Assembly (NCBI GenBank): GCA_964580895.1
Contig: CAZOMD010000001.1
Location: 1-48,756, forward strand
Reading direction: 5' to 3'
Source: an uncultured Planctomycetia bacterium
Lineage (GTDB): Bacteria; Omnitrophota; Gorgyraeia; Tantalellales; Tantalellaceae
Length of the DNA: 48,756 bases
The position numbers and the translations under genes were made by a program. Below are positions 1-48,756 of the stretch, in pieces. The notes under the pieces were generated by a model that was not told the DNA's origin, did not search any database, and worked only from the letters and a program-made list of their open reading frames with translations. Position 1 is the stretch's first letter, and every line of letters begins with the position of its first letter.

Positions 1-54
1 CTTCGACTATTCCTGCGAAGCTCAAGAGCGAAAGCATCTTGAGCGAAGCAGAAT
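1..54. repeat. Direct repeat, copy 1 of 2 (cut by window edge); partner at 366-419
   Basis: 54 nt match 366-419 with 2 mismatches. Contains the inverted repeat gctcaaga/tcttgagc. The two copies bracket the GIY-YIG ORF. Confidence 0.85.
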
Positions 55-299
55 CAAAGGAACCTTTTCCTAAGAAACGCAAACCCTGAACCAGATTTTA
101 AATATTTTTCAAATTCCTCGGCTTTATTCTTCTTTTCGAACGAAATGTATGTCCTCAATTTCCAGGGAGCATATTTTTTTGTATATTCCGAATCCCCCCG
201 ATTATGCTCTTTCAGCCGTCTTTCAATATCCCCGCTAACCCCGATATAGCATCTGTGGTAAAATTTTTCGCTTGTCAGTATATAAACAAAATACTCCAT
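54..299 (-). CDS. Small stand-alone GIY-YIG nuclease-domain protein (UPF0213-like)
   Basis: 81 aa. The pattern FVYILTS...YIGVSGDIERRLKEHN...K..PW fits the GIY-YIG core. Confidence 0.8.
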   Translation of the reverse strand: MEYFVYILTSEKFYHRCYIGVSGDIERRLKEHNRGDSEYTKKYAPWKLRTYISFEKKNKAEEFEKYLKSGSGFAFLRKRFL

Positions 300-365
300 A
301 ATCTTTTTTGTCCTACTTCGCTCTCCGACACGTTGCCCATGGTAGAGCTTCGTAGGGACATTCTG

Positions 366-419
366 CTTCGCCTCTTCCTGCGAAGCTCAAGAGCGAAAGC
401 ATCTTGAGCGAAGCAGAAT
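366..419. repeat. Direct repeat, copy 2; abuts the 3' end of tRNA-Gln
   Basis: Same 54-nt sequence as 1-54. ttctgcttcgc (361-371) pairs with gcgaagcagaa (408-418), enclosing the gctcaaga/tcttgagc hairpin. Confidence 0.85.
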
Positions 420-492
420 GGCTGGCGGGCAAGGATTTGAACCTTGACAAGCAGCTCCAAAAACTGCTGTGCTACCATTACACTACCCGCCA
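419..492 (-). tRNA. tRNA-Gln (anticodon UUG), CCA encoded
   Basis: Manual cloverleaf: acceptor TGGCGGG/CCCGCCA with the U1-A72 pair typical of bacterial tRNA-Gln. D stem GTGT/GCAC, anticodon stem GCAGT/GCTGC, loop TTTTGGA, T arm CAAGG-TTCAAAT-CCTTG, then G-CCA. 74 nt. Confidence 0.9.
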
Positions 493-660
493 AACACCGT
501 CAGTTATATCGTCATCCGTCCGCTATCTTCCTGTTCTTTGCGGGTCATCCGACAGCCGTTCGCTCTGCCCGACAACCATCAAAGAGGTCGACTCGTCCGC
601 TCTCTCCCCGTAGTAGCGGCTTGACCACGCTGGCAAGCGAGTGCTTTTGGCAACACCCAT

Positions 661-1194
661 TTACAGGACTATATCTTGTGCATCCTCATCGGACACGCTA
701 TCGCTAAGACTCTTTCTCGGAACGCTCTCCCGTGTCTTCGAGATCTTCTCTTCGAGCTTCGCCTCATTGCCGGCAAACTCTGAGGACCGCTTCTTTTCGT
801 CCGGTCCCGGACGCTTTTTACCGGCGTCGCTATTGTACGCCGCAAGTATCTGTTCCTGTATATATACTCTACATTCCTGGGTTATAGGGTGCGCGATATC
901 CATGTGGCTACTCTGGGAATCGCCCGGTCCGGCGTTTTCAGCCGGAGTCCGCCTATTCCCAAGCGGCGCGCCGCACTCATTACAAAACTTACTTCCTACA
1001 ACATTTTTAAACCGGCATTTTGGACAGGATTCCATAGCCTTTCTGGAAGGCATCGCGACAAAAAGCCCGTTATTGCCCTGTATGACCTTGACATTCCTGA
1101 CAACGAACCAATCGTCGAACGTCATGGTGGCAAAAGCCTTTAACTTGCCATCTTTGCTTTCTGTCGGGAAGATCCTTACCTCCGTAATTTTCAT
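661..1194 (-). CDS. spoVG: SpoVG-family protein with an inserted zinc ribbon and a long charged C-terminal tail
   Basis: MKITEVRIFP...KLKAFATMTFDDWFVVRNVKVIQGNNGLFVAMPSRK and DIAHPITQECR are the SpoVG core. CPKC...CNEC lies between them. Confidence 0.85.
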   Translation of the reverse strand: MKITEVRIFPTESKDGKLKAFATMTFDDWFVVRNVKVIQGNNGLFVAMPSRKAMESCPKCRFKNVVGSKFCNECGAPLGNRRTPAENAGPGDSQSSHMDIAHPITQECRVYIQEQILAAYNSDAGKKRPGPDEKKRSSEFAGNEAKLEEKISKTRESVPRKSLSDSVSDEDAQDIVL

Positions 1195-1277
1195 CTTTTG
1201 CTCCTTTCCGCTAGCTACACCCTTTCCAGTTGTACAATCCTAAAATATAATTATGGTCCGCTTCTGGTTTTTCTTTT

Positions 1278-2138
1278 TTAACAGGTCGTGGCCGTAAAAA
1301 CACGCCACCCCTCTTCCTCTCTAAAAACATTACATACGCGTCTATACGCGCTTAAAACGTCTTTTTCGCGAAATATCCCGAAAACCGTAGACCCACTTCC
1401 GGAAAGAAGCGTTCCTTCCGCGCCGGAAACTACAAGCTCGTCCATCGTTTGTTTCAAAACCGGAAATTCACGTAATACTATTGTTTGTAAATCGTTACGT
1501 AGATTTCTCGCTATTCCCGAAATATCGTTATTATCTAAAAAAGCGGTGAACATTGTATCAACCCCTCTATTTTTTGTCAAGGCAAAATGGGCGATCTGGC
1601 TATAGACGTCCTTTGTGTATATCTCGAAAGGGGGCGTAACAAGAATATGCCAAAATTTAGCCTGTCCTTTTAGCTCTTTTATGACATCGCCCCTTCCCGT
1701 ACCGAAAGCGAAACTGGTCCCGCCAAGAAAAAAGGGGATATCCGCTCCGAGCGAACGGCCTATGTCCATAAGCTCGTCTTTTTTTAAATGTACCCCGGAA
1801 ACCTCATTGATCCCCAAAAGAAGTGTCGCGACATCGCTTGAGCCTCCCCCAAGCCCGCCCCCTATCGGGATGGTTTTAAGCAGGTTTACCGCGAAATGTC
1901 CGCTGTAGCCGGTTTTTTCCTTAAAAGCTTTTATAGCCCTCATGAGAAGGCTTTTTTCATCAGTAGGTACACCTGGGGCGTCACAAGTTATAACGGTAAG
2001 TTCGGGGGTTATTTCAACCGTAAGGGAATCATATATGGAAACTCTTTCGAACAGGGTCTCGATCTCGTGATATCCGTCATCGCGCTTACCGACTATCCGT
2101 AGGTAAAGGTTTATTTTCGCAGGCGCAAGCAGTTTCAT
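1278..2138 (-). CDS. ispE: 4-diphosphocytidyl-2-C-methyl-D-erythritol kinase
   Basis: APAKINLYLRIVGKRDDGYHEIETLF and the GHMP-kinase loop PIGGGLGGGSSDVA. Confidence 0.9.
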   Translation of the reverse strand: MKLLAPAKINLYLRIVGKRDDGYHEIETLFERVSIYDSLTVEITPELTVITCDAPGVPTDEKSLLMRAIKAFKEKTGYSGHFAVNLLKTIPIGGGLGGGSSDVATLLLGINEVSGVHLKKDELMDIGRSLGADIPFFLGGTSFAFGTGRGDVIKELKGQAKFWHILVTPPFEIYTKDVYSQIAHFALTKNRGVDTMFTAFLDNNDISGIARNLRNDLQTIVLREFPVLKQTMDELVVSGAEGTLLSGSGSTVFGIFREKDVLSAYRRVCNVFREEEGWRVFTATTC

Positions 2139-2224
2139 CGTTTTGTGCCGAGAGAGCGCTCTCTTGAATTTTTACACCACGGTCCCGCGAAAAAACGATC
2201 GTGACGGATTCTTTCCCCGAAAAA

Positions 2225-3172
2225 TCATTTTTTCTTCTTCCCGACCAGTTTTTCCGCTTCTTCCACTATATTTTCTTCCGTTAGCCCAAAATACTTATAA
2301 AGTTCTTCCGGGCTGCCGCTAAGACCAAATTCGTCGATCACTCCCATCAATTTCATAGGGACCGGATAATTTTCGACCAATACTTCCGCGACAGCGCTTC
2401 CCATCCCGCCCGCGATAGTGTGTTCTTCGATCGTAAGGACCGCCCCGGTTTCCTTCGCCGCTTTGATTATGGTTTCCCTGTCTATGGGTTTGGGTGTATG
2501 AAGATTGATCACCCGGGCTTTTATCTTTTTCGCTCTAAGCTTTTCCGCGGCGGTAAGCGCGTCATGCACAAGATGCCCGCAGGCGATTATGGCGATATCA
2601 TCGCCTTCCGTAAGCGTAAGGGCTTTCCCTATAACAAAATCCTGTTTTGCCGCCAGAAAAGGCACTTTGGCCCTACCCAACCTCAGATAGACGGGCCCTT
2701 GTATACCAACGGCCTGCTTGGTCGCCAAATACGCCTCCTTCGAATCCGCCGGAACAACAACGGTCATGTTCGGGATTATCCTCATCAACGCGATCTCTTC
2801 CAAAGCCTGGTGAGTAGCGCCGTCTTCGCCGACCGATATCCCGCCGTGGCTTCCCGCGATATTAACGTTGAGGTTCATATACGCGACGGAAACCCTTACC
2901 TGGTCCCATGCCCTGCCGCTCGCGAACGCCCCGAACGTGCACGCGAACGGTATCTTGCCGGAAAGCGCGAACCCCGCCGCGGCGCTTATCATGTCCTGCT
3001 CGGCGACACCATGGCTTATAAACCTGGCGGGATATTTTTCCTTGAACCAGTGCGCCCTGACGGATTCGGTAAGATCAGCAGAAAGAACAACTACATCGGG
3101 GTTTTCCGCCCCTAATTCTAAAAGCGCTTTACCGAAACCGTCTCTTGTCGCTTCTCTTTTTACATCTCCCAT
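2225..3172 (-). CDS. Transketolase, C-terminal (pyrimidine-binding) subunit of a split enzyme
   Basis: 315 aa. The motifs FGKALLELG...VVVLSADL...GVAEQDM...GPVYLRLGR are typical of the split-transketolase C-terminal section. Confidence 0.85.
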   Translation of the reverse strand: MGDVKREATRDGFGKALLELGAENPDVVVLSADLTESVRAHWFKEKYPARFISHGVAEQDMISAAAGFALSGKIPFACTFGAFASGRAWDQVRVSVAYMNLNVNIAGSHGGISVGEDGATHQALEEIALMRIIPNMTVVVPADSKEAYLATKQAVGIQGPVYLRLGRAKVPFLAAKQDFVIGKALTLTEGDDIAIIACGHLVHDALTAAEKLRAKKIKARVINLHTPKPIDRETIIKAAKETGAVLTIEEHTIAGGMGSAVAEVLVENYPVPMKLMGVIDEFGLSGSPEELYKYFGLTEENIVEEAEKLVGKKKK

Positions 3173-3256
3173 TTACGCGCTCCGTTTCTATCTCGTATCG
3201 TTTTGGTTGGTGACATTGTATTTTTGGCCTAAACTCTATCCGGCCGGCTAACCACT

Positions 3257-4273
3257 CTAGAAATACTCGGACGGCGCCTGGACTATATCCCTTACGGATA
3301 GCCGTTTTTGTGAAAAATCATACACGTCGCGCCCGTTGACCACAAGGCGCGCGTTCTCAAGCTGGTCGATCATTATCAAGCTGTCGAAATCCGAAAATTT
3401 ATAGCCATAAAAGACCTCGTTGGCTATCTGCAATATTTTTTCTATTTTTTTAAGGCGCAGCTCTTTCGCCGATCCCTCGGCGGGCTGTTCTTCTATGTTA
3501 AAACTGAGCAGGAATGCCCGTATGCCTAAATCTTTTTTAAAAGCGCTTTCCGCGACGTGAAACTTAAAAAAAGGCTGGAGTTCCTTTTCTCGGTTAAAGT
3601 CGAGCTTGATCCGGTTAGAGATCTGCTCGGCGAGAAATTCCTCTTTCGTTATATCCTTAAGATAGAACCCTCCCCTCCAGTAACCAATATCGCTCAGCCT
3701 GGTCGGGGGGCTTCTAAAAAACTCTTCAAGCACTTTTTCTCTCGTGCCTTCTTCCACATCCATGCGGTCGAAGATCTGTTCGATCGAGCGTTCTTTTTTA
3801 GCCTGCGGCGTAAGATTTATGCTGAAAAGCGTGCGCTTGAAAGATTCGTTCCGCGATATGTTCTGGTACATCCCGAGTTTAACGTCATCGACGTATTTGA
3901 TGATGACTACCTGAAGTTCGGGAAGGCGCGGGTCCTGGGTCACAACACAGTAAAAATTAACGTCCGCGTCGGTGCTCAGGACTACCCGCGAGGCTATCAA
4001 AAGAAGGTTGCTGATCTTATCCCAAGCGTTTTCGCTGATCCCCATACCGACATCGAGAAGACCTTCCATGGGATAATATATGCCCATAGTCGAACCGGTG
4101 ACCGTAACTTCGACATCCATATTGTATTCGGACTTGCATACCGTTTTTACGGCTTCCGGGAGAGTTTCCTTCGGATACGTGGGCATACACCCTGACGCGA
4201 ACAACAATAAAGCTGATATTATGAACACCAGCCGTATGAAGAACCTGTCCTTAACCCAGATGGTCCGTATCAA
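3257..4273 (-). CDS. Hypothetical lipoprotein
   Basis: 338 aa. N-terminal hydrophobic segment ends in the lipobox LFASGC. I recognise no other domain. Confidence 0.6.
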   Translation of the reverse strand: MIRTIWVKDRFFIRLVFIISALLLFASGCMPTYPKETLPEAVKTVCKSEYNMDVEVTVTGSTMGIYYPMEGLLDVGMGISENAWDKISNLLLIASRVVLSTDADVNFYCVVTQDPRLPELQVVIIKYVDDVKLGMYQNISRNESFKRTLFSINLTPQAKKERSIEQIFDRMDVEEGTREKVLEEFFRSPPTRLSDIGYWRGGFYLKDITKEEFLAEQISNRIKLDFNREKELQPFFKFHVAESAFKKDLGIRAFLLSFNIEEQPAEGSAKELRLKKIEKILQIANEVFYGYKFSDFDSLIMIDQLENARLVVNGRDVYDFSQKRLSVRDIVQAPSEYF

Positions 4274-4295
4274 GCGCTTTCTCCTCTTATCTTAG

Positions 4296-5969
4296 TTATA
4301 TCTCGCCAAAGGGGCTTATGCCGGTATCGGCGATGGCTTCCTCGTGCCCGAATTCCCTGAAGATGGCGATTATCTCGTCATATTCGAGTTCTTCTCGTTT
4401 CAAAAGTTCCTGCGCGAATCTTTCCAATATCTCCCGTTTCAATGTCAGCGTCTTCTCCACTTCCTTAAGACAGCTGCTGAGTATCTGTTCCGTATCTTTA
4501 TTGAGCCGGACCATGAACTCTTCCGAGATCTGGTCTTTCGGAACTATGGTATAGTCGCCCAAAAGCCCTGACGGACCCATCCCAAGCTTCCATACCATAT
4601 TGTACGCTATGCCCATCGCCTGGGCGAAATCGCTGTTGGTCGACCCGGCTACGCCGGTCGTGCTGGTGTTAAATTTCAGTCTTTCCGCGACATAGGAACC
4701 GAGGCTGATCATTATCTCGGAAAGAAGGTGCTCCTTGGTCCTTGTGTGTAGTTCTTCTCTTTCGGGGTTCCACACCACACCGAGAGCGCCTCTTCGGGGA
4801 ATTATGCTGGCCTTGAAAACGGTCTTCGAAGGGGCCTTCAGGAACGTAACTATGAGGTGTCCCGATTCATGATAGGCCGTCATCTCTTTTTCTCTCGGGG
4901 TCATGGTAAGGCGGTATTTTATGCCGAGGTCCACGCGCTCAAAAGCTTCGCTCACCTCTTTAAGCCCTATCGAGGTCCTCTTGTTCCTGGTAGCTATCAG
5001 CGCCGATTCTTTGACTATATTCGCGATATCGGCGGGGCTTTTCCCTACCGCCCTCCTGGCAAGACGACCTACGTCAAGGTTCTCCTCGACTTTCACTTTT
5101 TTAAAATAGAACCTGAAAAGCTCTTCCCTGTCTTCCTGCGACGGCTTGGTCACGACGAATTTCCTGTCGAACCGGCCCGGCCGGAGCAGCGCCTGGTCAA
5201 GATGTTCTTCCTGCGCGTTGGTCGCCCCGATGACGACTATATTCTCCTCCTTGCCCTTAAGCCCGTCCATCTCGGCCAAGAGCTGGTTAAGAGTGCTGTT
5301 CGTTTCCTGCCCTCCCATAAAGCTGAAAGTCCTTGATCTTCCGATAGCGTCGATCTCATCGATAAAAATTATACATCCGCCGTACCCGAAGGCGAGATCC
5401 TTGGCTTTCTGGAATAATTTCCGGACACGCGAAGCCCCTACCCCCACAAAAACCTCGACAAATTCGCTGCCTGACATCGAGATAAAAGGCAGGTCCGCTT
5501 CCGTCGCAATCGCTTTCGCCATATATGTCTTCCCGCATCCCGGGGGCCCGAGCATAAGAAGCCCTTTTATCACACTGCCCCCCATCTTTCGTACATAGGC
5601 CCGGTCCTTGATAAGCTGTACTACTTCCCACGCTTCTTGTTTAGCGTCATGCATCCCTATTACGTCAGCCCAGCTTATGGAAACATCTTTCCCTTTGATG
5701 GGCGCCTTGTCGAGCTTGGCAAACCCTCCCCGCAGAAAAGTGAGGTACATGAACACGAATATTCCCGCGTGGATACCCGCCATGATGAATTGTACCGGCA
5801 TCGTCGCGAGGGTCATCTTGCGGTAAAAAGACTCAAGCGACATCATCCCTATTACCGAAAGTATCAGGAGTACAATAACGATCACTGTTACAATGATCCC
5901 CGTTTTATATTCCCTCATGAACATCAAAAATCTTCGGTTTAACATGCTTTTTCTCCTTAATGAGCACAT
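4296..5969 (-). CDS. FtsH-like AAA+ zinc metalloprotease with almost no extracytoplasmic loop
   Basis: Two TM helices about 15 aa apart. Walker A GPPGCGKT, Walker B IIFIDEID, and the zinc motif HESGH. The real start may be one of the downstream Met codons (MLNRR/MFMREY). Confidence 0.85.
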   Translation of the reverse strand: MCSLRRKSMLNRRFLMFMREYKTGIIVTVIVIVLLILSVIGMMSLESFYRKMTLATMPVQFIMAGIHAGIFVFMYLTFLRGGFAKLDKAPIKGKDVSISWADVIGMHDAKQEAWEVVQLIKDRAYVRKMGGSVIKGLLMLGPPGCGKTYMAKAIATEADLPFISMSGSEFVEVFVGVGASRVRKLFQKAKDLAFGYGGCIIFIDEIDAIGRSRTFSFMGGQETNSTLNQLLAEMDGLKGKEENIVVIGATNAQEEHLDQALLRPGRFDRKFVVTKPSQEDREELFRFYFKKVKVEENLDVGRLARRAVGKSPADIANIVKESALIATRNKRTSIGLKEVSEAFERVDLGIKYRLTMTPREKEMTAYHESGHLIVTFLKAPSKTVFKASIIPRRGALGVVWNPEREELHTRTKEHLLSEIMISLGSYVAERLKFNTSTTGVAGSTNSDFAQAMGIAYNMVWKLGMGPSGLLGDYTIVPKDQISEEFMVRLNKDTEQILSSCLKEVEKTLTLKREILERFAQELLKREELEYDEIIAIFREFGHEEAIADTGISPFGEI

Positions 5970-6071
5970 GATTTACGAACACGCCAGTGTGAGTAAATCA
6001 TAAGTGCGAATTAATCCTCCGCAGCCAAATAATATGTGAATCATTCGGCGAAGGAGGATCCTTTAATTTCC

Positions 6072-6911
6072 TTACATCAAGTTCTTTTCGGCTTTATCCA
6101 ATTCCGCCAAAGCCCGTTCCAATTCTTCTTTTTTGGGAGCGATGCCGTGCCATTCCACTTTGTTCTCCACGAACGACACCCCTTTCCCCTTCACAGTATG
6201 CGCGATCACGATCTGCGGCCGGCCTTTTACCGCCCTCGCCTCATTGAACGCCCTTTTCAAATCCTCAAAGTCATGACCATCGGCTTCGATAGCGTGCCAC
6301 CCGAAATTTTCCCATTTTTTCCGGTACTCCCCCTGCTCCTTGACTTCGCAGCATAACCCGTCTATCTGCAGTTTGTTGAAATCGATTATCCCGCAAAGAG
6401 AGTCCAACTTATAATGCGCCGCCGTCATTGCCGCTTCCCATATCTGACCTTCGTTGGTCTCCCCGTCGCCCATAAGGCAATATACCCGCGCGTTTATTTT
6501 ATCCATTCTGTCCGCCAGGGCCATGCCGACCGCCACGGAAAGCCCCTGCCCTAAAGACCCGCTGGAAATCTCAAGCCCTGGCAACCCTCTCTGCGGATGC
6601 CCCTGAAGCCTCGACCCCATTTTTCTTAAAGTCAGCAGTTCTTCCCCCGGGAAAAACCCGGCATCCGCGAGTACAGCGTAAAGCGCCGGGCATCCGTGTC
6701 CTTTTGAGAGAATGAACTTATCTCGTTCTCGCGATCCATAGTTTTTGGGCGATACGTTAAGAACTCCGCAGTAAAGGGTCAATAATATCTCAACTATCGA
6801 TAATGACCCTCCGGTATGTCCGCTCCCCGCCGCTTCAAGCATGGTAAGTATATCCCTACGTATCTTGATCGCCCTTTTCTTTAAATCCACTATGCTTTCG
6901 GTTTTTCCCAT
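6072..6911 (-). CDS. Transketolase, N-terminal (TPP-binding) subunit of a split enzyme
   Basis: 279 aa. Motifs GSGHTGGSLS, SKGHG.PALY, GSLGQGLS and GDGE.NEG. Confidence 0.88.
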   Translation of the reverse strand: MGKTESIVDLKKRAIKIRRDILTMLEAAGSGHTGGSLSIVEILLTLYCGVLNVSPKNYGSRERDKFILSKGHGCPALYAVLADAGFFPGEELLTLRKMGSRLQGHPQRGLPGLEISSGSLGQGLSVAVGMALADRMDKINARVYCLMGDGETNEGQIWEAAMTAAHYKLDSLCGIIDFNKLQIDGLCCEVKEQGEYRKKWENFGWHAIEADGHDFEDLKRAFNEARAVKGRPQIVIAHTVKGKGVSFVENKVEWHGIAPKKEELERALAELDKAEKNLM

Positions 6912-7015
6912 GTCGCCTTTCTATGATTTTAGATTTTTTACGGGACTCTGTCGTTCGGCCATCGCCCCTTTTGCCTGGTTCGCGGCCATCCGTCCCGGCC
7001 GGGAGGAAAGACCTT

Positions 7016-8557
7016 TCACTTCTGCAGCTGCCTTTTCCGGCCTTTTATCCGGTCCTTTTTCTTTAAGAGCTGTTCGTTGTCCGGAGATAGCTCAAGGGCT
7101 TTTTCCCATTCTTTAACCGCGTTATCCCATTCGTCAAGCGCGTAATACGCGTCGCCCAGATGTTCCCTTACGGTCGAATCGTCGGAAAGAAAGTCCACGG
7201 CTTTCCGGAGTTCTTCCAGCGCTTCGCGCAACATCCCTTTCTTGTAGTACGCCCAGCCCAAACTATCCAGATACGCGCCGTTATTCGGTTCTTTTTCAAG
7301 AGCGCGTTTTATATATCCGATAGCCCCGTCGAGATTTTCCCCTCTTTCAACATACAAATAGCCGAGATAATTAAGAACCTCGGGCAGATCATCGCCTTCT
7401 TCGATTATCCGCTCCATGATCTTTATCGCCTCGTCCGTACGTCCGGCCTTATCCATCGCCGCCGCCATATAGAACGTGTATCTTTTTTCGGACGGTTCTT
7501 TTTCTATCGCGATGGCGTAAAAATCCGCGGCTCTTTCATAATCCATTTCGACACTGGCCAAATAACCAAGGCCGGCATAGATCGACGAATCCGAGACCCC
7601 GTTGGCCAGAGCTTCTTTCAGTGTTTCTCTGGCTTTATCGTTTTGTTTATCCGAAAGATATATGCTGAAATTCCTGAGATACGGACCGGGTGAAGACACA
7701 TCCAGCCTCATTACTATCCTGTTCTGCTCTATCGCCTTTCCCAGCTCACCCAATCTATAATAGAGCTGCCCCAGGCGGATATAAGCCTCCGCATTCAGGG
7801 CGTCGATCTTAATCACATTCTTATACTGCTCGACCGCTTCGGAATATTTCCCGTCTATTTCGTAGATAAACCCAAGGACCATTTGCGCCTCGATGTATTC
7901 TTCATCGACTTCTACGGCCCTTTTCAGGTTTTTCTCGGCTTTGTCCAACAGGTTGAGCTTCCCATAAAGAAGACCGAGGTTCATATACAGTAGCGCGTCG
8001 TCGTTCCTTACTTCAAGTATCTTCTCATATACCTCCGCCGCCTTATCAAGTTTTTGCTGAAGGATGAAAAGATCCGAAAGGAACGTGAGCACTTTTATGT
8101 TGTTCGCGTCATACTCCAGAGCCTCTTCGTAATAAGCCTCCGCTTTCGAAAAATCGGTCTTAGCCGTATGGATTATGGCTAAAAGTATGTACGCCTTTAT
8201 GTTCTCGGGTTCGACCGTAACGGCTTTCTCCAGCATCTCCACGGCCTTGGCCAGATCGCCAAGAAGCATATGGTCGGATCCGAGCTTTAAATATATTTCC
8301 GCTATGTCCGTCCTGTATTTAAGTGAATCGTTATATTCGCCGATGGCCTTTTCGGTATCGCCGAAATTATCGTAGATCACCCCCATGATATAATGCGTGA
8401 GGGCGTTCGATTCCCTTCGGATATCGGGAGCCTGGCTTCTGGTCGTATCGACCGCTAATTCCTGTGCCTCGACTAGTATCTCCGCCCCAACATCCGTATG
8501 CCATAACCCGCATACAAAAAAACATCCGGCGGCGACACAGGACAAAAGCCGCCTCAT
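7016..8557 (-). CDS. Secreted tetratricopeptide (TPR) repeat protein
   Basis: 513 aa. N-terminal signal-like segment, then many 34-aa A..Y...L/A.P.N periodic repeats. Confidence 0.8.
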   Translation of the reverse strand: MRRLLSCVAAGCFFVCGLWHTDVGAEILVEAQELAVDTTRSQAPDIRRESNALTHYIMGVIYDNFGDTEKAIGEYNDSLKYRTDIAEIYLKLGSDHMLLGDLAKAVEMLEKAVTVEPENIKAYILLAIIHTAKTDFSKAEAYYEEALEYDANNIKVLTFLSDLFILQQKLDKAAEVYEKILEVRNDDALLYMNLGLLYGKLNLLDKAEKNLKRAVEVDEEYIEAQMVLGFIYEIDGKYSEAVEQYKNVIKIDALNAEAYIRLGQLYYRLGELGKAIEQNRIVMRLDVSSPGPYLRNFSIYLSDKQNDKARETLKEALANGVSDSSIYAGLGYLASVEMDYERAADFYAIAIEKEPSEKRYTFYMAAAMDKAGRTDEAIKIMERIIEEGDDLPEVLNYLGYLYVERGENLDGAIGYIKRALEKEPNNGAYLDSLGWAYYKKGMLREALEELRKAVDFLSDDSTVREHLGDAYYALDEWDNAVKEWEKALELSPDNEQLLKKKDRIKGRKRQLQK

Positions 8558-8705
8558 ACCTTCCTCTTCTTGTGCCGATCCCGTCTCATTCTTTTCTTGC
8601 GTTTATGTCGTTTGACTTTACGAAGTTTCCGTTTTCTTCCGCAGGGCATATGTTTTACACCTCCCGTTAATAGCGTATAGATGTTTCCCGTCGCAATCCC
8701 CGGTA

Positions 8706-9581
8706 CTAGTAGATAACCTTATTCAGCGGATATTCTATGATCCCCTGAGCGCCGGCTTTCCGTAATTCCGGGATGAGCCTTTTAACGTCTTCCTCGTCTA
8801 TTATCGTGTCTATATCTACCCACTCCTTGTCGTAAAGATACGAAACCGTGGGCGCTTTCATTGAAGGAAGTATGGCCACGATTTTTTTGAGATCGGCACT
8901 TTTCGCGTTAAGCTTTAGGCCGACTTTCCCTTCGGCGAGTATAGCGCCCCTGAGAAGGAGTACTATCCTCTCCATCCTTTCTCTTTTCCATTCATCCTTC
9001 CATGAATTTACGTTTGAAATGAACTGCGTGGTGGACTCACAGACCGTCTCTAATATGCGCAGCCCGTTAGCCTTTAGGCTCGCTCCCGTTTCCGTTACCT
9101 CCACTATGGCATCGATCCCCATCTTGGGCTTGACCTCGGTCGCCCCCCAGCTGAATTCCACCTCGGCCTTTACCCCCTTTGCTGCCAGATAATTGTTCGT
9201 CACATTAACAAGCTCCGTAGCGATCTTTTTCCCGTTAAGGTCTTTCACGCTATTTATGGAGGAATCGTTAAGAACCGCTATAACCCATTTCACGGGCTTC
9301 ATGCTCCGCTTGGCATATATCAGTTCCGCGACGCGTTCTACCTTTGAAGAGTTTTCCCGTATCCAATCTTCCCCGGTTATCCCGCAATCGACAATACCGT
9401 CTTCCACATAGCGCGATATCTCCTGCGCCCTGAAAAGTACCGGCTCTATATCCTCATCGTCTATACTAGGGAAATACGACCTTTCCGAAACCTTGATCTT
9501 GTATCCCGCTTTTTCAAATAGCCTTATAGTTGTTTCTTGAAGGCTTCCCTTGGGTATCCCGATACGTAATTTTTTTTCCAT
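8706..9581 (-). CDS. hisG: ATP phosphoribosyltransferase, long form
   Basis: LRIGIPKGSLQETTIRLFEKAGY at the N-terminus. 291 aa length includes a C-terminal regulatory domain. No other his genes are nearby. Confidence 0.85.
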   Translation of the reverse strand: MEKKLRIGIPKGSLQETTIRLFEKAGYKIKVSERSYFPSIDDEDIEPVLFRAQEISRYVEDGIVDCGITGEDWIRENSSKVERVAELIYAKRSMKPVKWVIAVLNDSSINSVKDLNGKKIATELVNVTNNYLAAKGVKAEVEFSWGATEVKPKMGIDAIVEVTETGASLKANGLRILETVCESTTQFISNVNSWKDEWKRERMERIVLLLRGAILAEGKVGLKLNAKSADLKKIVAILPSMKAPTVSYLYDKEWVDIDTIIDEEDVKRLIPELRKAGAQGIIEYPLNKVIY

Positions 9582-9723
9582 ACAGCATCCTTCACAACGG
9601 ACGATAAGGCATACTTTACCTTACCCAAAGATCTTCCCGGAAGGCATCCAGTTCCCTTCCGCGGCGATCTTTTCCCATTTTTAAGATTAATAATATCCCG
9701 TTTTGTGACGATTTTTCGTGTAA

Positions 9724-9752
9724 ATTGTATAACATTGGCAATTTATAGTCAA
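9724..9752 (-). promoter_or_regulatory. Putative sigma70-type promoter for hisG
   Basis: Minus strand reads TTGACT, 17 nt, TACAAT. This leaves a leader of about 135 nt containing a ggaagg/ccttcc hairpin. Confidence 0.4.
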
Positions 9753-9820
9753 GAACTTACGCCTCCCGGCCTTGTATTATAAGTAATTATTATCCGTAAA
9801 ACCCGTGTTTCAGATCTTTC

Positions 9821-10094
9821 GTAACAGTTCAGCTATCCACAGTAAGATAAAAGCTCTGTGCTAAAGGGTGGATACCGGGATATGCCGAGAATTTAGTAAA
9901 GTCTTGCGCATCCTGGCCAGCCATATAAACGGCTAGGGCGACGGGAAGGATGCTTTTGAGCATTGAGCGGTCTATGGCCGACAGGATATGAATAATTTAA
10001 GCTTCCCCGCTAAGCTACGCCTGAAGAACAAAAATAATAAATAGACCGCCAGAAGCGCAAAAAGCATCCTTCCCGCGGATAACCGAACTATTAC
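9821..10094 (+). repeat. 274-bp TIR-bounded structured repeat, copy A (MITE-like or ncRNA)
   Basis: Roughly 90% identical by eye to 41747-42020 in the same orientation. Ends gtaacagttcagctatcc / ggataaccgaactattac are inverted repeats. Nested internal stems: gggaaggatgctttt/aaaagcatccttccc, gcggtctat/atagaccgc, atgct/agcat, agctt/aagct. Confidence 0.85.
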
Positions 10095-10141
10095 CTCCCT
10101 CCGTGAAGCAATCTATCCCTGCCGGGCAGGCGCTACGCGCT

Positions 10142-10203
10142 GTCCGCTAACACTCCCAACCGGCGAACTGGTTAACTGGCGAACCAGCAAACCAAATAAC
10201 AAC
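10142..10203 (+). repeat. Degenerate 8-nt periodic array (NNGNNAAC)
   Basis: cggcgaac tggttaac tggcgaac cagcaaac caaataac, with the AAC triplet recurring exactly every 8 nt. Confidence 0.8.
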
Positions 10204-10226
10204 CTATTGACTCCTGAAACCTACTT

Positions 10227-10817
10227 ATGCTAAACTTTTACATCATGAGTCTCATTCCCAAACATAAAAATAACGAATTGGTAAAATACGGAAAGCTTCT
10301 CCACGCCGAAAAACTGGTGATCGGTACGGGCGGCAATATCAGCGAAAGGGACGGGGTCTGTCTTATAATCAAGCGAAAAGGCGCCGATATGTCCGTCGCC
10401 GAGCCCGAAGACTATCTCCGGTTCACGTTCCTGGAAACGGAAGGCAAAGAACCCGCGACCATGAGCTCGGAAACCCCCGTGCATGTGGCGTGTTACAGGG
10501 CGAAGAAAGATATCGGCGCGATAATCCACGCCCACCCTTCATACGTCATCGCCGCGGCGGCAAGGAACGCGGCGCTTGAAGGCATATCTTACGAGTTCGA
10601 TTACATAATACAGTCTCCGGTACCGCTGCTCGAGTATATTTCGCCGGGCTCAAAAGAGCTCGCCGAAGCCGTCGCACGCGAAGTAAAGAACGGCGCCAAC
10701 GCGGTTCTGCTCAAAAAACACGGCGCTTTCACTTTCGGCACGGACCTTAACGAGGCGTTCACAAGGATGGTCGCGCTTGAGCGGGCGGCTATCACCTATC
10801 TCCACAGCCAAAAGTAA
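10227..10817 (+). CDS. Class II aldolase/adducin-family protein (MtnB/FucA-like)
   Basis: GTGGNISER, IIHAHPSYVIAAA and LLKKHGAFTFG motifs. ATG at 10245 is an alternative start if TTGACT (10207)/TAAACT (10231) is the promoter. Confidence 0.75.
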   Translation: MLNFYIMSLIPKHKNNELVKYGKLLHAEKLVIGTGGNISERDGVCLIIKRKGADMSVAEPEDYLRFTFLETEGKEPATMSSETPVHVACYRAKKDIGAIIHAHPSYVIAAAARNAALEGISYEFDYIIQSPVPLLEYISPGSKELAEAVAREVKNGANAVLLKKHGAFTFGTDLNEAFTRMVALERAAITYLHSQK

Positions 10818-10982
10818 TACGCCTTTTCCTTCGTATCCCCATAAAAATTATTTCCTTGTTTACCGGCGCTATTCCCTTATAATATTTATCGAACGCCCGG
10901 CATGGACATACTTCAAGGCTTCCTATTCTATCCTGCCGGCATATAGATCGTAAAAACGCACAAAAAGGAAAGGATCCCGGTC

Positions 10983-12440
10983 ATGGTATTAAAAACTTTT
11001 CGCAGCAAAACTTTTTCAAAGAATATCTTCTGGCTTCTGCTGATCCTCATACTGCCGGCTTTCGTGCTTTGGGGCATCGGCAGTTTCACGGGACAGCCGC
11101 CCCTCGTCGGGACCATAGACGGAAAAGGCATCACACCCTCCGCTCTGGCGGAAAGTCAATTGGGGATACGAGCTCAGCTCTTCTTCGCTTATTTCACTGA
11201 TTCCGAGACCTTGAACAAACTGCTCCGGAACCGGTCGCTTCTCAACTCGATGGCGTGGGAAAGGCTCATCTTCCTGCACGAGGCCGAAAAAAAAAGGATC
11301 AAGGTGTCGGACGACGCGATAATCTCGTTCATCTATAAACAGCCGCTTTTTCAAAGGGGCGGGGCCTTTGATCCCGACGCTTACGCGTATATCCTGCGTA
11401 ACGCTCTTTCGATGGAGCCTCGCCAGTTCGAAGAACTTATGCGGGAGAACCTTAAGGTCATAGCCCTCCGCCAGGATATAATAAAGGATATCACCGTCAG
11501 CGACGAGGAAGTCTCGAACTATTACCGAAAACTTAACAGCAAAGTGATCTTATCGTATCTCTTCTTCGACAGAAAAGACTATGAGAAGGACTTAACAGTA
11601 TCACCGGAAGAGGCCTCCGCCTACTACGCGGCGAACAAAGCCCGGTTCGTGGCCCCGGCCGAAGTAGAGGTCGAATATCTCGAGTTCCCTTATTCCACCG
11701 AAGAAGAGAAACAAACCGCTCTGGATCTGGCCGGCGGCATCTATCGGAAACTTGTCTCGTCACAAGAGGACTTGGGCAAGTTCGCGGCCGGACAAGAACT
11801 TAAATACGGCAAAACCGACCCTTTCTCGCGCGAGGACATAATCCCCGGAGTCCCTTTTTTCCAGGAGTTCTATGACACGGCCTTCCGTCTTTCTAAAGAA
11901 GACCTAAGCATGCCGATATCTCCGACCGCGGATAAAGGATCGTATTACATTTTGCGCAAGACCGGCGAGATCCCTTCCCGCGAGAAAAAATTGGACGAGG
12001 TCCTATTGGAAGTCGAGAAGATCATCTTGTCCGAAAAAAGCGCGTCTTTAGCTAAAAAGGAAGCGGATAAAGTCCACAGTGAACTCTCTTCTTCGACCGA
12101 TTCCCTGGAAACAAAAGCTTCCCTTCTCGGGAAAACAGCGGTAAAAACCGAAGCGATAACATATGCCGATTATATCGATAATGTGGGTTCGGCCAGAGAT
12201 ATAGTTTTCGCCGCCCAGGAAAAGAACCCGGGCGACCTGCTCTCTCACAAAAAAAAAAAAAACGGTTCGGCGGTGATCCGTGTCGACCAGATCCTGCCGC
12301 CTTCCGATGAAACTTTCGAAAAAGAGAAAGACAACCTGCGCACGACCCTCCTTATCCGCAAACAGGTGAAGGTCATGGAAGATTGGTTCAGCAAAAACTC
12401 GTCGCGGGCAAAATTGCGGACGCCTTTGGAGGAGTTGTAA
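10983..12440 (+). CDS. PpiD/SurA-family periplasmic chaperone (membrane anchored)
   Basis: An N-terminal TM anchor is followed by a SurA-N-like region, as in PpiD. I could not confirm a parvulin domain. Confidence 0.6.
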   Translation: MVLKTFRSKTFSKNIFWLLLILILPAFVLWGIGSFTGQPPLVGTIDGKGITPSALAESQLGIRAQLFFAYFTDSETLNKLLRNRSLLNSMAWERLIFLHEAEKKRIKVSDDAIISFIYKQPLFQRGGAFDPDAYAYILRNALSMEPRQFEELMRENLKVIALRQDIIKDITVSDEEVSNYYRKLNSKVILSYLFFDRKDYEKDLTVSPEEASAYYAANKARFVAPAEVEVEYLEFPYSTEEEKQTALDLAGGIYRKLVSSQEDLGKFAAGQELKYGKTDPFSREDIIPGVPFFQEFYDTAFRLSKEDLSMPISPTADKGSYYILRKTGEIPSREKKLDEVLLEVEKIILSEKSASLAKKEADKVHSELSSSTDSLETKASLLGKTAVKTEAITYADYIDNVGSARDIVFAAQEKNPGDLLSHKKKKNGSAVIRVDQILPPSDETFEKEKDNLRTTLLIRKQVKVMEDWFSKNSSRAKLRTPLEEL

Positions 12441-12459
12441 CTCTAAGCGCGGGTAGCTA

Positions 12460-12909
12460 TCATTCAAGGAATTTCTGCAGTTCTTCCATGAACGCCGAGA
12501 TGTCCTTGAACCTTCGGTAGACCGAAGCGAACCTCACGTACGCCACCTCGTCAAGCGCGTGGAGTTCTTCCATCACCATATTGCCGATAATGGTCGTCTT
12601 GATCTCGCTGTCCGTCTTTTTCTGGACCTCGCGTTCGATCTTTTCGACTATCTCGTCGATCTTATCCATGCTGACCGGCCGCTTTTCGCACGCTTTCATT
12701 ATCCCGGCCCGTATCTTGTCCCGGTCGAACCTTTTTCGGCTGCCGTCCCTTTTTACCACCATGAGAGGCGCCTTATCAATATATTCATACGTGGTGAACC
12801 TCGTGCCGCAACCCAAGCATTCCCGGCGGCGACGTATGCTCATCCCCTCTCCGCTCATCCGCGAATCTATGACCTTATCCTCGATACTTTTACAGGAGGG
12901 ACACTTCAT
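12460..12909 (-). CDS. nrdR: Transcriptional repressor NrdR
   Basis: MKCPSCKS...KVIDSR...[17 protein letters not shown] zinc ribbon plus an ATP-cone. Confidence 0.92.
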
Positions 12910-13391
12910 GGTTCGACTACCGCCATTTCTATCCCGGCTTCTTCTATAAATTTCAGGGCAAAATCATCCGGATAACTGCCCTGTATGACTATCTTCTTGA
13001 TCCCGACGTTTATTATCATCTTAGCGCATATGCTGCACGGTTGCGTAGTCACGTATAATACCGCCCCTTCTAAGCTGGAGCCGTGCCTTGCCGCCTGTAA
13101 AAAGGCGTTCTGTTCCGCGTGAAGGGCTCTGCATAGTTCGTGTCTTTCTCCCGACGGCACGCCAAGTTTTTCCCTGAGACACCCGACCTTGTCGCAATGG
13201 ATTATCCCTGTCGGGGCGCCGTTATACCCGGTCGCGAGTATCTGTTTATTTTTTACCACGACCGCCCCTACCTGTCTCCTTAGGCACGTGGACCTCGTGG
13301 AAACAAGACGCGCTATGCTGAGAAAATACTCATCCCAGCTCGGACGCGGGATCTCGCTTATCACAGTTTTTTTGCTTGTTTTATTTTTCAC
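12906..13391 (-). CDS. dCMP (deoxycytidylate) deaminase
   Basis: HAEQNA...PCSICAKMI zinc-binding motifs of the CMP/dCMP deaminase family. 4-nt overlaps with glyA and nrdR. Confidence 0.85.
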
Positions 13392-14650
13392 TCCGCCTCC
13401 ATCTCATCTATCCAATTCTTGTATAGCGGAAAACTTTTGAGCATCTCCTTGACACGTTGTTTTATCGACGCCAAGGTCTTATCGTTTTCCCGCGCGTTCA
13501 GGGCTTCGTCGATAAGCCCAGCTACGACATCCATCTCATTCTCTCCCATCCCTCGGGTCGTGACCGCGGGCGTTCCGAGCCGGATCCCGCTTGTAACGAA
13601 CGGGCTTTTGGGATCAAACGGTATAAGGTTCTTATTCACGGTTATGCCCGCTTTGTCCAGGCATATCTCAGCCTCTTTCCCGGTTATACCTTTACCCGAA
13701 AGGTCGACCAGCATAAGATGATTGTCCGTCCCGCCGGACACTATCCTATATCCTTTTTTCTTGAGCTCCTCGGAAAACCTCTTCGCGTTCTTTACCACTT
13801 TCCCCTGATAGTCCCTGAACCCCGGTTCCAACGCCTCCTTGAACGAAACGGCCTTCCCGGCGATAACGTGCATGAGCGGCCCTCCCTGTATGCCCGGGAA
13901 GATCTCCGAATCGATCTTTTTAGCGTATTCCGCCCTGCAAAGGATCATGCCGCCCCTCGGCCCGCGCAGCGTCTTATGTGTGGTGGTCGTGACAAACTCC
14001 GCGTGAGGCACAGGGTTAGGATGTATCTCGGCCGCCACAAGCCCCGCGATATGGGCCATGTCCACCATCAGTATGGCGCCTATCTCGTCGCAGATGGCCC
14101 TAAACTTCGCGAAATCTATCTCCCGAGGATACGCCGACGCCCCCGCGAGTATCATCTTCGGTTTATGTTCGAGAGCTTTCGCGCGTATCTCGTCGAAATC
14201 CAGCCTTTCAGTTTTCCTATGCACGCCGTAAGAGATCACATTGAAATATTTGCCCGAAAAATTTTTTTTGTGCCCGTGAGTAAGGTGTCCCCCGCAGGAT
14301 AGGTCCATCGCAAGGACGGTATCGCCAATATTCAGCATGGAAAAATATACCGCCATGTTCGCCTGGGAACCGGAATGCGGCTGCACGTTTACATGTTCCG
14401 CCCCGAAAAGTCTTTTCGCCCGTTCGATAGCTAGGCCTTCCGCCACGTCGATGAACTCGCACCCCCCGTAATAACGGGCATGGGGATATCCCTCGGCGTA
14501 TTTATTCGTCATGGCCGATGAGACCGCGCCCATTACGGCCCTAGAGGCAAAATTCTCGCTCGCGATGAGCTCGATGCCCTCGTTCTCCCTTTTCGTCTCG
14601 TTCAGAACAGCCTGGAATATTTCCGGATCGGTCTCTTTTAAATGTTTCAT
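13388..14650 (-). CDS. glyA: Serine hydroxymethyltransferase
   Basis: [21 protein letters not shown] and [14 protein letters not shown] motifs. Confidence 0.95.
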
Positions 14651-14750
14651 TATTATTCACCACATTCCTTTAATAAGTTTTCATCTTAGATCGTTAAAAA
14701 AACGCTTTTTATTCTGATCGGGAGCTATCGTCATACACAATGTTTTTCTA

Positions 14751-14873
14751 CGGGCTGGTCCTGTCGGCGTCCATTCTGCGCGCATCTGATTCGCCTCCAC
14801 TAAAGTTTCGGCGAATCCTGCTGTGCTCGAATTCCCGCCGCCACCCGCCTTGTATAAAATCTTTTTTCAACAG
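14751..14873 (-). promoter_or_regulatory. Conserved structured 5' leader of glyA (candidate riboswitch, copy 1)
   Basis: Minus-strand RNA blocks GCGGGUGGCGGCGGGAAUUCGAGCACAGCA and GAUGCGCGCAGAAUGGACGCCGACAGGACC are shared with the purB leader. Between them is an 8-bp hairpin, GGAUUCGCC...GGCGAAUC. The upstream CTGTTGAAA is also shared. Confidence 0.6.
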
Positions 14874-14875
14874 TT

Positions 14876-15343
14876 TCAAGTTATTCCTTTTTTGAACAGT
14901 TTTTTCTCTATCTTGAGTATCTGCCGGACCCTTCTTTTATGTCTTCCCCCCAGGGCCTTGGTCTCGAGCCACGTTTTCGTTATTTCGGCGGCTTTAGCAT
15001 AACTGGTCTTGTTCGCGGCAAGCACAAGAACGTTCGCGTCGTTATGCTGCCGTGAAGACAAAGCGTCCTCCACGGAATTACATAGCCCTGCCCTTACTCC
15101 GGGCAGCTTGTTGGCGATGATGGACATCCCTATACCGCTCTTACAGATAACTACGCCTCTTGAGGCCTTCCCGGACGATACCATCCGCGCCGCCTCGTAC
15201 CCATATTCGGGATAATCGACCGGCTCGGGAGAATCCGTTCCGACATCCGTTACGGGATATCCCTCTTTTTTCAACAACGTTTTTACCCGTTCTTTAAGCT
15301 CGTACCCCCCGTGATCCGCGCCGATAGCTATTCTTTTAGCCAT
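14876..15343 (-). CDS. rpiB: Ribose-5-phosphate isomerase B
   Basis: IAIGADHGGYELK...VVICKSGIGMSIIANK, the RpiB/LacAB pattern. Confidence 0.9.
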   Translation of the reverse strand: MAKRIAIGADHGGYELKERVKTLLKKEGYPVTDVGTDSPEPVDYPEYGYEAARMVSSGKASRGVVICKSGIGMSIIANKLPGVRAGLCNSVEDALSSRQHNDANVLVLAANKTSYAKAAEITKTWLETKALGGRHKRRVRQILKIEKKLFKKGIT

Positions 15344-15789
15344 TTGATAAATCCTTCTACGGAATTTTTTATAAGCTCGAAAGCCGCGTCATAAAACCCG
15401 ATAGGCCGCCCGATCGGGTCCGGAATTATTGTATTATCGCCGTTCCTGCCGAAAGCCCCGAGAAACAATATCTTTTCGTCTGCCTGCGGCAACATGTCGA
15501 GGATCTTCGCCCTATGCATGGGTTCCATTATAAGGATAACATCCGCCCAGTTTATCATCTCGTCCGTGAGCTGCTTTGACGCGAGGTCTTTGGTGTCTAT
15601 CGCGGCGCCCCTCAGCACTTTAAGCGCCTCCTGAGTAGGCGTCATCCCGAGAAAACCCAATGTCCCGGCCGACCTCACCTCTATGTCAAGCCCTTCTTTT
15701 TTGACACACGCCCTCATGTACGCTTCCGCCATTATGCTTCTACAGCTATTGCCGGTACAAACAAAAAGTATGTGTTTTATTTTTTTCAT
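15328..15789 (-). CDS. Low-molecular-weight protein phosphatase (YwlE-like)
   Basis: The P-loop ILFVCTGNSCRS. Position next to rpiB and glyA matches the Bacillus ywlE-ywlF-glyA arrangement. Confidence 0.85.
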   Translation of the reverse strand: MKKIKHILFVCTGNSCRSIMAEAYMRACVKKEGLDIEVRSAGTLGFLGMTPTQEALKVLRGAAIDTKDLASKQLTDEMINWADVILIMEPMHRAKILDMLPQADEKILFLGAFGRNGDNTIIPDPIGRPIGFYDAAFELIKNSVEGFIKWLKE

Positions 15790-15802
15790 CGGACGGCCGA
15801 GT

Positions 15803-16303
15803 TTATTTTTTCCTTTTAATGCTCCGATTCTTTTCGTCTATTTTTTTGACGAGTTCCTTTTTATATCCCTCGATCTTAGCTCTCATCTGTGCCGAACTCG
15901 CGCCGATTATCTCGGCCGCCAAAATAGCGCTATTGACCGCGCCGGTTTTCCCTATGGCAACTGTAGCTACAGGAACACCCGCAGGCATCTGGACCGTGGA
16001 AAGAAGAGAATCTATGCCGTCGAGCTTCGTTTCCATCGGCACGCCTATAACGGGAAGAACTGTGTGCGCCGCGATAACGCCGGCAAGGTGGGCCGCTCCG
16101 CCGGCTCCCGCGATGATCACCATTATGCCGCGCTTTGCCGCGCCTTTGGCGAACTTCGTGGTCTTTTCCGGCGATCTGTGAGCGGAAAATATATGTGTTT
16201 CATACACGATCCCGAACCTCTCGAGCATGACCCCGGCTTCGGACATGACCGGAAGATCGGAATCGCTCCCCATAACTATGCTCACTAACGGCTTGTTTTT
16301 CAT
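15803..16303 (-). CDS. purE: N5-carboxyaminoimidazole ribonucleotide mutase
   Basis: [14 protein letters not shown] and [10 protein letters not shown] motifs. I chose the start at MKNKPLV (AGGCGG upstream). The 5' ORF extension to 16381 looks non-coding. Confidence 0.85.
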
Positions 16304-16360
16304 AGTGTTCCGCCTGTCTATCTCTTTCTTTTTCATATAGGTCGAACACACGGGTTCGCC

Positions 16361-16418
16361 CCTACACGTCCAACGTCCCACGTCCTACATCCCACGGTTT
16401 TCCTGACCTCTGACTTCC
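16361..16418 (+). repeat. Degenerate 7-nt periodic array plus tgacYtc units
   Basis: cctacacgt ccaacgt cccacgt cctacat cccacgg, then tgacctc tgacttc. The 14-mer gtcccacgtcctac recurs at 18800-18813. Confidence 0.75.
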
Positions 16419-16428
16419 GCCCTTTTCC

Positions 16429-17709
16429 CTACGCCAGTTCCGCCCTGACCAAGGCCTTTCTGCCTATATCCCGCCTATAATGCATTCCTTCGAACTGGAC
16501 TTTTTTTACGGCCCGATAAGTATTGTCTATCGCGTCTTTTATCGTGTGCCCTTTGGCTACCACATTCAATACGCGCCCGCCGCTCGTCACAATATTGCCG
16601 TCTTTTAGCTCCGTGCCGGCGTGAAACACAAGCGCGCCTTCCTTTACGGCCTCGTCGCATCCGGTAACGACCTTCCCGTTCTCATATTTTTCGGGATATC
16701 CTCCCGCCGCGAGAACGACGCACACGCACGACCTTTCGTCCCACTCCACGGTTTTCCCGGAGATGTCGCCTTCCGCCGTCGCCAGCATTAATTCCGCGAG
16801 GTCCGATTTCATGCGCGGTAAGATCGCCTGCGTCTCGGGATCCCCGAAACGCACGTTATATTCAAGCACCTTCGGCCCTGCGTCGGTCACCATTATCCCG
16901 GCGTAGAGAACGCCTTTATACTCTATCCCTTCGCGGTAAAGCCCTTTTATCGTAGGCGAGATTATATTTTCCATTATGTCCTTTAACATGCTTTCGTCGA
17001 CCAGAGGCGCCGGGGAATAGGCCCCCATGCCCCCTGTATTGGGCCCTTTATCGTTATTAAAAACCCTTTTATGGTCCTGGCTCGTCGCCAGCGGGATCAC
17101 ATTCGTGCCATCGGTCACGACCAGTATCGACACTTCTTCCCCTTTTAGGCACTCCTCAACTATTATTTTGTGTCCCGCGGCGCCGAACACTTTCTCCACC
17201 AGCATGCCTCTGGCGGCAGACACGGCTTCTTCGACCGTATCGGCGACAATTACGCCTTTCCCGGCGGCAAGCCCATACGCCTTCACGACAATAGGGGCGC
17301 CTTCCGACATGATATGGTCTTTCGCCTTTTCGAAATCATCGAATATTCGGAAACTCGCCGTAGGCACATTGTATTTTCCCATTATCTCTTTCGCGAATAT
17401 CTTGCTTGATTCCATCCGCGCCGCCGCGTACGCCGGCCCGAAGACCTTTATCCCGGCACTCTCCAGATCGTCCGCGATACCGATCGCCAGCGGGGCTTCC
17501 GGACCGACCACTACTAGGTCTATCTTTTTCTCCTTACAACACGCGATCACTTCCTGATGCTTGGTTATGTTGAGTTTAATGTTAATGGCGCTACCCGACG
17601 TCCCGCCGTTCCCCGGCGCGCAGTAGATCTCGCTTACTATCGGGCTTTGCCTCAATTTCCAGCAGAACGCGTGTTCGCGCCCGCCGGACCCTATGATAAG
17701 AACATTCAT
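16429..17709 (-). CDS. purD: Phosphoribosylamine-glycine ligase
   Basis: MNVLIIGSGGREHA N-terminus and an ATP-grasp body. Confidence 0.93.
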   Translation of the reverse strand: MNVLIIGSGGREHAFCWKLRQSPIVSEIYCAPGNGGTSGSAINIKLNITKHQEVIACCKEKKIDLVVVGPEAPLAIGIADDLESAGIKVFGPAYAAARMESSKIFAKEIMGKYNVPTASFRIFDDFEKAKDHIMSEGAPIVVKAYGLAAGKGVIVADTVEEAVSAARGMLVEKVFGAAGHKIIVEECLKGEEVSILVVTDGTNVIPLATSQDHKRVFNNDKGPNTGGMGAYSPAPLVDESMLKDIMENIISPTIKGLYREGIEYKGVLYAGIMVTDAGPKVLEYNVRFGDPETQAILPRMKSDLAELMLATAEGDISGKTVEWDERSCVCVVLAAGGYPEKYENGKVVTGCDEAVKEGALVFHAGTELKDGNIVTSGGRVLNVVAKGHTIKDAIDNTYRAVKKVQFEGMHYRRDIGRKALVRAELA

Positions 17710-17748
17710 GCTGTCAATCCCCTTTCGTCCATATCCAAACCTGCATTT

Positions 17749-18750
17749 TTATATAAGCTCGGCCCTTCTTTTCCCTTTAACGATCTCACCGATGATCCAG
17801 CTTTTTATTCCGTGCCTTTTGAGGAGGATTTTGGACACGATGCCGGCGTCTTTTTTGCTGACGGCGAGCGTCATCCCTATCCCCATATTGAAGGTGCGGT
17901 ACAATTCTTTATCTTTTTCACCCGTCTTATCGACTATCATCGTGAAAACTTTCGGCAGAACCCATGTCCCCTTGCGTATCACGGCCTGTCTTCCTTCCGG
18001 CAGCATCCGCGGGATATTGTCGTAAAAACCGCCTCCAGTGATATTGGCGGCGCCCTTTATTCTCGCGGACCGCGCCGCGTCCAAAAAGGCCTTTACATAA
18101 ATTATCGTAGGCGTGAGGAACAACCCGCTTTGCCGCTTTAGTTCCCGTTCCGTGAAAAGTTTGCGTACCATCGAGAACCCGTTCGAGTGTAATCCGCTCG
18201 ATGCTATCCCCAAAATAACATCACCCGGCGTTATGTCATCGCCCGTTATTATCTTCTCCCGTTCTACAACGCCTACGGCGAACCCGGCAAGGTCGTACTC
18301 GCCTGCGGCGTACATCCCGGGCATCTCGGCGGTCTCGCCGCCGATAAGCGCGCACCCCGCCTGCTTGCAGCCGTCCACGATACTTTTTATCACCTTATTC
18401 CAGACACCTTTTTCGAGTTTCCCCGTAGCGAAATAATCAAGAAAGAACAGCGGCCTGGCCCCCGAACAAAGAACGTCATTGACGCACATCGCGACAAGGT
18501 CTATCCCGATAGTGTCATGCTTGGACGCAAGCTGGGCTATCTTTAGTTTCGTCCCGACACCATCGGTAGAGGCCACGAGTATGGGATCTTTTAGCCCGGT
18601 CTTGGCCATATCGAAAAAACCCCCAAAGCTCCCGACCGACCCCACGCACCCTTTTATCCTGGTCGAATTAATAAGATTTTTAGCTTTTTCGATAAGGAGA
18701 TCCGCCTTGTTTATGTCCACGCCCGATCTCTTATATGTTATATTTTTCAT
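17749..18750 (-). CDS. purM: Phosphoribosylformylglycinamidine cyclo-ligase (AIR synthetase)
   Basis: YKRSGVDI...STDGVGTK...IGGETAEMP motifs. Confidence 0.93.
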   Translation of the reverse strand: MKNITYKRSGVDINKADLLIEKAKNLINSTRIKGCVGSVGSFGGFFDMAKTGLKDPILVASTDGVGTKLKIAQLASKHDTIGIDLVAMCVNDVLCSGARPLFFLDYFATGKLEKGVWNKVIKSIVDGCKQAGCALIGGETAEMPGMYAAGEYDLAGFAVGVVEREKIITGDDITPGDVILGIASSGLHSNGFSMVRKLFTERELKRQSGLFLTPTIIYVKAFLDAARSARIKGAANITGGGFYDNIPRMLPEGRQAVIRKGTWVLPKVFTMIVDKTGEKDKELYRTFNMGIGMTLAVSKKDAGIVSKILLKRHGIKSWIIGEIVKGKRRAELI

Positions 18751-18794
18751 TACGCCCTTTCTTCTATTGGTTCTCTAGTTCGTTGGTTATCTGT

Positions 18795-18859
18795 AGGACG
18801 TCCCACGTCCTACGAAACCGGCGGAACCAGTTAACCAGCGAACCGGCTAACCGGATAAC
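18795..18859 (+). repeat. Hairpin plus 8-nt periodic array (NNGNNAAC)
   Basis: gtaggacg-tccca-cgtcctac hairpin, then gaaac cggcggaac cagttaac cagcgaac cggctaac cggataac. The last units overlap the purB stop codon. Confidence 0.8.
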
Positions 18860-20145
18860 CCTATCCTCTTGAACACCTTATCGATGTGCCTGAAATGATA
18901 ATCCAGCTCGAAACAATCTTCTATCTCGTCTTCCGATAAATATTTTTTTACTTTGCCGCTTTTAAGCACTTCGTCTTTATAATCGCTTGAAGAGTTAACG
19001 GCTTTAAGAGCGAGCTCCTGCACGATATCGTACGCTTCGTTCCTTGTCGCGCCTTTCTTTATGAGCTCCAGGAGGAACCTTTGGGAATAAATAAGGCCTT
19101 TCGTCGCGGTCAAGTTCCGCAGCATGCGGTCGTCGTTGACCACAAGATTGGCGATAAGGTCTCTCGTTTTCATAAGCATGTAGTCAAGAAGTATGGTCGA
19201 ATCTGGGATGATGACCCTTTCGACCGAAGAATGGGATATGTCTCTCTCGTGCCATAGCGCCACATTTTCTATCGCGGCTGTCGCGTTCCCCCTGAGTATC
19301 CTCGCCAGACCAGTTATGCGTTCCGAGATTATGGGGTTCATCTTGTGCGGCATACTTGAAGAACCCGTCTGCCCTTTCGCGAAATATTCCTGGACCTCGC
19401 CTATCTCGGTCTTTTGAAGCCCCCTCACTTCCAACGCGATCTTTTCGAGCGTCGCCCCCGTGATGGCCAGCATGTTAAGATAATAAGCGTGCCTGTCCCT
19501 CTGCAATACCTGGCTCGACACCCCTGCCGCTTTTAACCCGAGCTTTTTGCATACATGTTCCTCCACGTCCGGGTCGACGTTCGCGAACGTGCCTACGGAA
19601 CCGGAAATCTTCCCTACGGCGATGGTTTCTTTTGCGCTCTTAAGCCTTTCAATATTGCGCCCCATCTCCGTGTAATATATCGCGAGCTTAAGCCCGAAGG
19701 TTATCGGCTCCGCGTGAACCCCGTGAGACCGGCCTATCATCGGGGTCTTTTTATGCTTCAACGCTTTTTCCTTCAGCGCGTTCATGACAAGCTCGGCGTC
19801 TTTTATCAGAAGGTCCGCCGCCTCGGCCATCTGCGCCGAAAGCGCCGTATCGAGAATATCGCTGGAAGTAAGCCCAAAATGAAGATATTTCGCCTCTTCC
19901 CCGATATTTTCGGAGATGTTCTTTATGAAGGCCACAACGTCGTGATTTGTCTTCTCCTCGATCTCCCGTATCCTGTCAGCATCAAAGCAGGCTTTATCTT
20001 TTATTACCTTCAGCGCCGCCTTGGGGACGAGCCCTTTTTTCTCGAACGCTTCCGAGGCGAGTATCTCTATGTCCAGCATCTTGCGAAACCTGTTCTCCTC
20101 TTCCCATATCTTGCCCATCTCGGGCCTCGTATACCGTTTTATCAT
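18847..20145 (-). CDS. purB: Adenylosuccinate lyase
   Basis: The start MIKRYTRPEMGKIW matches the usual PurB N-terminus and follows AAAGAGGUGA. SSSMPHKMNP is the signature loop. The ORF extension to 20220 lies inside the leader element. Confidence 0.92.
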   Translation of the reverse strand: MIKRYTRPEMGKIWEEENRFRKMLDIEILASEAFEKKGLVPKAALKVIKDKACFDADRIREIEEKTNHDVVAFIKNISENIGEEAKYLHFGLTSSDILDTALSAQMAEAADLLIKDAELVMNALKEKALKHKKTPMIGRSHGVHAEPITFGLKLAIYYTEMGRNIERLKSAKETIAVGKISGSVGTFANVDPDVEEHVCKKLGLKAAGVSSQVLQRDRHAYYLNMLAITGATLEKIALEVRGLQKTEIGEVQEYFAKGQTGSSSMPHKMNPIISERITGLARILRGNATAAIENVALWHERDISHSSVERVIIPDSTILLDYMLMKTRDLIANLVVNDDRMLRNLTATKGLIYSQRFLLELIKKGATRNEAYDIVQELALKAVNSSSDYKDEVLKSGKVKKYLSEDEIEDCFELDYHFRHIDKVFKRIGLSG

Positions 20146-20198
20146 AACTTCGAAGTCACCTCTTTCTTCTTCCCTGACACAAAAATAATTTATCAACA

Positions 20199-20303
20199 GG
20201 CGGGTCCTGTCGGCGTCCATTCTGCGCGCATCCGCGTTTCACTTGTGCTGCGCTCGAATTCCCGCCGCCACCCGCTTATAACTACCAAACTCTTTCAACA
20301 GTC
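20199..20303 (-). promoter_or_regulatory. Conserved structured 5' leader of purB (candidate riboswitch, copy 2)
   Basis: Same two conserved blocks as 14751-14849, but the central hairpin is replaced by a short 12-nt segment. GCGGGU/ACCCGC can close the element. It ends 54 nt before the purB ATG. Confidence 0.6.
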
Positions 20304-20467
20304 TTAATTTTAAGATCACGGAACTCCTTCGGGACATGGCGAAAGCCGAAGAACCGCCCGCTTTACGCGCTCCATCTCCCCCCGGAGTATTTTTTATATC
20401 ATAGGTAATACCCCGTTGTCAATTCGTATCGGGTGCATGGTTTGCCGGATGGCCGGCTCATCGTGAA

Positions 20468-20580
20468 GAGTCAAAGAGTCAGAGTTGAGGGCTTGGGATG
20501 CGGTAATCTTTTCGGGATCGTCCCGGGTTACATTTAATGTGAGGTAATTCGCTGTACGTTCGCATTTTTCCTTGTCGGCG
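20468..20580 (+). repeat. Imperfect direct repeat, left copy (partner 42225-42312)
   Basis: Core gggttacatttaatgtgaggtaattcgc versus gggtaacatttaacgtgaggcaattcgc (25/28), with weaker flanking similarity (gagtcaa.ga, ccttgt..cgg). Confidence 0.6.
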
Positions 20581-20735
20581 CGCGATGAATAACCCTGCTT
20601 AGCGCGGGGAGAAACGTGAGCGGGAGGATCCACCCCGGGCGGAGGGGCCCACAAATGTTTTCCACGCGTTAAACTTTGCGGGCTTATTAAAAGAGAGGAC
20701 ATTTCTAAATTGGCCTCACAAACGGGAAATACAGC

Positions 20736-20764
20736 TTGCGCGCGCAAAAAAGATTTGTTATAAT
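20736..20764 (+). promoter_or_regulatory. Putative promoter of the initiator tRNA
   Basis: TTGCGC, 17 nt, TGtTATAAT (extended -10), placed about 20 nt before the tRNA 5' end. Confidence 0.55.
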
Positions 20765-20786
20765 CAAGCTTCAAATAAGCTTACGA

Positions 20787-20861
20787 CGCGGGGTGGAGCA
20801 GAGGTAGCTCGTGAGGCTCATAACCTCAAGGTCGGCGGTTCGATTCCGCCCCCCGCAACCA
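20787..20861 (+). tRNA. Initiator tRNA-fMet (anticodon CAU), CCA encoded
   Basis: CGCGGGG...CCCCGCA with the C1xA72 mismatch, an A11:U24 pair, anticodon loop CTCATAA, T loop TTCGATT. 75 nt. Confidence 0.92.
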
Positions 20862-20864
20862 GTT

Positions 20865-20903
20865 CAACAAAAAAACCCGTCTTTTAGACGGGTTTTTTTG
20901 TTG
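20865..20903 (+). terminator. Rho-independent (bidirectional) terminator after the tRNA
   Basis: Near-perfect palindrome caacaaaaaaacccgtc-tttta-gacgggtttttttgttg. Confidence 0.85.
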
Positions 20904-20974
20904 AACAGAGCATTAGAAATTAGAAAGTTGAGATTAGATCCTGGTGTGGCCTTCGGCTACGTCTTGAAAATAAT

Positions 20975-21022
20975 AAATTTCTAATGCGGTCGAATCTCCA
21001 ATTTCTGATTTCCCAATCACCC
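20975..21022 (+). repeat. Direct repeat Ra, copy 1 (partner 22255-22310), flanking the HEPN/MNT pair
   Basis: aaatttctaatgcggtcgaatctccaatttctgatttcccaatcaccc versus aaatttctagcgcggccggatctccaatctctaatttcatgatttcccgatcgccg. Confidence 0.7.
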
Positions 21023-21149
21023 TATTTTCAAAGAATCCTGTCCCCTCAAGTTGTATCGCCTTCGGGGATATTTGAGCAACTTCGGAACGTTTGTGAAAAT
21101 GAGCTCTCACGTATCCCGGACCCCGGCCTTTTATCTTCGTCAAGGCTGG

Positions 21150-21623
21150 CTAAAACTTGAAATGCTTCTGCGGGCTCTCTTTTTTTATCTCTTCTTTGAT
21201 AATATCAATAAATTCGCGAGCTGATTTTAAGGCGCTCTTTACGTCAGTCATGGAAACATGAAATTTCCACGGCTCGTAAATAAAATTATTCCGATTCTTA
21301 CGCATATAGTCAAATTTTTCGGTTAGCGCCTTATACCTATCGCCCAAAAAGTGCGCCGTAAAGCCAACAACGGTTTTGTGCTGAAAATTTGCCGAAGGCC
21401 TGAAGCCTTTAGTAAACACAAACGCCCTGCCCGCATGAAGCATAGCGGTGTATGCCGTTTCATACGCATGCCCTTCATCTATCAACAATAATTTTTCTGA
21501 AACCTTAAGATCCTTTTCGGCTCTTTGGATCACTTTTCTTACTTGATCGAACCCCACTTTTTCCGGTTTGATCAGTTTCTTTTCCAGATATTCACTTAAA
21601 AAATCTTCAGAGGCCATTTTCAT
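21150..21623 (-). CDS. HEPN-domain protein (toxin of a HEPN/MNT pair)
   Basis: 157 aa helical protein with an R-N-R-N-x-x-x-Y motif (MRKNRNNFIYEP). It overlaps the upstream MNT gene by 17 nt. Confidence 0.75.
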   Translation of the reverse strand: MKMASEDFLSEYLEKKLIKPEKVGFDQVRKVIQRAEKDLKVSEKLLLIDEGHAYETAYTAMLHAGRAFVFTKGFRPSANFQHKTVVGFTAHFLGDRYKALTEKFDYMRKNRNNFIYEPWKFHVSMTDVKSALKSAREFIDIIKEEIKKESPQKHFKF

Positions 21624-22179
21624 TCCCCTTTATGAAAATTTTCTTACCGTTGACAATTTCTAATATGAAAGAATTTTTCTTTTTCTTTTCCTTTTTGTAT
21701 TCGCTTTCCGAGTAGCGCGTGTAATTAATTTCTTTGAATAACTTCTTTTCTATGTTGTTTATCGCCCCTATCAGTCCGCCCTCGTCAATATTGTCCCCTA
21801 TCAAAAACACATCAACGTCGCTATCCTGTCTTTCGTCGCCTTTCGCGAAAGATCCGTATATAAAAGCGGTTTTAACGCCCCTTACCCCGGGGATAGCGTC
21901 TTTTAAGAACTTTATAACACCATCGGTTTTATAGATGATGTTTTTAATTTCTTCATAAACCGGGTTTTGCTTATTCAAAGAAAACAGTTTTATATTGCCG
22001 ATCCGTCGCGCCTTGAGTATCCCCAAAGAGTTGAGCTTCGTTAGCTCTCTATGAAGCGCGCCTACCGATATGTGGTAGAGGCCGGCCAGCTGGCGGGTGT
22101 AGTATTCGGTATCGGGCGATTCGACGAACGCCTTCAGTATTCTTTGGCGAGTTTTTGAGCCTATTATGTTTTTTAACAT
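21607..22179 (-). CDS. Winged-HTH fused to a minimal nucleotidyltransferase (MNT antitoxin-like)
   Basis: N-terminal ArsR-like wHTH (RQRILKAF...YTRQLAGLYHISVGALHRELTKL). Nucleotidyltransferase motif YGSFAKGDERQDSDVDVFLIGD. Confidence 0.8.
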   Translation of the reverse strand: MLKNIIGSKTRQRILKAFVESPDTEYYTRQLAGLYHISVGALHRELTKLNSLGILKARRIGNIKLFSLNKQNPVYEEIKNIIYKTDGVIKFLKDAIPGVRGVKTAFIYGSFAKGDERQDSDVDVFLIGDNIDEGGLIGAINNIEKKLFKEINYTRYSESEYKKEKKKKNSFILEIVNGKKIFIKGNENGL

Positions 22180-22182
22180 ATT

Positions 22183-22220
22183 GTTCTCATTTTGAGAACA
22201 ATTGTACTCATTTTGAGAAC
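22183..22220. promoter_or_regulatory. Operator-like palindromes upstream of the wHTH-MNT gene
   Basis: GTTCTCattttGAGAAC inverted repeat, followed 7 nt later by a second CTCATTTTGAGAAC. Starts 4 nt upstream of the start codon. Confidence 0.55.
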
Positions 22221-22254
22221 GAAAGTCAAGTTTTAACTCGGTTTGGCAATACCA

Positions 22255-22310
22255 AAATTTCTAGCGCGGCCGGATCTCCAATCTCTAATTTCATGATTTC
22301 CCGATCGCCG
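22255..22310 (+). repeat. Direct repeat Ra, copy 2
   Basis: See 20975-21022. Confidence 0.7.
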
Positions 22311-22338
22311 ATCCGCGCCGGGCCGCGCATTTTCGGGT

Positions 22339-22731
22339 TTATACGATCTCGTCGCTGCGCCCCGTCGTTATGGTCCCCTTTTTACACTTTGGGCACTTCA
22401 GCCCCTTTGAGCCGATAAACATGTCCACCTCGTTCATGGGTTTACCGCATCTTGAGCAGTTAATATCGTCCTTTTCCGGATCGAGCTGTTTTACTTTACC
22501 GCAGGAAAAACACATGAAGTCCTCGAGCCGCCCTATCTTGTTTTCCTCGAGCAGCTCTTCGCGGCTTTTCCCCGTTAATCTTTTCATCAGTTCCCCGACC
22601 CGGTCGCTGAACAATCCCGGCCCGGGCGGGAGAACGAGCTCTCTTTCACCGTTATTGAGCTCAAAATAATCCGCGGGCCACATCCCGCCGACAAATACGA
22701 ATTTACACGTGTCGCAGTAAACTTTGAACAT
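22339..22731 (-). CDS. Hypothetical zinc-ribbon protein
   Basis: 130 aa with four CxxC pairs (CDTC, CFSC, CSRC, CPKC). Confidence 0.6.
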   Translation of the reverse strand: MFKVYCDTCKFVFVGGMWPADYFELNNGERELVLPPGPGLFSDRVGELMKRLTGKSREELLEENKIGRLEDFMCFSCGKVKQLDPEKDDINCSRCGKPMNEVDMFIGSKGLKCPKCKKGTITTGRSDEIV

Positions 22732-22811
22732 TATGGTAGTCCTTTCCCCTCACATCCGGACGCTTCCCATTGCTCTTTCGTCTATGGATATGCCCTTCCC
22801 TCTTTTCGTCA

Positions 22812-23621
22812 TTAAGAACGTTGCCAAACAATGCGATCAACTTCTTCCGTAATATCCCTAAAAATTTCGTCTTTTGAAGTTTTTGTTAACACTGCGAACC
22901 CATACGACCTGCCCGTTCCGCTCACAAGATAATGCGCATAGCTGACAACAATATCTTCGTAACCATCGTTATTCAGATCTCCCATAACTTCTAACGAAAG
23001 TATATGGCTGGGGAATTCGTCATTATATCTCTCACCTTCATCCACGTTATAAAAATCTTCGTCGAAAGTATCATAAAGAGATATGCTATTTTTTGATGAT
23101 CCAATAATTCTCGCGTTAGGAGACACTTTTCTCCACGATCGTTTTTGTTGTATCGCGGTCTCGATAAACTCCCTCTGCTCGGAACCTGCCCAGGAAACAA
23201 AATCGGCCGGCAAAATGGATAGGGGATCTTCGCTTTGAAAACTGAAATCCCTCACATAAGAATATTTTGATGGCTTTGCGTGCTTATAGTAGATCAGGGG
23301 CATAGCGGTCCCTTCAAAAAGCCCTCCATCTATAATGTCGTATGTGGTGTATAGATTAAGCCTATACCCCTTTAGAGAATTCTCGTAGTACTCCGATGGA
23401 GTGTTAGTGAAATCGTCCGAGCCTATCTCATCTTTAACCATTTTAAAATTAAACGGTTTTTCTGTATTGGTATTGATCACGGGTGCATTCATTTTTTCTG
23501 TCAATTCTTGCTCGGACAATTTTGTCCAGCCATCACTATAGATCATGGGCTCATAAGCATATGATTGCTTGCACAAAAAAAACGAACAAATACTTACAGC
23601 CATCAAAATCACTCTTTTCAT
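22812..23621 (-). CDS. Hypothetical secreted protein with an FG-GAP/VCBS-like motif
   Basis: Signal peptide MKRVILMAVSICSFFLCKQSYA (start taken at this Met). DLNNDGYEDIVV motif near the C-terminus. Confidence 0.55.
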   Translation of the reverse strand: MKRVILMAVSICSFFLCKQSYAYEPMIYSDGWTKLSEQELTEKMNAPVINTNTEKPFNFKMVKDEIGSDDFTNTPSEYYENSLKGYRLNLYTTYDIIDGGLFEGTAMPLIYYKHAKPSKYSYVRDFSFQSEDPLSILPADFVSWAGSEQREFIETAIQQKRSWRKVSPNARIIGSSKNSISLYDTFDEDFYNVDEGERYNDEFPSHILSLEVMGDLNNDGYEDIVVSYAHYLVSGTGRSYGFAVLTKTSKDEIFRDITEEVDRIVWQRS

Positions 23622-23673
23622 CGCACACCCCATAATGTCGCGTAAATATCGTCGCTTTAATCCCACAGCGGGT

Positions 23674-23703
23674 ACGAAACTACTCCCACACCTGTATTTT
23701 TTT
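23674..23703 (+). repeat. 30-nt direct repeat Rb, copy 1 (identical at 27588-27617)
   Basis: acgaaactactcccacacctgtattttttt occurs at both positions. Confidence 0.8.
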
Positions 23704-23892
23704 TAATCCCACACCTGCCGTTTAACTAAATTGGTGGCGGCGCGGGTTACTTGATATCTTCAAATATTAACGAGAACACGGGGACAGGTCCGGGATTATT
23801 TTAGGGCGCAGCTCCCCGATCGTTCTCGGTAACGTCCCGACCCTCATAACGATCCCCTTTATCGGGCCTATCCTCTTCTGCTTATTGCGCTA

Positions 23893-24657
23893 TTATTTCA
23901 ACTCGAATGAGGCCGTTACTACCGCCATAACCTTTTTATCGAGTGATGTAGTGTCGTTCATCCCCCAATCGGAGACGTCCGTCGAAGTGATAGGCGTGAT
24001 CTGGAATACGCCCATCCTCGCCGCGCGCATAAAGCCTATCTTATTACCCGTTGCATTGGCCATGCTTTCGGCCCGCTGTTTGGCATTCTCTGTGGCTTTG
24101 GCGAGCATATCGATCTTCAATTCATCCAATTTTGTGTAAAAATAATCGGGCATATGCGAGGCGAACTGAACTCCCTGGTCGATCAGGTCCGTTGACTCCC
24201 GCGATACCATGGTTATCTTATCGACATTATTTGATCTAACTTCAACGTTTTGGGTCAATCGGTACCCTTGTATATCGTTCGTATCGTTCCCTTTTTCGTT
24301 CTTCTTGTAGACCGTTTCCGTCGCTACCTGGGAGATAATGATCTCCTTGTCTTTTACGCCTTTAGCCGCGAGATACGCTTTTACCTTAGCGAGGTCTTCT
24401 TTTAACAGACTATACGCCGTCTTTAGGTCTATTTCCAACCTTGAGAGCTCTCCATACCATACGATATAATCACTCCGGATCTCTTTCGTCGCTGACCCCG
24501 TAACGCTTATTTGTTCTCTTGTAAATTTCATTACTTTCAGGAACCCGCCCGACAGAATAACGCTTGCCGCTACCGTCGCCACCACGATACACAGTCCCAA
24601 CACCACGATCTGCGAATCTTTTAAGAACCTTCCTTTTTCCATGTTTCGCCCTTTCAT
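23893..24657 (-). CDS. SIMPL/DUF541-like membrane-anchored protein
   Basis: An N-terminal TM, then ISVTGSATKE...GYRLTQNVEVRS...AKATENAKQRAESMANATG, which resembles the YggE/SIMPL layout. Confidence 0.55.
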   Translation of the reverse strand: MKGRNMEKGRFLKDSQIVVLGLCIVVATVAASVILSGGFLKVMKFTREQISVTGSATKEIRSDYIVWYGELSRLEIDLKTAYSLLKEDLAKVKAYLAAKGVKDKEIIISQVATETVYKKNEKGNDTNDIQGYRLTQNVEVRSNNVDKITMVSRESTDLIDQGVQFASHMPDYFYTKLDELKIDMLAKATENAKQRAESMANATGNKIGFMRAARMGVFQITPITSTDVSDWGMNDTTSLDKKVMAVVTASFELK

Positions 24658-24757
24658 TTTCTAACTTTTGAAGAACATGTTGCATTCTGTCCTCATGTTC
24701 ATATTAACTATATACTTTTGATAATGCTCCCGTATCTTTTGCATAATCATACAAATA

Positions 24758-27157
24758 TTACCCGGTTTCGTTTTCAGATGCTTCAAGCTCCTTTATCAAG
24801 CTCTCATTTGTTGTTATGTGTAAGAGTATCTTTGCTAACCCCTTCATAAGAAATGACGTCATTTCGGCCGGCTCATAGTTAACGCCACTGTTACTTTGCT
24901 CCTGTCCTTCCTCAAGCCTTAGGCGTTGATTAAATTCATAATACATAACGAGAGAAATCAAATATACGGCGGTTTTATAAGTTCTTGTAATCCGGGCTAT
25001 ATTCTCTCCCGTTATTTTTCGACTCCTTATGTAATTATCTAATTCCCGTGGCTCCATATTTACAGATACAGCATCCACTAGAGACTCCTCCCCACTCGAT
25101 TCATGAATTTTACAAATATCTAATTCCGTCCAGTTATAATCTTCGTCTTCCCAAAATTTTCTTCGAGAGCTGTCTTTGTCTTCTTCCTTCTTTCTCCGAT
25201 AAACTTCAGTTAATTTGGGCAACGAATACTCTTTCTTTGCATCATATTCCCTCTCTGTTCTCTTCTCTTGGGGATTATCTATTTTTACCTCTGCTATTAG
25301 CGAGAACGAACCACCAGGAGAACTCATTTCTATATCTATGGGAATTACAGTCCCTACGGGTATTGTAACATTAGGCCTAATCCTCAATTTTATATTGCCT
25401 TCGTTGGGGCCAACGACGTTAACATCCAAGATTTCCTCATCATCTGATCCGGGCTCTATTTCTCCCACTCCCGTTCGGATATGCGGTTTGCGCACCCGGA
25501 CTTTTAACTCGCCTTTATCGTGAGGCCTAATCAAGTATTCATCCTCTACATCAGTGCCTATTTCAATTTTGCATTCTCCATTCTGCGGTAACATTTTAAT
25601 GTTTCCGGGGTGTAAATTCTTGAACTTAAAAATACTTGGGTATCTTTTACCTTTAAAGACTTCTTCACCCGATTTATCTTTTTGTTTTTTGATTTTCTTA
25701 ATCTCGTTACTCAAGAGCCCTCCCTGCAACCCAAGTAATTTTTTGATTTCAGCATCATCGCTAAGTAACTTGCCCATAATTTTTCTTAAAAACTCTTCAT
25801 CCTTGGGGTTTTGGTATATTTGGTCGCGTCTCCATTCCTCATCTAATGCGGTTAAATATTCATCATCTCGGAGCTCTCTTGCTACAGTTTCAACCAAGTT
25901 TCTATATTCTTCCCTGTCGCGCATGTTGTCCCTGGATGACATAAATATATCTTCATGCAAAGTTCTTGGCATATTCGAACAATCAACATTAACTAAAATG
26001 TGCCCCTTTAGATATGCTTTCTTTGCCTTTGAAGTAATGAAGGAATTGTTCAATGAATGCTGGACTTGGCCGTTTACCGTGAAAACAACTGCCATGTCGT
26101 CAATAAATTCGTCCGCTGATACTTCTTTGTTAAAAACAAACACTTCTACATTATATTTTGTGCCATCAGAAGATACGCTCATTTTAAAGGTTTTCTTCAG
26201 GGACTCCTTGCCGTCCAACAAAACTCGCGTTCTATTCCCATGCATAATTTTTGTCGGTGAATGCCCTTTTGTAAATCGCCTCTCGCAAATTAAAATAGGC
26301 AAGGCGGCTTTGTATAAATATCTATTTAAATCTCTCCATAAATCCAAGGTTGCATCTGACGCTCTTCGTAAATCATAATGATACAATTTTATGTAGGTAC
26401 CCCCCTCAAATTTTCTATTTTCTAAACCTAAATCTACGGGTTTACTTATAAATTCGAGAATTTTCTTATCACTATCTACACAATATTCAAACCAAGATAC
26501 TTTATCGTTTTCATCACCGCGATTCCGGCGAACAAGAGTAAAGCCATAAGCACCGTCATCTCCTGCCCCATTAAGATTGCGCTTTGATATTATAAGCTGA
26601 TACCGCTTTTCCCCACAAAAAGGCAACACTGCGGTACCTCCCATATTGTATTTCCCTTGGACAAAAAACACATTTGCCTTATTGCCTTGGTTCAGGGAAA
26701 CGAATGTTTTGGGGAAATCCTGCGGATTTTGTCCTTCCCCATTATCGTATATAACAATATTGGGTTTCTTTTTTGACCCCTGTACGATAATTTGTATATC
26801 TGCCGCGAGATTTCGACGTTCTCTATCTGATAAATTTGCGTATGATTCATCTGTTAGGTTAAAATATTTCTGCAATGCTTCTTCCATGGATCGCGGGCTA
26901 TCATGCCCCCTCGGGTCATCTCCATGCATCTTGCATTTCTTTATTAACAAAGCATCTATGGAATTGGTGATTTTTTCTATTAGAGAGGGGACGGATTTTG
27001 CTGATTGTCCGGTCACGGTTCCTATGTTGTTGGCTGCTTGGCCATAGTGCACCCAGTTTTCTTTTTTTCTCAAAACTGGGTGATCCTCAATAATCGAACT
27101 TACCTTTTCTTCGGTTTCAGCACTTGCTAAGGCTAAACACAACTGATCGTTCGTCAT
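24758..27157 (-). CDS. Large GHKL (Bergerat-fold, MORC/MutL-like) ATPase with an uncharacterised 450-aa C-terminal region
   Basis: N-box SLIEKITNSIDALL, G1 IVIYDNGEGQ, G2 GKYNMGGTAV. The gene is AT-rich. Confidence 0.7.
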   Translation of the reverse strand: MTNDQLCLALASAETEEKVSSIIEDHPVLRKKENWVHYGQAANNIGTVTGQSAKSVPSLIEKITNSIDALLIKKCKMHGDDPRGHDSPRSMEEALQKYFNLTDESYANLSDRERRNLAADIQIIVQGSKKKPNIVIYDNGEGQNPQDFPKTFVSLNQGNKANVFFVQGKYNMGGTAVLPFCGEKRYQLIISKRNLNGAGDDGAYGFTLVRRNRGDENDKVSWFEYCVDSDKKILEFISKPVDLGLENRKFEGGTYIKLYHYDLRRASDATLDLWRDLNRYLYKAALPILICERRFTKGHSPTKIMHGNRTRVLLDGKESLKKTFKMSVSSDGTKYNVEVFVFNKEVSADEFIDDMAVVFTVNGQVQHSLNNSFITSKAKKAYLKGHILVNVDCSNMPRTLHEDIFMSSRDNMRDREEYRNLVETVARELRDDEYLTALDEEWRRDQIYQNPKDEEFLRKIMGKLLSDDAEIKKLLGLQGGLLSNEIKKIKKQKDKSGEEVFKGKRYPSIFKFKNLHPGNIKMLPQNGECKIEIGTDVEDEYLIRPHDKGELKVRVRKPHIRTGVGEIEPGSDDEEILDVNVVGPNEGNIKLRIRPNVTIPVGTVIPIDIEMSSPGGSFSLIAEVKIDNPQEKRTEREYDAKKEYSLPKLTEVYRRKKEEDKDSSRRKFWEDEDYNWTELDICKIHESSGEESLVDAVSVNMEPRELDNYIRSRKITGENIARITRTYKTAVYLISLVMYYEFNQRLRLEEGQEQSNSGVNYEPAEMTSFLMKGLAKILLHITTNESLIKELEASENETG

Positions 27158-27198
27158 ATTTCTCTCCGGAAAAATTTTCTTTTCTTCCTTACTTGTAC

Positions 27199-27429
27199 TT
27201 ATAAAGTAAATTTGTTGGACTTTGCTTTACTGTTAAAAAGCGCCTTAATCCTTTTTAGCTCAGAATCAATAGCAGAGAATATTTTTGCCACTTCCTCATC
27301 CGCGTATTCATAGACCCCGCGGTTAGAACAGTTCCCCAACTTGCGTAATCCATCCAATACTTTTTCAGTTCTTTTTGAAGCAATTCTTTTAAACCTTTGT
27401 TGTTTAACTTCTTTAATGGGTAAGTTCAT
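27199..27429 (-). CDS. Small helical protein of unknown function, first gene of the GHKL operon
   Basis: 76 aa and basic. Preceded by AAAAGGAGAG and a consensus promoter. 41 nt upstream of the GHKL gene. Confidence 0.6.
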   Translation of the reverse strand: MNLPIKEVKQQRFKRIASKRTEKVLDGLRKLGNCSNRGVYEYADEEVAKIFSAIDSELKRIKALFNSKAKSNKFTL

Positions 27430-27462
27430 ACTGCTCTCCTTTTGCTAATATTCCACAAATAG

Positions 27463-27490
27463 ATTATAGCATTTTCACAATATTTGTCAA
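27463..27490 (-). promoter_or_regulatory. Near-consensus sigma70 promoter for the 76-aa/GHKL operon
   Basis: Minus strand reads TTGACA, 16 nt, TGcTATAAT (extended -10). Confidence 0.7.
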
Positions 27491-27587
27491 CTATTTGCGT
27501 TATATTTGCAATATATTTTTTAAATATATTAGGAACTCTGGACGATGCGGTGTTTGTGCTACAACTTCTATTATCCAGACAACGGAC

Positions 27588-27642
27588 ACGAAACTACTCC
27601 CACACCTGTATTTTTTTGTTCGGAAACCCATCCCTGATTTTA
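27588..27642 (+). repeat. Direct repeat Rb copy 2, extended by Rb' (partner 28811-28848)
   Basis: 27588-27617 equals 23674-23703. acctgtatttttttgttcggaaacccatccctgatttta matches acctgtattgttttgttcggaagcccacccttattcta, and these two copies flank the HEPN gene. Confidence 0.75.
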
Positions 27643-28761
27643 TTACCACTTATCCATCCCTAGCTCCTTACCCCATCCCTGCGCATATCCTGCTGTGAGC
27701 TCATCCCATACCAATGGATGATAATAGCACTTCGCTCTAAAACCATTAATCTTCTCATCGGCTTCCATAAAATATTCATGCAGTTCGTCGCTCCTCTCAT
27801 AAAATTCTTGATTAGACCAGTGCAGAGAACGCTCTAGTAGATCTTTCTCTGGGTCTTTAGGATAAAAACCTTCCTTAAAATCTAAATTTTTACAAAGATA
27901 TTTGATAAAACTATCTTGGCTTTTGTCGTCCTGTTTTATTTTTGAATTTAATATAAATCTTATGGCCGATTCTGCTATAAGCGATCCATCTCCGCTTACC
28001 GATAGAGCAATTAAATAATCTAAAAACGTATCCCCTTCCACCAATGAAAGTAACTTATCGAAATCTGGCAGAACTTTTGTGACGGGCCATGCCAATGAAA
28101 CCACAAGCCCATCCTTTGATTCAAAGATTTCAGTTTTTACATGTTCCGATATTTGACTCGAAATATTTTTAAACAATCTATAACTAAATACTTCTTCTTG
28201 ATCCTCTTTTTTTTCGTCAAATTTTTCAGATTGAGTGCCTGGCGAATAGATAATTTTAGAATTCTCCGAATTTTCAACTATTCCTAAATTTGCCTTAAAC
28301 TTACCTACGATTTCATTAAAATATTTTAACAAGCTTTCGAGGTGAACAAATATTCCCTTCTCCACAATATGCCCATGAGAAACAATATTCCGCAGGTATT
28401 CAATCTCTCCGACTTTTACGATGAATATTTCCTTATCAATGTTAGTTTTGCCTTTAAAGTAACTCCAAACTTCATTTTTTGAAGTCAATATTTCCTGCAA
28501 CTCAAACAGCGTAATATGCCAAAAAGGATGCGTGTAGCTTTCCGCCGTAAGATAGTTATACCTCCTGAAAGCTTTTCTTCGTAAACCTATTTTCTGTGAA
28601 ATATTTTCGGGAATGTTCCTTTTCCATTCTACACAATAAACTGCAATGTATGTTGCATAACAAATTTTCCTCAAAAATTGTTCTATGTGAAAAATTTCTG
28701 CATACAATTTAATATTGTTTTGTAAAGCTTGATCCCTAATTTCATTTTTTCCCGGATTCAT
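27643..28761 (-). CDS. Swt1-like HEPN-domain protein with an unknown C-terminal half
   Basis: The layout FHIEQFLRKI...VEWKRNIPENI...FELQEIL...W..F...YLRNIVSHGH carries the R-x4-H HEPN motif (RNIVSH). Confidence 0.65.
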   Translation of the reverse strand: MNPGKNEIRDQALQNNIKLYAEIFHIEQFLRKICYATYIAVYCVEWKRNIPENISQKIGLRRKAFRRYNYLTAESYTHPFWHITLFELQEILTSKNEVWSYFKGKTNIDKEIFIVKVGEIEYLRNIVSHGHIVEKGIFVHLESLLKYFNEIVGKFKANLGIVENSENSKIIYSPGTQSEKFDEKKEDQEEVFSYRLFKNISSQISEHVKTEIFESKDGLVVSLAWPVTKVLPDFDKLLSLVEGDTFLDYLIALSVSGDGSLIAESAIRFILNSKIKQDDKSQDSFIKYLCKNLDFKEGFYPKDPEKDLLERSLHWSNQEFYERSDELHEYFMEADEKINGFRAKCYYHPLVWDELTAGYAQGWGKELGMDKW

Positions 28762-28810
28762 GCGAAATCTCCTTTTGGAATATTCGAAACATTCCCGATT
28801 TAATTCATAG

Positions 28811-28848
28811 ACCTGTATTGTTTTGTTCGGAAGCCCACCCTTATTCTA
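28811..28848 (+). repeat. Direct repeat Rb', copy 2
   Basis: See 27588-27642. Confidence 0.7.
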
Positions 28849-28929
28849 ATCCCAACTCTGTCTCTTTTTCAACGTTTTCGCGAAACATAAAGAAAAATTG
28901 CGGGTTGCCGGAAGATCGATACTCTGGAG

Positions 28930-29048
28930 CTTGTTTTTGTTATTTTAAACTTCCAGTTCCGGGAAATGACCTATGCTGCGAAACGGTAACGGGGTCAGTT
29001 CCCGGAAATGGAAGTTTCCCGTCCTTCGGAACCGGTTAACCGGCGAAC
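28930..29048 (+). repeat. Direct repeat Rc copy 1, with a 24-bp-arm imperfect hairpin
   Basis: Matches 31013-31118. Arms aacttccagttccgggaaatgacc (28948-28971) and ggtcagttcccggaaatggaagtt (28993-29016) pair at 22/24 around a 21-nt loop. Confidence 0.85.
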
Positions 29049-29096
29049 CCTGCCTACCGGCAGGCAGGCAACGGCGTCCCTCGCCCCTCGGAACCC

Positions 29097-29133
29097 CCTC
29101 TGACTCTTTGACTCTCTGAATCTCTGACTCTTT
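29097..29133 (+). repeat. 8-nt periodic array (YNTGAMTC)
   Basis: ctgactc tttgactc tctgaatc tctgactc. Related arrays at 43527-43560 and, inverted, at 20468-20490. Confidence 0.8.
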
Positions 29134-29138
29134 ATAAT

Positions 29139-29186
29139 CAACCAACGAACCGGCGAACAGGCAAACCGGTAAACTGGCTAACCAAC
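29139..29186 (+). repeat. 8-nt periodic array (NNGNNAAC)
   Basis: caac caac gaac cggcgaac aggcaaac cggtaaac tggctaac caac. Confidence 0.8.
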
Positions 29187-29209
29187 TCCTCCACCCGCTC
29201 CGCCAGACA

Positions 29210-29776
29210 TCACGGCTGGGTAGTAGTCATCGTCCCGTCAAATGTCGAAATCTCTTCTTTCGGCTTTAAAGCGATCTTAAGGCCGAGGGTTTTGGCGATC
29301 TTATTTATTGTTTTGAACGAGAAATTGATATTGCCGTTCTCTATAGAAGAGATGGTCTGCTGCGATACGCCAGTCTCTTTTGAGGCGTTTTTTTGTGTCC
29401 AGGCTTTTCCTTTTCTGGCCTTTCTGAGCGTACTTCCGATCTCGACCATTTCTTTTTCAGCTGTTTTTTTTACCGCTTTTTTCGCGCCGATCTTCCCTTT
29501 ATCGATATTCTTTAAAGCGATTTTATAAACTTCGTCCCAAAAAATAATTCTCTTATCGTTCCACTTATTTTGGCGCATCCGCCTTTTAATGGCGTTCCAA
29601 TTCCGGCAAAAGACGATCACATCAAGATATTCCGAAAAAACTTCTTTCGGCGTATTCATCCTTGATAACAGCAAAGAGGCATATTCAATAAATTTCGCGT
29701 TCGAACTATCTTTTAAGACCTTCTTGATCTTATCTATATCGGAGTTTTTATCCCAGAAAATATTATCGCTCATCAT
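29210..29776 (-). CDS. XRE-family HTH protein with an unknown N-terminal domain (putative antitoxin)
   Basis: C-terminal WTQKNASKETGVSQQTISSIENGNINFSFKTINKIAKTLGL is an HTH_3-type motif. ATGA overlap with the upstream AbiEii gene. Confidence 0.75.
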   Translation of the reverse strand: MMSDNIFWDKNSDIDKIKKVLKDSSNAKFIEYASLLLSRMNTPKEVFSEYLDVIVFCRNWNAIKRRMRQNKWNDKRIIFWDEVYKIALKNIDKGKIGAKKAVKKTAEKEMVEIGSTLRKARKGKAWTQKNASKETGVSQQTISSIENGNINFSFKTINKIAKTLGLKIALKPKEEISTFDGTMTTTQP

Positions 29777-30492
29777 AATTCATCCTCGATCTCAGCTTTA
29801 ACGATCCTTTCGATCTCATCCCTAAAATGCCTCTCTATTTCCCGATAATCGATCCTCTGTTGAGTTATTATATCTAAAAGATCGCCTTTGATCGTATTCC
29901 TATCATAGGATCTATACCACAGGACCAATCCCTCTTTCATTACCGCGGTACAGAATTTCTTCGCGAAGTCTGAAAGGGGCAGAAAGGTCTTTGAAAGATG
30001 ATATAGGTCAAAAAAATCCTTGGCTTCCTGCCGTCCTCCATAAAATCTTTTTTTGCCAACGTCATCCGTTTGAATAAAACTTCCGCTAACCGTGAATATT
30101 TTCCTTAAATATATATCGTTAAGAGATAGGACCGGCACCCCTTCCATCATTTTAAGCGGCTCAAGTAACTTATGATAATCTTCAATAAAATCAAGTTTAA
30201 GAACTTCTTCAGAACCGGCTATCGGAACAGAATAAACCATCATTTTAGCCATATCCACAGTCTTTTGTTCCCCGATCAACTTGATCTCAACTTTAATCGA
30301 ATCTGAAATATGCGCGACGATATCGTTGATCTTCTTTTTATTAAAATCTTGAGTAAAAAAATCGAGATCAAAAGATTCCCTGTGCTCAAAGTAAAATAAT
30401 GACAAAGCTGTTCCTCCGGCTAAATAAAAGCCCGCCAGCTTCTTTGCCAAAACTGCCAACACTTTATCCCTTAATTTTAAAACCTTTTTCAT
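29773..30492 (-). CDS. AbiEii/AbiGii-family nucleotidyltransferase (type IV TA toxin-like)
   Basis: FYLAGGTALSLFYFEHRESFDLDFF matches the DUF1814/AbiEii N-terminal signature. Confidence 0.75.
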   Translation of the reverse strand: MKKVLKLRDKVLAVLAKKLAGFYLAGGTALSLFYFEHRESFDLDFFTQDFNKKKINDIVAHISDSIKVEIKLIGEQKTVDMAKMMVYSVPIAGSEEVLKLDFIEDYHKLLEPLKMMEGVPVLSLNDIYLRKIFTVSGSFIQTDDVGKKRFYGGRQEAKDFFDLYHLSKTFLPLSDFAKKFCTAVMKEGLVLWYRSYDRNTIKGDLLDIITQQRIDYREIERHFRDEIERIVKAEIEDEL

Positions 30493-30501
30493 AACAACTC
30501 A

Positions 30502-30530
30502 ATTATACATGATAAACTTTAAATTTTCAA
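30502..30530 (-). promoter_or_regulatory. Promoter of the AbiEii-XRE pair (very short leader)
   Basis: Minus strand reads TTGAAA, 17 nt, TATAAT, with only 9 nt between the -10 and the ATG. Confidence 0.55.
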
Positions 30531-30638
30531 GCAGAATACTAACTATATTGGTATTTAAAATGAAATATCAAGTTTGTATGATTATATTAACCTGGGGAGT
30601 GCTGTAGAAACATTCGTAACGCCATATAATACAAGTTG

Positions 30639-30965
30639 TTACGCGCAGAGCTCGCGGGGACGCTCAAAACATGCTAGGTCCGGATCAGAGTAACACCATG
30701 GAACATATGACGATATCGCATTTGAACGTGCGCTGTCTTGGGTGTTCTGACGGGGCTTCATGAGCCTCGCAAGCTTGGTCTCTCCGAAGCCATAATATTT
30801 AGCCATAAGGACATGGTTTAGCTGCCAATTACCAAAATCATTTGTAACTTGGCGAGGAAAGTTCGAAGGCGAGTGTAGAGGAAACTTTTGCGCAGGAAAA
30901 AATTTTACGTCCCCGGAAGAATACCCGGGACCGCTTCCGCTGTAACGGTCTATCCATCGATACAA
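30639..30965 (-). CDS. Questionable ORF (108 aa), possibly a gene remnant
   Basis: No recognisable motif. Low-complexity N-terminus and no obvious RBS. Only the central stretch (NWQLNHVLMAKYYGFGETKLARLMK) looks protein-like. Confidence 0.25.
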   Translation of the reverse strand: MYRWIDRYSGSGPGYSSGDVKFFPAQKFPLHSPSNFPRQVTNDFGNWQLNHVLMAKYYGFGETKLARLMKPRQNTQDSARSNAISSYVPWCYSDPDLACFERPRELCA

Positions 30966-31012
30966 TTTGTTCCGCGGATGGTTGAAATGTTACGAAAATC
31001 GAGAATTCGGAT

Positions 31013-31118
31013 CTTGTTTTTGTCGCCTTGGACTTCCAGTTCCGGGAAATGACCTCTGCTGCGAAACGGTAACGGGGTCAGTTCCCGGAAATGGAAGTTT
31101 TCCGTCCTTCGGAACCGG
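31013..31118 (+). repeat. Direct repeat Rc copy 2, with the same long hairpin
   Basis: See 28930-29048. Lies immediately 3' of the giant operon. Confidence 0.85.
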
Positions 31119-31159
31119 CTAACTGGCTAACCGGTTAACTGGCCAACCGGCGAACCAAC
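31108..31159 (+). repeat. 8-nt periodic array (NNGNNAAC)
   Basis: cggaac cggctaac tggctaac cggttaac tggccaac cggcgaac caac, with exact period 8. Runs into the stop codon of the giant ORF. Confidence 0.85.
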
Positions 31160-34100
31160 TACACCGCGCTCGCTATTTTCTCCGTCTCGGCGTTATATCT
31201 CGCTTTAAGCACTTCCAACTCGAGCTTTCCCGCCGTCGGGATGAATATAAAATTCCTCGCCGTCTCTCCTTCCGAAACAAGAATGAACGGGTCGTTTATT
31301 ATTGTGTCCCCGTCGAACGCGAGTCTAAGCGCTATTTCTATCATCCGGAGAAGCCTCACATCGCCGGTTTCCGGGAAACTCTCAAGGCGCGACACCTCGG
31401 CGAAGAACGCCCATTTCGACGCGTCGTCCCCCGGCCGTAACCAGTCAAACGCGCTACCGTCGAAAATCCCTTCTTTACCCAAAAGTACTATATTAGACAG
31501 TGGTATCTTCATGAACTTATTCGTATCACGGCTAAGTTCATCCATTTTTGAACTGACTTCGGAAGCAAGCCCCTCGGCGTTCCCCCTGACTATAATGATG
31601 TTATTTAACCCTTTCTTTTCGGAAAGTTTCGTAAGCTCGTTCACAAGGCCCTGTATGGCCGCCCTTTGCATATCCGGGATCCAGCTCGTGTCTATCCCTA
31701 CAATAACCCCTTCATTTTTTCTCTTAGCCTCATATGCCCTCGCCACTAACTGATCAAAGAGGCGCTGGACTTCTTTTGCCGCTTTTCCATCTTGTTTTAT
31801 CCCGGCCTCTTCCCTTTCGATATCGCGGACGGCTTTTTCGAGATCGTTGAAAAATTCGCGGGCTTTCGTTTCAAAGAACAGCAGATAGTCGTGCATAACA
31901 CGCGTCTCGGGATATTTTTCTGCCGGTATTATTTTTTTGAATTCCTCTCGTGTATGAGCGATGAGTTTAAGATGTTTTTCTTTTAGCGCCAATATCTCCG
32001 TCACAGTATCGCGCGCCGGCGGATAGTCATAATTGAGCCGGGAATATTCCGGAAGGCTGCCCTTGAAGCTGTAAAGTTCAGTCTCCAGGTCCTTATATAA
32101 TTCAAATATTTTTTCCTTTGTTTCGCCGTCTAACCCGACTCTTTTCGAGTTTATCTTCAGCCCGATGACAATAAGCGCGTTCTTGGGATGGTCCCAGACA
32201 TATTGCCCCGCGACATAAAGCAGATAGTTATATGAAGCTTCGGGACAGGTGACTTTCATTTCCGACCGGTATTCCGGCGAATTAAGGCGCCGCGCTCTTC
32301 CAAACGTGCTTTCCTCGTTACGCACCCTGTCCGCGGGATCTTTCCACGCATCCAGATATTCTTCGCCGTACGGCTCCTCGCCCGGCGCCGCGCTTTTTTC
32401 AGCGGGAGGCGTCTCCGTCTTCCCGGCAAGAGTAGAGCCGTCTTTATCTTTCGGTATTTTGATAGTAAATACGGAGCCCTTACCTTCTTCCGAATGGATG
32501 TCGATCCTCGCGCCGTGGTCCTTCAGGACATACCATGCTTCGGCGAGACCTAACCCCGTCCCGGTTTCTTTTGTCGTGACATTAATGTCGTATATCGCCG
32601 GCCTTCCGTTTGGCCCTATTTTTAAGAAATCACTCGCCACTCCGCCGCCATTATCCTCTATCTTTATCGCCACCCAATCCCCGTCTTCCTCAATATCTAT
32701 ATCCACCCTCATGTCCTTTTGTCCGGAATATTTCCCGGCGCTTGACCACGCGTTCCGCACGATATTGGCGACCGCGTTCAGCAGAGACAGCCTGTCCCCG
32801 GATATATACATTTCTTTTTCCGGTACGCTTCGCATCCCCACGCCGTACAACATGGCCTCATCCGGATACCTGCCCGTATTCCACCGAGCCGCGTCCTCAA
32901 CAAGTTTTTTTATCCCGATCTTCTCTTCCGATGTTCTGCCGTCCGCGAACCTAAGCCGGTTATTCAAGATCTCTTTCGCCAGGTGAAGATGTTTTACCAT
33001 TCTTTCCAGATCCGGAAGTCTTTTCTCTCCCAAAGCGTTCTCCCCAAGCGAGGAGCGGCCCGATCCCAGCTTGCATGCCTCCATGAACGAATTCGCGGTT
33101 TCATACAATTCGTCCGCCTCGCCGGTAAGCTTTTCCAAAGTGCCGCGCCATTCATTGATTTCATCCGGATCATCCTGTTTTATCAGGGTTATTTCCCTGA
33201 CTTTAAAATAAAGATCTTTTACGTCTTTCTCCAGCTTTTTACACTTCTCTATCTTCGCGCGCGTTTCGTCCGGCATAAGTCCGCCAAGATCCCCGTCTTT
33301 AAAGGCCATAAAGGCGTCAACCAGCCTGGCCCCCGGGTCTGTCGCCGGGCCGTGATCAAAGGTCCTGATTGCGATCGCGACGCGTTCGGCCTTTTCCCTT
33401 ATCTCGTTCCGCTGGACCTTGATCGCTTCCTGCTTTTCTTTTTCCTGGATAAGCCTGTACGCTTTATAAAGCGTTTCTTCCTTGGCGGGGCTGAATATCC
33501 TCATGTCGCCGTAATCGGCGACAGCCCGTTCCTTAACGGCATCCTCTATCTTTATGCTCGAGGTCATCTCGATGAGTTTTTCGAGCCTCGAAGTTATGTC
33601 TATCCTGCGGAATATATTATTGAATTCGTACGCGCTTGAAGACCCGGCGTCCCCGGAGGTGCTAACGGAGATCTTTAGTTTCAGGTCAAAATTATATCTG
33701 CCGCCAAAAAGCTCTTTAAGCCTTTCCTCGGAGCGGCGCTTCACGTTTATCAAGATATCGGTCAGGACATTTATGAACCTGTCTTGATCTATCCTGTCTT
33801 CGAGGGATATCAGGAATCTGTCCGGCGGGGACCTCCCGAAAACAGCTTTCGTAATATCGGAGCTCTTGAACGCTTTCTCTATCTCTTCCGCGAGAACGGT
33901 AATGACGAGGTTCGCGTCGTCGTGCCCGAGGGCGGCGTTAAGCGCGTGGAACCCGCCTTTTTCGCGTGAAAGTTCCCCGGTATACGAAGTTATCTCAAAA
34001 GCCATGAGCGTTTCGCCGATCCTATCCCTGAACTTATCCTCCTCATAAAATCCGGTGAGGGTATCTATCCCTTCTTCCTTCTCGCCGCTTCCGAGCTTAA

Positions 34101-36300
34101 CGAGCTTCGTTCTAAGGTCTTTCCCCTCAAAAGAACCGATATCTTGGGCGATATACACGGCATTCCGCGTCTTTTTAGCCTTACGAAGCGCGTCATCGGC
34201 GAGTATCATCCCCAGGGAATAGATCCGTTCAAGCGTTTCTTCGTCTTTAATGAACCCGTCCGCGTCGAGAAGCGCCGCTCCGTCCGTTCCCTCTAATTTT
34301 TCGATAAGGCTTTTTGCCGATACCGCGCCCATGGATACCGTTACCGCCGGCATATTCCCTTCGTTAAAGTCCAGGGGAACGAGCGTATTCCCGAAGTTCT
34401 CGTTCAACATCCGTAAATACAGGTCGAATGGTTTCTCGTTCCTTTTGACAAGAACGTGATACCCGTTACCGTACCTGACCACGCTAAGAACATCCGGGTT
34501 GTAATAAAGAAGCATCTGTTCCCTGGGCGTAAGATCGCCGGCTTCCGCGACAGCGTACTTCCCCTTAAAAGACGTGTTGAACTTTTCTCTTATGTAATTA
34601 AGTTTCCCCTCGAGGTTCCCTACTTTTATCGAGCCTCCCACCGGCATGAATTCGTCCCCCGAAAGGTACCGGTAAACTTCCATCTCCTGGATAGAGAATT
34701 CCTTGGCAAGTGTTTCGAGCATCTCCTTAAAAAGCGAATGTTTTGAGAAAATAACGTCCGGGTCAACAGGTTCCTCCAAAATGCCGATTACACCCTTTGA
34801 ATAGATCCTATTCCGCCGGCTTAGCCTATCAATGTCACCAAGTATAAAGTAATGGTCGTCCGCGTTAAAATTCACGGCCCTTAGCTTTTCTTTCGCGGAA
34901 CGTATGCCTTCTTCCCGTGAAAGCGGTAAAAGCGTGTCTTCCCGCTCCCCGGCTGTACGCGTCATATTCCCCATATTCGCCCAGAACGCGCCGGGAGTAT
35001 CTGTCCGCACTTCGTGCCGGTAGAGATAAGAAACACTATCGATGAGATCGTTTATAAAGGCCATATCGCCTTCAGCGCCGGTCCCGTAAAACGATCCTCT
35101 CATTTCGTACAATATGTCTAACATTTTGGGAACAAGTTTTCCCGGATCTTCGTAAACGCTTATTTCGGTGCTGAAGTTCCTGGCATGATCTTCTTTTTCC
35201 TTGGTATCCGCATCCAAAAGGACCAGGTCTCGCAAAGGCTTAAGGACCCTTGGGCCGGAAACAGCCGCATATGATCTTTTTAAGGTAGATACAAGAACGG
35301 AAAGGACCAGGAGATTGAAATAATATTGTTTTTCGGGCATGCCAAGTTCCTTTATGCCGCTCAGCGTTTCCACGAACTCGACGAGGTCTTCCTTGGTCAT
35401 ATCTTCATTCCATTTTAGATCAAGGAGGTCGCCCGTTACTGCCTGGAGTTTCAAGAGCTCCTCAAAAAGGCTCTCTCCCCTTAAAGCCTCGCGATCGGAG
35501 GGAACGCCGCGTAGCGCGAGGATAGCCAGGATCTCTTCCCGCGCGTCATCTTTTTCGGCGCTGGCGGGCCGTGCGCCCAGCCCCTTAAGAACGGAGAGGA
35601 CCTTCTCGCGTTTCGGCGGGCTTAGGTCGGCCGCCCTGTATAAAGAGCCTTCATTCGAAAGCTGCTTCTCGACAAGCCCGAGGTATATAAGCGTCCCGAG
35701 GTCGCGCAGTACCGTTTCGGACGAAAGATGCCCGTCCGGCATCCTGCCGATAGTCTCTTCCCGTATCGAGCCGGCATCAACGAACGCGCCGTTATATTTT
35801 ACGGTAAGAACATCGAAAATATTGTATGGCGAGCCGTCCGGTTCGGTTCTCTTCTTCGGGGTGCCCCTCTTCGTTTTTAGCGGACCAACCTTCCGCAAAA
35901 TCACTTTTGCGTTCTTTCTTTTGCTGTTTTTTGCAGAAAAGATCTCCCAGAGCTTTTCCGTGGGTTTCGTGATAAAATTTATGCGGTTATCTATTTTCGC
36001 GAGAAGTTTTTTCTTCAGGCTATCACTTAGCTTCGCTTTTCCTATCTCTTTTTTTAAAGCAACAAGAGACCACCTGACCCAAAGATCGTTTATGACCTTT
36101 GATATCCAGGCTTCTTCGATTTTCCAGTGAGCCGCCAAAAAAACAGGGTCGAAATTAACTATTTCCTTTAGTTGTTTAACAATGAGGGGCCTGTATTTCT
36201 TGTTTTCGGTTATCTGCCCGCGGCGGTATTCCCTTCCCAGAAAATCCTCCACTCTTTTAAGGCGCGCCTTTGTCGATAAATAGTTTATTCCATATGACAT
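31159..36300 (-). CDS. Giant multidomain protein B (1713 aa): K/R linker+GSPY module, two GGDEF-type palm domains, coiled coils, HK-type HATPase_c, unknown C-terminal domain
   Basis: Palm 1: ILGDIDRL...YRYLSGDEFMPVG...TVSMGAV. Palm 2, degenerate: GGFHALNAALGHDDANLV...FGRSPPDRFLISL...KISVSTSG. HATPase: NIVRNA, IEDNGGGV, GTGLGLA, GKGSVFTIKIP. The start overlaps the end of ORF A by 44 nt; a GTG at 36255 is an alternative start. Confidence 0.8.
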   Translation of the reverse strand: MSYGINYLSTKARLKRVEDFLGREYRRGQITENKKYRPLIVKQLKEIVNFDPVFLAAHWKIEEAWISKVINDLWVRWSLVALKKEIGKAKLSDSLKKKLLAKIDNRINFITKPTEKLWEIFSAKNSKRKNAKVILRKVGPLKTKRGTPKKRTEPDGSPYNIFDVLTVKYNGAFVDAGSIREETIGRMPDGHLSSETVLRDLGTLIYLGLVEKQLSNEGSLYRAADLSPPKREKVLSVLKGLGARPASAEKDDAREEILAILALRGVPSDREALRGESLFEELLKLQAVTGDLLDLKWNEDMTKEDLVEFVETLSGIKELGMPEKQYYFNLLVLSVLVSTLKRSYAAVSGPRVLKPLRDLVLLDADTKEKEDHARNFSTEISVYEDPGKLVPKMLDILYEMRGSFYGTGAEGDMAFINDLIDSVSYLYRHEVRTDTPGAFWANMGNMTRTAGEREDTLLPLSREEGIRSAKEKLRAVNFNADDHYFILGDIDRLSRRNRIYSKGVIGILEEPVDPDVIFSKHSLFKEMLETLAKEFSIQEMEVYRYLSGDEFMPVGGSIKVGNLEGKLNYIREKFNTSFKGKYAVAEAGDLTPREQMLLYYNPDVLSVVRYGNGYHVLVKRNEKPFDLYLRMLNENFGNTLVPLDFNEGNMPAVTVSMGAVSAKSLIEKLEGTDGAALLDADGFIKDEETLERIYSLGMILADDALRKAKKTRNAVYIAQDIGSFEGKDLRTKLVKLGSGEKEEGIDTLTGFYEEDKFRDRIGETLMAFEITSYTGELSREKGGFHALNAALGHDDANLVITVLAEEIEKAFKSSDITKAVFGRSPPDRFLISLEDRIDQDRFINVLTDILINVKRRSEERLKELFGGRYNFDLKLKISVSTSGDAGSSSAYEFNNIFRRIDITSRLEKLIEMTSSIKIEDAVKERAVADYGDMRIFSPAKEETLYKAYRLIQEKEKQEAIKVQRNEIREKAERVAIAIRTFDHGPATDPGARLVDAFMAFKDGDLGGLMPDETRAKIEKCKKLEKDVKDLYFKVREITLIKQDDPDEINEWRGTLEKLTGEADELYETANSFMEACKLGSGRSSLGENALGEKRLPDLERMVKHLHLAKEILNNRLRFADGRTSEEKIGIKKLVEDAARWNTGRYPDEAMLYGVGMRSVPEKEMYISGDRLSLLNAVANIVRNAWSSAGKYSGQKDMRVDIDIEEDGDWVAIKIEDNGGGVASDFLKIGPNGRPAIYDINVTTKETGTGLGLAEAWYVLKDHGARIDIHSEEGKGSVFTIKIPKDKDGSTLAGKTETPPAEKSAAPGEEPYGEEYLDAWKDPADRVRNEESTFGRARRLNSPEYRSEMKVTCPEASYNYLLYVAGQYVWDHPKNALIVIGLKINSKRVGLDGETKEKIFELYKDLETELYSFKGSLPEYSRLNYDYPPARDTVTEILALKEKHLKLIAHTREEFKKIIPAEKYPETRVMHDYLLFFETKAREFFNDLEKAVRDIEREEAGIKQDGKAAKEVQRLFDQLVARAYEAKRKNEGVIVGIDTSWIPDMQRAAIQGLVNELTKLSEKKGLNNIIIVRGNAEGLASEVSSKMDELSRDTNKFMKIPLSNIVLLGKEGIFDGSAFDWLRPGDDASKWAFFAEVSRLESFPETGDVRLLRMIEIALRLAFDGDTIINDPFILVSEGETARNFIFIPTAGKLELEVLKARYNAETEKIASAV

Positions 36301-39300
36301 AATTACCCAGCTCGTCTTCGACTCCGACTTCTCCGGCGACGAGCAGCCTGATGTCGTCCTTAAGCGACGCGCCGGACCTTATGTTGTTATCCAGCCCCTT
36401 GGCTATATCCACCAGGTGCGTGAAAGACCTGGGGGTATTCTCCTCTTTAAGGTTCATTAACACGGCGTAGGGCGAGCCCTGCGGGATGTTTTTTTTGTAA
36501 ATGAATTTCTTCCTGAACGTTTCCATGCTGTTAAAAAAGATATCCGCCTGATCGAGGATATCGAGCTCTTTTTTAGCGCGAGGCTTACGATCAGTTTGGA
36601 CCGTTTTCTTGCTTTTTCGGGATTTTTTACGGACCGCGGCTCCCCCTTCTTCATCCTCTTCCTCTTTAACGCTGTCATCTTTCGCGGGATCATAGGACCG
36701 GAAGATCTGGCCCATATAACTTACGGGATATCCGACCCCGCACAAAAGCCCCGCGAGATTGTCGGCCGTGAGAAGCGCGAACTCTTTGTCTTTTCTCCAG
36801 GCTTTTCGAAAAAGCCTCAGGAACGCCTCTTTCTCGTCTCCGCCGGTTGCCTTCAACAAGCCGGCGAATTCCGCCGGGAGGTCCAGCCATTTTCCCATAT
36901 AATGCGTGTAAAGATTATCAAACGATCCCATCCTCATCACCTTAAATCCCGCGTTATAAAGCGCCTGCGCGAGATATATGGAATTTATCTCCCCGTAAGG
37001 CTTCAATCTTCTTTGGGTCTCTTTGAACGCGATAAGTTTTTGCTGGGGTCTTTTTGCGAGTTCTTCCTGAAACACGGCCCCGGCCCACATGGAATCGGCC
37101 ATCCTGAATCCCGGCTCGTGGAGGAACGGCTCCTTTATCGTCCTTTTCCCGTATATCTTCATATACTTCGCGAGCTCGTCGTTAAAACTCTGCGGGATTA
37201 TTTTCTCCATCGAACTTTTTACGGCGTACTTAAGACATAAGTTCCCTTTCTTGTCGGTGAAGGTCACAAGATACGCCAGGGGCCGATTCTTATTATCCCG
37301 GCACCTGATAAGAACGAACTCCGCCCTTTCTTTTAGAAAATCGTACCTGTATTTATCTTTCTTCGTGCTAATCACTAATGGTTTCGCCCCGCCAAGTGTC
37401 ATCTCATGGACCTCGGGCTCTTGCGCCGACAACCACCTGCCAGATCTCACTTTAACGATTTCCGGTTTCCTTTTCCTGGATGTAATGGGAAGCCCCGAAA
37501 GCCTAAGAAGGAGACGCAGGTTCTTGTTTGTGAACAACGGGTGGTACGCTCCGGCGAACCGCATCCTCTCAAAGAGATCATCATAAGCCGCCGCGGGCGT
37601 CATCCTTCGTAAAGACGCCTCATATATCTCGAGGATATCGAACGTCTTCTTCCTGCTTACGGTGGAATTATCAAGATAGTGTTTATATAATTTATATGCG
37701 TCGCTTATCCTTTTTATCTTGAACCCCGAGCCGGTCAAGATCCCCTCAAGGTTGCCGGCATTCAGGCGGGCGCGTTCCCCGTCAATGCGTGACGCCTCTT
37801 CCAATAACCGCACGAAGGCCTGGAAACAGGCGTCCTCGTTAAGGTATTCGGCGTATTTAGCCGGCAAATCGTACCCGAATTTTTCAAGATAATGCGTGTA
37901 AATCTTGTACTGGGTGCTAGACGTGATGACTGAAAAACCGAAGTTTCTCAGCACATTCTCAAGATTAGTCTCGGTAATCACTCCGTATTTATCAAGCTCC
38001 TTCTTCGTGTTAAAAAATGCAAAGAACGGCCGCGAGGGATCTTTCAATAATTCTCGTTGATAAACCGCGCCCGCCCACATGATATGCGCCTGGTCGTAAC
38101 TCGGAACGTCAAATCTGGAATCCTTATGGATGTTGTTCTTTTGTTCCGCGAGATGAGACTCGATCACGTCAAAAAAATCTTGCGGGACTTTTTTTCGCTT
38201 ATATTCATCCACAGCGTAGCGCATATTAATCCGCCCTATCTTGTCCGGATATGCCACGAGATACGCCAAGGGCGTCCCTTCAGTGTCCTCATATTTCATA
38301 ACGGTAAAAGCGGTATCTGCCGGTACGAAGTTATATTTCTTCGCCCCTTTTTGGGCTTTTAGAGAAAGTTTTTCGAGCGCCGGAAAATCCCCTTTTATGG
38401 TTATCGGAGGTTTAACGGTTATTTTTAGGCTCTTTTTGCGCCTCTTCACCTCGGCGGGAAGTTTTTGATCGATGAACGCTATGATCTCATCTTTTTCAGG
38501 GCCGTCGGCCATGATTACGCTAACGGCTTTTTTTGTCGCCGTTATGTTCTGCGTGAGCAATAGACCCTCTATGATGGATTTCAGTTTGGGGATATCGTTC
38601 TTAAAATTATCGACAGCACTTTCGGCGTTGTAAAAATCTATCTCTTTTAATTTGGCGATTATGATCTTCTTCTTCTCGCCGTTGCTATTCTTGGTTATAA
38701 GACCGTCCCTGTAATTGCGTTCGAGGAACATCTTCATCCTGAGGTATTTTTTCCAGCTTTCCTTGTCTTTCGTCAGGGCGCGGCTTATCGTATATTTCCC
38801 GGCGGCAGACTCCTCAACCACATACCCGGCACGCAGTATCTCTAAGTCATTCGCGATAGTATTAACGCTCATGATCTTTCCGTCCGCCATTCGGAGAAGC
38901 TCTTCTACGCTTACTTCTCGCCCTTCATGGTACGCTTTTTCCACGTTAACGAGGACGGCGTAGGGCGAACCCTGGAATTTGTGTTTTTTGCTTGGCTGAG
39001 GCCTTCTCTTTTCTTTTTTCTCTGGAAGGATCAGGTCCTCGATGGGACGGATATTCCTCGCTTTCGGCCTGAATTCGACGGATCCCTCAAAGAACGATGA
39101 GAGGTCAAAATAATATATGCCGCTTTCTCCATTTTCAAGGATCCTTTCGGTGATGACCTCTTCCGCCAGGCGCCGGCATGCCTCCTCCGTGTCCACCAAA
39201 AGCACGGGCCTGCCCTCTTGTCTTATCTTGTCCACATTTTCTTTTTTCAGGTTCGCGGCCCTGATCTTGAATTTCTTGTCGAATTTATTGTATTCCTGAT

Positions 39301-41599
39301 ACCTAAGCACGGCGTCTATGAACTCGGCGGCGTGTTCCGTTATGATATCTTTTTCCTTTTTGCCGTACGCCGAATATTTAAGGCTTTTCTCTACCTTCTT
39401 TATCATCATCTTCTGGATAAGCGCTATCTTCTTCGCGGCCATGAACATGCGTTCCAACCCGGCCACTATCTCCTCGAACCAGAGTATCGTCTTTTTAAAC
39501 GTCCTTACAACCACGTTCCCATCCGGGCCTTTCCGCTCAACGCGGGCGCTTTCGTTGTGCTCTGCCGTATACAAAAGTTGTGCCGGCACGGAAATACTGA
39601 ACCCGATATATACCGGTATCCAGCTTGTAGCAAAAAGCGCCGCGAAGGGAACTCCCCCGTAAAATGGTTTGAACAACATTAACGCGAGCGTGCGCGTCCC
39701 GCCGCCGAAAAATGTAGAAGTCCCGAAACTCAGGGCACCCTCGGCATATTTTCCTTCGAAAACAAAATATACACTCGCTATCCACGTCACTGCCTTTATG
39801 ATGTTAGCGAAGACCTCTATCGCGACAAAGACCGTAAAGATCCTGATATACGCGTTCTGTTGCTCGGCCGTCATCTCTCCCAAAAGGAGATCGAAGATGC
39901 GCCGTATCCTCGCTATCTTTCCTCCGAACCACGGCAGGCGTTCGGCGTAGAAGAACGCCGTCTTCAGCGTCTTTGAGGTCAAAATGGACTTCCGGGGCCC
40001 GGGTTGGACCTTCTTTTTGACGTTTTGCCTTAAGCCTTTATCGGGGGCTTGCGCCGGCCCTTTGTCTTTTTGTTCGAGCTTCAAGCCGGCAAGAACATCC
40101 GCTGCCGCCGGTTTCTGCCGTATCCTTACGTACCAGCCGTAATGGTTAAGGGCTTTGCGCTCATTGTCCTGTGTTCTCCTCATTGAGCTCGGGATAAAAT
40201 ATTTCTCCCTGACCTCGAGGATATTTTCTCTGAATTTCGCGATGCCAGGGACTTCTATGGCCTTTAGCGGCAGCGGGAAGAAAGAGCTTCTGTCCACATC
40301 AATCTCCCATGTTGAATCTATAAAATGATCGTCCGTGACAAAATATCCTCCCTGCTTGAGATATCCGTTAATAAACCCCATGTAGCTACCCCGGCCTTTA
40401 CCGTATTCCTCCGCCAGAGCGTTCGCCGCCCGCTGATAATAAATATCGATCTTTTTGCCTTCCAGCACCTGTTTATAACCCGCAGGCCGGGTCACGTCGG
40501 CGCCGACCAAGGTCACGGAATATTCCCGCTCTTCGACGGATTTATATCTCCATTTGAATTTGAGTCTCGGGTGTCCGCGGTACGTGTCGACTTCGACCTT
40601 TTTCAGGTCGACCCCCATGGCCTTTAGTTCAAAGGCTATCGCCGCGATGACATTTTGCTTCGTTCCTAACGCGAGCCGGCTTACGCTGCCATCGGCTAGC
40701 TTTTTCTCATACAGGCTTTTGAATAAATTTTTATCGATATATTCATCCGGGTCTTCGCTATCGAAACATTTCATCAAGTCCTTTTTCTTAAGCCTTGTCA
40801 GTCCGAGTTTGTGATAATCGGAGATAAAATACGCCTCCGTGGCATTCGTGGAAAGCAGGAAATTTGAGATATCCGCGCCCGCGGCCCCGTAAACCGCCGT
40901 AAGCGGCTTGTTCCCCGGGTTTATTATCTTCTTGACCGCCATATCATGTTCGATATAAGCCTTGTGAAGAAGCCCGGCAAAATAGGGACGCGGATCGATA
41001 TCATTCTCATCTTTATCGGCGGCGGACACATCCTGGAATAGCCTTTTCCATCCGCCCTCAACTATAACCCGTGCCGTGCCGGAGCCGACCGCCACAGATT
41101 CTTTTCCTTGAGCTTCCGGCGGATTATCAGACGGGAGATAATACCGCAAGATCCCGCTTGTCCCATCTGCTCTAAGGTACTTGAGACAAAAGGTCTTTCC
41201 TTCCTGAGTTATCTTGTCCCATCGGAACAACGAAACATCAACATGCCGGACTTCTTTCCCAATAAGAGATATAAGACCCGCTGTGCTGATCTTACTCCCA
41301 AAACGGTCTAGGATCCCGCCGATCAGCGTGCTTATATATAGTAAAACAGCTTTTTCTTTGAACTCTCCGGAAATTTCGAGGCCTTCCAGTTTATTTTTGA
41401 GAGAAAAGTCGTTTCCCCTCCGCTCGACTCTAAGCACCTCTGTTGTCTCGAACCGGGAAACGGGGGATAATGTGTGGATAACCTCTTTTGGCGTGTTCAG
41501 TTGTGTGGCAAGCGCCACGTCGTTACACACGAACGCGATAATGATAACTACGGCTATCACTCGGTTAAATATCTTATATTTGTTAAACACTTTGGTCAT
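36257..41599 (-). CDS. Giant membrane-anchored protein A (about 1780 aa): signal anchor, possible Rossmann/MTase-like region, 4-5 TM block, two GSPY modules, 330-aa internal tandem duplication
   Basis: One uninterrupted ORF. I chose the ATG at 41599 (MTKVFNKYKIFNRVIAVVIIIAFV) because the TTG at 41683 lies in the -35 box. TM block at about 39560-39975. VYGAAGADIS...LKQGGYFVT at about 40330-40950. Confidence 0.8.
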   Translation of the reverse strand: MTKVFNKYKIFNRVIAVVIIIAFVCNDVALATQLNTPKEVIHTLSPVSRFETTEVLRVERRGNDFSLKNKLEGLEISGEFKEKAVLLYISTLIGGILDRFGSKISTAGLISLIGKEVRHVDVSLFRWDKITQEGKTFCLKYLRADGTSGILRYYLPSDNPPEAQGKESVAVGSGTARVIVEGGWKRLFQDVSAADKDENDIDPRPYFAGLLHKAYIEHDMAVKKIINPGNKPLTAVYGAAGADISNFLLSTNATEAYFISDYHKLGLTRLKKKDLMKCFDSEDPDEYIDKNLFKSLYEKKLADGSVSRLALGTKQNVIAAIAFELKAMGVDLKKVEVDTYRGHPRLKFKWRYKSVEEREYSVTLVGADVTRPAGYKQVLEGKKIDIYYQRAANALAEEYGKGRGSYMGFINGYLKQGGYFVTDDHFIDSTWEIDVDRSSFFPLPLKAIEVPGIAKFRENILEVREKYFIPSSMRRTQDNERKALNHYGWYVRIRQKPAAADVLAGLKLEQKDKGPAQAPDKGLRQNVKKKVQPGPRKSILTSKTLKTAFFYAERLPWFGGKIARIRRIFDLLLGEMTAEQQNAYIRIFTVFVAIEVFANIIKAVTWIASVYFVFEGKYAEGALSFGTSTFFGGGTRTLALMLFKPFYGGVPFAALFATSWIPVYIGFSISVPAQLLYTAEHNESARVERKGPDGNVVVRTFKKTILWFEEIVAGLERMFMAAKKIALIQKMMIKKVEKSLKYSAYGKKEKDIITEHAAEFIDAVLRYQEYNKFDKKFKIRAANLKKENVDKIRQEGRPVLLVDTEEACRRLAEEVITERILENGESGIYYFDLSSFFEGSVEFRPKARNIRPIEDLILPEKKEKRRPQPSKKHKFQGSPYAVLVNVEKAYHEGREVSVEELLRMADGKIMSVNTIANDLEILRAGYVVEESAAGKYTISRALTKDKESWKKYLRMKMFLERNYRDGLITKNSNGEKKKIIIAKLKEIDFYNAESAVDNFKNDIPKLKSIIEGLLLTQNITATKKAVSVIMADGPEKDEIIAFIDQKLPAEVKRRKKSLKITVKPPITIKGDFPALEKLSLKAQKGAKKYNFVPADTAFTVMKYEDTEGTPLAYLVAYPDKIGRINMRYAVDEYKRKKVPQDFFDVIESHLAEQKNNIHKDSRFDVPSYDQAHIMWAGAVYQRELLKDPSRPFFAFFNTKKELDKYGVITETNLENVLRNFGFSVITSSTQYKIYTHYLEKFGYDLPAKYAEYLNEDACFQAFVRLLEEASRIDGERARLNAGNLEGILTGSGFKIKRISDAYKLYKHYLDNSTVSRKKTFDILEIYEASLRRMTPAAAYDDLFERMRFAGAYHPLFTNKNLRLLLRLSGLPITSRKRKPEIVKVRSGRWLSAQEPEVHEMTLGGAKPLVISTKKDKYRYDFLKERAEFVLIRCRDNKNRPLAYLVTFTDKKGNLCLKYAVKSSMEKIIPQSFNDELAKYMKIYGKRTIKEPFLHEPGFRMADSMWAGAVFQEELAKRPQQKLIAFKETQRRLKPYGEINSIYLAQALYNAGFKVMRMGSFDNLYTHYMGKWLDLPAEFAGLLKATGGDEKEAFLRLFRKAWRKDKEFALLTADNLAGLLCGVGYPVSYMGQIFRSYDPAKDDSVKEEEDEEGGAAVRKKSRKSKKTVQTDRKPRAKKELDILDQADIFFNSMETFRKKFIYKKNIPQGSPYAVLMNLKEENTPRSFTHLVDIAKGLDNNIRSGASLKDDIRLLVAGEVGVEDELGNYVIWNKLFIDKGAP

Positions 41600-41653
41600 A
41601 TTTACTATTATTTCGTCTTGTATATAATAATCCTTCTGTGAAATGTGGCCAGC

Positions 41654-41683
41654 ATTATACCACCAAAAAGGCAGATACGTCAA
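41654..41683 (-). promoter_or_regulatory. Strong sigma70-type promoter of the giant operon
   Basis: Minus strand reads TTGACG, 18 nt, with TGgTATAAT as an extended -10. Leader of about 45 nt to the ATG at 41599. Confidence 0.65.
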
Positions 41684-41746
41684 TGAATATCTTCTTTTAT
41701 TTCTCTTAACAACGCCATTTTGGCTGCCCCGCTTCCCACAATGTTT

Positions 41747-42020
41747 GCAACAGTTCCGCTATCCACAGTACGGTAAAAGCTCTGCGCAAAAGGGTGGATA
41801 CCGGAATATGCCGAGAATTTAGTGAAGTCTTGCGCATCTTGGCCAGCCCTATGGACGGCTGGAGCGCCGGGAAGGATGCTTTTGAGCATTGAGCGGTCTA
41901 TGGCCGACAGGATATGAACAATTTAAGCTTCCCCGCTAAGCTACGCCTGAAAAACAAAAATAACAAATAGACCGCCAGAAGCGCAAAAAGCGTACTTCCC
42001 GCGGATAACTGAACTGTTAC
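41747..42020 (+). repeat. 274-bp TIR-bounded structured repeat, copy B
   Basis: See 9821-10094. Ends gcaacagttccgctatcc / ggataactgaactgttac. Lies about 65 nt upstream of the giant-operon -35 box. Confidence 0.85.
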
Positions 42021-42185
42021 TAATAGCTATAATAGTTCGGTTTTCTTCAAAACATTTTTGGAGGGACTAAATTCGCGGCAATCCGGAACTGCTTTCCGCT
42101 AAAATTCAACTTGGAATACGCCAAGACCAGTTTCTCGCCGGATTTAACATCCCCTTTCGGGGCACGCAAAAATTGTCCCTATTTT

Positions 42186-42213
42186 ATAACCCCCTTCTGA
42201 GGGTTATATTTTT
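42186..42213 (+). terminator. Orphan Rho-independent terminator on the plus strand
   Basis: ataaccc-ccttctga-gggttat followed by atttttc. No plus-strand CDS lies upstream of it. Confidence 0.5.
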
Positions 42214-42224
42214 CGGGAACATGA

Positions 42225-42312
42225 ATTATGAGTCAACGAATATCCCGGAAAATATTTTGGGTAACATTTAACGTGAGGCAATTCGCACATAAACGTCCTT
42301 GTTGTATTCGGT
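42225..42312 (+). repeat. Imperfect direct repeat, right copy (partner 20468-20580)
   Basis: See 20468-20580. Confidence 0.6.
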
Positions 42313-42340
42313 TGTGGAACATGATAAGATATTGCCCGTT

Positions 42341-43294
42341 ATGAAAAAATATGTGATTTGCTGCGGCAATGTCGCTTTTGACCTAATCTCCTACTCCGGC
42401 TTTGATCGGTACGGGTCCCTCTTTGAAGCCCGGCCCGGCGGGTCAGTGCTTAATACCGCCATACATCTTTCTAGGCTCGGACTTCCCGTAATAATGTTAT
42501 CGAAGACCAGTAAAGATATCCTTGGCGATGCTATCGTTAAAATAATGGCGCAAGAAAAAATACGGACAAATTATGTGTTCCAGGACGAAAGGATAAAGAC
42601 CAGCCTCGCGGTAGCCTCCCTTGACAAAAAGGGGGATTCTTCTTACATCTTTTACAAATCCGACGGTCCGGAAACAGCCTTTAAAAAAGGAGAGATCCCC
42701 GCGTCTTTGTTCGCCTCCGCTTTTTCTCTCCACTCCGGTTCCGCGTATACGTATGACGATTACACGTTCGGATCCACGCTAGAGCTAATGGCCGCGGCGA
42801 GAAAGGCGCGGATCTTTACTACCTATGACCCAAATTGGCGGGAGGAAAGAATACGCGATAAACCGGCAGCGCGGCGCCGGATAAAAAAGTTATTAGAATT
42901 CACGTCCCTATTGAAACTGAGCGAAAATGATCTTGTCAGCATCACCGGCACGCGCACTTTGAATAGCGCCTTGTCAAAGATAAACAGAAGCGCCGTGGTA
43001 ACACTCGGCCGGAAAGGGTCTTTTTATTGGGATGGCAAAACCAAAATATTTTGCCCGGCCTTCAAGGTTTCCGTTATTGATACGATCGGCGCGGGTGACG
43101 CCTTCACCGCCGGACTGATCTATAAGTATTCTACGGAAGGCGATAAAGCTTTCCTGGGCAACATTGGGGAAACCCTCCGCTTTTCTTCCTGTGTATCCGC
43201 GGCGGTGTGCTCCGGGAAAGGCGCGAACGCGGGACTGCGTAATCTGTCTCAAATAAAAAGAATGCTGGCGAACCCGGCTAAGTCTAAATCTTAA
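42341..43294 (+). CDS. PfkB-family sugar kinase (fructokinase/ribokinase-like)
   Basis: MKKYVICCGNVAFDLI N-terminus and the GAGDAFTAG anion-hole motif. The TTG-initiated extension from 42299 is discounted. Confidence 0.85.
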   Translation: MKKYVICCGNVAFDLISYSGFDRYGSLFEARPGGSVLNTAIHLSRLGLPVIMLSKTSKDILGDAIVKIMAQEKIRTNYVFQDERIKTSLAVASLDKKGDSSYIFYKSDGPETAFKKGEIPASLFASAFSLHSGSAYTYDDYTFGSTLELMAAARKARIFTTYDPNWREERIRDKPAARRRIKKLLEFTSLLKLSENDLVSITGTRTLNSALSKINRSAVVTLGRKGSFYWDGKTKIFCPAFKVSVIDTIGAGDAFTAGLIYKYSTEGDKAFLGNIGETLRFSSCVSAAVCSGKGANAGLRNLSQIKRMLANPAKSKS

Positions 43295-43321
43295 TCCAAA
43301 ATAAATCCTAAAACATAAACT

Positions 43322-43512
43322 CTAAACCCTAAATAAACTTAAAACTCGAAATACAAAACTCAGCGCCCAAACACCGAAGTGCCATTTTGCCCTTGTAACT
43401 TGGCAAATCTTTTAGTTCCACCCCATAGATTATTCTGTTTTGGGTTTTGCATTTGGACCATTTGAGTTTATTTAGAATTTAGTGTTTCGTGTTTAGAGTT
43501 TGTCATAACATT
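43322..43512. repeat. AT-rich long inverted-repeat element, copy 1
   Basis: Left arm aaactctaaaccctaaataaacttaaaactcgaaatacaaaac. Right arm gttttgcatttggaccatttgagtttatttagaatttagtgtttcgtgtttagagttt. Same family as 45786-45962. Confidence 0.7.
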
Positions 43513-43526
43513 GCCTCTTGCTTCTC

Positions 43527-43613
43527 TCTCGACTCTGACCCATCGAATCTTTGACTCTTCGCAACCAGCGGAACCCCGTCTCCCGGCAGGCGTCAAACAG
43601 ACAAACCGGCAAA
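43527..43613 (+). repeat. Mixed 8-nt periodic arrays (TGACTC-type, then AAC-type) with a cccggcagg hairpin
   Basis: ctcgactc tgaccc..gaatc tttgactc ttcgcaac cagcggaac ... gtcaaac agacaaac cggcaaac. Confidence 0.7.
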
Positions 43614-43645
43614 CCTCTTTGCTCTGCGCGCCGCAAGCTCTCCGG

Positions 43646-45776
<2,131 letters not shown>

Positions 45777-45785
45777 AGTATTTGT

Positions 45786-45962
45786 AAAACTCTAAACCCT
45801 AAATCCCTGCCTGCCGGCAGGCGAAACTCTAAATAAATTTAAAACACAAAATATAAAACCACAAGTATCGAAACGTTTACCTAAATCGTATGGTTTTGGA
45901 TTTTTTTTTTTTGTTATTTGAGTTTATGTAGCATGTAGTGTTTTGTGTTTAGTGTTTGTCTT
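45786..45962. repeat. AT-rich long inverted-repeat element, copy 2
   Basis: Shares aaactctaaaccctaaat, aaactctaaataaa, atttgagtttat and tagtgttttgtgtttagtgtttgtc with copy 1. Carries an inserted ccctgcctgccggcagg hairpin and a T12 run. Confidence 0.7.
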
Positions 45963-46017
45963 GATTTTGCTTCTGTCTTGTAACATCTAACGCCTGATCC
46001 CTTCCCTATCTTCACTA

Positions 46018-46040
46018 CTGAACTGGCAAACCAGTTAACT
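46018..46040 (+). repeat. Short 8-nt periodic array (NNGNNAAC)
   Basis: ctgaac tggcaaac cagttaac, overlapping the rnfB stop codon. Confidence 0.6.
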
Positions 46041-46844
46041 AATTTCCTTGATCACTTTAGTCGGACACTTTGCCGCTATGGTTTTTAGCTTCCCGAGGTC
46101 GGTATGTTTCGAATGGTCCGCCACCGAAAGGTTATCTTCCATCCTAAAAAATCCTTCCGGGGAAAGTTTCACGCATATCCCGCACGCGATACATCCAACC
46201 GGGCATATCTTCCGCACACGAAGAGCATCGTCGTGAGAACTGCATGCCACATATACCAGGCTATGGTCCTTCTTTTTCTCAAGGCTTATGATCTTTCTCG
46301 GACACGCTCCGGCGCACTTAGCGCAGCCGGTGCATTTTTCCTTATCCAGCCGGGGGAGCCCATCGCGCATAGAAAGCGCCCCAAAAGGACACACCTTGCA
46401 ACAGTCGCCTAACCCGATGCATCCGTACTCGCATGCCATACCCCCGCCGAACACGAGCTTTGCCGCGCTGCAAGTCATCACGCCCTTATATTCCGTCTTC
46501 CCGGCTTTATGTTGCCATTCGGCGGCACAATGAACTAGCGGGATCCGCTTATCAGCATGGCTGCCATCACGGCCGGCAAGTTTAAACAACTCTTTTCTCG
46601 CTTCATCATCCAATATTCGGCACTTTCCCGGATCGCCGTGCTCTTTGACGATATGTTCGGCATAGGCATGGCAGCTCGTGAAGCCGCAGGCTCCGCAGTT
46701 AAGTCCCGGCAGCTTGCTTAATATCGCGCCGACACGAGGGTCATCCGCCACTTTAAGCTTCTTGTCCGCGAACGCGAGGATCGCGGCAAAGACGACCGAC
46801 AGCCCCGTCATGATAAACAAAGATATCAGTATTAAGTTATTCAT
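46035..46844 (-). CDS. rnfB: Rnf complex subunit B (Fe-S)
   Basis: N-terminal TM, CGACGFTSC, and several CxxCxxCxxxCP ferredoxin motifs. Confidence 0.88.
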   Translation of the reverse strand: MNNLILISLFIMTGLSVVFAAILAFADKKLKVADDPRVGAILSKLPGLNCGACGFTSCHAYAEHIVKEHGDPGKCRILDDEARKELFKLAGRDGSHADKRIPLVHCAAEWQHKAGKTEYKGVMTCSAAKLVFGGGMACEYGCIGLGDCCKVCPFGALSMRDGLPRLDKEKCTGCAKCAGACPRKIISLEKKKDHSLVYVACSSHDDALRVRKICPVGCIACGICVKLSPEGFFRMEDNLSVADHSKHTDLGKLKTIAAKCPTKVIKEIS

Positions 46845-46881
46845 ATTTTATCCCGCAATTCAAGTTCGGCAAAATTCGGGG

Positions 46882-47463
46882 TTATCCGCCTATGAGCCCG
46901 CCGAAACCCATAAAGGCCAGCGCCAACATCCCCGCCAATATCAAAGTTATCCCCGTGCCTTTCAATGGCCCGGGAATATCGGCATACTCAAGTTCTTCCC
47001 TGATACCGGCCATTATTATGAGCGCCAAAGTAAAACCTACCCCGGCGCTGAACCCAAAAACCACGGATTTAATAAAGGCGTACTCTCTTAGCACTATAAA
47101 AAGCGCGAGCCCCAACACAGCGCAGTTCGTCGTTATCAGCGGAAGAAATATTCCCAGAGCTTTATAAAGGGCCGGGGACGTTTTCCGCACGAACATCTCC
47201 ACGAATTGCACAAGACAAGCGATCATCATTATAAACACCACATACTGTAAAAATACCAGATTAAACGGCACGAGGAGATAATAGTATACAATCCATGAGA
47301 GACTGGCGGTCAGCGTCATGACAAATGTCGTCGCGAGACCAAGCCCCACAGCGCTTTCTATCCGGTTAGATACGCCGATAAAAGGACAGATACCCAAAAA
47401 ATACGTCAGCACGAAGTTGTTGGTTATCCCGGCCGCTATAAAAACAAAAATCAGGTCCTTCAT
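46882..47463 (-). CDS. rnfA: Rnf complex subunit A
   Basis: 193-aa polytopic protein, NNFVLTYFLGICPF. Confidence 0.9.
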   Translation of the reverse strand: MKDLIFVFIAAGITNNFVLTYFLGICPFIGVSNRIESAVGLGLATTFVMTLTASLSWIVYYYLLVPFNLVFLQYVVFIMMIACLVQFVEMFVRKTSPALYKALGIFLPLITTNCAVLGLALFIVLREYAFIKSVVFGFSAGVGFTLALIIMAGIREELEYADIPGPLKGTGITLILAGMLALAFMGFGGLIGG

Positions 47464-47466
47464 TTC

Positions 47467-48066
47467 TTATCCGTTCTTCCCTTTGAGCTTGTCGTTTATA
47501 ACGTTAAATAGCCCCACAAGAAGGCCAAAGGTAATAAAAGCTCCGGCCGGCATTATCATGACCGCCCAGCTTGTGAAATTTTCACCCATAAGTTTGTACC
47601 CAAAAAGTTCGCCCGAACCCAAGATCTCTCTTATGCTGCCCATCACCATGAGAGCGCCCGTAAATCCAAGTCCCATTCCTATGGCGTCCATCGCCGACCG
47701 CATAACACCGTGTTTTGACGCGAAGGCCTCCGCCCGACCGAGGATTATGCAATTGACGACGATAAGCGGCACGTACGGCCCGAGGGCCTTACTTATCTCG
47801 AAAAAATTAGCCTTGAGAAAATAATCAGCCGCGGTAACAAAGGTCGCGATTATAATGGTAAAAACGGCTATCCTCACCTGGTCGGGGACCCATTTCCGCA
47901 CAAGCGAAACGACGATGCTTGACGCGACTACAACGAAAGTGGTCGCCATGCCCATGGAGAACCCAAAAAGGGCTTTCGTCGTGACCGCGAGCGTCGGGCA
48001 GGTACCCAAAACCTGCACAAAGGTAGGGTTCTCTTTCCACAGGCCTCTGCCCAGATCTTTGATCAT
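47467..48066 (-). CDS. rnfE: Rnf complex subunit E
   Basis: NPTFVQVLGTCPTLAVTT, 199-aa polytopic protein. Confidence 0.9.
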   Translation of the reverse strand: MIKDLGRGLWKENPTFVQVLGTCPTLAVTTKALFGFSMGMATTFVVVASSIVVSLVRKWVPDQVRIAVFTIIIATFVTAADYFLKANFFEISKALGPYVPLIVVNCIILGRAEAFASKHGVMRSAMDAIGMGLGFTGALMVMGSIREILGSGELFGYKLMGENFTSWAVMIMPAGAFITFGLLVGLFNVINDKLKGKNG

Positions 48067-48662
48067 ATTTCTTTACCTCCCGCTTCGCCCGCCACGCGGG
48101 TCCTTACTTCCTCTACTTTACCGTTAATGACGTTTACCACGGCCCGTGAGGATATCGTCGCGCCGGTAATAGCCTGTATTTCATATTCCTTCTGCGGAGG
48201 GCTGTTTTTTATGTATTCTATCGGCTGGGACATAACAAGCCCCTTGAATTGTCCTCTGAACTTTTCGCCCATTATCTCCGCGCCAAGACCTGGCGTTTCC
48301 GACGATTCCAGTATCTCTATCCCCTTCAGGCTTCTGCCTGCGGGATCGATCCCGCCTATTATTTTTATTGCCCCCTGATATCCGTTGCCTTCCGCCAAAA
48401 AAGCGTAACCCGCCTCCTGCCCGGAAGAAGTAAAGACCTTATAAAGATCTTTCCCCCCGAACTCTTTTAAAGTCACGTTATCGTCGCCGAATACCTTTTT
48501 TATGGCGCGCCCCGTCTCCTGCGCGACATTGACTTCTATCTTTGGCACAGCGTACTTATAGACAAATACGAGACTCGCACCTGAAAGTATTCCAACCGCC
48601 GCCAACACGGCAAACAGCCGTAAGGCGCTTTCCATGACGCTTTCTTCTTTTTTCACGTTCAT
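48063..48662 (-). CDS. rnfG: Rnf complex subunit G (FMN-binding)
   Basis: N-terminal TM and the ITGATISSRAV FMN-attachment motif. Confidence 0.88.
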   Translation of the reverse strand: MNVKKEESVMESALRLFAVLAAVGILSGASLVFVYKYAVPKIEVNVAQETGRAIKKVFGDDNVTLKEFGGKDLYKVFTSSGQEAGYAFLAEGNGYQGAIKIIGGIDPAGRSLKGIEILESSETPGLGAEIMGEKFRGQFKGLVMSQPIEYIKNSPPQKEYEIQAITGATISSRAVVNVINGKVEEVRTRVAGEAGGKEI

Positions 48663-48663
48663 T

Positions 48664-48756
48664 TCAAACCCCGAACCTTTTCGGTCTTGTCAGTCTGTTT
48701 ATAAGCGGCGTCAAAGCGTTCATAAGAAGGATGGAATACATGACCCCTTCCGGGAG
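48664..48756 (-). CDS. rnfD: Rnf complex subunit D, C-terminal fragment (runs off the window)
   Basis: My translation is LPEGVMYSILLMNALTPLINRLTRPKRFGV*, matching the RnfD/NqrB C-terminus. The stop is 1 nt before the rnfG ATG. Confidence 0.8.
   Translation of the reverse strand, partial: LPEGVMYSILLMNALTPLINRLTRPKRFGV

Follow-up and report, generated by a model that had tools for sequence, protein, structure and literature searches.

Two copies of an element with a predicted structure occur on the minus strand of the window, the whole stretch of 48,756 nucleotides that was analysed: one on the glyA side (14753-14849) and one on the purB side (20200-20275), both sense to the downstream gene. 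The reading that is tentatively preferred here, at something short of even confidence, is a lineage-specific cis-acting leader RNA bound by a sequence-specific trans-acting factor. Transcription, action as RNA, binding of the factor and regulation are steps that we infer. The element is known from these two copies on one metagenome-assembled contig only.

The element and its predicted fold

The features on which the analysis rests are the following, all on the minus strand.

14753-14849, minus strand: glyA-side copy, core hairpin (sequence; MFE and centroid structures identical; z = -4.2; RNAalifold in agreement; 127 bits with covariance model R1)
14788-14818, minus strand: variable tip (P5) of the glyA-side copy, an 8-bp hairpin GGAUUCGCC...GGCGAAUC to which the purB copy has no counterpart
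14865-14882, minus strand: upstream box of the glyA copy, AACTTGAAACTGTTGAAA, 16 nt 5' of the core and overlapping the rpiB stop codon (14876-14878)
20200-20275, minus strand: purB-side copy, core hairpin (sequence; MFE and centroid structures identical; z = -3.4; 100 bits with model R1)
20233-20245, minus strand: variable tip of the purB-side copy, 13 nt, CAAGUGAAACGCG, with a weak 3-bp GUG/CGC hairpin
20293-20310, minus strand: upstream box of the purB copy, AAATTAAGACTGTTGAAA, 17 nt 5' of the core
13388-14650, minus strand: glyA (serine hydroxymethyltransferase, SHMT), downstream of the glyA-side copy (Pfam SHMT, E = 5.7e-170)
18847-20145, minus strand: purB (adenylosuccinate lyase), first gene of the cluster (Pfam; N-termini of relatives)
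20382-20422, minus strand: purB promoter (TTGACA, 17-18 nt, TATAAA, then AATACTCCGG), conserved with relatives

The original prediction of two blocks shared by the glyA and purB leaders on the minus strand is borne out. The blocks, GCGGGUGGCGGCGGGAAUUCGAGC(A/G)CAGCA and GAUGCGCGCAGAAUGGACGCCGACAGGACC, measure 30 and 30 nt, and the number of such block pairs expected by chance is 0. Probes taken from them, a 21-mer from the 5' block (GGTGGCGGCGGGAATTCGAGC) and a 25-mer from the 3' block (GCGCAGAATGGACGCCGACAGGACC), occur exactly twice each in the window at up to three mismatches, and shuffled sequences give 0.01 and 0.00 occurrences. Alignment of the two copies shows identity at 63 of 65 core positions. 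The core comprises about 76-97 nt, the copies differing by 19 nt in length, and the segment between the blocks takes up 32 nt in the glyA copy, including the 8-bp tip hairpin that had been described there and is confirmed. In the purB copy this segment is 13 nt long, not 12 as first given.

An upstream box of 18 nt (AAYTTRARACTGTTGAAA, 15/18 identical) precedes the core by 16-17 nt in both copies, and the spacer between box and core cannot be aligned between them. Local alignment of the 50-nt upstream flanks was matched or beaten by 1.35% of shuffles; the similarity of the downstream flanks of the two copies is not significant. A near-identical core and box, set against an unalignable spacer and tip, points to an old duplication with purifying selection on the core sequence, and thereby supports a function.

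Folded separately, each copy is predicted to form the same unbranched rod, for which RNAalifold gives the same helices, so that the conserved core with a variable tip suggested at the outset stands as a predicted structure. The rod proceeds from P1 through a 2x5 loop (GG/ACAGG), P2 (CGGCG/CGCCG), a 3x3 loop (GGA/GGA), P3 (AUUC/GAAU) and a GA/A loop to P4 and the variable tip. The ends pair as had been proposed, P1 being GCGGGU/ACCCGC in the purB copy and GGCGGGU/ACCAGCC in the glyA copy, where it is longer by one G-C pair and contains a single G.A mismatch. P4 is GCAC-A-GCA/UGCGCGC in the glyA copy and GCGC-A-GCA/UGCGCGC in the purB copy. The internal loops are unequal in size on the two arms (2 vs 5, 3 vs 3, 2 vs 1) and purine-rich on the sense strand only (GG, GGA, GGA, ACAGG, GA), and the GAATTC and GCGCGC inside the element are palindromes themselves.

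None of 200 shuffles folds as well as the sense strand of either copy (z = -4.2 for glyA, -3.4 for purB), and folding of the antisense strand is just as favourable (z = -4.9 and -3.4). Since both strands fold alike, folding energy cannot tell which strand matters, or whether RNA or DNA does; the element is no less an imperfect palindrome of DNA than a hairpin of RNA. Compensatory changes between the two copies amount to 0 in 23 pairs, and each of the three inter-copy differences within the modelled helices costs one copy a standard pair there. With two sequences and no homologue, covariation cannot be tested. Identical stems free of compensatory changes point to recognition by a sequence-specific protein (or a transposase-like enzyme), or else to a repeat family with a variable centre; had structure alone been selected, some compensatory changes would be expected. 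Such sequence identity of the stems is rarely seen in old RNA paralogues and is characteristic of repeat families.

Inspection by eye of the 5' block revealed four G-runs with single-nucleotide separators (GGGUGGCGGCGGG; 14837-14849 and 20263-20275), from which a two-tier G-quadruplex competing with P1/P2 could in principle form. Several other identities were discarded. By eye, a k-turn lacks its defining GA/AG pairs and an attC site its RYYYAAC/GTTRRRY ends. A small open reading frame was considered on account of a peptide, MRAEWTPTGPA, common to both copies, but the 19-nt difference shifts its frame relative to the 5' block, and a Shine-Dalgarno (SD) sequence is present at the glyA copy only.

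Genomic setting and distribution

According to Pfam, the minus-strand cluster is ordered purB, purM, purD, purE, a low-molecular-weight phosphatase (LMW-PTP), rpiB, glyA, dCMP deaminase and nrdR, an order conserved in relatives. By SHMT and PurB the organism belongs to the Omnitrophota, its best relatives being only 80% and 76% identical, and the window's own proteins form single-member clusters. The glyA copy had been placed in a plain 5' untranslated region (UTR); it lies instead in a 225-nt intercistronic spacer between rpiB and glyA, beginning 27 nt past the rpiB stop codon. In a BLAST of the purB leader, the promoter was recovered as 32 nt at 91% identity to relative L032, and also in L207 and L208. 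The promoter is ancestral and would give purB a 5' UTR of about 240 nt, with its copy of the element lying about 110 nt into it. From the 3' end of the element to the AUG there are 54 nt at purB and 102 nt at glyA. The conserved purB promoter upstream and the position of the glyA copy within an operon that is unbroken in relatives make it very probable that the two copies are transcribed in sense, perhaps as parts of a single long mRNA.

In the public annotation, purB (457 aa) begins with the ATG at 20220, which lies within the repeat (MDADRTRLL...). The PurB proteins of most relatives begin MI(K/E/D)RY, equivalent to 20145 in the window, so the true start is 20145 and the extra 25 residues are an artefact of the repeat.

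The 48.7-kb window holds 23 gaps of at least 60 nt, the element occupying two of them and the other 21 being empty of it. Four of the 23 gaps lie directly upstream of purine or one-carbon genes, and both copies are among these. The probability of finding both copies there and in sense comes to about 0.006, and to about 0.02 if orientation is disregarded; the figures are post hoc, the finding having been selected for this association. No element precedes purN (45156-45776), a purine/folate gene of the window, as judged with model R1.

The orthologous leaders of the Omnitrophota relatives examined (SHMT/PurB identity 74-80%) are all devoid of the element. Their rpiB-glyA spacers mostly measure 19-31 nt or contain unrelated hairpins, and their purB leaders, of about 55-75 nt and in L207 about 215 nt, are all unrelated to it; blastn of the window's leaders against the relatives returned the promoter only, and model R1 found nothing in the relatives' loci. 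The long purB 5' UTR of L207 (L207:1000-1218) forms a long hairpin of its own, unrelated to the element, which in Rfam gave no family and only chance matches of miRNA type. In the window, model R1 recovers the two copies only (127 and 100 bits). The next match, at 18.7 bits (38607-38692), was rejected, as it has no P3 and lies inside a giant open reading frame.

Wider collections were scanned with a degenerate pattern in which 19 loop and closing nucleotides were fixed, the stems left free (N/S) and the centre allowed 19-49 nt; it recovers both window copies as a positive control. There were 19 matches in 596 Gb of GTDB species genomes, 36 in JGI metagenome contigs and 6 in IMG/VR (N-stem version, gap of 20-50), and none of these has complementary P2 and P3 beyond chance. 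The only match that passed a loose stem filter, L174, was set aside, about 0.6 such matches being expected by chance. Two looser viral patterns returned nothing from IMG/VR, and blastn in distant mode gave nothing significant among plasmids and phages. A six-frame peptide-word query of the blocks against 5.8 billion protein clusters yielded two candidates sharing words, neither of which scored, and where PurB and SHMT gene calls are over-long, their extra N-terminal residues bear no relation to the element. Because the pattern scans demanded strict, exact matches, divergent relatives may have escaped them. An absence of further homologues and of covariation had been named beforehand as the outcome that would count against a regulatory leader, and within the reach of these searches neither was found.

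Leader RNA, repeat, riboswitch or DNA cassette

According to the preferred reading, one copy would be transcribed within the long purB 5' UTR and the other within the rpiB-glyA spacer. The P1-P4 rod, with its three purine-rich internal loops and a tip free to vary, would act as a sequence-specific docking site for a trans-acting factor, more probably a protein than a metabolite, and this factor would couple the expression of both halves of the purine/one-carbon cluster, the purB segment and the glyA segment. The likely route would be mRNA processing, stability or translation initiation and not a terminator/antiterminator switch; the A/U-rich single-stranded spacer before P1 would suit an endonuclease cut leaving a protective 5' hairpin. 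In favour of a leader RNA are the two copies, the same fold in each, the sense orientation of both and the purine/one-carbon genes that follow both gaps. Against it count the lack of any homologue, the 0/23 compensatory pairs, the equal folding of the antisense strand and the absence from orthologous positions in relatives, together with an unrelated palindrome in the same two gaps of the nearest relative (one copy outside the purB transcript), other two-copy intergenic repeats in the window, and a purN without the element.

What the leaders lack bears on the route. Neither contains a terminator-like site (0 in both), and the sequence after the core, AGAAAAAC at glyA and CUGUUGAUAAA at purB, contains no U-tract, so that the element itself was rejected as an intrinsic terminator. 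Whole-leader folds revealed no pairing of the element with the SD or AUG, and neither leader has an anti-SD segment. With no terminator, no SD pairing and 54 or 102 nt between element and AUG, a classical riboswitch of the terminator or SD-sequestering kind is unlikely, and a role in stability, processing or protein binding is preferred. These negatives concern terminators and SD pairing; Rho- or RNase-dependent platforms may exist.

A genome-specific palindrome of REP/BIME or MITE type, lodged in a few roomy gaps with no specific link to purines, is a possible if somewhat doubtful explanation, and would have at most the generic effect of a hairpin on mRNA ends. REP and BIME elements are repeated extragenic palindromes of Gammaproteobacteria and others, and in E. 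coli their linkers are variable. Not considered in the original prediction, it is the rival given most weight here, and it has positive evidence: an imperfect GC-rich palindrome in AT-rich, putatively transcribed intergenic DNA, folding equally on both strands, near-identical between copies of one genome down to the stems, with zero covariation and a centre that varies between inverted arms as BIME linkers do. It is absent from the orthologous sites of relatives and from every collection scanned, no expression platform was found in either leader, and the window contains many other intergenic repeats, including families D1-D4. If the gaps tolerate insertion and a repeat of this type lodged there, its absence elsewhere, the identity of the stems, the symmetry of the strands and the lack of a platform would all be accounted for, and its hairpin could have a role at mRNA ends.

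By both SHMT and PurB, the closest relative is ENA contig k141_1281015, which adds to this evidence with a GTAGCCGGG..CCCGGCTAC hairpin of its own in the same two gaps. This palindrome of 26-27 nt, GTAGCCGGG(G)...CCCCGGCTAC, is unrelated to the element and starts with GTAG, the hallmark tetranucleotide of REPs. Its first copy is in the rpiB-glyA spacer (L001:1431-1457), and its second (L210:1334-1359) is 57 nt upstream of the purB -35, outside the purB mRNA. The same region also contains a second copy of a tRNA-Met 3' end (ctccccccgcaacca; L210:1246-1315), about 190 nt downstream of the intact tRNA, which has the appearance of a scar left by integration of an element into the tRNA-Met gene.

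Other properties fit a REP-like repeat poorly. In 48.7 kb only two copies were seen, the remaining 21 gaps of 60 nt or more being empty, and both lie sense-upstream of functionally linked genes. At 76-97 nt, two to three times the length of a single REP, and with three conserved asymmetric internal loops, the element is more elaborate than typical REPs. The GTAG/CTAC beside the stem is not conserved, GTAG following the glyA copy only and the purB copy having GTTG, and neither a Y1 (RAYT) nor any other transposase occurs among the window's open reading frames run through Pfam. A box at fixed distance with a non-conserved spacer is hard to square with one mobile unit. Direct repeats resembling CTGTTGAWAAA do flank the core, itself an inverted repeat, matching at 9/11 positions in each locus and identical from one locus to the other, but the non-conserved spacer lies within them and they do not amount to a clear target-site duplication.

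A new metabolite riboswitch, in which a rod aptamer with a purine-rich internal-loop pocket would govern purB and glyA in response to a purine/one-carbon signal (for example ZMP/ZTP, PRPP, a folate or a purine base), is considered unlikely. Purine and one-carbon genes such as this pair are classic targets of PurR and of the ZTP, THF, purine and PRPP riboswitches, the core is conserved with a variable distal stem, and the copies lie in sense orientation in leaders that are probably transcribed. There are nevertheless no homologues and no covariation, stems are identical between the paralogues, no terminator or SD-sequestering alternative structure is present in either leader, sister lineages with the same operon are without the element, and purN is not preceded by it. 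Rfam also gave no riboswitch. At gathering thresholds, Rfam 15 found two tRNAs only in the whole window, and at E<=10 with permissive filters nothing in either leader (300-350 nt) matched the core; three matches outside it (AMV_RNA1_SL, snoZ165 and the XIST A repeat) were dismissed as chance. The ZTP, THF, purine, glycine and PRPP/ykkC identities were rejected on the same scan, in agreement with the original view that neither the ZTP nor the glycine class fits, and in eight relative loci Rfam 15 returned no riboswitch, only tRNAs and chance matches. A riboswitch would thus have to be of a very rare class, with an unconventional terminator-free platform, acquired and duplicated in one Omnitrophota lineage, a combination that seems improbable.

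Known systems offer partial parallels. The ZTP (pfl) riboswitch, RF01750, serves the same regulon (glyA, purine genes) and shares GGCG...CGCC pairing beside conserved purines, but the element has neither its pseudoknotted two-subdomain architecture nor a 3' element of CCGCCUGGGC type. Rod-like aptamers with pockets in internal loops exist in the THF-II/folE motif and the NMT1/xanthine riboswitch. Like these, the element is one elongated hairpin with conserved internal-loop nucleotides and a purine/folate link; unlike them, it has roughly double their length, lacks an SD in or next to its 3' strand, and shows no sequence or covariance-model similarity to them in the scan of all Rfam. A precedent for a structured leader that is rare, narrow in distribution and placed upstream of a de novo purine gene is the Fibro-purF motif, a purF leader RNA of Fibrobacter with a three-stem junction, SD-proximal and known from 30 representatives in one lineage, whose ligand is unproven and whose sampling is too sparse for firm covariation (PMC7668255). 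The present element differs in being an unbranched rod, without a branch point in model R1 or the MFE structure, and in having two representatives in one genome.

The term riboswitch-like in the original prediction therefore describes a possibility and not a finding: the shared predicted structure outside any known family stands, and a homologue, covariation and a recognisable platform are all wanting. The alternative offered beside it, a protein-binding leader, fits the data slightly better, with the binding presumed.

A cassette acting at the DNA level, that is, a duplicated promoter or operator with the box as a -35-like sequence and the palindrome as a transcription-factor site or cruciform, is very unlikely. 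The box does contain TTGAAA, the glyA copy allows TTGAAA-17 nt-TATACA ending 2 nt before the core, the palindromic GAATTC and GCGCGC are present, and both strands fold alike. The promoter scan, however, found no sigma-70-like site in either region, the -35/-10 assignments disagree between the copies, and a conserved purB promoter already exists about 110 nt upstream. A dimeric DNA binder would also be poorly suited by arms whose spacing differs by 19 bp between copies and whose internal spacing is unequal.

Other repeats in the window and significance

Several further features were noted. Tandem arrays of period 8 (AACCGGCK/AACTGGYT-like, 4-5.5 units) occupy 10150-10206, 18817-18865, 29098-29131, 29140-29196 and 31113-31169, in intergenic DNA and at the purB stop codon; the relatives have arrays of the same period and different sequence (L211:1378-1420, L005:1410-1473). 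A 277-nt repeat, D2, with 92% identity between its copies (9818-10094 and 41744-42020), contains nested inverted repeats with 16-nt perfect arms at 9942-9957 and 10060-10075. Its copies are upstream of, and sense to, plus-strand sugar-phosphate genes, a class II aldolase and a PfkB kinase. Rfam gave no match to D2, which was also not found in the relatives and could be a structured leader or a mobile element. A link between D2 and the glyA/purB element through a shared 10-mer, GCCGACAGGA, was rejected as being at chance level, about 12 10-mers being expected per query and many seen. The class II aldolase gene (10227-10817), which adjoins D2, is inverted relative to L031 and L209, which suggests a local rearrangement. 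Two other intergenic repeats occur in two copies each, one of 139 nt with 25-nt palindromic arms (28911-29049 and 30994-31132) and one of 87 nt (43437-43523 and 45893-45979), of which one copy is upstream of purN. Features at 661-1194, 21150-22179, 29210-30492 and 31159-41683 include a SpoVG homologue with an inserted zinc ribbon, a HEPN/nucleotidyltransferase pair and an AbiEii/HTH pair, both toxin-antitoxin-like, and two adjacent giant open reading frames of 1713 and 1808 aa, the second without a Pfam domain.

A search of the literature for Omnitrophica riboswitches or for glyA/purB motifs returned nothing relevant. To our knowledge, the Omnitrophota have no cultured model and no known riboswitch at purine or one-carbon genes. 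If the element is a REP-like repeat, two related genomes would have unrelated palindromes at the same two operon gaps, which is relevant to how such repeats select their sites or persist in them. Should it be a regulatory RNA instead, it would provide a new leader class for purine and one-carbon genes in a phylum without a cultured model, as well as a clean case of a regulatory cassette copied within one operon. Matching nothing known, the element would, if functional, represent a new class within the cis-acting leader RNAs.

What the first reader, a model, noticed from the sequence alone, without database searches (positions are those of the whole stretch)
32440..34870. Tandem GGDEF-type palm domains (SGDEF plus a degenerate copy) upstream of an orphan HK-type ATPase in giant protein B
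Palm 1 keeps the metal-binding ILGDIDRL, a YRYLSGDEF signature and TVSMGAV, so it could still make a nucleotide second messenger. Palm 2 keeps the fold markers (GGFHALNAALGHDDANLV..., KISVSTSG) but has RSPPDRF where GGDEF belongs, so it may be a regulatory or binding copy. About 500 aa downstream is a textbook HATPase_c (NIVRNA / DNGGG / GTGLGLA / GKGSVFTIKIP). The region just before it (KHLHLAKEILNN) lacks the usual H-E-x-x-x-P phosphoacceptor box. A cyclase-like domain coupled to a kinase-type ATPase without a DHp domain is not standard two-component design.
Basis: partly seen in the sequence, partly recalled or inferred. Interest (0 to 1): 0.7.

Follow-up and report, generated by a model that had tools for sequence, protein, structure and literature searches.

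The report
Divergent double GGDEF module, His-less kinase
A large protein of an uncultured Omnitrophota bacterium carries an undescribed, very divergent pair of GGDEF-type (diguanylate-cyclase-like) domains, one catalytically equipped and one degenerate, followed by a histidine-kinase module that has its ATP-binding domain but no phosphoacceptor histidine. It is an unusual variant of known signalling parts, not a new kind of system.

Summary
All the quoted motifs are in ORF B (31159-36300, minus strand, 1713 aa) at the stated coordinates. Both palms are real, very divergent GGDEF-type domains. Pfam does not call them at its threshold, but family profiles hit almost only diguanylate cyclases in the PDB. 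An AlphaFold model (pLDDT 85.5) matches GGDEF structures with Foldseek probability 1.0.

The two palms travel together as one ~520-aa module in about 22 other, mostly large, uncharacterised proteins. Those with a source name are Candidatus Omnitrophota. Palm 1 keeps every catalytic residue family-wide. Palm 2's R-x-PPD-x-F is a conserved family signature, not private decay.

HATPase_c is solid (E 3.8e-14). The claim "no DHp" is wrong. A DHp-like hairpin (aa 1045-1119) precedes the ATPase, and the model matches whole DHp+CA kinases such as HK853 (E 1e-11). The phosphoacceptor His, however, is replaced by Asp1063. KHLHLAKE lies in DHp helix 2.

Best reading: a dimeric GGDEF-family nucleotide cyclase, probably making c-di-GMP, with a regulatory pseudo-palm and a pseudo-kinase ATP-binding module.

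B is probably the C-terminal half of one ~3500-aa gene split from ORF A by a 1-nt frameshift. I rate it a new variant of a known kind, of moderate interest.

The parts
31159..36300 (-). ORF B, 1713 aa. It carries all features of the finding.
33376..34947 (-). Conserved ~520-aa double-palm module (aa 452-975). It travels as one unit in about 22 other proteins.
   Evidence: Exhaustive phmmer; domain table; MAFFT; AF2 pLDDT 85.5 and pTM 0.79
34135..34929 (-). Palm 1 (aa 458-722), a divergent GGDEF domain with large insertions. Key residues: D489-x-D491, N497, S547-G-D549-E550-F, S656-x-G658, and D703...K709..R712-N. The insert includes a hairpin at aa 603-620.
   Evidence: Invariant columns. Profile A1 against the PDB gives DGCs as top hits, best E 0.0022. 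Foldseek against GGDEF gives probability 1.0.
33586..34068 (-). Palm 2 (aa 745-905), a degenerate GGDEF-like domain. It has the IDTLTGFY start, F784-H785..N788..G-H793..N797, and R823-S-P-P-D827-R-F in place of RxGGDEF. It has no DxD metal ligands.
   Evidence: Pfam GGDEF aa 745-854, E 0.004, 17.4 bits, below the cut-off of 23.8. Profile A2 against the PDB hits 18 GGDEF entries out of 19, best E 6.7e-4, with PPDxF aligned on GGEEF. Motif census.
33364..33585 (-). C-terminal sub-domain of the module and a long helix (aa 906-979) leading towards the kinase part.
   Evidence: AF2 secondary structure
33337..33387 (-). Motif ERVAIAIRTFDHGPATD (aa 972-988, His983). It is almost identical in P0029 although the surrounding sequence is ~35% identical. 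Function unknown.
32944..33168 (-). DHp-like helical hairpin: helix 1 aa 1045-1078 with Asp1063 in the phosphoacceptor column, and helix 2 aa 1087-1119 containing KHLHLAKEILNN.
   Evidence: phmmer alignment to DHp helix 2 of a real HK. MAFFT places the H-box column on EADELYET. AF2. Foldseek HK853 DHp+CA at E 1.1e-11.
32446..32796 (-). HATPase_c (CA) domain, aa 1169-1285. N-box N1179/N1183, G1 D1216-N-G-G-G, G2 G1247-T-G-L-G.
   Evidence: Pfam E 3.8e-14; NCBIfam HK equivalogs, C-terminal parts only; invariant columns
35506..35883 (-). 'PDGSPY' module of ~110 aa (aa 140-265), winged-helix-like by eye. It is shared with Omnitrophota giant proteins P0002 (3 copies), P0003 and P0004. A similar QGSPYAVL segment occurs twice in ORF A.
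31162..31770 (-). C-terminal domain (aa 1511-1713), shared only with the C-terminus of Omnitrophota protein P0003 (38% identity).
36257..41683 (-). ORF A, 1808 aa. It has an N-terminal signal or anchor sequence and a hydrophobic region at aa ~611-700. It is probably the N-terminal half of the same gene as B.
36257..36300 (-). 44-nt A/B overlap, a probable 1-nt frameshift at 'cta ttt atc'. One repeat unit is split between the A frame and the B frame.
   Evidence: Sequence. P0003 aa 566-633 aligns to the A tail and aa 626-727 to B aa 3-103. A aa 883-974 and 982-1128 are colinear with the A tail plus the B head.

Best explanation
Shown:
- B contains a previously unmodelled ~520-aa unit made of two GGDEF-fold domains.
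- Palm 1 keeps the full catalytic kit of diguanylate cyclases. This comprises the two beta-1 Asp (D489, D491), the base-contacting Asn (N497), the [S/A/G]GDEF hairpin (D549, E550) and the triphosphate-binding Lys/Arg of the last helix (K709, R712). All of these are invariant across the family.
- Palm 1 also carries roughly 100 aa of inserted sequence.
- Palm 2 keeps the fold and the 'FH..N..GH' helix. It lacks the metal-binding Asp residues, and its signature is the conserved R-x-P-P-D-x-F.
- A long helix leads to a DHp-like hairpin without a phosphoacceptor His (Asp1063 in that column) and to an intact ATP-binding CA domain.

Inferred:
- The protein dimerises through the helical stalk and DHp-like bundle. 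This brings two palm-1 active sites together to condense two NTPs, most likely GTP to c-di-GMP.
- Palm 2 is an obligatory in-cis structural or allosteric partner, possibly a nucleotide-binding one.
- The CA domain binds ATP as a regulatory pseudo-kinase, like DivL-type His-less kinases, or phosphorylates a non-canonical residue.
- B is most likely the cytoplasmic C-terminal half of a ~3500-aa membrane-anchored protein (A+B) that is split by a 1-nt frameshift.
For: Fold and homology:
- Profile A1 (palm 1) against PDB sequences returns mostly diguanylate cyclases, best E 0.0022. It aligns GDxD..N, RY.GGDEF and A.D.L..AK..GRN.
- Profile A2 (palm 2) returns GGDEF proteins in 18 of 19 hits, best E 6.7e-4.
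- Pfam GGDEF gives weak hits on palm 2 of B (E 0.004) and of P0012 (E 6e-4).
- The AF2 model has pLDDT 85.5 and pTM 0.79. Foldseek against the PDB gives 75 hits at E<1e-3. The top hits are GGDEF domains with probability 1.0 and TM 0.59-0.68 relative to isolated GGDEF targets.

Catalytic conservation: invariant columns, and the motif census across 22 homologues.

Module behaviour: the unit spans query 22-540 in proteins of 589-6811 aa.

Kinase part:
- HATPase_c E 3.8e-14.
- DHp helix 2 homology to a real HK.
- The H-box column is Asp in B, Gly in P0029 and Glu in P0018.
- AF2 (pLDDT 73.6) plus Foldseek match whole DHp+CA of HK853 at E 1.1e-11, covering 245 columns of a 236-residue target. DivL is also among the hits.
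- The palm-plus-HATPase_c combination recurs in the distant homologue P0018.

Weak context for c-di-GMP:
- A PilZ gene lies three genes upstream of the distant homologue P0031.
- West-Roberts et al. 2023 (bioRxiv 10.1101/2023.11.21.568195) report GGDEF and HATPase_c among the commonest domains of giant Omnitrophota proteins, with pilZ genes often adjacent.
Against: - Neither palm reaches Pfam's GGDEF threshold, and palm 1 is not hit at all.
- The second guanine-binding residue of DGCs (PleD D344, from my knowledge of the PleD structures) corresponds to an invariant Gly506. Substrate identity is therefore open.
- No PilZ, EAL, HD-GYP or REC gene lies in the window.
- Several close homologues (P0009, P0011, P0012) place the module directly after a Sec-type signal peptide. 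That would put a GTP-using enzyme outside the cytoplasm.
- The constant cis pairing of palm 1 with palm 2 could instead mean an intramolecular composite site.
- Dimerisation and the role of ATP are pure inference.
- The MSA used for the kinase model included real HKs. This may bias the model towards a DHp-like fold.
Confidence: 0.5

Rival explanations
1. The two palms form an intramolecular pseudo-heterodimer, as in Cas10, class III adenylyl cyclases (C1/C2, soluble AC) or GTP cyclohydrolase III. Palm 1 supplies metals and the triphosphate site. Palm 2 supplies an acceptor or base site through its conserved F-H, N/Q, R and PPD residues. The product would be something other than c-di-GMP: a cNMP, a linear or cyclic oligonucleotide, or a hydrolysed GTP derivative.
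For: - Palm 1 and palm 2 always occur together in fixed order and spacing.
- R-x-PPD-x-F, F784/H785 and Y773 are conserved, as expected for a functional rather than decaying site.
- pTM 0.79 implies a defined inter-domain packing.
- Foldseek also lists tandem-palm enzymes: GTP cyclohydrolase III 2qv6 (E 6e-5, probability 1.0, 415 columns) and soluble AC.
- The guanine-specific Asp is replaced by Gly506.
Against: - TM-scores to the tandem enzymes are low (0.15-0.33, rmsd 17-23 A). The relative domain orientation in the model is therefore not theirs.
- Cas10 is not among the 50 best matches listed.
- Palm 2 has no metal ligands and no K/R phosphate motif.
- hhalign of palm 1 against palm 2 is not significant.
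- No coordinates or PAE were available to inspect an interface.
Confidence: 0.2
2. The module is not an enzyme. It is a nucleotide-binding receptor or scaffold, like the degenerate GGDEF domains of PelD, FimX or LapD. It acts as the input domain of the downstream pseudo-kinase.
For: - The module sits N-terminal to DHp-CA, the position normally taken by sensor domains.
- Pfam fails to recognise it.
- Some homologues appear to be exported.
Against: - Every catalytic residue of palm 1 is invariant over 21-48% identity. Pure receptors normally lose these residues.
- There is no RxxD I-site upstream of SGDEF (sequence).
Confidence: 0.15
3. B is an ordinary hybrid sensor histidine kinase and diguanylate cyclase of a two-component pathway.
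For: HATPase_c, a DHp-like hairpin and a GGDEF-type domain occur in one protein.
Against: - There is no phosphoacceptor His. D1063 occupies the H-box column and there is no His in aa 1040-1103.
- H1104 and H1106 are not conserved in P0029.
- HisKA is not detected at E<=1, and no REC domain is found in A, B or the window.
- The GGDEF pair lies upstream of the kinase module rather than downstream of a receiver.
Confidence: 0.05
4. The locus is a decaying pseudogene, so the unusual motifs are drift. The A/B frameshift would mark inactivation.
For: A 1-nt frameshift splits a unit that is continuous in relatives.
Against: - Both halves keep uninterrupted reading frames of 5.1 and 5.4 kb.
- The 'odd' motifs (AGDEF/SGDEF, R-x-PPD-x-F) are shared by many homologues.
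- The frameshift may be an assembly error or a tolerated gene split, since B has its own ATG.
Confidence: 0.1

Closest known systems
GGDEF diguanylate cyclases (PF00990; PleD, WspR, DosC, DgcZ, DgcR)
   Same: - Same fold, with Foldseek probability 1.0.
- Same order of motifs in palm 1: DxD..N, RxGGDEF-type hairpin, SxG strand, AD.AL..AK..GRN helix.
- Palm 2 starts with the DxLTG 'wide turn'.
   Different: - Sequence is too divergent for Pfam.
- Palm 1 has about 100 aa of insertions.
- The guanine-binding Asp is replaced by an invariant Gly.
- There is no I-site.
- It is always fused to a second, degenerate palm.
- It sits upstream of a kinase module instead of downstream of a sensor or receiver.
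Degenerate GGDEF domains used as receptors or scaffolds (PelD, FimX, LapD, YybT/GdpP-type)
   Same: Palm 2 has lost the GGDEF signature and the metal ligands while keeping the fold.
   Different: - Palm 2 has its own conserved signature, R-x-PPD-x-F.
- It has no RxxD I-site.
- It is paired in cis with an apparently active GGDEF domain rather than with an EAL domain.
Tandem-palm enzymes: Cas10 (Palm1/Palm2), class III cyclase C1/C2 and soluble AC, GTP cyclohydrolase III (MJ0145)
   Same: They have one polypeptide with two homologous palm domains, of which only one carries the full metal-binding set.
   Different: - There is no HD, zinc-finger or GGDD feature.
- Foldseek TM-scores to sAC and GCH III are low, and Cas10 is not among the 50 best matches listed.
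- The order here is active palm first, degenerate palm second.
His-less histidine-kinase-like proteins (DivL, with Tyr in place of His; pseudo-HKs)
   Same: They have DHp+CA architecture with an intact ATP-binding domain but no phosphorylatable His. DivL (4q20) is among the structural matches.
   Different: - Asp, not Tyr, sits at the acceptor position.
- The module is fused to a GGDEF pair.
- No partner response regulator is known.
Giant multidomain proteins of Omnitrophota (West-Roberts et al. 2023, bioRxiv 10.1101/2023.11.21.568195)
   Same: - Same phylum, by the source names of relatives.
- Very large, mostly unannotated proteins with signal and TM segments.
- GGDEF and HATPase_c are listed among their frequent domains.
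   Different: - A+B (~3500 aa) is far below the >30,000-aa class.
- The double-palm module found here is not detectable with the Pfam GGDEF model, so it is probably not what that census counted.

Membership tests
GGDEF domain / diguanylate cyclase (PF00990) | Match to the Pfam GGDEF model above the gathering score (23.8 bits) | tested here: not met
   Palm 2 scores 17.4 bits, E 0.004. Palm 1 has no hit at E<=1. None of the 18 homologues scanned passes; the best is P0012 at 20 bits.
GGDEF domain / diguanylate cyclase (PF00990) | GGDEF/class III cyclase-type palm fold | tested here: met
   AF2 pLDDT 85.5. Foldseek top hits are GGDEF domains with probability 1.0 and TM 0.59-0.68 relative to the target. 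Which palm each hit covers was not reported. Alignment lengths of 148 to 273 columns suggest that both palms are covered.
GGDEF domain / diguanylate cyclase (PF00990) | [G/A/S]G[D/E]EF signature on the beta2-beta3 hairpin | tested here: met
   Palm 1 has S547-G-D-E-F. All 22 homologues have [G/A/S][G/A]DE[F/I/L]. Palm 2 does not meet this feature; it has R-S-P-P-D-R-F.
GGDEF domain / diguanylate cyclase (PF00990) | Metal-binding Asp in beta1 (DxD) and triphosphate-binding Lys/Arg in the last helix | tested here: met
   Palm 1 residues D489, D491, K709 and R712 are invariant and align to DosC and 3ign. Palm 2 lacks them.
GGDEF domain / diguanylate cyclase (PF00990) | Guanine-recognising Asn and Asp (PleD N335 and D344) | tested here: inconclusive
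   The Asn is present (N497, invariant). The Asp position falls on an invariant Gly506 in a remodelled alpha1-alpha2 region. The PleD numbering is from my own knowledge.
GGDEF domain / diguanylate cyclase (PF00990) | Synthesis of c-di-GMP from 2 GTP | not testable with these tools
   This needs an enzyme assay.
Sensor histidine kinase (HisKA + HATPase_c) | HATPase_c with N, G1 and G2 boxes | tested here: met
   Pfam E 3.8e-14. N1179/N1183, D1216xGxG and G1247xGxG are invariant in the alignment with real HKs.
Sensor histidine kinase (HisKA + HATPase_c) | DHp helical hairpin immediately upstream of CA | tested here: met
   Helices aa 1045-1078 and 1087-1119. Foldseek HK853 DHp+CA at E 1.1e-11 over the whole target. 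Sequence alignment of helix 2 to a real HK. Caveat: the MSA contained real HKs.
Sensor histidine kinase (HisKA + HATPase_c) | Conserved phosphoacceptor His in the H-box of DHp helix 1 | tested here: not met
   The H column is D1063 in B, Gly in P0029 and Glu in P0018. There is no His in aa 1040-1103. HisKA is not hit at E<=1.
Sensor histidine kinase (HisKA + HATPase_c) | Cognate receiver (REC) domain in cis or nearby | tested here: not met
   No Response_reg hit in A, B or any other window ORF that was scanned.
Cas10 / class III cyclase-type tandem palm pseudo-heterodimer | Two palm domains in one chain, only one with a full catalytic set | tested here: met
Cas10 / class III cyclase-type tandem palm pseudo-heterodimer | Head-to-tail packing that forms a composite active site | tested here: inconclusive
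   Matches to sAC and GCH III have TM 0.14-0.33 and rmsd 17-23 A.
Cas10 / class III cyclase-type tandem palm pseudo-heterodimer | Cas10 hallmarks (GGDD motif, HD domain, zinc finger, CRISPR context) | tested here: not met
   No such Pfam or PADLOC hits. Cas10 is not among the 50 best Foldseek matches listed.

The most novel reading that the evidence does not exclude
The 'GGDEF-PPD' double palm would be a new class of nucleotide-signal synthase. Palm 1 and palm 2 would form a composite intramolecular site and make a product other than c-di-GMP. In the signal-peptide-bearing homologues the module would be exported by these predatory or parasitic ultra-small bacteria, to act on nucleotide pools or signalling of a host or prey cell. 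The His-less kinase module would act as an ATP-dependent switch.
Probability: 0.1. Interest if true: 0.8.

Novelty: new variant of a known kind. Interest (0 to 1): 0.45.

Why it matters
The finding defines a GGDEF-superfamily module that current domain libraries miss. About 24 clusters were found among 1.84 billion representatives, and those with a source name come from Candidatus Omnitrophota. The module has a fixed active-plus-degenerate tandem design and a conserved R-x-PPD-x-F signature.

If palm 1 is active, it adds hidden second-messenger capacity to an uncultured, possibly predatory phylum. It also offers a natural test of what a cis-paired pseudo-GGDEF domain does.

The His-less DHp-CA next to it is another example of a pseudo-kinase that may use ATP binding for regulation.

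Practically, the family alignments (A1-A3) could seed a new profile HMM for annotating 'dark' regions of giant proteins.

Tried and rejected
- **Word-index homologue search, full B.** It found only module-sharing Omnitrophota proteins and nothing for the palms.
- **Same search with alignment A3.** It returned nothing, so one search was wasted.
- **PDB sequence search with the single sequence.** Nothing significant; profiles were needed.
- **hhalign of palm 1 against palm 2.** Not significant. Their common origin is therefore supported only through each one's match to GGDEF.
- **PADLOC on A, B and neighbours.** No defence-system membership for A or B.
- **PilZ test.** I tested whether the 108-aa ORF just downstream of B (30639-30965) is a PilZ, as reported next to giant Omnitrophota genes. 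It has no Pfam hit and is probably not a gene.
- **L004 locus.** I asked whether the 591-aa gene next to P0029 is a separate double palm, which would be a Rosetta-stone argument. There is no similarity.
- **P0008 region after its palms.** By eye it looked like an RsbW/SpoIIAB-type ATPase. Neither Pfam nor the PDB sequence search supports this, so I dropped the idea.
- **GTDB-representative and metagenome contig scans.** They yielded only two short contigs and no new context.
- **Exact-sequence contig look-up of B.** Not on record.
- **C-terminal domain.** By eye it looked similar to P0008, P0010 and P0011, but phmmer does not support this. Only P0003 matches.
Full report
**Setting**

The window is a bacterial chromosome segment. 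Its housekeeping genes include purine synthesis, SHMT, FtsH, enolase, Rnf, split transketolase, HisG and others. Almost all genes lie on the minus strand.

Two long ORFs lie head to tail on the minus strand. A is 36257-41683 (1808 aa) and B is 31159-36300 (1713 aa). The only relatives of B that carry a source name are 'Candidatus Omnitrophota bacterium' MAG proteins, so the organism is most likely an Omnitrophota.

**Observation**

The finding's interval (32440-34870) corresponds to aa ~478-1287.

**Are the palms real?**

Pfam alone is not convincing. GGDEF hits only aa 745-854 (palm 2) at E 0.004 and 17.4 bits, below the 23.8-bit cut-off. Palm 1 gets no hit.

An exhaustive phmmer search of aa 431-1130 against 1.84 billion representatives found 23 relatives. 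In these, the conserved unit is aa ~452-970. The two palms therefore travel together as one ~520-aa module in proteins of 589 to 6811 aa.

Invariant residues in palm 1 of a 15-sequence alignment (21-48% identity to B) are D489, D491, N497, G506, D549, E550, S656, D703, K709 and R712. In palm 2 they are Y773, F784, P826 and D827, with H785, R823 and P825 nearly invariant.

All 22 homologues that have palm 1 carry [G/A/S][G/A]DE[F/I/L]; the distant ones are canonical GGDEF or GGDEI. Seventeen carry R-x-PPD 270-350 aa further on. B's SGDEF and RSPPDRF are therefore family features.

- A profile of palm 1 searched against PDB sequences returns mostly diguanylate cyclases. The best are 3ign (E 0.0022), DosC (0.0024) and WspR. 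The alignment places GDxD..N, RY.GGDEF and A.D.L..AK..GRN on their canonical counterparts.
- A profile of palm 2 returns GGDEF proteins in 18 of 19 hits. The best is DgcR 6zxb at E 6.7e-4 over 153 columns, with PPDkF aligned on GGEEF.
- An AlphaFold2 model of aa 445-975, built with the 15-row alignment, has mean pLDDT 85.5 and pTM 0.79. Both halves show the beta-alpha-alpha-beta-beta-alpha-beta order.
- Foldseek against the PDB gives 75 matches at E<1e-3. The top matches are GGDEF domains with probability 1.0 and TM 0.59-0.68 relative to isolated GGDEF targets.

I conclude that both are genuine, highly divergent GGDEF-fold domains.

**What the residues say**

Mapped onto diguanylate cyclases through the DosC and 3ign alignments and my knowledge of PleD, palm 1 keeps:
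- the beta-1 metal-binding Asp pair;
- the base-contacting Asn;
- the catalytic D/E of the signature;
- the Lys/Arg that hold the beta- and gamma-phosphates.

Palm 1 lacks the second guanine-binding Asp, where an invariant Gly506 sits. It has no RxxD I-site. It carries large insertions, including a conserved hairpin at aa 603-620.

Palm 2 keeps the DxLTG start and the 'FH..N..GH..N' helix. It has neither the metal-binding Asp residues nor the phosphate-binding helix. Its conserved R-x-PPD-x-F argues for a retained non-catalytic role.

**The kinase part**

HATPase_c is unambiguous. Pfam gives E 3.8e-14, and the N, G1 and G2 boxes are intact. NCBIfam matches only the C-terminal parts of many HK equivalogs.

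The closest relative of aa 969-1285 is P0029, a 615-aa protein with its own signal peptide and no palms.

Its two His are ENLNYITA in P0029.

In a MAFFT alignment with four real DHp-CA segments, the SHELRTPL column falls on EADELYET. His becomes Asp1063 in B, Gly in P0029 and Glu in P0018. B has no His between aa 1040 and 1103. HisKA is not hit even at E<=1.

An AF2 model of aa 930-1300 (pLDDT 73.6, pTM 0.75) shows helices at 1045-1078 and 1087-1119 directly before the CA domain. Foldseek matches the complete DHp+CA of HK853 (E 1.1e-11, 245 columns against a 236-residue target), ZraS, WalK and the His-less DivL.

So a DHp-like hairpin exists and only the phosphoacceptor is missing. One caveat is that the MSA contained real kinases. 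The palm-plus-HATPase_c combination recurs in the distant homologue P0018.

**Mechanism**

My best reading (confidence ~0.5) is a dimeric GGDEF-family cyclase. I propose the following:
- Dimerisation goes through the helical stalk and the DHp-like bundle.
- Palm 1 is the catalytic domain, probably making c-di-GMP.
- Palm 2 is an obligatory cis partner or allosteric site.
- The CA domain is an ATP-binding pseudo-kinase switch.

Fold, homology and residue conservation are shown. Product, dimerisation and regulation are inferred.

The main rival (0.2) is an intramolecular composite site of the Cas10 / class III cyclase / GTP cyclohydrolase III type, with a different product.
- It is favoured by the strict cis pairing and by the loss of the guanine-specific Asp.
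- It is disfavoured by the low TM-scores to sAC and GCH III and by Cas10 not appearing among the 50 best matches listed.

A pure receptor role (0.15) is unlikely given the invariant catalytic residues. An ordinary hybrid HK-DGC (0.05) is contradicted by the missing His and by the absence of HisKA and REC.

**Wider context**

West-Roberts et al. (bioRxiv 10.1101/2023.11.21.568195) list GGDEF and HATPase_c among the most frequent domains of giant Omnitrophota proteins. They note pilZ genes next to giant genes.

I found a PilZ gene near the distant homologue P0031 but none in this window.

The close clade is rare. Only one contig turned up among GTDB representatives and one in the JGI metagenome scan. 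Literature searches for tandem or degenerate GGDEF found only GGDEF-EAL cases. I found no description of this module.

**A and B are probably one gene**

The A tail (...ELGNYVIWNKL|FIDKGAP*) and the B head (MSYGINYL|STKARLKRVEDFLGREYRRGQIT) together rebuild a unit that is continuous in P0003 and inside A itself.
- P0003 aa 566-633 aligns to the A tail in the A frame, and aa 626-727 aligns to B aa 3-103.
- A aa 883-974 and 982-1128 are colinear with the A tail plus the B head.
- A single-nucleotide indel near 'cta ttt atc' (~36272-36280) would fuse the two frames.

A begins with a Sec-type signal or anchor sequence and has a hydrophobic region at aa ~611-700. The fused protein would therefore resemble a membrane sensor with a ~550-aa external part. 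The remainder, including the palms and the kinase module, would be cytoplasmic.

**Verdict**

This is a new variant of known kinds: a divergent tandem GGDEF module plus a His-less HK module. It is of moderate interest.

Noticed in passing
window 36257-36300 (minus strand), the A/B junction: ORFs A and B overlap by 44 nt in different frames. Relatives (P0003, and A's own internal repeat) are colinear across the junction. A 1-nt indel at 'cta ttt atc' would fuse them into one ~3500-aa ORF. The cause could be an assembly error, a true frameshift or gene split, or programmed frameshifting.
   Followed up: partly
N-termini of A (aa ~29-60), P0008-P0012 and P0029; neighbours in L002, L004 and L007 (five consecutive genes, L007 8568-14463): Many family members and their neighbours share a Sec-like leader: a Lys-rich start, a hydrophobic stretch, then an AxA-type site such as LWA|RP, SWA|QS or VYA|QP. 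In most of them (not in A or P0008) the leader is followed by a conserved 'LR[PA]xAxxER' motif. In P0009, P0011 and P0012 the double palm follows within 30-60 aa of the leader. This would place a GTP-using domain outside the cytoplasm.
   Followed up: partly
window 33337-33387 (B aa 972-988): The motif ERVAIAIRTFDHGPATD, with His983, is nearly identical in P0029 (ERLAIAIRSFDHGPATD) although the proteins are only ~35% identical overall. It lies in a loop about 195 aa upstream of the N-box. It might be a non-canonical phosphoacceptor or a binding site.
   Followed up: no
window 35506-35883 (B aa 140-265); similar QGSPYAVL segments in A near aa ~900 and ~1735: A ~110-aa 'PDGSPY...' module, winged-helix-like by eye, recurs in Omnitrophota giant proteins: three copies in P0002 and single copies in P0003 and P0004. 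No Pfam model matches it.
   Followed up: partly
window 31162-31770 (B aa 1511-1713): This C-terminal domain is shared only with the extreme C-terminus of Omnitrophota protein P0003 (38% identity, E 1.7e-35). It has a Rossmann-like beta-alpha pattern by eye and no Pfam match.
   Followed up: partly
window ~20787-30492: tRNA-Met (20787-20861, + strand) is followed by a lower-GC stretch (0.38-0.41 at 24-30 kb). The stretch carries a HEPN+MNT pair (21150-22179), a SIMPL protein, a 799-aa protein with a weak HATPase_c_3 hit (24758-27157), a 372-aa protein matching PADLOC PDC-M34B (27643-28761), and an HTH_3 + AbiEii pair (29210-30492). It is probably an integrated defence/TA islet next to A and B. 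A and B themselves have the GC content of the flanking housekeeping genes.
   Followed up: partly
L011 4136-4933 (locus of P0031, a 6798-aa distant homologue): A PilZ-domain protein (265 aa) lies three genes upstream of the giant gene that carries a double-palm module. This echoes the reported pilZ genes next to giant Omnitrophota genes. It is a single case.
   Followed up: no
P0011 aa 2215-2482; P0017 aa 2443-2522: Other carriers of the double palm combine it with unrelated enzymes: a phosphate acetyl/butyryl transferase domain in P0011 and a Peptidase_M50 domain in P0017. The module behaves as a portable unit in mosaic proteins.
   Followed up: no
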